From the NCBI GenBank assembly GCA_964016885.1, contig OZ024766.1, forward strand, positions 7,626,001-7,690,000: DNA of 64,000 nt, in the 5' to 3' direction. Source of the stretch: Eledone cirrhosa (taxonomy: Eukaryota). The notes beneath the pieces are model-generated. The model had not been told where the DNA came from, did not search any database, and was given only the letters and a program-made list of their open reading frames with translations. Below are positions 1 through 64,000 of the stretch, one piece after another (position 1 is the stretch's first letter; the number at the start of each line of letters is the position of its first letter). A program made the translations under genes and the position numbers.

Positions 1-375
1 TTACAGTGAGTGCTCGGTGCTTTTTCGTGGCACCTCCACGTCCACTTTACAGTGAGTGCTGGGTGCTTTTTCGTGGCACCTCCACGTCCACTTTACAGTG
101 AGTGCTCGGTGCTTTTTCGTGGCGCCTACACGTCCACTTTACAGTGAGTGCTGGGTGCTTTTTCGTGGCACCTCCACGACCACTTTACAGTGAGTGCTCG
201 GTGCTTTTTCGTGGCACCTCCACGTCCACTTTACAGTGAGTGCTCGGTGCTTTTTCGTGGCACCTCCACGTCCACTTTACAGTGAGTGCTCGGTGCTTTT
301 TCGTGGCACCTCCACGTCCACTTTACAGTGTGGGCTGGGTGCTTTTTTGCTGTGGAACCTCCACGACCACCTTGC
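1..375. repeat. 46-bp minisatellite derived from the SINE/RTE 3' tail (runs off the window start)
   Basis: Unit ttacagtgagtgctcggtgctttttcgtggcacctccacgtccact. The reverse complement occurs once in the SINE at about 9835-9890. Confidence 0.9.
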
Positions 376-527
376 AGTGGAGGGTGTGGGGGCATATTGT
401 CTATATGCTTCAGCTTGTACCCATGGGAGGTCAGGTACTCTGTATTACTGTGTGACGCCAGAAGTCACGGTCGTGTGTCATTGCCTTTGAGAGGTGTAAT
501 TGGGTAATATTCTTTCTACGATCATAG

Positions 528-677
528 ACGGACGTGAATGGTGACTGTGAGACCCACTATTCAGCCAGTTCTAATTCCAGAGATTACACCATCTCCAAGA
601 CCAAGGATCTAACCAAATGTAAGCGGCGCCAGGAACACAGCACCGCCATCCAGTCTGTAGGATATTCCTTGGACTCT
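528..677 (+). CDS. Apolipophorin/apoB-like large lipid transfer protein, exon A (vitellogenin-N beta-barrel)
   Basis: atcatag|ACG..TCT|gtaaga; 150 nt; encodes TDVNGDCETHY, resembling the LLTP 'D(V/I)xGxC' motif; phase 0-0. Confidence 0.85.
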
Positions 678-747
678 GTAAGAATTTCTGCTACATTTTT
701 CTATTTTTCTATATAAATATGTACCTATATCTCTCTCTCTCTCTCTC

Positions 748-883
<136 letters not shown>

Positions 884-964
884 AAAGTTTTATTTAAAAT
901 TGTTGGGTTACAACAAATAAATATTTTATAACTGATATAAAGCACTCAACAAGTTTTGGAATAG

Positions 965-1204
965 ATATACGATATTAAACAAATGGAAACTATATTTATA
1001 AAACCATATTTATTTCACTACCAAACCAACTTTTTTAAATGGAAGTTGAACAATATTCATGGTACGTCAAATTTATTTATAAAACTGCTTATATATTGTA
1101 TTTTGTCTGAAGAAGGCATGCCATATTTCTAATATGGTATCCCTGAAATATGTATAATGAAATAAATATGGTTTTATAAATATAGTTTCCATTTGTTTAA
1201 TATC

Positions 1205-1210
<6 letters not shown>
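965..1210. mobile_element. Fold-back element in (TA)n with a hammerhead motif (Penelope-like remnant)
   Basis: About 53-bp inverted arms (965-1017 and 1158-1210). Homologous to the elements at 1844-2158 and 25883-26225. Confidence 0.6.
1100..1163 (+). ncRNA. Minimal type I hammerhead ribozyme motif
   Basis: attttgt-CTGAAGA-[aggcatgccatatt/aatatggtatccct]-GAAA-tatgt-ATA-atgaaat. Confidence 0.6.
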
Positions 1211-1243
<33 letters not shown>

Positions 1244-1249
1244 AAAAAA

Positions 1250-1597
1250 AAAAAAAAAGATGAAATCGAAAATGCAACTGGAGTCTTATTTTTTTTAAAA
1301 ATATATATATTTATTTGGTTCCTTTACCGGTTTCGCAGTTCTTCTGCTTTTCAAAAGTAGAGTTGAGATGGAGGGTCTGTGGTTTTTCTCGGTTTCGCAG
1401 TTCTTCTGCTTTTCAAAAGTAGAGTTGAGATGGAGGGTCGGTGGTTTTTCTCACATGTGAGAAAAACCACAGACCCTCCATCTCAACTCTACTTTTGAAA
1501 AGCAGAAGAACTGCGAAACCGGTAAAGGAACCAAATAAATATATATATTTTTTTAAAAAATAAGACTCCAGTTGCATTTTCGATTTCATCTTTTTTT
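1250..1597. mobile_element. Fold-back element centred on tctcacatgtgaga, degenerate hammerhead core
   Basis: Long inverted arms with an internal duplication of about 61 bp in the left arm. TTGAAAA-gcag..ctgc-GAAA-ccggta at about 1495-1524. Confidence 0.55.
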
Positions 1598-1686
1598 CTT
1601 TATACTTTCACTCGTGTAGGACACCTCGGTTATTTTTCATTTTGTAAAAAAAACCTCACTTTCTAATATATATATACATATATATA

Positions 1687-1751
<65 letters not shown>

Positions 1752-1843
1752 GCAGAGGTTATATTTAATTTGTTGGGATTCAACAAGCTTAAACATTTTT
1801 TATAACTGATATAAAGCACTCAACAGTTAAGTGGAGTAAATAC

Positions 1844-2158
1844 ACAATATATTAATAAATGGAAACTATATTTATAAAACCATATTTATTTTATTATACA
1901 TATTTCAAGGGCGACCAAGGCAAATTATGGTGCGCTTTCATCAGATAAAATACAGATTTGTTTTATAAATAAATAACTATCCAGGAAGCTTCAACCGTTA
2001 AGGTTGTCTTTATCCGGGTATGTCAATGTTTATTTATAAAACAAATCTGTATTTTATCTGATGAAAGCGCACCATAATTTGCCTTGGTTGCCCTTGAAAT
2101 ATATATAATAAAATAATTATGGTTTTATAAATATAGTTTCCATTTATTAATATATTGT
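1844..2158. mobile_element. Fold-back element with a hammerhead motif in each arm
   Basis: Near-perfect inverted arms of about 130 bp. Hammerhead at 1888-1951 (-) and 2051-2114 (+). Confidence 0.65.
2051..2114 (+). ncRNA. Minimal type I hammerhead ribozyme motif
   Basis: attttat-CTGATGA-stem II-GAAA-tatat-ATA-ataaaat; stem I is a perfect 7 bp. Confidence 0.65.
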
Positions 2159-2481
2159 TCAGGGTGAAAGCAGTGATTCTTTGCTTAAACTTTAATCTGT
2201 TATTTTAATAAATATTTGCTCTACGGTTCTTATAAATTTGATATATATTTATCCTAATTGAGCCCTCTTTATATTATATTATATAAATATTATCAAATTA
2301 ATAAAAAATATCCCTCATTAAATATATATATATATATAATCACATAAGGTTATATATATATATTTATATAATCATATTATATATAAATATATTATATATA
2401 TACATTATATATATATATAAATATATTATATATATACATTATATATAATATATACATTTATTATTATTATTATTATTATTG

Positions 2482-2685
2482 AAGGGCGGTGAATTGGCAG
2501 TATCGGTAGAGGGTTGGATGCCATGCTTTGACGCATAGAGTTACGGCCCTTGCCATTCTGAGTTCAAATCCCGCCGAGGTTAACTTTGCCTTTCATCCTT
2601 TCGGGGTCGATAAAATGAAGTACCAGTAATGTACTGGGCAATTGCTGGCCTTGTGCCAAAAGTAGAAACAATCATTATTATTATT
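2482..2685 (+). mobile_element. tRNA-derived SINE, family 1
   Basis: A-box-like tggcagtatcgg, B-box gagttcaaatcc, body gcctttcatcctttcggggtcgataaa, (ATT)n tail. A second copy is inverted at 10078-10263. Confidence 0.75.
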
Positions 2686-2940
2686 ACTATATATATATAT
2701 ATATATATATATGTAGATAAATCTACCAAGAGTTTACGGTAGTGTCTGAATATGCATGCCAATTCTAACACATATATATCCTAGAAACGATCGTTAAATA
2801 ATGAACTTTTTTTGTTTAATATAAGGAACTGTTTCATTGTTTTATTCATTATTTTTTTAATATTTTATACATATATATATATACACACACATATATATCT
2901 ATATACTATATTTATGTGTGTATATTTAAATATCAACCAG

Positions 2941-3142
2941 GGAATCCAGTCTTTGCCGATTCTCAAGAGTAATTATGAGTGCAAACAGAAAATTGACAGT
3001 AACAAGCGCCATCTGCTGGAGTCCTTCTGTACCGAAACCAATATATTTAGACCCTTCTCTTCAGGAAAGAACGGAGCTTCAAATATCAACACCCAAACTC
3101 TGAAGTTTGTTGGTTCCACAGCTTCTAGTAATTCTCCAGCTG
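2941..3142 (+). CDS. LLTP exon B
   Basis: caaccag|GGA..GCTG|gtaagt; GIQSLPILKSNYECKQ..CTETNIFRPFS; phase 0-1. Confidence 0.85.
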
Positions 3143-3195
3143 GTAAGTTTCTTAAATTAGCCCAACAGATAACAGCTTCCCTTATTCTTCTCCAG

Positions 3196-3990
3196 CTTTT
3201 TTGCTGTGGCACCTCCACGACCACTTTACAGTGTGGGCTGGGTGCCTTTTTTGCTGTGACACTTCCACGACCACTTTACAGTGTGGGCTGGGTGCTTTTT
3301 TGCCGTGGCACCTCCACAACCACTTTACAGTGTGGGCTGGGTGCCTTTTTTGCTGTGACACTTCCACGACCACTTTACAGTGTGGGCTGGGTGCTTTTTT
3401 GCCGTGGCACCTCCACAACCACTTTACAGTGTGGGCTGGGTGCTTTTTTGCCGTGGCACCTCCATTTCCACTTTACAGTGTGGGCTCGGTGCTTTTTTGC
3501 CGTGGCACCTACACATCCACTTTACAGTGTGGGCTGGGTGCTTTTTTGCCGTGGCACCTCCACAACCACTTTACAGTGTGGGCTCGGTGCTTTTTTGCCG
3601 TGGCACCTACACATCCACTTTACAGTGAGTGCTGGGTGCTTTTTTGCCGTGGCACCTCCACAACCACTTTACAGTGTGGGCTCGGTGCTTTTTTGCCGTG
3701 GCACCTCCACAACCACTTTACAGTGTGGGCTGGGTGCTTTTTTGCCGTGGCACCTCCACAACCACTTTACAGTGTGGGCTGGGTGCTTTTTTGCCGTGTC
3801 ACCTCCACAACCACTTTACAGTGTGGGCTGGGTGCTTTTTTGCCGTGGCACCTCCACAACCACTTTACAGTGTGGGCTGGGTGCTTTTTTGCCGTGTCAC
3901 CTCCACAACCACTTTACAGTGTGGGCTGGGTGCTTTTTTGCCGTGGCACCTCCACGACCACTTTACAGTGAGTGCTGGGTGCTTTTTTGC
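3196..3990. repeat. 49-bp minisatellite, same origin as 1-375
   Basis: Unit ccactttacagtgtgggctgggtgcttttttgccgtggcacctccacaa, about 16 copies, followed by an opposite-orientation SINE tail at 4000-4135. Confidence 0.9.
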
Positions 3991-4271
3991 CAGTCCACAG
4001 AAAAAAAAGCACCCAGCACTCACTGTAAATGAGGTTGGTGTTAGGAAGGGCATCCAGCTGTAGAAATCAAGCCAGAATCAGTTACCGTCCCACCCTTGCA
4101 AGCAGGGAAAAGCGGAAGTAAAATGATGATGATGATATATATATATATATATATATATATATTTCAACGACCAGTATTGGTTTTTTAAACTAAGCAGCCA
4201 CTTAAAAAAATATTGTTTAGTAATTGGATAAAAAAAAACATCTCTGCTTAGTGTGACCAATCAGAGTGTGT

Positions 4272-4295
<24 letters not shown>

Positions 4296-4304
<9 letters not shown>

Positions 4305-4559
4305 ATATTTGGGGAGGGTCATATTTGCGTAATATTGCCAGAATTAATAACAGAACACACTCACTGTTTGGTTGGTTTTCGCTTCTCGCTGTCTTTTATA
4401 TATATATATCTGCGATCTAACTTAGATCGAGTAAGTTAGATCGCAGATATATATATATAAAAGACAGCGAGAAGCGAAAACCAACCAAACAGTGAGTGTG
4501 TTCTGTTATTAATTCTGGCAATATTACGCAAATATGACCCTCCCCAAATATAACAATAT
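4296..4559. repeat. Perfect fold-back of about 125 bp per arm next to (TA)n
   Basis: Arms mirror around gatctaactta-gatcgag-taagttagatc. The terminus ..ccccaaatataacaata resembles 9600-9620. Confidence 0.8.
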
Positions 4560-4614
4560 CTGTTTCGACACACGATTTCATATAAAAAACCCCGCAAAAC
4601 TAATTCATCGCCGC

Positions 4615-4663
<49 letters not shown>

Positions 4664-4832
4664 ATTCACATCCGGCTTGTTGGTTAAGGGTTAAGGTTTG
4701 AAGGTGTGGCATAGTATTTTTAGACTTGAAAACATCTAGAAGCTGTAATTGAGCCTGTGAAGATACAAGCTGGTTCTTTGGAAAGGTTGACACGAATTGA
4801 TATAGTTAGAACACAAACGAAGGTACGATATA

Positions 4833-5112
4833 ATACTACTACTACTGCTGCTGTTAATACTACCTCTAATATTGCTACTACTACTACTACTGCTACTGTT
4901 ACTACTACTGTTACTACTGCTGCTGTTACTACTACTACTACTATCACTACTACTGTTACTACTACTACTACTACAGCTACTACTACTATTATCACTACTA
5001 CTACTACTACTACTACCACTACTACTACTACTGCTGCTGTTAATACTACCTCTAATATTGCTACTACTACTACTACTGCTACTGTTACTACTACTGTTAC
5101 TACTGCTGCTGT

Positions 5113-5144
<32 letters not shown>

Positions 5145-5304
5145 TCACTACTACTGTTACTACTACTACTACTACAGCTACTACTACTATTATCACTACT
5201 ACTACTACTACTACTACTACCACTACTACTACTACTGCTGCTGTTAATACTACCTCTAATATTGCTACTACTACTACTACTGCTACTGTTACTACTGCTG
5301 CTGT

Positions 5305-5354
<50 letters not shown>

Positions 5355-5605
5355 TCACTACTACTGTTACTACTACTACTACTACAGCTACTACTACTAT
5401 TATCACTACTACTACTACTACTACTACCACTACTACTACTACTAAAACAGCTACTACTACTACTACAACAGCTACTACTACTATTATCACTACTACTACT
5501 ACTACTACTACTACAACAGCTACTACTACTATTATCACAACAACAACAACAACAACAACAACTACAACAAGTACTACTACTACTACTACTACGACTACTA
5601 CTATA
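4833..5605. repeat. Compound (TAC)n microsatellite with longer-range duplications
   Basis: Seen directly. Confidence 0.95.
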
Positions 5606-5737
5606 GGTACAGCAGCTAGTAGGAATTTTTTCAGGGGGATCTGAGGGATTGAATTGGGACCCTCTGGATGATTTGACATGGAATGACCCCTATATAAAAT
5701 TATGTTGGAAGATTTTAATTTAAATAGAACCCTTTAA

Positions 5738-6521
5738 CCCTTTAGCATTTAAACCGGCCATATCCACCCAGAATTCTCTCACCCCTTTCTGTTCAAACCA
5801 GCTGTTAATGGCTACTCATACTGATGTTAAGGTATTGTTTTTAGAAAAGATAAAATCAAAATCTCATAGATTCGATATTATGTGAGGTAAAGCCTTTACT
5901 GTGAAAATACAATAGTATATATAGAGTAATGTAAATGTTATGTGAGATATTATGTGAGGTAAAGCCTTTACTGTGAAAATACAATAGTATATATAGAGTA
6001 ATGTAAATGTTATGTGAGATATTATGTGAGGTAAAGCCTTTACTGTGAAAATACAATAGTATATATAGAGTAATGTAAATGTTATGTGAGATATTATGTG
6101 AGGTAAAGCCTTTACTGTGAAAATACAATAGTATATATAGAGTAATGTGAATGTTATGTGAGATATTATGTGAGGTAAAGCCTTTACTGTGAAAATACAA
6201 TAGTATATATAGAGTAATGTAAATGTTATGTGAGATATTATGTGAGGTAAAGCCTTTACTGTGAAAATACAATAGTATATATAGAGTAATGTAAATGTTA
6301 TGTGAGATATTATGTGAGGTAAAGCCTTTACTGTGAAAATACAATAGTATATATAGAGTAATGTAAATGTTATGTGAGATATTATGTGAGGTAAAGCCTT
6401 TACTGTGAAAATACAATAGTATATATAGAGTAATGTAAATGTTATGTGAGATATTATGTGAGGTAAAGCCTTTACTGTGAAAATACAATAGTATATATAG
6501 AGTAATGTAAATGCTTTAGGG
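5738..6521. mobile_element. piggyBac-type (TTAA) MITE with an internal 72-bp tandem array
   Basis: TTAA-CCCTTTAGCATTTA ... TAAATGCTTTAGGG-TTAA (14-bp TIR, 2 mismatches). About 9 copies of the 72-bp unit at 5874-6513. Confidence 0.8.
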
Positions 6522-6623
6522 TTAAAGTAGGAGGGTTTGTTTCATAGAACCAGAGCTGGGTTTTGGCTGGGCTGCTATGAAAAATGGTTAACACATCTTT
6601 ATTTGTGTGTTGCTTGTCGACAG

Positions 6624-6876
6624 GGACAATCCACTACCGCACAGACCTGAGCTATGACCATGAGCACGGAGAGAAGGCAGAAGATGTGGAATCGGATATT
6701 GAGGCCCACCTACGAATCATCTGTCAACAGCTGGAAGAGGATGTACAGCCTGAGACGCCATCAGGTTTCTATAGACTCGTGAAATTCATGCGACATGCAA
6801 GTGGTGATGCCCTCAACTCTGTCTACTCAAGAGTGAAAGCTGGACAAATGTGTCCTGAACACAAAACGAAACTCAG
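6624..6876 (+). CDS. LLTP exon C
   Basis: tcgacag|GG..CTCAG|gtaagt; ..ETPSGFYRLVKFMR..; phase 1-2. Confidence 0.88.
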
Positions 6877-6921
6877 GTAAGTTCCATGAAGCATCTTCCG
6901 GTTAGTTAATTGGGTTCTAGT

Positions 6922-7775
6922 GAAGGCATGTGACCCTCTGGTAAGGGTGTTGGATTTACAATCGTAATGTTGTGGGTTTGATTCCTCGACAGGGCGTGTT
7001 GTGTTCTTGAGCAAAACACTTCATTTCACATTGCTCCAGTATACTCAGCTGAAAATGTCCAGTGGGAAGTCTTGTACTCTCAGTCACTTAACACCAATGA
7101 AACTAAGACAGACTTTAACCCTGTGATGGACTAGTGTCCTGTCCAGGGGGAAGTCTTGTACTCTCAGTCACTTAACACCAATGAAACTAAGACAGACCTT
7201 AACCCTGTGATGGACTGGTGTCCTGTCCAGGGGGAAGTCTTGTACTGTCAGTCACTTAACACCAATGAAACTAAGACATACTTTAACCCTGTGATGGACT
7301 GGTGTCCTGTCCAGGGGGAAGTCTTGTACTCTCAGTCACTTAACACCAATGAAACTAAGACAGACTTTATCCCTGTGATGGACTGGTGTCCTGTCCAGTG
7401 GGAAGTCTTGTACTCTCAGTCACTTAACACCAATGAAACTAAGACAGACTTTAACCCTGTGATGGACTGGTGTCCTGTCCAGGGGGAAGTCTTGTATTCT
7501 CAGTCACTTAACACCAATGAAACTAAGACAGACATTAACCCTGTGATGGACTGGTGTCTTGTCCAGGGGGAAGTCTTGTACTCTCAGTCACTTAACACCA
7601 ATGAAACTAAGACAGACTTTAACCCTGTGATGGACTGGTGTCCTGTCCAGGGGGAAGTCTTGTACTCTCAGTCACTTAACACCAATGAAACTAAGACAGA
7701 CTTTAACCCTGTGATGGACTGGTGTCCTGTCTAGGGGGAAGTCTTGTACTCTCAGTCACTTAACACCAATGGAAC
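6922..7775 (+). repeat. tRNA-SINE head followed by an 84-bp minisatellite of the SINE body
   Basis: Head with ..ttcttgagcaaaacacttcatttcacattgctcc, then about 8 copies of an 84-bp unit containing aaccctgtgatggactggtgtcctgtccaggggg. Confidence 0.8.
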
Positions 7776-7840
7776 TGTTTCAGCCAATAGGATAAAACAT
7801 TCGTTAGTTATTAAATGTTTGAAAAATTAAATACTCTTTG

Positions 7841-7887
<47 letters not shown>

Positions 7888-7973
7888 ATGTATGTATATG
7901 TATATATATATATGTGTGTGCGTGTGTACATATATATATATATATATGTACATATATATATAATCATATATGT

Positions 7974-8035
<62 letters not shown>

Positions 8036-8230
8036 ACATATATATGTACACATATATATATATATATATGTACATATATATATATATATATATGTACACA
8101 CACACACATATATATACACATACACACACACACATATATATATATATACACATACACACATACACACACACATACACACACATATCATACACACACACAG
8201 ACATACACGGTGGTGTTGCTATGGTTACAG

Positions 8231-8396
8231 GGACCTGTTCCTGGACGCAGTCCCAATGCTTGCTTCCGCAGCATCTGTAGAATTTATGACGGAGAAACTG
8301 AAGAAGGGAATTGTGAGCAAGGAACGCGAGATGTTGTGGCTTTCATCATTTCCTTTCATACCAAACCCCCAAAAAAGTATGTTGGATGTTATGAAG
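8231..8396 (+). CDS. LLTP exon D (alpha-helical domain)
   Basis: ttacag|G GAC..AAG|gtaagt; [27 protein letters not shown]; phase 2-0. Confidence 0.88.
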
Positions 8397-8401
8397 GTAA
8401 G

Positions 8402-9297
8402 TCTTCTTCTTCTTCTTCTTCTTTTGCCCTCTTCTCCTTCTCCTTCTTTTTCTTCTTCTTCTTCTTCTTCTTCGCCTTCTTTTTCTTCTTCTTCTTTTTC
8501 TTCTTCTTTTGCCTTCTTCTTCTTCTCCTTCTTCTTTTTCTCCTTCTTTTGCCTTCTTCTTCTTCTCTTTCTTCTTTTTCTCCTTCTTTTGCCTTCTTCT
8601 TCTTCTCCTTCTTTTTCTTCTTCTTCTTCTTCTTCTTCTTCGCCTTCTTTTTCTTCTTCTTCTTTTTCTCCTTCTTTTGCCTTCTCCTTCTTTTTCTTCT
8701 TTTTCTTCTTTTTCTCCTTCTTTTGCCTTCTTCTTCTCCTTCTTTTTCTTCTTCTTTTTCTTCTTCTTTTGCCCTCTTCTCCTTCTCCTTCTTCTTCTTT
8801 TTCTTCTTCTTCGCCTTCTTTTTCTTCTTCTTCTTTTTCTTCTTCTTCTCTTTCTTCTTTTTCTCCTTCTTTTGCCTTCTTCTTCTTCTCTTTCTTCTTT
8901 TTCTTCTTCTTTTGCCTTCTTCTTCTCCTTCTTTTTCTCCTTCTTTTGCCTTATTCTTCTTCTCTTTCTTCTTTTGCCTTCTTCTTCTTCTCCTTCTTTT
9001 TCTTCTTTTTCTTCTTCTTTTGCCTTCTTCTTCTTCTTCTTTTTCTTCTTTTTCTTCTTCTTTTGCCTTCTTCTTCTTCTCCTTTTTCTTCTTCTTCTCC
9101 TTCTTTGCCTTCTTCTTCTTCTTCTTCTTCTCCTTTTTCTTCTTCTTTTTCTTCTTTTGCCTTCTTCCTCTTCCTCTTCTCCTTTTTCTTCTTCTTTTGC
9201 CTTCTTCTTCTCCTTCTTTGCCGCCTTCTTCTTCTTCTTCTTTTGCCTTCATTTTCTTCTTCTTTTCCTTCTTCTTCTTCTTCTTCTTCTTCTTCTT
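8402..9297. repeat. Degenerate (TTC)n microsatellite
   Basis: Seen directly; begins right after the splice donor. Confidence 0.95.
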
Positions 9298-9447
9298 GGT
9301 TTTCACTTCAATTTATTACAAGTAAATAAACACATAAATAAAAAAATAAAAACACACACACGCGGATCTAACGCATGTGCAAACTAACCACACAACACAC
9401 AAAATGGTGTAGGACAGAACAACGAAGAGACACAAAATAAAAACCCC

Positions 9448-9490
9448 GTCACTGAGGAGGTCACAGAATGTGTGACGAAAGAGCTTTGAC
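9448..9490 (+). ncRNA. Possible hammerhead ribozyme motif
   Basis: gtca-CTGAGGA-g-gtcaca(gaatg)tgtgac-GAAA-gag-CTT-tgac. One extra G and a weak CUU triplet. Confidence 0.4.
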
Positions 9491-9617
9491 AGTGTATAAA
9501 CAACCATCCGGTTATCAAACCAACCAACCAACTGGAAATTTATAATAAATTGAAATGAATCCCAACAGGTGCGTGTGTTTTTATTGGCTGGCAGTATAAA
9601 CCTCCCAAAGTATAACA

Positions 9618-9663
<46 letters not shown>

Positions 9664-9664
<1 letters not shown>

Positions 9665-10060
9665 AAGGCACATGGCTTAGTGGTTAGAGCATTGGCCTTG
9701 CAATCGAAAGGTTGGGAGTTCAATTCTCAGACCGGGTGATGTGTTGTGTCCTTGAGCAAGACACTTTATTTCACATTGCTCCAGTTTACTCAGCTGTAGA
9801 AATGAGATGATAGGGACTGGGGTCCCTATCATTCCACTGTAAAGTGGTCGTGGAGGTGCCACGGCAAAAAAGCACCCAGCACTCACTGTAAATGAGGTTG
9901 GTGTTAGGAAGGGCATCCAGCTGTAGGAATCAAGCCAGAATCAGTTCCCGTATGAGCAAGACAAGGTCAGCCGACCGGACACTGCCCACAACAGGACAAC
10001 CCGTCTAACCCATGCTAGCATGGAAGAACGGACGTAAAACGGTGATGATGATGATGATGA
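9664..10060 (+). mobile_element. tRNA-derived SINE, family 2, with RTE-type tail
   Basis: A box tggcttagtgg, B box gagttcaattc, body ccttgagcaagacactt, (GAT)n tail. Further copies at 28608, 34382(-), 41168(-) and 42610. Confidence 0.8.
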
Positions 10061-10077
10061 TATATATATATATATAA

Positions 10078-10263
10078 CTGTTTCTACTTTTGGCACAAGG
10101 CCATCAATTACCCAGTGCATTACTGGTACTTTATTTTATCGACTCCGTAAGGATGAAAGACAAAGTTAACCTCGGTGGGATTCGAACTCAGACCGCAAAG
10201 GGACATAACTATACTGGAAAGCATGGCATCCGACCCTCTACCGATACTGCCAATCCACCGCCC
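10078..10263 (-). mobile_element. tRNA-derived SINE, family 1
   Basis: Reverse complement homologous to 2482-2685. Confidence 0.7.
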
Positions 10264-10611
10264 GTTATATATATATATATATAACGGGTGTTAGAAGGTA
10301 AGGGGACACAACAAGAGGTGGACAGTCTCCCTTCGTCAGTAGTTAACTACGGGTCACAGGCGTTTCAGCCCATTATTAACTATACATCTATCTGTAGCAC
10401 GCCCATAGCCTTTTATCTATCAAAAGGCCACGAGGGAGAGAAAGAAAAGAAAGAGAGAAGAGAAAAAAAGGAAAAAAAAGGAAAAAAGAAGAAAACAAAG
10501 GAAAAATATATGTATACTCTTTTACTCTTTTACCTGTTTCAGCCATCCGGCTGAGGCCATGCTGGGGCACATATATATATATTTCCGACCTTACACACTT
10601 ATATCTCTCCA

Positions 10612-11261
<650 letters not shown>

Positions 11262-11361
11262 TATATATATATACATATATATATACACACACACACATAT
11301 ATATATATATACATATATACATATATATATATACATATACATATACATATATACATATACA

Positions 11362-11425
<64 letters not shown>

Positions 11426-11452
11426 TATATACATATACATATATATATATAC

Positions 11453-11547
<95 letters not shown>

Positions 11548-11558
11548 CACACACACAC

Positions 11559-11642
<84 letters not shown>

Positions 11643-11667
11643 ATATATATATATATACATATATATA

Positions 11668-25768: not shown

Positions 25769-25882
25769 TATATATATATATATATATATATATATGTAAA
25801 AGTTCTATTTAAATTGTTGGGATACAACAAGCAAATATATTTATAACTGATATAAAGCACTCAACAAATAATTGGAGTAAAA

Positions 25883-26221
25883 ATACGATATTAACAAATG
25901 GAAACTATATTTATAAAACCATATTTATTTCATTATACATATTTCAAGGACACCAAGTTAAATTATGGTGTGCTTTCATCAGATAAAATATAATATAGAG
26001 CAGTTTTATAAATAAATATTGACATACCCTTAAAGAATGCAACCGAGAGCTTCCAACAGAAATGGTTGCATTCTTTAAGGGTATGTCAATATTTATTTAT
26101 AAAACTGCTCTATATTATATTTTATCTGATGAAAGCACACCATAATTTAACTTGGTGTCCTTGAAATATGTATAATGAAATAAATATGGTTTTATAAATA
26201 TAGTTTCCATTTGTTAATATC

Positions 26222-26225
<4 letters not shown>
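25883..26225. mobile_element. Fold-back element with a hammerhead in each arm
   Basis: Near-perfect inverted arms of about 160 bp. Hammerhead at 25927-25989 (-) and 26119-26181 (+). Confidence 0.7.
26119..26181 (+). ncRNA. Minimal type I hammerhead ribozyme motif
   Basis: attttat-CTGATGA-aagcacacca..tggtgtcctt-GAAA-tatgt-ATA-atgaaat. Confidence 0.62.
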
Positions 26226-26280
<55 letters not shown>

Positions 26281-26321
26281 TATATATATATATAGATATA
26301 TATATAGATATATACACATAT

Positions 26322-26362
<41 letters not shown>

Positions 26363-26379
26363 TAGATATATACACATAT

Positions 26380-26410
<31 letters not shown>

Positions 26411-26411
26411 G

Positions 26412-26444
<33 letters not shown>

Positions 26445-26488
26445 CACACACATATATATATATACAGATATATATCTTTCTTCTCTAG

Positions 26489-27058
26489 AGAAAAGATCTG
26501 GAATATTTGCTGGAGGACCTGTCGGAAGATTCGGAACTTCGGATCAACGCCTACCTCTCACTGATGAAATGTCCGACGGAACCATTCCTTGACAAACTCC
26601 AAAGGCTGCTCTCATCGGAAAAGTCGAACCAAGTAAAATCCTTCATCCTTTCCCATTTGGAGAACTTAAAAACAACATCCGACCCACACTTCCAAAACAT
26701 TCGAAAGTTCCTCGAAGAACGAAACATGTGGGGGGATGATACTTCAAACACTGTTAATATGGATGCTCGGAAATACTCTCGGAACTATGAACGGTCCATG
26801 TTCTTTGATAGTGTCGATGCAGGAGCAAAACTTGACTCCAATTTAATCTTTTCTTCCAAATCTTTCCTCCCGCGTTCTGCGAATCTCAATTTGACACTGG
26901 ACGTCTTCGGACAAGCTGTTAACTTCTTGGAAATAGGGGGACGCGTTGAAGGCTTGGAACAGCTCCTTGAGTCCTATTTCGGACCCAGTGGACACCTCAA
27001 GAGCAAGTCAGGTTCCGGTGCCAATTCTAGGTTTCCCATTCCACGGATCGACGAAAAG
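26489..27058 (+). CDS. LLTP exon G (end of helical domain, DUF1943 beta-sheet)
   Basis: ctctag|AGA..AAG|gtaaaa; [66 protein letters not shown] are apolipophorin/apoB motifs. Confidence 0.95.
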
Positions 27059-27082
27059 GTAAAATGAAAATAAAATTTTTTT

Positions 27083-27143
<61 letters not shown>

Positions 27144-27206
27144 GCCCCAGGTCAGTCTTGATCCAGTAGACCTGCGATATGATCAAAGATGTTCCAGTTG
27201 TGACCA

Positions 27207-28071
27207 TCCTGTCTTATATACAGACACAGTGTACCTAGGACTACATTATCTAATGTGTCCTGTCATATATACAGACACAGTCTATCTAGGACTACATTAT
27301 CTAATGTGTCCTGTCTTATATACAGACACAGTGTACCTAGGACTACATTATCTAATGTGTCCTGTCTTATATACAGACACAGTGTACCTAGGACTACATT
27401 ATCTAATGTGTCCTGTCTTATATACAGACACAGTCTACCTAGGACTACATTATCTAATGTGTCCTGTCCTATATACAGACACAGTGTACCTAGGACTACA
27501 TTATCTAATGTGTCCTGTCTTATATACAGACACAGTGTACCTAGGACTACATTATCTAATGTGTCCTGTCTTATATACAGACACAGTGTATCTAGGACTA
27601 CATTATCCAATGTGTCCTGTCTTATATACAGACACAGTGTACCTAGGACTACATTATCTAATGTGTCCTGTCTTATATACAGACACAGTGTACGTAGGAC
27701 TACATTATCTAATGTGTCCTGTCTTATATACAGACACAGTGTACCTAGGACTACATTATCTAATGTGTCCTGTCTTATATACAGACACAGTGTACCTAGG
27801 ACTACATTATCTAATGTGTCCTGTCTTATATACAGACACAGTGTACCTAGGACTACATTATCTAATGTGTCCTGTCTTATATACAGACACAGTGTATCTA
27901 GGACTACATTATCTAATGTGTCCTGTCTTATATACAGACACAGTGTACCTAGGACTACATTATCTAATGTGTCCTGTCTTATATACAGACACAGTGTACC
28001 TAGGACTACATTATCTAATGTGTCCTGTCTTATATACAGACACAGTGTATCTAGGACTACATTATCTAATG
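27207..28071. repeat. 51-bp minisatellite (about 17 copies)
   Basis: Unit cctgtcttatatacagacacagtgtacctaggactacattatctaatgtgt. Confidence 0.92.
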
Positions 28072-28220
28072 CCCTTCCTTGTTGTTGTTTTTAAATTTCA
28101 AAATAATTCAAGTATAAAAATTATTTCCAAAATTTTCTAATTTTTTTCCTTTTCTCCCCTCCCCCTTCTTCTTACACACACACCACTACACACGACTCAA
28201 CGCACCACTTTACACACCAG

Positions 28221-28579
28221 TTCAAGACAACGATCGACAAACTCAAAGGATCCACATATTTCAGAGTGTTCGGAAACGACCTTGGCTACTGGCAGCTGAA
28301 AGACGTAGTCCCGTCTCTCTTGTCATCCAATCCTACCTCTTCCTGGTTCAAGAACATCGACATAAAGAAGATCATGGAGAACTTCGTCCAGCAACGCAGA
28401 GAGGCGTCCTTCAGCAAGAGCGCGCTCCTTCTCGATATGGCACTAATCGTGCCAACTTGTGTTGGGTTTCCCTTAAACCTCAGCTTTGCTGCGACTGGTT
28501 CTGTTAAGATGGAAGCTTCAGGGAAATTAAATATGCCCTCATTTAGGAACATTGAACTCCATGGAATGATCAGCCCAAG
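28221..28579 (+). CDS. LLTP exon H
   Basis: caccag|TTC..CCAAG|gtatga; YFRVFGNDL and VPTCVGFPLNLS; phase 0-2. Confidence 0.93.
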
Positions 28580-28607
28580 GTATGAGAGTATTTTGTTTGT
28601 ATATAAT

Positions 28608-28915
28608 GGAGGCACATGGCTTAGTGGTTAGAGCATTGGCCTTGCAATCGAAAGGTTGTAAGTTCAATTCTCAGACCGGGTGATGTGTTGTTTCGTTGAG
28701 CAAGACACTTTATTTCACATTGCTCCAGTTTACTCAGCTGTAGAAATGAGATGATAGGGACTGGGGTCCCGATCATTCCACTGCAAAAAAGCACCCAGCA
28801 CTCACTGTAAATGAGGTTGGTGTTAGGAAGGGCATCCAGCTGTAGAAATCAAGCCAGAATCAGTTCCCGTCCCACCCTTGCAAGCAGGGAAAAGGGGACG
28901 TAAAATGAAATGATA
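28608..28915 (+). mobile_element. tRNA-derived SINE, family 2
   Basis: Near identical to the 9664 copy; tail cccacccttgcaagcagggaaaag..gacgtaaaatga. Confidence 0.82.
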
Positions 28916-29308
28916 TCTCTAGGGCGGGTAAAATTCCCAAGACCCGTGGACGAGTTCTCTCCAGCGGTCTCTGTCACTCATTATCGCAGACAGTCCTATA
29001 CGAGCGAGACACGGCCTCCCGACCAATCTTGCCTCAAGTGGGACAATTCCCGTCTAAACCCATGCTAGCGTGGAAGATAGACGTTAAACGATGATGATGA
29101 TGATGATGATGATATATATACATATATATAAAATTGAAAAGGTGAAGAATAACATGGTCAACAGTACAAAAAAGGGATTTATTTACAGTCTGACAATTGT
29201 TTCACTGATTAAGTTGTCTAAACACTTAAATTGCTGAACACTTGAAGCCGTGCCACTCAATTTTAAATACTGGATTACCTATAACGATATTTTGTTATCC
29301 CTTATATA

Positions 29309-29945
29309 TAGGGTGGGTAAAATTCCCAAGATCCATGGATGAGTTCTCTCCAGCGGTCTCTGTCCCTCATTATCGTTGCCATGTCCTGCGTCTCCAACAG
29401 ACCAGTGTCTGTCCTTAGGGCATCAACATACGTCAACCTCGGTCTTCCTCTTCCAGTGTGTCCATGTAGGGGCTCCCACAGGAGCACTGAGTGCAGTGTC
29501 AACTCTGGATGTCGGTGAGCATGTCCAGCTAACCTAGTGTGTCCATGTAGGGGCTCCCACAGGAGCACTGAGTGCAATGTCAACTCTGAATGTCGGTGAG
29601 CATGTCCAGCTAACCTAGTGTGTCCATGTAGGGGCTCCCACAGGAGCACTGAGTGCAGTGTCAACTCTGGATGTCGGTGAGCATGTCCAGCTAACCTAGT
29701 GTGTCCATGTAGGGGCTCCCACAGGAGCACTGAGTGCAATGTCAACTCTGAATGTCGGTGAGCATGTCCAGCTAACCTAGTGTGTCCATGTAGGGGCTCC
29801 CACAGGAGCACTGAGTGCAGTGTCAACTCTGAATGTCGGTGAGCATGTCCAGCTAACCTCAGTCTCCTCTGTGTTACTCTCAATTTAACAGCACTAGGGT
29901 TAAAGTCCCTAACTTCAATGTCAAGGAGCAATCTGGTTGTTATGA
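29309..29945 (-). mobile_element. RTE-like LINE 3' fragment with five 81-bp internal tandem copies
   Basis: RRLRLAGHAHRH..LLWEP..GRGRPRLTYVDAL..DRDRWR; the 27-codon unit is repeated in frame. Confidence 0.82.
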
Positions 29946-29972
29946 CTCTGTATATATATATATGTGTACACA

Positions 29973-31115
29973 AAAATACAATAGTATATATAGAGTAATG
30001 TAAATGTTATGTGAGATATTATGTGAGGTAAAGCCTTTACTGTGACAATACAATAGTATATATAGAGTAATGTAAATGTTATGTGAGGTATTATGTGAGG
30101 TAAAGCCTTTACTATGAAAATACAATAGTATATATAGAGTAATGTAAATGTTATGTGAGATATTATGTGAGGTAAAGCCTTTACTGTGACAATACAATAG
30201 TATATATAGAGTAATGTAAATGTTATGTGAGGTATTATGTGAGGTAAAGCCTTTACTATGAAAATACAATAGTATATATAGAGTAATGTAAATGTTATGT
30301 GAGATATTAGTTGAGGTAAAGCCTTTACTGTGACAATACAATAGTATATATAGAGTAATGTAAATGTTATGTGAGATATTATGTGAGGTAAAGCCTTTAC
30401 TGTGACAATACAATAGTATATATAGAGTAATGTAAATGTTATGTGAGATATTATGTGAGGTAAAGCCTTTACTGTGAAAATACAATAGTATATATAGAGT
30501 AATGTAAATGTTATGTGAGATATTATGTGAGGTAAAGCCTTTACTGTGACAATACAATAGTATATATAGAGTAATGTAAATGTTATGTGAGATATTATGT
30601 GAGGTAAAGCCTTTACTGTGAAAATACAATAGTATATATAGAGTAATGTAAATGTTATGTGAGATATTATGTGAGGTAAAGCTTTTACTGTGAAAATACA
30701 ATAGTATATATAGAGTAATGTAAATGTTATGTGAGATATTATGTGAGGTAAAGCCTTTACTGTGACAATACAATAGTATATATAGAGTAATGTAAATGTT
30801 ATGTGAGATATTATGTGAGGTAAAGCCTTTACTGTGACAATACAATAGTATATATAGAGTAATGTAAATGTTATGTGAGATATTATGTGAGGTAAGGCCT
30901 TTACTGTGAAAATACAATAGTATATATAGAGTAATGTAAATGTTATGTGAGATATTATGTGAGGTAAAGCCTTTACTGTGACAATACAATAGTATATATA
31001 GAGTAATGTAAATGTTATGTGAGATATTATGTGAGGTAAAGCCTTTACTGTGAAAATACAATAGTATATATAGAGTAATGTAAATGATAAAGGACTAAAG
31101 CTTGCTAAAGGTTAA
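29973..31115. repeat. 72-bp MITE-internal minisatellite (about 15 copies) ending in a degenerate right TIR
   Basis: Same unit as 5874-6513; ends taaatgataaagg..tgctaaaggttaa. Confidence 0.88.
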
Positions 31116-31175
31116 CACGGAAATAAACGAAACTTTGGATTTTACCTTCTGCCCTCTCTCTCGACCCTTCTATAG

Positions 31176-31358
31176 TGCCGCAATAGATGTCACAGGAGAA
31201 ATGACAGTAGATGCATTTGCCTCAAGGGCCGGAGTTCGAATGACAACTGTGGCACACACAAACACCGCAGCGAAGATTTCATTCAACATGAAGGACAGGG
31301 AAGTTGTGAGTTCATCATTCGAACTGCCGAAAACCAAGATGGAGGTTTTAAATCTGAA
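31176..31358 (+). CDS. LLTP exon I
   Basis: tctatag|T GCC..AA|gtaagt; (P)SAAIDVTGEMTVDA; phase 2-2. Confidence 0.9.
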
Positions 31359-31453
31359 GTAAGTTTTCATCTGATTTAAACAGCTCTTGGATGTGTTTTT
31401 TTTTTTTTATTATTTTAAATTTTATATTTTGCCATCATCATCATCATCATAAT

Positions 31454-31498
<45 letters not shown>

Positions 31499-31854
31499 TA
31501 TATATATATGTGTGTGTGTGTGTATTTATATATCTACATGTATATGTATATATATATGCATATATATATATATATATATACATATATATGCACATATATG
31601 TACATATATATACATATATATGCATATATATATAAACATACACACATATATATATGTGCCTATATATATACACATATATATATATAATACATACACACAT
31701 ATATATATATATATATATATGCATATATATACATATATATACATACATATATATATGCATATATATACATATATATGCATACATATATATACATACATAT
31801 ACATATATATGCATACATATATATACATACATATACATACATATATATACATAC

Positions 31855-31899
<45 letters not shown>

Positions 31900-32026
31900 T
31901 CCATATATATATATATATATCCATATATGGATATATATATATATATCCATATATAGATATATATATACACATATCCATATATATATATATATATACATAT
32001 ATCCATATATGGATATATATATATAC

Positions 32027-32059
<33 letters not shown>

Positions 32060-32080
32060 TATATGGATATATATATATAC

Positions 32081-32115
<35 letters not shown>

Positions 32116-32221
32116 TATATGGATATATAGATATATATATCCATATATGGATATATATATATATATATATATATATATCCATATATGGATATATTCCCTA
32201 AACCTATCCTTACAACCACAG

Positions 32222-32483
32222 GTCAGATATCTTCATCGTCCACCGTGAATCAGAACAGAAACAGAAGCTCATCCAGCGGGGTGCAGTAAACAAGACTAGA
32301 TGCTCAGGCACCGCCTTTGCTAAAGTAACCGGCCTTGACATGTGCCTACATGTGCAGTACTCGAACGCATCCATGCAACAACAGTCACCCTTCTTCCCGC
32401 TGACCGGGCCCGTAGCTTTCAAGTTGGATATCACACAGACTGACCTACCAAAAGGATATCGCATAGAGGCCAGATTTTTGCAG
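32222..32483 (+). CDS. LLTP exon J (absent from the ORF track)
   Basis: ccacag|G TCA..CAG|gtatgt; [14 protein letters not shown], an apoB/apolipophorin motif; phase 2-0. Confidence 0.92.
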
Positions 32484-32502
32484 GTATGTCTGGAGGTATG
32501 TT

Positions 32503-33365
32503 TCTAACCCTAACCCTTAAACAAAACCTACTCCCTCTAACCCTGATCCTTTAACCCTTAAAAAAAATTGCACCCTTAACCATAACCCAAACCTTAACTC
32601 TTAAAAAAAACTGCACCCTTAACCATAACCCAAACCTTAACCCTTAAAAAAACAACACCCTTAACCATAACCCAAACCTTAAACCTTAAAAAAAACTGCA
32701 CCCTTAACCATAACCCAAACCTTAACCCTTAAAAAAACAACACCCTTAACCATAACCCAAACCTTAACCCTTAAAAAAAACTACACCCTTAACCATAACC
32801 CAAACCTTAACCCTTAAAAAAAACTACACCCTTAACCATAACCCAAACCTTAACCCTTAAAAAACACTATACCCTTAACCATAACCCTTAAAAAACACTA
32901 TACCCTTAACCATAACCCTTAAAAAACACTATACCCTTAACCATAACCCTTAAAAAACACTATACCCTTAACCATAACCCTTAAAAAACACTATACCCTT
33001 AACCATAACCCTTAAAAAACACTATACCATTAACCATAACCCTTAAAAAACTATACCCTTAACCATAACCCTTAAAAAACACTATACCCTTAACCATAAC
33101 CCTTAAAAAACACTATACCATTAACCATAACCCTTAAAAAACTATACCCTTAACCATAACCCTTAAACAACACTATACCCTTAACCATAACCCTTAAAAA
33201 ACACTATACCATTAACCATAACCCTTAAAAAACTATACCCTTAACCATAACTCAAAACTTAATCCAAACCTTTACCCGAACCCTTAAACAAAACCTACTC
33301 CCCTAACACTAACCCTGAAAAGAAAACTACATCCTTAACCATAACCCTAACGCAAAACTTAACCC
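32503..33365. repeat. TAACCC-rich minisatellite (units of about 32 and 44 bp)
   Basis: cccttaaccataacccttaaaaaacactata and longer variants. Confidence 0.88.
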
Positions 33366-33491
33366 TCTCTCTCTCTCTCTCTCTCTGCCTCCTTCTCCCT
33401 CTCTCTCTCTCTATCTGCCTCCTTCTCCCTCTCTCTCTCTCTCTCTCTCTCTGCCTCCTTCTCACTCTCTCTCTCTCTCTCTCTGCCTCCT

Positions 33492-33522
<31 letters not shown>

Positions 33523-33804
33523 GCCTCCTCCCTCTCTCTCTCTCTCTGCCTCCTTCTCCCCCTCTCTCTCTCTCTCTCTGCCTCCCCCCTCTCTCTCTGC
33601 CTCCTTCTCTCTCTCTCTCTCTCTGCCTCCTTCTCCCCCCCCCTCTCTCTCTCTGCCTCCTCTCTCACTCTCTCTCTCTGCCTCCTTCACCCTCTCTCTC
33701 TCTCTCTCTGCCTCCTTCCCCCCTCTCTCTCTCTCTGCCTCCTTCTCTCTCTCTCTCTCTCTGCCTCCTTCTCACTCCCTCTCTCTCTCTCTGTATACAT
33801 TCAG

Positions 33805-33937
33805 TCTCAGAAATTCGGTTTCCAAGTCGACACCCCAGAATCCAGAACAAACAGGAAGATTTCAATGGACATTGATGTTGGTGCAACTCATGCCAAGATG
33901 GAGGTCGACTCACCTTGGAGACACTACACATTTCACG
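33805..33937 (+). CDS. LLTP exon K (absent from the ORF track)
   Basis: attcag|TCT..CACG|gtgagt; FQVDTPESRTNRKISMD..DSPWR; phase 0-1. An alternative in-frame acceptor lies 6 nt downstream. Confidence 0.82.
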
Positions 33938-34214
33938 GTGAGTGCGTATATATATTATATATGTCTATGTGTATATAAGTATGTGTGTGTGTGTGTCTGT
34001 GTGTGTGTGTGTGTGTGTCTGTGTGTGTGTGTGTGTGTTTGACAGCTCACACCTATACAGGTTTAGCTGGCCTCCTCCAAGGTATATCTTGTTGGAGGTG
34101 TCTTGGGTGATTTAATGATAGGGACCCCAGTCCTATCATGTTACATCTCACACCTATGCAGGTTTAGCTGGCCTCCTCCAAGGTATATCTCGTTGGAGGT
34201 GTCTTGGGTGATTT

Positions 34215-34382
34215 AATGATAGGGACCCCAGTCCTGTCATCTCATTTCTACAGCTGAGTAAACTGGAGCAACGTGAAATAAAGTGTCTTGCTCAAGGAAA
34301 CAACACATCACCCGGTCTGAGAATTGAACTCACAACCTTTCGATTGCAAGGCCAATGCTCTAACCACTAAGCCATGTGCCTT
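34215..34382 (-). mobile_element. tRNA-derived SINE, family 2 (head and body)
   Basis: Reverse complement of 9664-9830. Confidence 0.8.
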
Positions 34383-34891
34383 GTGTATGCATGTATTTAA
34401 ATATATGGACAGGTCATCGGTGACTAAACCGGCAACACCCACCAAGCTTGCTTGGTGAGGAGGGTGATATTTGGACAGCCTGCTGGATGAAATACAAGAG
34501 CAGGCAAAGGGCTAAGGAACTCAGCAGAGTCAACAGCCATCCAAATAGTAGTTGTTTTGTTTTTTTCCCCCCACCTGGGAGTGAAAGGCCCCCAGTTGTT
34601 GTCACACCACCTTTCTAGGAGAGAGGTAACTTTGAAAAAAAATAAACCTGTGGCTTTGGAAGCATCCGATGATGTTTACCAGTTCTCATTTCCGGGTAGT
34701 GTTTTAGATGCTCAGAGAGTGGGATTGGTCGAGTGCAGGGCCTTTCCCCACTTAAAAGACCTTCAAAGCACAGGCATTGCTTGTTCAGGATCTGTTACAG
34801 GTTTGTGTGGCTGGCCGTAGCCTAAAAGTGCACCAAACTCTATAATCTGACAAAAGATGGCTGTAAACTCTTAGCAGAGTTTGCAGCCATC

Positions 34892-34943
<52 letters not shown>

Positions 34944-34959
34944 ATATGTATATATATAT

Positions 34960-35034
<75 letters not shown>

Positions 35035-35056
35035 TATATACATATATATATACACA

Positions 35057-35121
<65 letters not shown>

Positions 35122-35126
35122 ATATG

Positions 35127-35184
<58 letters not shown>

Positions 35185-35213
35185 CATATATATATACATA
35201 TATATATACACAT

Positions 35214-35247
<34 letters not shown>

Positions 35248-35256
35248 ATACACATA

Positions 35257-35288
<32 letters not shown>

Positions 35289-35315
35289 CATATATATATA
35301 CATATATATATATAT

Positions 35316-35384
<69 letters not shown>

Positions 35385-35578
35385 TATATATACACACACA
35401 CACATATATATATATATGTATATATACATATATATATATACACACACACACATATATATATATATGTATATATACATATATATATATACACACACACACA
35501 TATATATATATATATGTATATATACACATATATATTTAAATGCAGAAATTTTTTCAATTTTAATTTCAATTTCCACAG

Positions 35579-35842
35579 GCAAGATGGAGGGAAAACCGAA
35601 TCATGTTTTATCCGGAGATTTTCAAATAGATTTTAAGAATCAAAGAATCGATAAATATGGGGTTTCCTTGATGATGACGAAGACCAGGGCAAAACAGATT
35701 GTGAAATGGACCCCTAAATTTGAAGTCTACACCCCATCGAGGCAGTGGATTGCTGAGGGAAATATTGTGAAAAGACTAGACAAAAGTATTACAGCAGATT
35801 TTTCAGCCCTTGGATTTTTCAACCAAAATATCTCAATGAAAT
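35579..35842 (+). CDS. LLTP exon L
   Basis: ccacag|GC..AAAT|gtaagt; open frame; phase 1-1. Confidence 0.82.
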
Positions 35843-35952
35843 GTAAGTTATCCCTGTTTTATTTTTTTGGGGGGGAAGGGTCCTTTTTCTGTTGCTGTTG
35901 TTGCTGTTGTTGTCGTCGTTGTTGTAGCTGTCTCTCAATCTTTCTTCCATTT

Positions 35953-37695
35953 CGGAACATAACTCAACAGTGGTTCTTATGATGGACAGTTTTTAGATAA
36001 ATATAAACACTTTAAAACAAACAGTTTTGTATCATAGAACCAGGGGTGTTTGGAACATAACTTAACAAAGGTTCTTACAAACAGTGTTGTATCATAGAAC
36101 CAGGGGTATTTGGAACATAACTTAACACAGGTTCTTACATAAAATTATGATGGAAGGTTTTTAGATAAATATAAACACTTTAAAACAAACAGTTTTGTAT
36201 CATAGAACCAGGGATGTTTGGAACATAGCTTAACAAAGGTGCTTACAAACAGTTTTCCATCATAGAACCAGAGGTATTTGGAACATAACTTAACAAAGGT
36301 TTTTACAAACAGTTTTGTATCATAGAAGCAGGGGTGTTTGGAACATAACTTAACAAAGGTTCCTACATAAAATTATGATGGAAGGTTTTTAGATAAATAT
36401 AAACACTTTAAAACAAACAGTTTTGTATCATAGAACCAGGGATGTTTGGAACATAGCTTAACAAAGGTGCTTACAAACAGTTTTCCATCATAGAACCAGA
36501 GGTATTTGGAACATAACTTAACAAAGGTTTTTACAAACAGTTTTGTATCATAGAAGCAGGGGTGTTTGGAACATAACTTAACAAAGGTTCCTACATAAAA
36601 TTATGATGGAAGGTTTTTAGATAAATATAAACACTTTAACACAAACAGTTTTGTATCATAGAACCAGGGGTGTTTGGAACATAACTTAACAAAGGTTCCT
36701 ACATAAAATTATGATGGAAGGTTTTTAGATAAATATAAACACTTTAACACAAACAGTTTTGTATCATAGAACCAGGGGTGTTTGGAACATAACTTAACAA
36801 AGGTTCCTACATAAAATTATGATGGAAGGTTTTTAGATAAATATAAACACTTTAACACAAACAGTTTTGTATCATAGAACCAGGGGTGTTTGGAACATAA
36901 CTTAACAAAGGTTCCTACATAAAATTATGATGGAAGGTTTTTAGATAAATATAAACACTTTAACACAAACAGTTTTGTATCATAGAACCAGGGGTGTTTG
37001 GAACATAACTTAACACAGGTTCTTACATAAAATTATGATGGAAGGTTTTTAGATAAATATAAACACTTTAAAACAAACAGTTTTGTATCATAGAACCAGG
37101 GGTGTTTGGAACATAACTTAACACAGGTTCTTACATAAAATTATGATGGAAGGTTTTTAGATAAATATAAACACTTTAAAACAAACAGTTTTGTATCATA
37201 GAACCAGGGATGTTTGGAACATAGCTTAACAAAGGTGCTTACAAACAGTTTTCCATCATAGAACCAGAGGTATTTGGAACATAACTTAACAAAGGTTTTT
37301 ACAAACAGTTTTGTATCATAGAAGCAGGGGTGTTTGGAACATAACTTAACAAAGGTTCCTACATAAAATTATGATGGAAGGTTTTTAGATGAATATAAAC
37401 ACTTTAAAACAAACAGTTTTGTATCATAGAACCAGGGGTGTTTGGAACATAACTTAACACAGGTTCTTACATAAAATTATGATGGAAGGTTTTTAGATAA
37501 ATATAAACACTTTAAAACACACAGTTTTGTATCATAGAACCAGGGGTGTTTGGAACATAACTTAACAAAGGTTCTTACATAAAATTATGATGGAAGGTTT
37601 TTAGATAAATATAAACACTTTAAAACAAACAGTTTTGTATCATAGAACCAGGGGTGTTTGGAACATAACTTAACACAGGTTCTTACATAAAATTA
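35953..37695. repeat. Minisatellite with mixed 108-bp and 60-bp units
   Basis: ttatgatggaagg recurs at 36601, 36709 and 36817. Homologous to single-copy sequence flanking the MITE at 5690-5737 and 6522-6555. Confidence 0.9.
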
Positions 37696-37745
37696 GTCTC
37701 ATCATCATCATCATCTTCGTTTAACATCTATCTATCTGTCTATCT

Positions 37746-37921
37746 GAGGTTGCACATTTTCGAGGGTATGTGTTACCCATACGTAATGTCTCCCCCTAAT
37801 GGGGAAAATCAACTAATCTTTAAATTCCATCTGTGATAACATTTTACACGTTTTTATTGTATGTAAACTTCCCCCTTTGTATTTGTCCCCTTCTTTTGTG
37901 CCCCTGTGGCTAATAAAGAAA
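37746..37921 (+). mobile_element. Tx1-family 3' UTR fragment heading a 1.6-kb (TATC/TA/TC)n tract
   Basis: Ends gtggctaataaagaaa-cata-tctat. Confidence 0.8.
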
Positions 37922-37965
37922 CATATCTATCTATCTATCTATCTATCTATTTATTTATCTATCTA

Positions 37966-38042
<77 letters not shown>

Positions 38043-38169
38043 CTCTCTATATATATATATCTATCTATCTCTCTATATATATCTATCTATCTCTCTCTCT
38101 ATATATATCTATCTATCTCTCTATATATATATCTATCTATCTATCTCTCTCTCTATATATATATATCTA

Positions 38170-38224
<55 letters not shown>

Positions 38225-38313
38225 CTCTCTCTATATATATCTATCTATCTATCTATCTCTCTCTATATATATATATATCTATCTCTCTCTCTCTATATAT
38301 ATATATCTATCTA

Positions 38314-38402
<89 letters not shown>

Positions 38403-38427
38403 CTATATATATATATATATATATCTA

Positions 38428-38470
<43 letters not shown>

Positions 38471-38571
38471 CTCTATATATATATATATCTATATCTCTCT
38501 ATATATATATATATCTATATCTCTCTCTATATATATATATCTATCTATCTATCTCTATATATATCTATCTA

Positions 38572-38602
<31 letters not shown>

Positions 38603-38721
38603 CTATCTCTCTCTATATATATATCTATCTATCTATATATATATCTATATATATATATCTATCTATATCTCTCTATATATATATCTATCTATCTCTCTCT
38701 CTCTATATATATATATATCTA

Positions 38722-38768
<47 letters not shown>

Positions 38769-39510
38769 ATATATATATATATATCTATCTATCTCTATAT
38801 ATATCTATCTATCTATCTATCTCTCTATATATATATATCTATCTATCTCTCTCTATATATATCTATCTATCTATCTCTCTCTATATATATATCTATCTAT
38901 CTATCTCTCTCTCTATATATATCTATCTATCTATCTCTCTCTCTATATATATCTATCTATCTATCTCTATATATATCTATCTATCTATCTATCTCTCTCT
39001 CTATATATATCTATCTATCTATCTCTATATATATATATCTATCTATCTATATCTCTCTCTATATATATCTATCTATCTCTCTCTCTCTATATATATATCT
39101 ATCTATCTATCTCTCTATATATATCTATCTATCTCTCTCTCTCTATATATATATCTATCTATCTATATCTCTCTCTATATATATCTATCTATCTCTCTCT
39201 CTCTCTATATATATCTATCTATCTATATCTCTCTCTATATATATCTATCTATCTATCTCTATATATATCTATCTATCTATCTCTATATATATCTATCTAT
39301 CTATATCTCTCTCTATATATATCTATCTATCTATCTCTATATATATCTATCTATCTCTCTCTCTATATATATCTATCTATCTATCTATCTCTATATATAT
39401 CTATCTATCTATCTCTCTCTCTATATATATATATCTATCTATATCTCTCTCTATATATATATATCTATCTATATCTCTCTCTATATATATCTATCTATCT
39501 ATCCTGGCAG

Positions 39511-39765
39511 TCTTTGGTGAAAGAATCAGGAAAACTTATTCGTCGTTTATCAAGTTACGCGTGAACGAGAAACGTTACTTAGTGGAGGCAAAGTTTGGTC
39601 AGGTGGCAAAGGGTCGAGGAACTGTGTACTCAGCCAACGTAGGGATCACAGTACCACACAGACAACCCATCAAACTGATTACGAGGGTCATCTATAACCC
39701 CGGCGTCAAGATGGGCTTCGATCTTGTTATTGACAACGTCTTTTCCAGTAAAGTTCAGATGTCTG
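39511..39765 (+). CDS. LLTP exon M
   Basis: tggcag|TC TTT..TCTG|gtaagt; open frame; phase 1-1. Confidence 0.8.
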
Positions 39766-39768
39766 GTA

Positions 39769-40113
39769 AGTTCTATACCAGTTTATTCCAGTTTTATACC
39801 AGTTTATTCCAGTTTTAAACCAGTTTATTCCAATTCTATACCAGTTTATTCCAGTTTTATACCAGTTTATTCTAATTCTATACCAGTTTATTTCAGTTCT
39901 ATACCACTATTTCCAGTTCTATACCAGTTTAATGCCAGTTTATTCCAGTCCAGTTCCATACCAGTTTATTCCAGTTTTGTACCAGTTTATTCCAGTTCTA
40001 TACCAGTTTGTTCCAGTTTTATACCAATTTATTCCAATTTTTATAACAGTTCATACCAGTTTATTCCAGTTTTATACCAGTTTATTCTAATTTTATACCA
40101 GTTTATTCCAGTT
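39769..40113. repeat. Degenerate 21-bp repeat (ccagtttattccagttttata)
   Basis: Seen directly. Confidence 0.85.
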
Positions 40114-40246
40114 TCTCGCCCTTTCTCTCGCTCACCCTTCCCACAATGCAGTGCCCTGTCTCACCCTTTCTCTCAGCCTTCCTTCCGTCTCACAATGAAT
40201 GTTGTCTTTTGTCTCACTTGTCTCACCTTTCCTATCATTCGTCCAG

Positions 40247-40472
40247 CTCTGGTTATCTCCAACAAGAAGAAGATGGACAATTCCTTGAAGTTCAGCTTGA
40301 AGTCTCCGAAACTGACAGTGTCTAGCAAGGGTAATGTGCAGCTGAAGAGCGCATATTTCATGGCGCATCTTGAGTGCACCTACAAACTGTACGAAATGAA
40401 CGACAAGTTGGTGTTCGATGCAAAACTTCGAGACGAAAGTAACCGTAATTCCACCAAATACAGGGCTAACTT
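40247..40472 (+). CDS. LLTP exon N
   Basis: gtccag|CT CTG..TT|gtaagt; phase 1-2. Confidence 0.82.
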
Positions 40473-40664
40473 GTAAGTTGTACTGTTGTATCATCATCAT
40501 CACCATCACCATCACCATCATCATTTAATGTCCATCTTCCTGATGATTTCTCCCGAATGGAACATTTTTAGTCCTGTAGGAGCCATTTCTATATTAAATA
40601 TATATACTCTGCTGTGTATTGAGTACCTTACTTACTGTGGTTACTCTCCAATTGAACCTGGGAT

Positions 40665-40702
<38 letters not shown>

Positions 40703-40861
40703 CCGTTCTACGTCCGTTCTTCCACGCTAGCATGGGTTAGACGGGTTGTCCTGTTGTGGGCAGTGTCTGGTCGGCTGACCATGCCTTGCTCATACAGGAA
40801 CTGATTTTGGCTTGATTTCTACAGCTGGATGCTCTTCCTAACATATATATATATATCATCA

Positions 40862-41168
40862 TCATTTCATTTTATGTCCGCTTTCCCCTGCTTGCAAGGG
40901 TGGGACGGGAACTGATTCTGGCTTGATTTCTACAGCTGGATGCCCTTCCTAACACCAACCTCATTTACAGTGAGTGCTGGGTGCTTTTTTGCAGTGGAAT
41001 GATAGGGACCCCAGTCCCTATCATCTCATTTCTACAGCTGAGTAAACTGGAGCAATGTGAAATAAAGTGTCTTGCTCAAGGAAACAACACATCACCCGGT
41101 CTGAGAATTGAACTCACAACCTTTCGATTGCAAGGCCAATGCTCTAACCACTAAGCCATGTGCCTCCA
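40862..41168 (-). mobile_element. tRNA-derived SINE, family 2
   Basis: Reverse complement of 28608-28915. Confidence 0.82.
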
Positions 41169-41262
41169 TATATATATTATATATATATATATAATAAACA
41201 TATATAAACATATATATATATATATAATATAAGATCAAAAGATGGTTAAAAGAGTTCCAAGT

Positions 41263-41331
41263 ATTTTATTATGCGCATTTCAAAAACAAATATCATCATG
41301 GGATGATATTTGCGTTCTCATCAGATAAAAT
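41263..41331 (-). ncRNA. Minimal type I hammerhead ribozyme motif
   Basis: attttat-CTGATGA-gaacgcaaatatcatc..gatgatatttgttttt-GAAA-tgcgc-ATA-ataaaat; self-complementary ATGCGCAT stem III. Confidence 0.7.
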
Positions 41332-41449
41332 AGGGAGACATGATATGAAGCTTAAAAAACACTTGTGAGCAGTGAAGTGTTAAATCAACATATCCGATAT
41401 TATTTGCATTGCTTTATTCTGCTACAATAAAACTCACCTCCTACATCAT

Positions 41450-42242
41450 CATCATTCATCATCATTTTACGTCCGCTTTTCCCTGCTTGCAAGGGTGGGA
41501 CGGGTCTTATTCAGCACAGCATCTCTCCACTCGTCACGGTCCCTCGTCATCTCCACCGTGAGCTTCAATGATCTGAGGTCTGTTCTCACCACCTCCGCCC
41601 ATGTTTTTCGTGGTCTACCTCTACCACGTCTTCCTTCAACTGGCATTTCCTGGCACTTCTTCACCCATCGGTCATCCTCCATGCGCATCACATGTCCATA
41701 CCACCTCAGTCTCCTCTCCCTTACACTACATTCTATCCCTCTCAGACACAGTTTCTCTCTCAACACATCACATGTCCATACCACCTCAGTCTCCTCTCCC
41801 GTACACTACATTCTATCCCTCTCAGACACAGTTTCTCTCTCAACACATCACATGTCCATACCACCTCAGTCTCCTCTCCCGTACACTACATTCTATCCCT
41901 CTCAGACACAGTTTCTCTCTCAACACATCACATGTCCATACCACCTCAGTCTCCTCTCCCGTACACTACATTCTATCCCTCTCAGACACAGTTTCTCTCT
42001 CAACACATTTATGCTGGGTCGTTCACGCACATTTACACTGCACATCCAACGGAGCATGCTTGCCTCATTTCTCTCCAGCCGTCGCATATCCTCTGCGGTT
42101 GCTGCCCATGTCTCACTACCATGCAGCATCGCGCTCCTCACACAGGCATCATACAACCGGCCTTTCGTACGCAGGGAGAAACCCTTCTTCGTCAACAGAG
42201 GAAGCAGCTCCCTAAACTTCTTCCAACCCGTCCTTATTCTAG
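41450..42242 (-). mobile_element. RTE LINE 3' fragment with four 80-bp tandem copies
   Basis: KGRLYDACVRSAMLHGSETW..RRLRWYGHVMR..GRRGRGRPRKTW..DRDEWR, (GAT)n tail. Confidence 0.88.
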
Positions 42243-42447
42243 ATACTATATATATATATAGTTGTTATATAGTAAGGTGTATTATTGGTTGTGTAAAACG
42301 GTCCAATAACTATGTTAGCAATATTAAGTTCTCCTCGCTTTAGTATATCTCCAATTCCATTTATGGGAGCAGCTAGATGATGTAAAACGGAGTATTTGTA
42401 TCAAAATGAAAATCCAAAGGCATGGTATAAATTTCCAATCATTTTAA

Positions 42448-42524
42448 TCACAACACATGTTTCAATAAGAGATAGATCGATTGGGAAGCCATGATCGATT
42501 ATCACTGATCTCGTCAGGTGAAAA
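42448..42524 (-). ncRNA. Possible hammerhead ribozyme motif
   Basis: tcac-CTGACGA-long stem (gataatcgat/atcgatctatc)-GAAA-catgt-GTT-gtga. Confidence 0.42.
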
Positions 42525-42609
42525 TGAATTGTCTTCAAATTCTTGACATGAGGGAGAAAATTAGCACAGATCTGATGCTGTGTTGGTATGTGTATATATA
42601 TATATATAT

Positions 42610-42950
42610 GGAGGCACATGGCTTAGTGGTTAGAGCATTGGCCTTGCAATCGAAAGGTTGTGAGTTCAATTCTCAGACCGGGTGATGTGTTGTTTCCTTG
42701 AGCAAGACACTTTATTTCACATTACTCCAGTTTACTCAGCTGTAGAAATGAGATGATAGGGACTGGGGTCCATATCAATCCACTGCAAAGTGGTCGTGGA
42801 GGTGCCACGGCAGAAAAAGCAGCCAGCACTCACTGTAAATGAGGTTGGTGTTAGGAAGGGCATCCAGCTGTAGAAATCAAGCCAGAATCAGTTCCCGTCT
42901 CACACTTGCTAGCAGGGAAAAAGCGGACGTAAAATGAAATGATGATGATG
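42610..42950 (+). mobile_element. tRNA-derived SINE, family 2
   Basis: As the 9664 and 28608 copies. Confidence 0.82.
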
Positions 42951-43035
42951 AATAATGATATATATATATATATATACATACATTTATATAAATATATATA
43001 AATATATATATATATATATACATACATTTATATAA

Positions 43036-43070
<35 letters not shown>

Positions 43071-43078
43071 CATACATT

Positions 43079-43110
<32 letters not shown>

Positions 43111-43146
43111 TACATACATTTATATAAATATATATATATATATATG

Positions 43147-43188
<42 letters not shown>

Positions 43189-43290
43189 TATATATATATA
43201 TATATACATATATTATATATATATACATATAGATACACACACACATATATATATATATGTATGTATATATATATATATATATACATACAT

Positions 43291-43347
<57 letters not shown>

Positions 43348-43411
43348 TCACCATCATCATCATCACCATCACTACATTAATTAATTAATTAAATAATTCA
43401 TGATTCACTTA

Positions 43412-44062
43412 TTTTCTTTTTCTTCTTCTTGCCTCCTCCTTCTCCTCCCCTTCTTTTTTTCTTCTTCTTTGCCTTCTTTGCCTTCTTCTTCTTCTTCTTT
43501 GCCTTCTTCTTCTTCTTCTTCTTTGCCTTCTTCTTCTTCTTCTTCTTCTTTGCCTTCTTCTTTGCCTTCTTATTCTTTTTCTTCTTTGCCTTCTTTTTCT
43601 TCTTCTTCTTCACCTTCATTTTCTTCTTTACCTTCTTTTTCTTCTTTGCCTTCTTCTTCTTCTTCTTCTTCTTCTTCTTTGCCTTCTTCTTCTTCTTCTT
43701 CTTTGCCTTCTTCTTCTTTGCCTTCTTCTTCTTCTTCTTCTTCTTTGCCTTCTTCTTCTTTTTCTTCTTCTTTGCCTTCTTCTTCTTTTTCTTCTTTGCC
43801 TTCTTCTTCTTCTTCTTTGCCTTCTTCTTCTTTGCCTTCTTCTTCTTTGCCTTCTTATTCTTTTTCTTCTTTGCCTTCTTTTTCTTCTTCTTCTTCACCT
43901 TCATTTTCTTCTTTACCTTCTTTTTCTTCTTTGCCTTCTTCTTTGCCTTCTTTTTCTTCTTCTTCACCTTCATTTTCTTCTTTGCCTTCTTCTTCTTCTT
44001 CTTTGCCTTCTTTTTCTTATTCACCTTCTTTTTCTTCTTTGCCTTCTTCATCTACTTCTTTC
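43412..44062. repeat. (TTC)n/GCC compound microsatellite
   Basis: Seen directly. Confidence 0.95.
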
Positions 44063-44147
44063 CCCTGCCACCCACACCCACCCCTCACCTCAACCCCCCT
44101 TCACCCACCCCCTCACCCACCCCCTCACCCACCCCTCTTTTTTGCAG

Positions 44148-44355
44148 GAGTTTCCAGAGTAACAAATCTCCCGACAGAAATGTCCTCTTTAACGGCAATT
44201 TTGGCCTTAACAGCAAACGTATCGAGGCGAAGGCGGACATTGATGTGGGAAAGAAAGGCTCAGAGATACACCAGACCCAGCTTGTTGTAAATTATGACTT
44301 CACAAACCCTATTAATGTGGTCACTTGTAATATAATAGTGAAAGACAAACAAATG
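44148..44355 (+). CDS. LLTP exon O
   Basis: tttttgcag|G AGT..ATG|gtgagt; phase 2-0. Confidence 0.85.
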
Positions 44356-44483
44356 GTGAGTTTTCCGGTCAGAATCAACCATGAATTCTCTCACTTTTTT
44401 CTGTTAAAACTGGCCACTCGTTTTTATGTTAAGGTATTATTCTTAAAATAAATAATATCAAAGATATATAATATTATAGATTC

Positions 44484-44753
44484 GATATTATGTGAGGTAA
44501 AACTTTTACTGTGAAAATACAATAGTAAATATAGAGTAATGTAAATGTTATGTGAGATATTATGTGAGGTAAAGCCTTTACTGTGAAAATACAATAGTAA
44601 ATATAGAGTAATGTAAATGTTATGTGAGATATTATGTGAGGTAAAGCCATTACTGTGAAAATACAATAGTATATATAGAGTAATGTAAATGTTATGTGAG
44701 ATATTATGTGAGGTAAAGCCTTTACTGTGAAAATACAATAGCAAATATAGAGT
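44484..44753. repeat. 72-bp minisatellite, left segment
   Basis: About 3.7 units ending ..atagagt. Confidence 0.93.
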
Positions 44754-44990
44754 GGTTTCTTTATTTGCCACTAGGGCACAAAAGGTAGGGACAGATACAA
44801 GGGGGGAAGTTTACATATAATTAACGAGTACAAAAATATAACAATGAAATAACAACAACAAACGAAGTCCTCAATAGGGAGGGGGCATTAACATGGGTCG
44901 CACACACCCCGGAAAAAATGTGTAACCCTTCTCCTCAGGAGCACAAAGAGTAGGTGCTTCCCTCGTCTCCGCTTTTTCCTCTTCTTTCAC

Positions 44991-47900
44991 CTACAGGCTG
45001 ATATAGAGAGAAGACCCATTCACTCTGGCCATTCTCCCTACTTTCACCCACCTTTCATAAAACTTGCTGGGGTAGAGCACCTCTCTCTCCATTCTGATCC
45101 TTCTTTTAAAATGGTATTTGAAAAAGGGGACCAGTTGTTGGCCGGAGAGAAAGGTGTCTGACCTCAGCCCTTTCAGCCTCGTCCACCATACAACTTCTTT
45201 AGCCATGGCTACCACACAGAGAAAAACCGCCTCTCCTTCGTTTTTGAAAGGGGGAGGCGGTTTGATCGTGACAATGGACTCGGTGGTCAACCGGATTGGT
45301 CCCACCCTCGACAGTAGTCGTTCCACATAGCCCCACAGGTCAGCAATGCCTGGGCAGTGTACGAATGCGTGCGCAACGGTTTCGTCATCATGCACGCATC
45401 TCGGACAGATCTTATTCAAAGGATCTCTACCCAGGCTCCCATGCCTGTGGAGCTTGTCTCGAACGGGTAGAGCCCCTCGGTAGCACTGCCAAGCCAGGGA
45501 CTTTTGGAAGTTGTCCATCGGTCCAGGGCCAAACGTCCTACCGAACAGACTGGCCAGTTCATCTTCCTCCATGCCTAGAGCTTCTCCGAGAGCATCGTCG
45601 CACCTGCTGCGTACCAACCCTCTATAGAATGTCGAGGTGGAGTCTCCACTGATTGCCGGGTCCGCTTTCCAGAGGGCCGTGAGCGCCTGGGCACATTCAA
45701 TGTGCCAGTCGCCCACTTTTCTCGGTCTTTGCTTGACCCAGGATTGCAGCTCGGTGAGCGAGACGAGTCTGGGAAAGGCTCGCCTCACAAACGGGGCCCA
45801 CACCGGTTGACCGGTGAGGAATACCTGGAGGTGCCGTAGCCTTAATGCGTGTTTACGCATCTGTAGCCACGGCATCCCCAGCCCTCCTTTCGAAGGGTGT
45901 TGACAGCAGATGGATCTCCTCACCAAAGGGGTCCGCTTGTTCCAAAGAAATTGGAACAGCGCGCACTCCATTTTGGCGAGTCTTTTCACTGGGCAAGGCA
46001 CGACGGTCAAGCGGTAGTAGATGACGGATGCTATATAAGTATTCGCCACCTCCGCTCGACCTTTCAGGGATAGTTTGCACTGGGCCCACTTCTGGGTGAG
46101 TGCAAACACCCTGGCCGTTACCTCGTTCCAGTTTTTCTCCACCTGGAGGTCTGGTCCGAACCAGACCCCAAGCAGCTTCACCGGGCCCTCCGTCCAGCGT
46201 CCGACGACGTCGTTGGAGGGCATCGGTTTGCCTCTCCATGTTCCGAGTTGCAAACCGACGGACTTGTCCCGGTTCAGCTTGGCTCCTGTAAACCTTTCAT
46301 ATTCCTCCAGTAAGGTGCCGATCTCACCGATTTGCGAGGTTTTCGACACCATTACTGTCACGTCATCGGCGTAGGCCGACGCCGCTTTCTGCAATCCCGG
46401 TTCCAAAGGGATGCCCTGCAACCGCTCCAACTTCCGCAGTAGTGGCTCAAGAGCCAGCACATACAGTAGGGAGGAGAGAGGGCATCCCTGTCGGATGGAT
46501 CGCATGATTTGGAACGGCTCCGAGAGGTGGCCGTTCACCTTGACCCTTGAGCAGACGTTGCTGCTGTGCATCGCAGCAATCCAACCCCTGAAAACGGGTC
46601 CGAAGCCTGCCGCCGCGAGCACCGCATCCAGGTAACGATGGTCAACCCTATCGAAAGCTTTAGATTGATCCAAGTTGATCAGGGCCCCACCAAAGCCGGG
46701 TTCATTCCCTACCCTCTCTATGATGTATCGCATAAGGTGGAGATTGTCGTGAATGGACCTGGACGGGATTGCGCATGTCTGCGCTTCTCCCACCAGGTTT
46801 CCAACGACAAGCGCCAACCTCTTCGCTAACACCTTGGCCAAAATCTTTAACTCTGTATTTAGCAGAGTTATGGGCCTGAAGTTACTTATGTCATCCCCCT
46901 TGTTCTCATCCTTCCTCACCAGCGTAACTACGCCCTTGGTCACAGAACTTGGAATTCTCCCGTTCTGCTGCCAGTTGCAGTAGACCGCTTCGAGGATATC
47001 GGAGAACAAGTCCGGCATCGCTACATATAGCTCGTATGGTAGACCATCGAGACCCGGGGATTTGCGTTTGCCGCATTGGCTCAGCGCCGCCCCTATCTCA
47101 GCAGCTGAAATCGTCCTTTCGCAGGACTTCGCCTCCGCGTCCGAGAGGCGCGGCAGACCGTCGAGGTATGGATTGAAATCCATAGTCTCACCCGGCGCGC
47201 CGCCCCTCTCGAACAGTCGTGCAAAGTGCCGCTGAAAGGCCGCACACATCTGCCCAGGTTCAAGGATCACACGCCCATCCTGGTCCTTCAAAGACCGAAT
47301 CGTGGACTTGTTCCCACTTTTTGCCTCTGTCACTCGGGCCCAGCTTACAGCTTTGGCTCCCTCATTACCCAGAGCACGTATTTTACTCCTGACAACGCAG
47401 CCTTCATGCTTCACCTCAAAGAACTGGTCTAAGGCCATTCTTGATGCCAGCACGCCGGCTACATTGCCACTCCTAATCGCCTCTTCTACTCTATCTACTA
47501 ATTCCCTTTCCGTCTTGTTCCTATCCCTTGCTAATTCCTGACTAAAACCTATCGATTCTATTCTAATTGCTCTCTTAAGAGAGCTCCACCACCTGTTGTT
47601 GACAATTGCCCCTGTCAAATTCTGCTTAACTAACGTGCTAATCCGTTTACTGTAAGCTTTGCTTCTCGGTAAGGACAAGTTCAGCTTCCAGTAACCGGGT
47701 CCCTGTCTATGGGTTCTATCAAGGTTGGCTATGCAGGTCACTAACTTGTGATCCGAATAGTCAACCATGAACATTTTTGGACAGCTAAATGTGTCCCTAT
47801 CGTTCTCTCTAACTAGGACCCTATCTAGGTACGACCTAGATGTTCCACTGCGATTGGTCCACGTCCATAGTGGTACAGTCGGAAAATCTAGTCGATATCT

Positions 47901-48428
47901 ATCGGCCAGGTCAAATCGGCCGATTAACCTTTTGAGGCTTTTACACCCCCCTCTATTGGCACATGCCCCTACATAGTCCCAACGTACATCCAGGATACCA
48001 TTCCAGTCCCCCACTAAAAGCAAGGAGCGGGACGTTCCCAGAAAAGTTTCCAGACGTTGGAAGTATTCCGGCCGCGCTGCCCAAAAAGGGGCGTACACAG
48101 CTATTAGTCTAAGGGCTCCACTTTCACTACTGCCGACGTCTAAAACCACCAGTCGACCCTCCGGGTCCAGGTGCACCTTCTGTATGGCGAGGCCCAGGTG
48201 TTTTCGCAGCAGAACGACAACTCCACCCCCACCCCCCGGTTGACAGAGAGATGCGAAGATCTCAAAGTCGTCGAAGAGGGGCGCCAGTTGGTGCTCGCTG
48301 CTGATCCTGGACTCGCAAATAGCCATTACATCCATTCTATGTGACCTGAGATCGTTTAAAAGTTTGCCTTGTTTCCAAGACAGTCCCAGGCCACGTACAT
48401 TCAGAAACCCAACTCTTATATCAGCCAT
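44991..48428 (-). CDS. Tx1 ORF2: APE endonuclease, reverse transcriptase, C-terminal CCHC (1145 aa)
   Basis: LNVRGL, VYAP, GDWN, LDR, SDH, GPGYWKLN, PGLDG, RPITLLN, DQSKAFD, QGCPLS, YADD and CPRC..ETVAHAFVHC are all intact. Confidence 0.96.
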   Translation of the reverse strand: MADIRVGFLNVRGLGLSWKQGKLLNDLRSHRMDVMAICESRISSEHQLAPLFDDFEIFASLCQPGGGGGVVVLLRKHLGLAIQKVHLDPEGRLVVLDVGSSESGALRLIAVYAPFWAARPEYFQRLETFLGTSRSLLLVGDWNGILDVRWDYVGACANRGGCKSLKRLIGRFDLADRYRLDFPTVPLWTWTNRSGTSRSYLDRVLVRENDRDTFSCPKMFMVDYSDHKLVTCIANLDRTHRQGPGYWKLNLSLPRSKAYSKRISTLVKQNLTGAIVNNRWWSSLKRAIRIESIGFSQELARDRNKTERELVDRVEEAIRSGNVAGVLASRMALDQFFEVKHEGCVVRSKIRALGNEGAKAVSWARVTEAKSGNKSTIRSLKDQDGRVILEPGQMCAAFQRHFARLFERGGAPGETMDFNPYLDGLPRLSDAEAKSCERTISAAEIGAALSQCGKRKSPGLDGLPYELYVAMPDLFSDILEAVYCNWQQNGRIPSSVTKGVVTLVRKDENKGDDISNFRPITLLNTELKILAKVLAKRLALVVGNLVGEAQTCAIPSRSIHDNLHLMRYIIERVGNEPGFGGALINLDQSKAFDRVDHRYLDAVLAAAGFGPVFRGWIAAMHSSNVCSRVKVNGHLSEPFQIMRSIRQGCPLSSLLYVLALEPLLRKLERLQGIPLEPGLQKAASAYADDVTVMVSKTSQIGEIGTLLEEYERFTGAKLNRDKSVGLQLGTWRGKPMPSNDVVGRWTEGPVKLLGVWFGPDLQVEKNWNEVTARVFALTQKWAQCKLSLKGRAEVANTYIASVIYYRLTVVPCPVKRLAKMECALFQFLWNKRTPLVRRSICCQHPSKGGLGMPWLQMRKHALRLRHLQVFLTGQPVWAPFVRRAFPRLVSLTELQSWVKQRPRKVGDWHIECAQALTALWKADPAISGDSTSTFYRGLVRSRCDDALGEALGMEEDELASLFGRTFGPGPMDNFQKSLAWQCYRGALPVRDKLHRHGSLGRDPLNKICPRCVHDDETVAHAFVHCPGIADLWGYVERLLSRVGPIRLTTESIVTIKPPPPFKNEGEAVFLCVVAMAKEVVWWTRLKGLRSDTFLSGQQLVPFFKYHFKRRIRMEREVLYPSKFYERWVKVGRMARVNGSSLYISL

Positions 48429-48449
48429 GTTGGTTAAAAGAGGAAGGAC

Positions 48450-50192
48450 CTACCTGTTCGGCTCCTGAGGAGCAGGTTGCACAATATCCATGGGCGTATT
48501 GGAGGGGTTGTTTGGTGGGGTGTTGTTCTGTGGTGGAGTGGGGGTGTTTGGTGAGGTGTGGGTGGGGAAACGTTTCAAGAGGACGCGGTTATAGGGTCGA
48601 GTACATGTTTTCCCCACGTCCTCAGGAAAGTTCTCTCTTAGTTTTGCATAGGTGTCCATTGGGAGTCTTATCATTTTTAAATGCGGTTTGTTGGCCGCGC
48701 TTGCAAAGAATTGCCCTTCAGTTTCCACCAAAGGGTCTTTGTGTATTGTTTTTACTAGTTCTTTGTTATTTGTGTTAATGTATGTATACTGTTTTATTTG
48801 TGTTGTGTTTGTTTGTTGTTCTTGTGTGTGCTTACGTTTTGTTGTATGTGTTATGTTTTGGGGTGGGGCGGATTTTGTTTGTTCTGTTTGTTTTGTTTTT
48901 GTTGGTGGTTGTGTGTTTGTTTCGTTTATGTTCGAGTGGTGCTTTCTTTTTTTCCTTTTTACAGGTTGGAAGGGTTCCCCCTCTTCGTCACTAGGTGCCG
49001 TTTCCGCTGGGTCCTCGTCCGTGCTGTCGGGTAGTGGTGTATTTTGGGGTTTTGTTGTATTTGTGTGTGTTTTGGGAGTTGTTTTGGGTGGGGCCGTGTC
49101 TTGTGTTATTTTTCCCTGTTGTTTTTGTTGTTGTTGTGGTGGTGGTGGTGGAGGTGGTGGTGGTGGTGGTGGTGGCGGTGGTGGTGTGTGGGGTGTAGGC
49201 AAAAGAGCCTTTTTTTTTGTCAATTGAGGACAAGCAGCCCTTAGATGACCCCTGCTTGAACAGTAGTAACATATGGGCCTCCTACCCTCGGCTGAAATAT
49301 ATATAAATGTTTCTCCATCGAGGGACACCCTCTGTGGTATTCTAGCGATTCGTTCTGGTCTCATTTGGACCAGAACCTCCACGCTCAAACCGCCGAAAAC
49401 GTCTGTGGTGACTTCTCCTACTGAGAGGATTCCGTCCTCGTCTTCTAAAAATCCTGTTAGTACCCAGGAAATGCATGCATTTGGCCGGATTCCGGAGACC
49501 CTTATCTTCTGCGTTCTTTTCCCTAAATATGTGGGGAAAAATGTATATATCTTGGAAACAATTGGTGCCACAGAGTATTTCCTGGCCGTCAATTGATCCT
49601 TCATTAGGACCGTTATATTCCCATAGAGTGGCCCTTTTTGTATGAACGATATATCACTCCACACATTTTTTAGGACCAGCTCAATCTCTTTTTGGGATAA
49701 TTGAGTTGGTTTCCTTGTTATGTTGGAAATTGTTCTGAAAGATATCGTTCTTAGCGTCGTGTCTCTTTTGATTTCTTGTGGGGAGGTGATTGTGAAGTCT
49801 CCTCCTTCTTTGAAAGTTACATACTGTTTCGCTTCCTTCATCTTTTCTCTCAGAGTTGTAATGTCCAGTTGCTTGCAGGTTTGTGTTTTCCGGACCGCCT
49901 GTGCAAAGGAGGTACCAGTAGTGGGTTCACTTTGTTTGGTGTTATCGTTATTTTTTCCTTGGTTGGTGTTGTGACTATTGCTGTTATTGTCGTTGATGTT
50001 TTTGTCTGCGTTTATGTGACTTTCTGGGTTTTCACCCATTTCTACAAATTTTTCTTTTAATTCCGTGTTCCATGTTTCTTTTGCAGAAGTGAGGAGGGAA
50101 GACTTAGAGCCTTGTGCTTCTAGCTTCTCTGTATCACCTTTCTTAGGGGGCGTGGCTTTCACGTTAGGATGAGATGTGAAAATTCCGTCCAT
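48450..50192 (-). CDS. Tx1 ORF1 (580 aa from the first ATG), gag-like zinc knuckle
   Basis: CYYCSSRGHLRAAC (CX2CX4HX4C), Pro/Thr-rich tail, KRKKRK basic patch. Confidence 0.9.
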   Translation of the reverse strand: MDGIFTSHPNVKATPPKKGDTEKLEAQGSKSSLLTSAKETWNTELKEKFVEMGENPESHINADKNINDNNSNSHNTNQGKNNDNTKQSEPTTGTSFAQAVRKTQTCKQLDITTLREKMKEAKQYVTFKEGGDFTITSPQEIKRDTTLRTISFRTISNITRKPTQLSQKEIELVLKNVWSDISFIQKGPLYGNITVLMKDQLTARKYSVAPIVSKIYTFFPTYLGKRTQKIRVSGIRPNACISWVLTGFLEDEDGILSVGEVTTDVFGGLSVEVLVQMRPERIARIPQRVSLDGETFIYISAEGRRPICYYCSSRGHLRAACPQLTKKKALLPTPHTPPPPPPPPPPPPPPPPQQQQKQQGKITQDTAPPKTTPKTHTNTTKPQNTPLPDSTDEDPAETAPSDEEGEPFQPVKRKKRKHHSNINETNTQPPTKTKQTEQTKSAPPQNITHTTKRKHTQEQQTNTTQIKQYTYINTNNKELVKTIHKDPLVETEGQFFASAANKPHLKMIRLPMDTYAKLRENFPEDVGKTCTRPYNRVLLKRFPTHTSPNTPTPPQNNTPPNNPSNTPMDIVQPAPQEPNR

Positions 50193-50403
50193 TTCTATTA
50201 GTTTGCCGTAATAAATTTTTAACTGGAAAATTCGCCCCAAAAAGGGGCGAAAATAAATAAACTCAAAGTTTGACGACCAAGGCAAGGGGTTAACGTATAT
50301 TACAGTATAAAAAAATTAATCAAAACTCACTTTTTGAGTAAGTAAATCCGACTCGGTAGCCGAGCTTGTTCACACACGTCAACACACGTCTCTCGTATAC
50401 GAG

Positions 50404-53360
50404 ATGTTATGTGAGATATTATGTGAGGTAAAGCCTTTACTGTGAAAATACAATAGTATATATAGAGTAATGTAAATGTTATGTGAGATATTATGTGAGG
50501 TAAAGCCTTTACTGTGAAAATACAATAGTATATATAGAGTAATGTAAATATTATGTGAGGTATTATGTGAGGTAAAGCCTTTACTGTGAAAATACAATAG
50601 TATATATAGAGTAATGTAAATGTTATGTGAGATATTATGTGAGGTAAAGCCTTTACTGTGAAAATACAATAGTAAATATAGAGTAATGTAAATGTTATGT
50701 GAGATATTATGTGAGGTAAAGCCTTTACTGTGAAAATACAATAGTATATATAGAGTAATGTAAATGTTATGTGAGATATTATGTGAGGTAAAGCCTTTAC
50801 TGTGAAAATACAATAGTATATATAGAGTAATGTAAATGTTATGTGAGATATTATGTGAGGTAAAGCCTTTACTGTCACAATACAATAGTATATATAGAGT
50901 AATGTAAATGTTATGTGAGATATTATGTGAGGTAAAGCCTTTACTGTGAAAATACAATAGTATATATAGAGTAATGTAAATGTTATGTGAGATATTATGT
51001 GAGGTAAAGCCTTTACTGTGAAAATACAATAGTTTATATAGAGTAATGTAAATGTTATGTGAGATATTATGTGAGGTAAAGCCTTTACTGTGAAAATACA
51101 ATAGTATATATAGAGTAATGTAAATGTTATGTGAGGTATTATGTGAGGTAAAGCCTTTACTGTGAAAATACAATAGTTTATATAGAGTAATGTAAATGTT
51201 ATGTGAGATATTATGTGAGGTAAAGCCTTTACTGTGAAAATACAATAGTAAATATAGAGTAATGTAAATGTTATGTGAGATATTATGTGAGGTAAAGCCT
51301 TTACTGTGAAAATACAATAGTATATATAGAGTAATGTAAATGTTATGTGAGGTAAAGCCTTTACTGTGAAAATACAATAGTATATATAGAGTTATGTAAA
51401 TGTTATGTGAGATATTATGTGAGGTAAAGCCTTTACTGTGAAAATACAATAGTATATATAGAGTAATGTAAATGTTATGTGAGATATTATGTGAGGTAAA
51501 GCCTTTACTGTGAAAATACAATAGTATATATAGAGTAATGTAAATGTTATGTGAGATATTATGTGAGGTAAAGCCTTTACTGTGAAAATACAATAGTATA
51601 TATAGAGTAATGTAAATGTTATGTGAGGTATTATGTGAGGTAAAGCCTTTACTGTGAAAATACAATAGTATATATAGAGTAATGTAAATGTTATGTGAGG
51701 TAAAGCCTTTACTGTGAAAATACAATAGTATATATAGAGTTATGTAAATGTTATGTGAGATATTATGTGAGGTAAAGCCTTTACTGTGAAAATACAATAG
51801 TATATATAGAGTAATGTAAATGTTATGTGAGATATTATGTGAGGTAAAGCCTTTACTGTGAAAATACAATAGTATATATAGAGTAATGTAAATGTTATGT
51901 GAGATATTATGTGAGGTAAAGCCTTTACTGTGAAAATACAATAGTATATATAGAGTAATGTAAATGTTATGTGAGGTATTATGTGAGGTAAAGCCTTTAC
52001 TGTGAAAATACAATAGTATATATAGAGTAATGTAAATGTTATGTGAGGTAAAGCCTTTACTGTGAAAATACAATAGTATATATAGAGTTATGTAAATGTT
52101 ATGTGAGATATTATGTGAGGTAAAGCCTTTACTGTGAAAATACAATAGTATATATAGAGTAATGTAAATGTTATGTGAGATATTATGTGAGGTAAAGCCT
52201 TTACTGTGAAAATACAATAGTATATATAGAGTAATGTAAATGTTATGTGAGATATTATGTGAGGTAAAGCCTTTACTGTGAAAATACAATAGTATATATA
52301 GAGTAATGTAAATGTTATGTGAGGTATTATGTGAGGTAAAGCCTTTACTGTGAAAATACAATAGTATATATAGAGTAATGTAAATGTTATGTGAGATATT
52401 ATGTGAGGTAAAGCCTTTACTGTGAAAATACAATAGTTTATATAGAGTAATGTAAATGTTATGTGAGATATTATGTGAGGTAAAGCCTTTACTGTGAAAA
52501 TACAATAGTATATATAGAGTAATGTAAATGTTATGTGAGGTATTATGTGAGGTAAAGCCTTTACTGTGAAAATACAATAGTTTATATAGAGTAATGTAAA
52601 TGTTATGTGAGATATTATGTGAGGTAAAGCCTTTACTGTGAAAATACAATAGTAAATATAGAGTAATGTAAATGTTATGTGAGATATTATGTGAGGTAAA
52701 GCCTTTACTGTGAAAATACAATAGTATATATAGAGTAATGTAAATGTTATGTGAGGTAAAGCCTTTACTGTGAAAATACAATAGTATATATAGAGTTATG
52801 TAAATGTTATGTGAGATATTATGTGAGGTAAAGCCTTTACTGTGAAAATACAATAGTATATATAGAGTAATGTAAATGTTATGTGAGATATTATGTGAGG
52901 TAAAGCCTTTACTGTGAAAATACAATAGTATATATAGAGTAATGTAAATGTTATGTGAGATATTATGTGAGGTAAAGCCTTTACTGTGAAAATACAATAG
53001 TATATATAGAGTAATGTAAATGTTATGTGAGATATTATGTGAGGTAAAGCCTTTACTGTGAAAATACAATAGTATATATAGAGTTATGTAAATGTTATGT
53101 GAGGTAAAGCCTTTACTGTGAAAATACAATAGTATATATAGAGTTATGTAAATGTTATGTGAGATATTATGTGAGGTAAAGCCTTTACTGTGAAAATACA
53201 ATAGTATATATAGAGTAATGTAAATGTTATGTGAGATATTATGTGAGGTAAAGCCTTTACTGTGAAAATACAATAGTATATATAGAGTAATGTAAATGTT
53301 ATGTGAGATATTATGTGAGGTAAAGCCTTTACTGTGAAAATACAATAGTATATATAGAGT
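50404..53360. repeat. 72-bp minisatellite, middle segment (about 42 units, some 60-bp variants)
   Basis: Unit tgtgaggtaaagcctttactgtgaaaatacaatagtatatatagagtaatgtaaatgttatgtgagatatta. Confidence 0.96.
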
Positions 53361-53597
53361 GGTTTCTTTATTTGCCACTAGGGCACAAAAGGTAGGGACA
53401 GATACAAGGGGGGAAGTTTACATATAATTAACGAGTACAAAAATATAACAATGAAATAACAACAACAAACGAAGTCCTCAATAGGGAGGGGGCATTAACA
53501 TGGGTCGCACACACCCCGGAAAAAATGTGTAACCCTTCTCCTCAGGAGCACAAAGAGTAGGTGCTTCCCTCGTCTCCGCTTTTTCCTCTTCTTTCAC

Positions 53598-56500
53598 CTA
53601 CAGGCTGATATAGAGAGAAGACCCATTCACTCTGGCCATTCTCCCTACTTTCACCCACCTTTCATAAAACTTGCTGGGGTAGAGCACCTCTCTCTCCATT
53701 CTGATCCTTCTTTTAAAATGGTATTTGAAAAAGGGGACCAGTTGTTGGCCGGAGAGAAAGGTGTCTGACCTCAGCCCTTTCAGCCTCGTCCACCATACAA
53801 CTTCTTTAGCCATGGCTACCACACAGAGAAAAACCGCCTCTCCTTCGTTTTTGAAAGGGGGGGGGGGCGGTTTGATTGTGACAATGGACTCGGTGGTCAA
53901 CCGGATTGGTCCCACCCTCGACAGTAGTCGTTCCACATAGCCCCACAGGTCAGCAATGCCTGGGCAGTGTACGAATGCGTGCGCAACGGTTTCGTCATTA
54001 TGCACGCATCTCGGACAGATCTTATTCAAAGGATCTCTACCCAGGCTCCCATGCCTGTGGAGCTTGTCTCGAACGGGTAGAGCCCCTCGGTAGCACTGCC
54101 AAGCCAGGGACTTTTGGAAGTTGTCCATCGGTCCAGGGCCAAACGTCCTACCGAACAGACTGGCCAGTTCATCTTCCTCCATGCCTAGAGCTTCTCCGAG
54201 AGCATCGTCGCACCTGCTGCGTACCAACCCTCTATAGAATGTCGAGGTGGAGTCTCCACTGATTGCCGGGTCCGCTTTCCAGAGGGCCGTGAGCGCCTGG
54301 GCACATTCAATGTGCCAGTCGCCCACTTTTCTCGGTCTTTGCTTGACCCAGGATTGCAGCTCGGTGAGCGAGACGAGTCTGGGAAAGGCTCGCCTCACAA
54401 ACGGGGCCCACACCGGTTGACCGGTGAGGAATACCTGGAGGTGCCGTAGCCTTAATGCGTGTTTACGCATCTGTAGCCACGGCATCCCCAGCCCTCCTTT
54501 CGAAGGGTGTTGACAGCAGATGGATCTCCTCACCAAAGGGGTCCGCTTGTTCCAAAGAAATTGGAACAGCGCGCACTCCATTTTGGCGAGTCTTTTCACT
54601 GGGCAAGGCACGACGGTCAAGCGGTAGTAGATGACGGATGCTATATAAGTATTCGCCACCTCCGCTCGACCTTTCAGGGATAGTTTGCACTGGGCCCACT
54701 TCTGGGTGAGTGCAAACACCCTGGCCGTTACCTCGTTCCAGTTTTTCTCCACCTGGAGGTCTGGTCCGAACCAGACCCCAAGCAGCTTCACCGGGCCCTC
54801 CGTCCAGCGTCCGACGACGTCGTTGGAGGGCATCGGTTTGCCTCTCCATGTTCCGAGTTGCAAACCGACGGACTTGTCCCGGTTCAGCTTGGCTCCTGTA
54901 AACCTTTCATATTCCTCCAGTAAGGTGCCGATCTCACCGATTTGCGAGGTTTTCGACACCATTACTGTCACGTCATCGGCGTAGGCCGACGCCGCTTTCT
55001 GCAATCCCGGTTCCAAAGGGATGCCCTGCAACCGCTCCAACTTCCGCAGTAGTGGCTCAAGAGCCAGCACATACAGTAGGGAGGAGAGAGGGCATCCCTG
55101 TCGGATGGATCGCATGATTTGGAACGGCTCCGAGAGGTGGCCGTTCACCTTGACCCTTGAGCAGACGTTGCTGCTGTGCATCGCAGCAATCCAACCCCTG
55201 AAAACGGGTCCGAAGCCTGCCGCCGCGAGCACCGCATCCAGGTAACGATGGTCAACCCTATCGAAAGCTTTAGATTGATCCAAGTTGATCAGGGCCCCAC
55301 CAAAGCCGGGTTCATTCCCTACCCTCTCTATGATGTATCGCATAAGGTGGAGATTGTCGTGAATGGACCTGGACGGGATTGCGCATGTCTGCGCTTCTCC
55401 CACCAGGTTTCCAACGACAAGCGCCAACCTCTTCGCTAACACCTTGGCCAAAATCTTTAACTCTGTATTTAGCAGAGTTATGGGCCTGAAGTTACTTATG
55501 TCATCCCCCTTGTTCTCATCCTTCCTCACCAGCGTAACTACGCCCTTGGTCACAGAACTGGGAATTCTCCCGTTCTGCTGCCAGTTGCAGTAGACCGCTT
55601 CGAGGATATCGGAGAACAAGTCCGGCATCGCTACATATAGCTCGTATGGTAGACCATCGAGACCCGGGGATTTGCGTTTGCCGCATTGGCTCAGCGCCGC
55701 CCCTATCTCAGCAGCTGAAATCGTCCTTTCGCAGGACTTCGCCTCCGCGTCCGAGAGGCGCGGCAGACCGTCGAGGTATGGATTGAAATCCATAGTCTCA
55801 CCCGGCGCGCCGCCCCTCTCGAACAGTCGTGCAAAGTGCCGCTGAAAGGCCGCACACATCTGCCCAGGTTCAAGGATCACACGCCCATCCTGGTCCTTCA
55901 AAGACCGAATCGTGGACTTGTTCCCACTTTTTGCCTCTGTCACTCGGGCCCAGCTTACAGCTTTGGCTCCCTCATTACCCAGAGCACGTATTTTACTCCT
56001 GACAACGCAGCCTTCATGCTTCACCTCAAAGAACTGGTCTAAGGCCATTCTTGATGCCAGCACGCCGGCTACATTGCCACTCCTAATCGCCTCTTCTACT
56101 CTATCTACTAATTCCCTTTCCGTCTTGTTCCTATCCCTTGCTAATTCCTGACTAAAACCTATCGATTCTATTCTAATTGCTCTCTTAAGAGAGCTCCACC
56201 ACCTGTTGTTGACAATTGCCCCTGTCAAATTCTGCTTAACTAACGTGCTAATCCGTTTACTGTAAGCTTTGCTTCTCGGTAAGGACAAGTTCAGCTTCCA
56301 GTAACCGGGTCCCTGTCTATGGGTTCTATCAAGGTTGGTTATGCAGGTCACTAACTTGTGATCCGAATAGTCAACCATGAACATTTTTGGACAGCTAAAT
56401 GTGTCCCTATCGTTCTCTCTAACTAGGACCCTATCTAGGTACGACCTAGATGTTCCACTGCGATTGGTCCACGTCCATAGTGGTACAGTCGGAAAATCTA

Positions 56501-57038
56501 GTCGATATCTATCGGCCAGGTCAAATCGGCCGATTAACCTTTTGAGGCTTTTACACCCCCCTCTATTGGCACATGCCCCTACATAGTCCCAACGTGCATC
56601 CAGGATACCATTCCAGTCCCCCACTAAAAGCAAGGAGCGGGACGTTCCCAGAAAAGTTTCCAGACGTTGGAAGTATTCCGGCCGCGCTGCCCAAAAAGGG
56701 GCGTACACAGCTATTAGTCTAAGGGCTCCACTTTCACTACTGCCGACGTCTAAAACCACCAGTCGACCCTCCGGGTCCAGGTGCACCTTCTGTATGGCGA
56801 GGCCCAGGTGTTTTCGCAGCAGAACGACAACTCCACCCCCACCCCCCGGTTGACAGAGAGATGCGAAGATCTCAAAGTCGTCGGAGAGGGGCGCCAGTTG
56901 GTGCTCGCTGCTGATCCTGGACTCGCAAATAGCCATTACATCCATTCTATGTGACCTGAGATCGTTTAAAAGTTTGCCTTGTTTCCAAGACAGTCCCAGG
57001 CCACGTACATTCAGAAACCCAACTCTTATATCAGCCAT
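53598..57038 (-). CDS. Tx1 ORF2 (1146 aa)
   Basis: All EN, RT and CCHC motifs intact. Confidence 0.96.
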   Translation of the reverse strand: MADIRVGFLNVRGLGLSWKQGKLLNDLRSHRMDVMAICESRISSEHQLAPLSDDFEIFASLCQPGGGGGVVVLLRKHLGLAIQKVHLDPEGRLVVLDVGSSESGALRLIAVYAPFWAARPEYFQRLETFLGTSRSLLLVGDWNGILDARWDYVGACANRGGCKSLKRLIGRFDLADRYRLDFPTVPLWTWTNRSGTSRSYLDRVLVRENDRDTFSCPKMFMVDYSDHKLVTCITNLDRTHRQGPGYWKLNLSLPRSKAYSKRISTLVKQNLTGAIVNNRWWSSLKRAIRIESIGFSQELARDRNKTERELVDRVEEAIRSGNVAGVLASRMALDQFFEVKHEGCVVRSKIRALGNEGAKAVSWARVTEAKSGNKSTIRSLKDQDGRVILEPGQMCAAFQRHFARLFERGGAPGETMDFNPYLDGLPRLSDAEAKSCERTISAAEIGAALSQCGKRKSPGLDGLPYELYVAMPDLFSDILEAVYCNWQQNGRIPSSVTKGVVTLVRKDENKGDDISNFRPITLLNTELKILAKVLAKRLALVVGNLVGEAQTCAIPSRSIHDNLHLMRYIIERVGNEPGFGGALINLDQSKAFDRVDHRYLDAVLAAAGFGPVFRGWIAAMHSSNVCSRVKVNGHLSEPFQIMRSIRQGCPLSSLLYVLALEPLLRKLERLQGIPLEPGLQKAASAYADDVTVMVSKTSQIGEIGTLLEEYERFTGAKLNRDKSVGLQLGTWRGKPMPSNDVVGRWTEGPVKLLGVWFGPDLQVEKNWNEVTARVFALTQKWAQCKLSLKGRAEVANTYIASVIYYRLTVVPCPVKRLAKMECALFQFLWNKRTPLVRRSICCQHPSKGGLGMPWLQMRKHALRLRHLQVFLTGQPVWAPFVRRAFPRLVSLTELQSWVKQRPRKVGDWHIECAQALTALWKADPAISGDSTSTFYRGLVRSRCDDALGEALGMEEDELASLFGRTFGPGPMDNFQKSLAWQCYRGALPVRDKLHRHGSLGRDPLNKICPRCVHNDETVAHAFVHCPGIADLWGYVERLLSRVGPIRLTTESIVTIKPPPPPFKNEGEAVFLCVVAMAKEVVWWTRLKGLRSDTFLSGQQLVPFFKYHFKRRIRMEREVLYPSKFYERWVKVGRMARVNGSSLYISL

Positions 57039-57059
57039 GTTGGTTAAAAGAGGAAGGAC

Positions 57060-58787
57060 CTACCTGTTCGGCTCCTGAGGAGCAGGTTGCACAATATCCA
57101 TGGGCGTATTGGAGGGGTTGTTTGGTGGGGTGTTGTTCTGTGGTGGAGTGGGGGTGTTTGGTGAGGTGTGGGTGGGGAAACGTTTCAAGAGGACGCGGTT
57201 ATAGGGTCGAGTACATGTTTTCCCCACGTCCTCAGGAAAGTTCTCTCTTAGTTTTGCATAGGTGTCCATTGGGAGTCTTATCATTTTTAAATGCGGTTTG
57301 TTGGCCGCGCTTGCAAAGAATTGCCCTTCAGTTTCCACCAAAGGGTCTTTGTGTATTGTTTTTACTAGTTCTTTGTTATTTGTGTTAATGTATGTATACT
57401 GTTTTATTTGTGTTGTGTTTGTTTGTTGTTCTTGTGTGTGCTTACGTTTTGTTGTATGTGTTATGTTTTGGGGTGGGGCGGATTTTGTTTGTTCTGTTTG
57501 TTTTGTTTTTGTTGGTGGTTGTGTGTTTGTTTCGTTTATGTTCGAGTGGTGCTTTCTTTTTTTCCTTTTTACAGGTTGGAAGGGTTCCCCCTCTTCGTCA
57601 CTAGGTGCCGTTTCCGCTGGGTCCTCGTCCGTGCTGTCGGGTAGTGGTGTATTTTGGGGTTTTGTTGTATTTGTGTGTGTTTTGGGAGTTGTTTTGGGTG
57701 GGGCCGTGTCTTGTGTTATTTTTCCCTGTTGTTTTTGTTGTTGTTGTGGTGGTGGTGGTGGAGGTGGTGGTGGTGGTGGTGGTGGCGGTGGTGGTGTGTG
57801 GGGTGTAGGCAAAAGAGCCTTTTTTTTTGTCAATTGAGGACAAGCAGCCCTTAGATGACCCCTGCTTGAACAGTAGTAACATATGGGCCTCCTACCCTCG
57901 GCTGAAATATATATAAATGTTTCTCCATCGAGGGACACCCTCTGTGGTATTCTAGCGATTCGTTCTGGTCTCATTTGGACCAGAACCTCCACGCTCAAAC
58001 CGCCGAAAACGTCTGTGGTGACTTCTCCTACTGAGAGGATTCCGTCCTCGTCTTCTAAAAATCCTGTTAGTACCCAGGAAATGCATGCATTTGGCCGGAT
58101 TCCGGAGACCCTTATCTTCTGCGTTCTTTTCCCTAAATATGTGGGGAAAAATGTATATATCTTGGAAACAATTGGTGCCACAGAGTATTTCCTGGCTGTC
58201 AATTGATCCTTCATTAGGACCGTTATATTCCCATAGAGTGGCCCTTTTTGTATGAACGATATATCACTCCACACATTTTTTAGGACCAGCTCAATCTCTT
58301 TTTGGGATAATTGAGTTGGTTTCCTTGTTATGTTGGAAATTGTTCTGAAAGATATCGTTCTTAGCGTCGTGTCTCTTTTGATTTCTTGTGGGGAGGTGAT
58401 TGTGAAGTCTCCTCCTTCTTTGAAAGTTACATACTGTTTCGCTTCCTTCATCTTTTCTCTCAGAGTTGTAATGTCCAGTTGCTTGCAGGTTTGTGTTTTC
58501 CGGACCGCCTGTGCAAAGGAGGTACCAGTAGTGGGTTCACTTTGTTTGGTGTTATCGTTATTTTTTCCTTGATTGCTGTTATTGTCGTTGATGTTTTTGT
58601 CTGCGTTTATGTGACTTTCTGGGTTTTCACCCATTTCTACAAATTTTTCTTTTAATTCCGTGTTCCATGTTTCTTTTGCAGAAGTGAGGAGGGAAGACTT
58701 AGAGCCTTGTGCTTCTAGCTTCTCTGTATCACCTTTCTTAGGGGGCGTGGCTTTCACGTTAGGATGAGATGTGAAAATTCCGTCCAT
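57060..58787 (-). CDS. Tx1 ORF1 (575 aa from the first ATG)
   Basis: As copy 1, with an in-frame 15-bp deletion. Confidence 0.9.
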   Translation of the reverse strand: MDGIFTSHPNVKATPPKKGDTEKLEAQGSKSSLLTSAKETWNTELKEKFVEMGENPESHINADKNINDNNSNQGKNNDNTKQSEPTTGTSFAQAVRKTQTCKQLDITTLREKMKEAKQYVTFKEGGDFTITSPQEIKRDTTLRTISFRTISNITRKPTQLSQKEIELVLKNVWSDISFIQKGPLYGNITVLMKDQLTARKYSVAPIVSKIYTFFPTYLGKRTQKIRVSGIRPNACISWVLTGFLEDEDGILSVGEVTTDVFGGLSVEVLVQMRPERIARIPQRVSLDGETFIYISAEGRRPICYYCSSRGHLRAACPQLTKKKALLPTPHTPPPPPPPPPPPPPPPPQQQQKQQGKITQDTAPPKTTPKTHTNTTKPQNTPLPDSTDEDPAETAPSDEEGEPFQPVKRKKRKHHSNINETNTQPPTKTKQTEQTKSAPPQNITHTTKRKHTQEQQTNTTQIKQYTYINTNNKELVKTIHKDPLVETEGQFFASAANKPHLKMIRLPMDTYAKLRENFPEDVGKTCTRPYNRVLLKRFPTHTSPNTPTPPQNNTPPNNPSNTPMDIVQPAPQEPNR

Positions 58788-58999
58788 TTCTATTAGTTTG
58801 CCGTAATAAATTTTTAACTGGAAAATTCGCCCCAAAAAGGGGCGAAAATAAATAAACTCAAAGTTTGACGACCAAGGCAAGGGGTTAACGTATATTACAG
58901 TATAAAAAAAATTAATCAAAACTCACTTTTTGAGTAAGTAAATCCGACTCGGTAGCCGAGCTTGTTCACACACGTCAACACACGTCTCTCGTATACGAG

Positions 59000-59866
59000 A
59001 TGTTATGTGAGATATTATGTGAGGTAAAGCCTTTACTGTGAAAATACAATAGTATATATAGAGTAATGTAAATGTTATGTGAGATATTATGTGAGGTAAA
59101 GCCTTTACTGTGAAAATACAATAGTATATATAGAGTAATGTAAATGTTATGTGAGATATTATGTGAGGTAAAGCCTTTACTGTGAAAATACAATAGTATA
59201 TATAGAGTAATGTAAATGTTATGTGAGATATTATGTGAGGTAAAGCCTTTACTGTGAAAATACAATAGTATATATAGAGTAATGTAAATGTTATGTGAGA
59301 TATTATGTGAGGTAAAGCCTTTACTGTGAAAATACAATAGTATATATAGAGTAATGTAAATGTTATGTGAGATATTATGTGAGGTAAAGCCTTTACTGTG
59401 AAAATACAATAGTATATATAGAGTAATGTAAATGTTATGTGAGATATTATGTGAGGTAAAGCCTGTACTGTGACAATACAATAGTATATATAGAGTAATG
59501 TAGATGTTATGTGAGATATTATGTGAGGTAAAGCCTTTACTGTGAAAATACAATAGTATATATAGAGTAATGTAAATGTTATGTGAGATATTATGTGAGG
59601 TAAAGCCTTTACTGTGAAAATACAATAGTATATATAGAGTAATGTAAATGCTATGTGAGATATTATGTGAGGTAAAGCCTTTACTGTAAAAATACAATAG
59701 TATATATAGAGTAATGTAAATGTTATGTGAGATATTATGTGAGGTAAAGCCTTTACTGTAAAAATACAATAGTATATATAGAGTAATGTAAATGTGATGT
59801 GAGGTATTATGTGAGGTAAAGCCTTTACTGTGACAATACAATAGTATATATAGAGTAATGTAAATG
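59000..59866. repeat. 72-bp minisatellite, right segment (about 12 units) running into the MITE right TIR
   Basis: Seen directly. Confidence 0.95.
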
Positions 59867-59905
59867 CTAAAGGGTTAACAGATCTTTCTTAAAATTATTT
59901 TACAG

Positions 59906-64000: not shown

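Follow-up and report, generated by a model that had tools for sequence, protein, structure and literature searches.

Two intact LINEs at one base of a MITE-borne 72-bp repeat in Eledone cirrhosa, at a site resembling (GATA)n

Within one predicted intron of Eledone cirrhosa, two LINEs (A and B) interrupt a 72-bp tandem repeat at the same base, which raises the question of whether their endonuclease chose that base or whether a single insertion was later copied. We examined this in the whole stretch of 64,000 nucleotides around the locus (the window), the features of which are collected in Table 1. The LINEs and the MITE that holds them occupy all but 36 bp of the intron, and the exons would join across it as KDKQM and GVDFAM. 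The host gene is likely to be vitellogenin/apolipophorin-like, judged from sequence, because a Vit_open_b-sht exon lies at 26564-27067 on the same strand as the predicted intron; the exon at 59906 had no Pfam or PDB match of its own.

Table 1. Features of the window, with positions counted from its first nucleotide.
Feature	Position	Strand	Remarks
Predicted phase-0 GT-AG intron, 15,550 bp	44356..59905	plus	flanking exons in frame
LINE copy A, full-length, 5650 bp	44754..50403	minus	
ORF2 of A, 1145 aa	44991..48428	minus	
ORF1 of A, 580 aa	48450..50192	minus	
LINE copy B, full-length, 5639 bp	53361..58999	minus	
ORF2 of B, 1146 aa	53598-57038	minus	
ORF1 of B, 575 aa	57060-58787	minus	
Empty complete MITE	5734..6525	plus	TTAA, left TIR, arm, 8.9 72-mer units, right TIR (2 mismatches), TTAA
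MITE left arm, degenerate, without left TIR	44365..44483	plus	compared with arm 5753-5873
72-bp array, 3.8 units	44484..44753	plus	3' flank of LINE A
72-bp array, ~41 units	50404..53360	plus	between the LINEs
72-bp array, 12 units	59000..59866	plus	continues into right TIR
Right TIR, perfect (14 bp), and TTAA	59861..59878	plus	
Empty 72-bp array, 15.4 units	29975..31098 (array to 31086)	plus	degenerate right TIR end
Sister-family 3' stub, ~45 bp	16519..16560	plus	in (TATC/TGTC)n
Sister copy, 5'-truncated	16737..17359	plus	79% identical to B; (TATC)n at both ends
Sister copy, 5'-truncated	17391..17541	plus	(TATC)n at both ends
Sister fragment, 3' end missing	17596..18250	plus	83% identical to B; 5' end in (TATC)n
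Sister copy, 5'-truncated	37748..37922	plus	(TATC)n at both ends

The initial annotation had described two full-length LINEs with both ORFs open on the minus strand, and this holds for A and B alike. They differ by 8 substitutions and 3 indels over 5.6 kb (0.14%), and A has no poly(A) tail. On inspection of the sequence, the full set of catalytic residues of the endonuclease and reverse transcriptase (RT) is intact; ORF2 of A carries the APE residues N10, E39, Y112, D141, N143, D202, D226, and H227, the RT motif YADD at residues 686-689, and a C-terminal CCHC at residues 1008-1025. ORF1 of A has a single CCHC zinc knuckle (CX2CX4HX4C, residues 307-323), whose zf-CCHC match (E 0.007) is weaker than Pfam's cut-off and is shared by the ORF1 neighbors in the Atlas; an RRM-like region in the same ORF is a lead only. 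At the element ends, folding was ordinary (z of -0.9 to -1.5 and +1.0), and the four Rfam matches in a ribozyme search of the LINE 5' end all fell far under the gathering score.

Two ORFs, with APE endonuclease, RT, and C-terminal CCHC in ORF2, are features of the L1/Tx1 group, and the best PDB match was human L1 ORF2p (E 1e-53), with R2 behind at 3e-23. The gag-like CCHC knuckle of ORF1 is typical of the Tx1 clade without being exclusive to it. RT identity was 35 to 38% to fish TX1-labelled proteins and 24 to 26% to plant L1, and Tetraodon BAC82605, presumably a deposit of the Kibi/Koshi series, matches ORF2 at 29% identity across 919 aa; neither cluster look-ups nor an accession search of BAC82605/6/9 returned element names for the nearest relatives. 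In trees built without Tx1L, Keno, Dewa, and human L1, the A/B family joined the fish proteins in FastTree (75 rows, support 0.88), grouped with them in the full IQ-TREE (38 rows, support 93/59), a further group intervening, and was placed away from them in the fast IQ-TREE. Thus, of the proposed Tx1-clade assignment, the L1/Tx1 group stands, but strict clade membership is a matter on which the three trees disagree, and we regard it as probable. Metagenomes held only distant material: in JGI data, the exact 3'-end pattern had 0 matches, a protein scan found 71 loci, all distant, the 72-mer and arm DNA were unmatched, and the LINE gave one weak 65-bp match; in IMG/VR, 0 of 81 candidates were confirmed.

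The 72-mer is the subterminal piece of a TTAA/CCCT MITE, amplified in tandem. The complete empty copy opens with TTAA-CCCTTTAGCATTTA and shows a TTAA duplication, a CC(C/T)T-type TIR motif, and no ORF. A Kolobok origin was rejected because Kolobok ends start with a purine and these ends begin CCCT. No matching transposase was found among the examined window ORFs of at least 150 aa. TTAA duplication and the CC(C/T)T terminal motif mark piggyBac-type MITEs in the accessible parts of two sources (PMC2872659, PMC10813416). The degenerate right TIR at 31081 is in the same phase as the other 72-mer arrays; no left arm was found for that array. The array between the LINEs contains five variants of 60 bp, and a higher-order block of 348 bp is repeated in it. 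The arm beside A aligns to that of the complete MITE with 88 matches and 22 mismatches (110 aligned bases; ~20%), and its left TIR is absent: a search allowing up to 4 mismatches matched only 5734 and 21000. The view that the MITE spreads the 72-mer as a target fits the three arrays that end in a TIR, but the LINE-bearing copy itself has no left TIR.

Both LINE junctions read ATAGAGT, then the element, then ATGTTATG, at the same base and in the same orientation (2/2), as had been noted. Compared with the intact unit, the seven target bases AATGTAA are absent from both copies, a loss that is indistinguishable from a 65-bp duplication, the array being 72-periodic. The insertion site is the only ATAGA of the unit, and among the 144 positions of the 72-mer on both strands, it scored highest against (GATA)n (8/10; runner-up, 6/10), which agrees with the earlier proposal of a fixed, non-random site. 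By Kojima's criterion, a LINE is target-specific when over 20% of the flanks in its family are of one sequence type; here, 72-mer flanks were found at 2/2 window copies and at both junction contigs of sequencing run X5, which possibly represent one insertion by descent. Among 15 of 481 joints, none linked the 72-mer to a 5'-truncated copy.

Next to this family, the window holds sister copies in (TATC)n, which the initial annotation did not mention. All are truncated, the 5'-truncated ones share a common 3' junction in (TATC)n, and the A/B family is 73 to 83% identical to them. Within the 64 kb, four of four sister 3' ends lie in (TATC)n and two of two A/B-type ends lie in the 72-mer. In a test conceived post hoc, after the junctions were known, all six 3' ends shared one register, AAAGAAA(C/T) followed by 3 nt and TCT(A/G)T, so that the ATAGA site stands in the same register to the element 3' end as do the sisters' (TATC)n flanks. 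The 3'-end-like match at 25561, which would have been a seventh, was discarded as chance.

Public sequencing data gave a view beyond the window, with figures taken from 4 of 19 listed runs (24 of 96,804 pieces, 24 of 3,344 loose ends, and 15 of 481 joints). Bearing in mind that neither summed nor contig depth equals copy number, six 5'-part contigs in run X1 had depths of 1959 to 2481, beside two divergent singletons at 17 and 19, and the 3' UTR had a depth of 2487, so that depth is near-flat along the element. The RAD run X17 contained one ORF1 fragment with 36,954 reads and nine single-start stacks of 71 to 143; in one stack (117 reads, one start), a 3' end, from the A/B family or a family at least 90% related, was joined to another element fragment at 54120 with the intervening letters unread. 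These depths indicate that one organism carries near-full-length copies numbering about a hundred or more, which agrees with the young multi-copy family proposed earlier. Run X8 had both a relative at ~95% and the 72-mer repeat, with no junction piece among the pieces examined. In run X5, which bears another organism label, single contigs crossed both junctions at identical bases (53339-53676 and 58441-59029), with 22 and 30 flank bases, under the 31-base bridging rule, and depths of 10 to 12, about one or two copies. The same two junctions thus occur under another label, but they may be the orthologue of the A/B locus. The X5 sequence is 0.63% diverged from B over five contigs.

Our preferred reading, to which we give a probability of about 0.58, is that A and B share one base of the 72-mer because it is there that their endonuclease, which probably goes back to relatives targeting (GATA)n, is predicted to nick and prime. 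The shared register and the best (GATA)n mimic make it likely that insertion was endonuclease-directed and probable that the family descends from GATA-microsatellite targeters. ORF2p would nick the plus strand two bases 3' of ATAGA, the nicked 3' end would serve target-primed reverse transcription, and a second nick 7 bases off would remove the 7-bp target, the full-length cDNA then being joined. A and B would have entered a long, already immobile array separately, both from a single young source lineage, as supported by the missing left TIR and the 20%-diverged arm against LINEs 0.14% apart. Such insertions would be cheap for the host, the target being a multi-copy intronic repeat, and the family may now prefer the 72-mer site genome-wide. 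Counting against this reading are the lack of 5'-truncated copies in the 72-mer among the joints examined, the near-flat X1 depth beside sister copies that are all truncated, the X17 stack joined to another element fragment, and an endonuclease hairpin loop shorter than that of Tx1L.

That A and B are two events, as first assumed, is not automatic given how little separates them. The family might still target (GATA)n, or a relaxed ATAGA, with one near-cognate 72-mer insertion duplicated by unequal crossover, possibly between alleles. We consider this the less likely reading but a serious rival, and several observations suit it: the distance between A and B (0.14%) is roughly a quarter of that to the X1 or X5 majority (0.63 to 0.65%), as local duplication would give, and the two have in common at least seven listed differences from those contigs; the middle array contains repeated block duplications; the site mimics GATA; and the X5 junctions may be the same locus by descent. 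However, in the unit flanking A on the 3' side, two changes lie no more than 12 bp from the junction, both of them missing beside B, and the variants of A's left array are likewise all absent there, which argues against a simple unequal crossover, since that would copy them. At the A-B rate, the probability of two point changes in 45 bp is 0.002. The family is only 73 to 83% identical to the (TATC)n-flanked sisters, the 720 bp of perfect (TATC)/(GATA) runs in the window contain no A/B-type copy, and four of the eight A-B substitutions are synonymous (P ~0.13, weak). Of the two flank changes, one is common as a variant in the arrays and could have come by conversion.

Copying at the DNA level could also have acted between loci, one directed 72-mer insertion having spread by MITE transposition or by exchange between 72-mer loci. 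Near-flat depth in X1 and X5, identical 5' ends with an identical 7-bp loss, and 72-mers that in five array segments differ by 0.2 to 2.3% from a single consensus, against 20% between two arms, would all fit, and Kojima raised the same alternative for SINEU-3 (PMC4494074, in part). We nevertheless hold it to be improbable: the LINE-bearing MITE has no left TIR, the ORFs have stayed open, all coding indels are in frame, and synonymous changes make up 7 of the 13 coding differences examined (P ~0.03 given an assumed 26%, in tool-selected rows). It is very improbable that the assembly joined two alleles of one insertion in tandem through the arrays; the 0.14% divergence fits alleles and both copies are flanked by long near-perfect arrays, but the middle array carries an ordered pattern of variants that neither outer array shows.

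The reading of directed insertion can be set beside known systems. Tx1L makes a target duplication, in contrast to the apparent 7-bp loss at A and B, and its site reportedly lies within internal tandem repeats of Tx1D. That site is fixed, inside a non-autonomous piggyBac transposon of Xenopus laevis (PMC4494074 and PMC1950540, both in part), and A and B likewise are APE-RT LINEs of the L1/Tx1 group at a fixed site in a piggyBac-type element; unlike Tx1L/Tx1D, they are in a mollusc and their 72-bp unit adjoins the right TIR. The Tx1L and TRAS1 endonucleases read ~10 bp (PMC1919474); sequence-specific nicking has been shown for Tx1L and is predicted for A and B. The endonuclease hairpin loop of A has 9 residues, as in human L1, compared with 11 in Tx1L and TRAS1 (PMC1950540, in part) and 11 in the fish protein P0405. 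The suggested invertebrate parallel of Tx1L is a fair one, but such targeting is not confined to Xenopus: crocodilian Tx1-Mar prefers Mariner-N4_AMi, and other Tx1 families target Harbinger. Tx1-Mar and Tx1-9_AMi, like A and B, sit inside DNA transposons, but their copies are old (85 to 87% to consensus) and their targets are not tandem arrays, whereas the A/B copies are intact, ~0.1 to 0.7% apart, and lie in one; their SINEU partners show both target duplication and truncation (all from the accessible part of PMC4494074). Kibi, Koshi, and the crocodilian (TTCC)n/(TTTC)n families target microsatellites, as the (TATC)n sisters appear to do and unlike A and B in their minisatellite mimic, and (GATA)n is absent from the microsatellite Tx1 targets given in the parts of PMC3812793 and PMC4494074 at hand. 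Tandem arrays of an internal piggyBac-MITE piece have been reported (cited in PMC2872659, in part), and the coral CMITE and Xenopus MITE-borne repeats combine piggyBac/TTAA ends with internal tandem repeats, as the 72-mer MITE does; the available portions of PMC2872659 and PMC10813416 do not mention LINE targeting of them. The literature within reach, which left out most subscription journals and Repbase, held no cephalopod or mollusc case of a LINE targeting a DNA transposon. A curated Octopus vulgaris library lists 13 recently active L1-Tx1 families with 421 insertions (PMC13282606) and may already include the A/B family without target analysis.

LINE sheltering in DNA transposons was thus known from frogs and crocodilians; new here are the sister (TATC)n ends, the common register, and the GATA-mimic site. 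Tentatively, they suggest an early target switch, in which a (GATA)n octopod LINE lineage gave rise to a young, active family whose endonuclease loop was shortened and whose target is the GATA mimic of a MITE-borne minisatellite, old and new targets being present in one genome; the MITE would multiply the target, and LINE traffic may keep 72-mers alike between loci. Were A and B instead products of duplication, the locus would represent an ordinary near-cognate insertion, duplicated with its array. If directed insertion is correct, transposon-in-transposon sheltering would extend from frogs and crocodilians to a mollusc, with one more intact candidate site-specific element. Over evolution, site-specific LINEs move from one target to another, but the intermediate steps can seldom be observed, as the former and present targets have no recognizable sequence in common. 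With microsatellite-targeting sisters beside a young, near-cognate minisatellite family in one register, a change in APE specificity would become testable.

LINE copies A and B, which both lie on the minus strand, have open ORF1 and ORF2 frames, and ORF2 contains APE endonuclease, reverse transcriptase (RT) and zf-RVT domains with complete catalytic residues. A perfect 12-bp palindrome opens the LINE 5' end (58988-58999 in B, 50392-50403 in A), for which an Rfam search gave no ribozyme match and folding was not unusual. Pairwise comparison of A and B yielded 8 substitutions and 3 indels, namely two in-frame indels of 3 bp and 15 bp and one of 1 bp in the 5' UTR. Within the 72-bp minisatellite unit (72-mer), both are flanked by ATAGAGT on one side and ATGTTATG on the other, and relative to the intact unit 2/2 copies lack an identical stretch of 7 bases at the insertion, a loss indistinguishable from a 65-bp duplication in a tandem array. 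ORF calls and junction comparison thus bear out the initial annotation of two LINEs with intact ORFs, in the same orientation, at the same base of the unit. The two-LINE feature is real.

Coordinates of repeats and LINE copies in the window
Feature	Position	Strand	Details
LINE A	44754-50403	minus	open ORF1 580 aa, ORF2 1145 aa
LINE B	53361-58999	minus	open ORF1 575 aa, ORF2 1146 aa
Complete empty MITE	5734-6525		TTAA both sides, 14-bp TIR starting CCCT, 120-bp arm, 8.9 units
RTE-like LINE ORF	11948-14833	+	961 aa; endonuclease and RT; tree outgroup; probably inactive, RT catalytic motif looking altered
Minisatellite, 46 bp	1-379
Minisatellite, 49 bp	3195-3991
Minisatellite, 84 bp	7056-7776
Minisatellite, 51 bp	27207-28071
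Minisatellite, 81 bp	29455-29859		then partial right-TIR-like end near 29893
Minisatellite, 108 bp	36076-37695
Minisatellite, 80 bp	41686-42008

The right TIR terminates 3/3 72-mer loci of the window in identical phase, and 1636 reads of X17, a public RAD run, join the array start to left-arm sequence. Both TTAA and CC[C/T]T are characteristic of piggyBac elements (PMC2872659, PMC10813416). Assignment of the array to a TTAA MITE with a perfect right TIR was therefore sound; the point to correct is that the LINE-bearing copy has no left TIR. Its arm differs from the other MITE arm at 22/110 aligned bases. The composite of this MITE copy, A and B takes up 15,514 bp of a predicted phase-0 intron of 15,550 bp (44356-59905) whose flanking exons join in frame, with the LINEs antisense to the predicted host gene and the right TIR ending 27 bp ahead of the acceptor. 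Because this intron would keep only 36 bp without the composite, the left TIR and adjoining intron DNA were probably deleted.

The arms (5753-5873 and 44365-44483) are 20% apart and the 72-bp units of five segments lie only 0.2-2.3% from one consensus, so that the unit is homogeneous between loci. In the array between the LINEs (51288-53100), five units shortened to 60 bp by deletion and a recurring higher-order block of 348 bp document recent expansion. At 21000-25153, an exact copy of the left TIR (TTAA plus 14 bp) leads into an unrelated 61-bp unit repeated 67.6 times, with no right TIR at ≤4 mismatches; minisatellites of more than one kind may originate from this MITE family.

By sequence, the element is an L1/Tx1-group LINE. 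Among named relatives, an Argonauta hians protein comes closest (RT region 68% identical), which makes an octopod host likely. In the RT, the element is 35-38% identical to fish proteins annotated as 'transposon TX1' and 24-26% identical to plant L1. The Tx1 clade proposed initially is probable only, since three trees disagree on deep placement and their rows lack Tx1L, Keno, Dewa and human L1; the L1/Tx1 group stands. Relatives P0002, P0010, P0027 and P0170 (41-45% identity, RT region 53-54%) belong to clusters with 352-732 members, which lie on long contigs; these sizes indicate recent expansion of the lineage in other animals too.

Missing from the initial annotation were the (TATC)n-associated sister families, of which five fragments occur in the window, with 73-83% identity to B wherever length permits measurement. 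All four with a 3' end have it in a (TATC)n-type microsatellite (4/4). At 16519-18250, four truncated fragments stand head to tail with (TATC)n between them; one microsatellite was used repeatedly. In all six 3' ends, including A and B, a three-base spacer separates the last conserved element bases from TCTAT (five ends) or TCTGT (one end). Among the 144 positions and strands of the 72-mer, the used site resembles (GATA)n in that register at 8 of 10 bases and the next seven at 6 of 10, in a test designed after the junctions were seen and anchored in the element rather than the target. ATAGA occurs once in the unit, at the used site. Register and likeness argue that insertion was directed by an endonuclease akin to that of the GATA-targeting sisters, even for a single event.

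From the junctions and established TPRT, the ORF2 protein most likely would nick the plus strand two bases 3' of ATAGA, the nicked end would prime reverse transcription, and a second nick would take out 7 bp of target. Target truncation is reported for non-LTR elements (PMC4494074), and the roughly 10 bp recognised by the Tx1L and TRAS1 endonucleases (PMC1919474) match the length of the GATA mimic. The endonuclease hairpin loop, a structure with a proposed role in targeting, is 9 residues long, as in human L1, compared with 11 in Tx1L and TRAS1 (PMC1950540) and 11-13 in most 40%-identical relatives, and its length could mark relaxed or changed specificity.

We give a probability of about 0.58 to a genome-wide preference of the family for the 72-mer. 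Parts of the window were present in 15/19 listed public runs, five at half or more of its words, and four were compared in detail. In run X1, six contigs of the LINE 5' part had depths of 1959-2481, whereas two divergent singleton contigs had 17 and 19; in X17, an ORF1 fragment bounded by SphI and MluCI sites had 36,954 reads, whereas nine single-start stacks had 71-143. Although depth does not equal copy number, a loose reading of these values suggests roughly 100 to a few hundred copies of near full length. The rows inspected (24 of 96,804 pieces, 24 of 3,344 loose ends and 15 of 481 joints) did not show what borders the numerous copies in X1 and X17, and the 15 joints included no truncated copy joined to the 72-mer. 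X1 depth is nearly flat from the 3' UTR (2487) to the 5' end, and a single X17 stack of 117 reads with one start connects a LINE 3' end to another element fragment. The flat depth without truncated 72-mer copies and this stack lean against the preference. Over the last 50 bases of the LINE (53361-53410), summed X1 depth rises about 40-fold (104,161 at 53408, 2,487 at 53429); this 3' tip is common to a far larger set of relatives.

A less likely but real alternative is that a GATA targeter made a single near-cognate insertion in the 72-mer that was then duplicated. A and B diverge by 0.14%, and from the majority contigs of X1 and X5 (a run with another organism label) by 0.63-0.65%, a closeness that counts against independent insertions and, at 0.0036 per million years (rate of PMC13282606), places their split ~0.2 million years ago. 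However, A's flank unit has two changes ≤12 bp from the junction and the three units upstream have five more, none of them beside B, which speaks against simple unequal crossover, in which B would have received A's 3' flank. The probability of two point changes in 45 bp is 0.002 at the A-B rate and 0.075 at 1%. Since one of A's two changes near the junction is frequent in the array and could stem from conversion, this reasoning weakens duplication without removing it. At position 57909, the alternative allele appears in 15,992/36,771 X17 reads; the allele of A and B is therefore probably frequent among the copies of that run, an observation also compatible with a shared source lineage of A and B. 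That DNA-level hitchhiking spread the insertion is improbable, and an assembly mis-join is even less likely. Two X5 contigs (53339-53676 and 58441-59029; depth 12 and 10) cross both LINE junctions at identical bases with 22 and 30 flank bases, below the 31-base rule for bridging; given these short flanks and a depth suggesting one or two copies, orthology with the window locus is possible.

The Tx1L insertion is reportedly located in the internal repeats of Tx1D. As published (PMC4494074, PMC3812793, PMC6719617, PMC1950540, PMC1919474), Tx1L sits in the piggyBac element Tx1D (PMC4494074, PMC1950540), Tx1-Mar in Mariner-N4_AMi and Tx1-9_AMi in Harbinger elements (PMC4494074), and Kibi/Koshi in (TC)n/(TTC)n (PMC4494074, PMC3812793). 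The portions of PMC10294476 and PMC2684134 consulted held nothing further on LINE targets, and (GATA)n is not named among Tx1 targets in the excerpted literature. For Octopus vulgaris, 13 recently active L1-Tx1 families are described, with no target analysis in the available part (PMC13282606). The literature searched, which lay outside Repbase and most subscription journals, contained no cephalopod or mollusc LINE that has a MITE repeat or (GATA)n as its target. A and B are likely a further, new case of an already published strategy, a LINE sheltering in a DNA transposon, and the visible link to a microsatellite target raises its interest.
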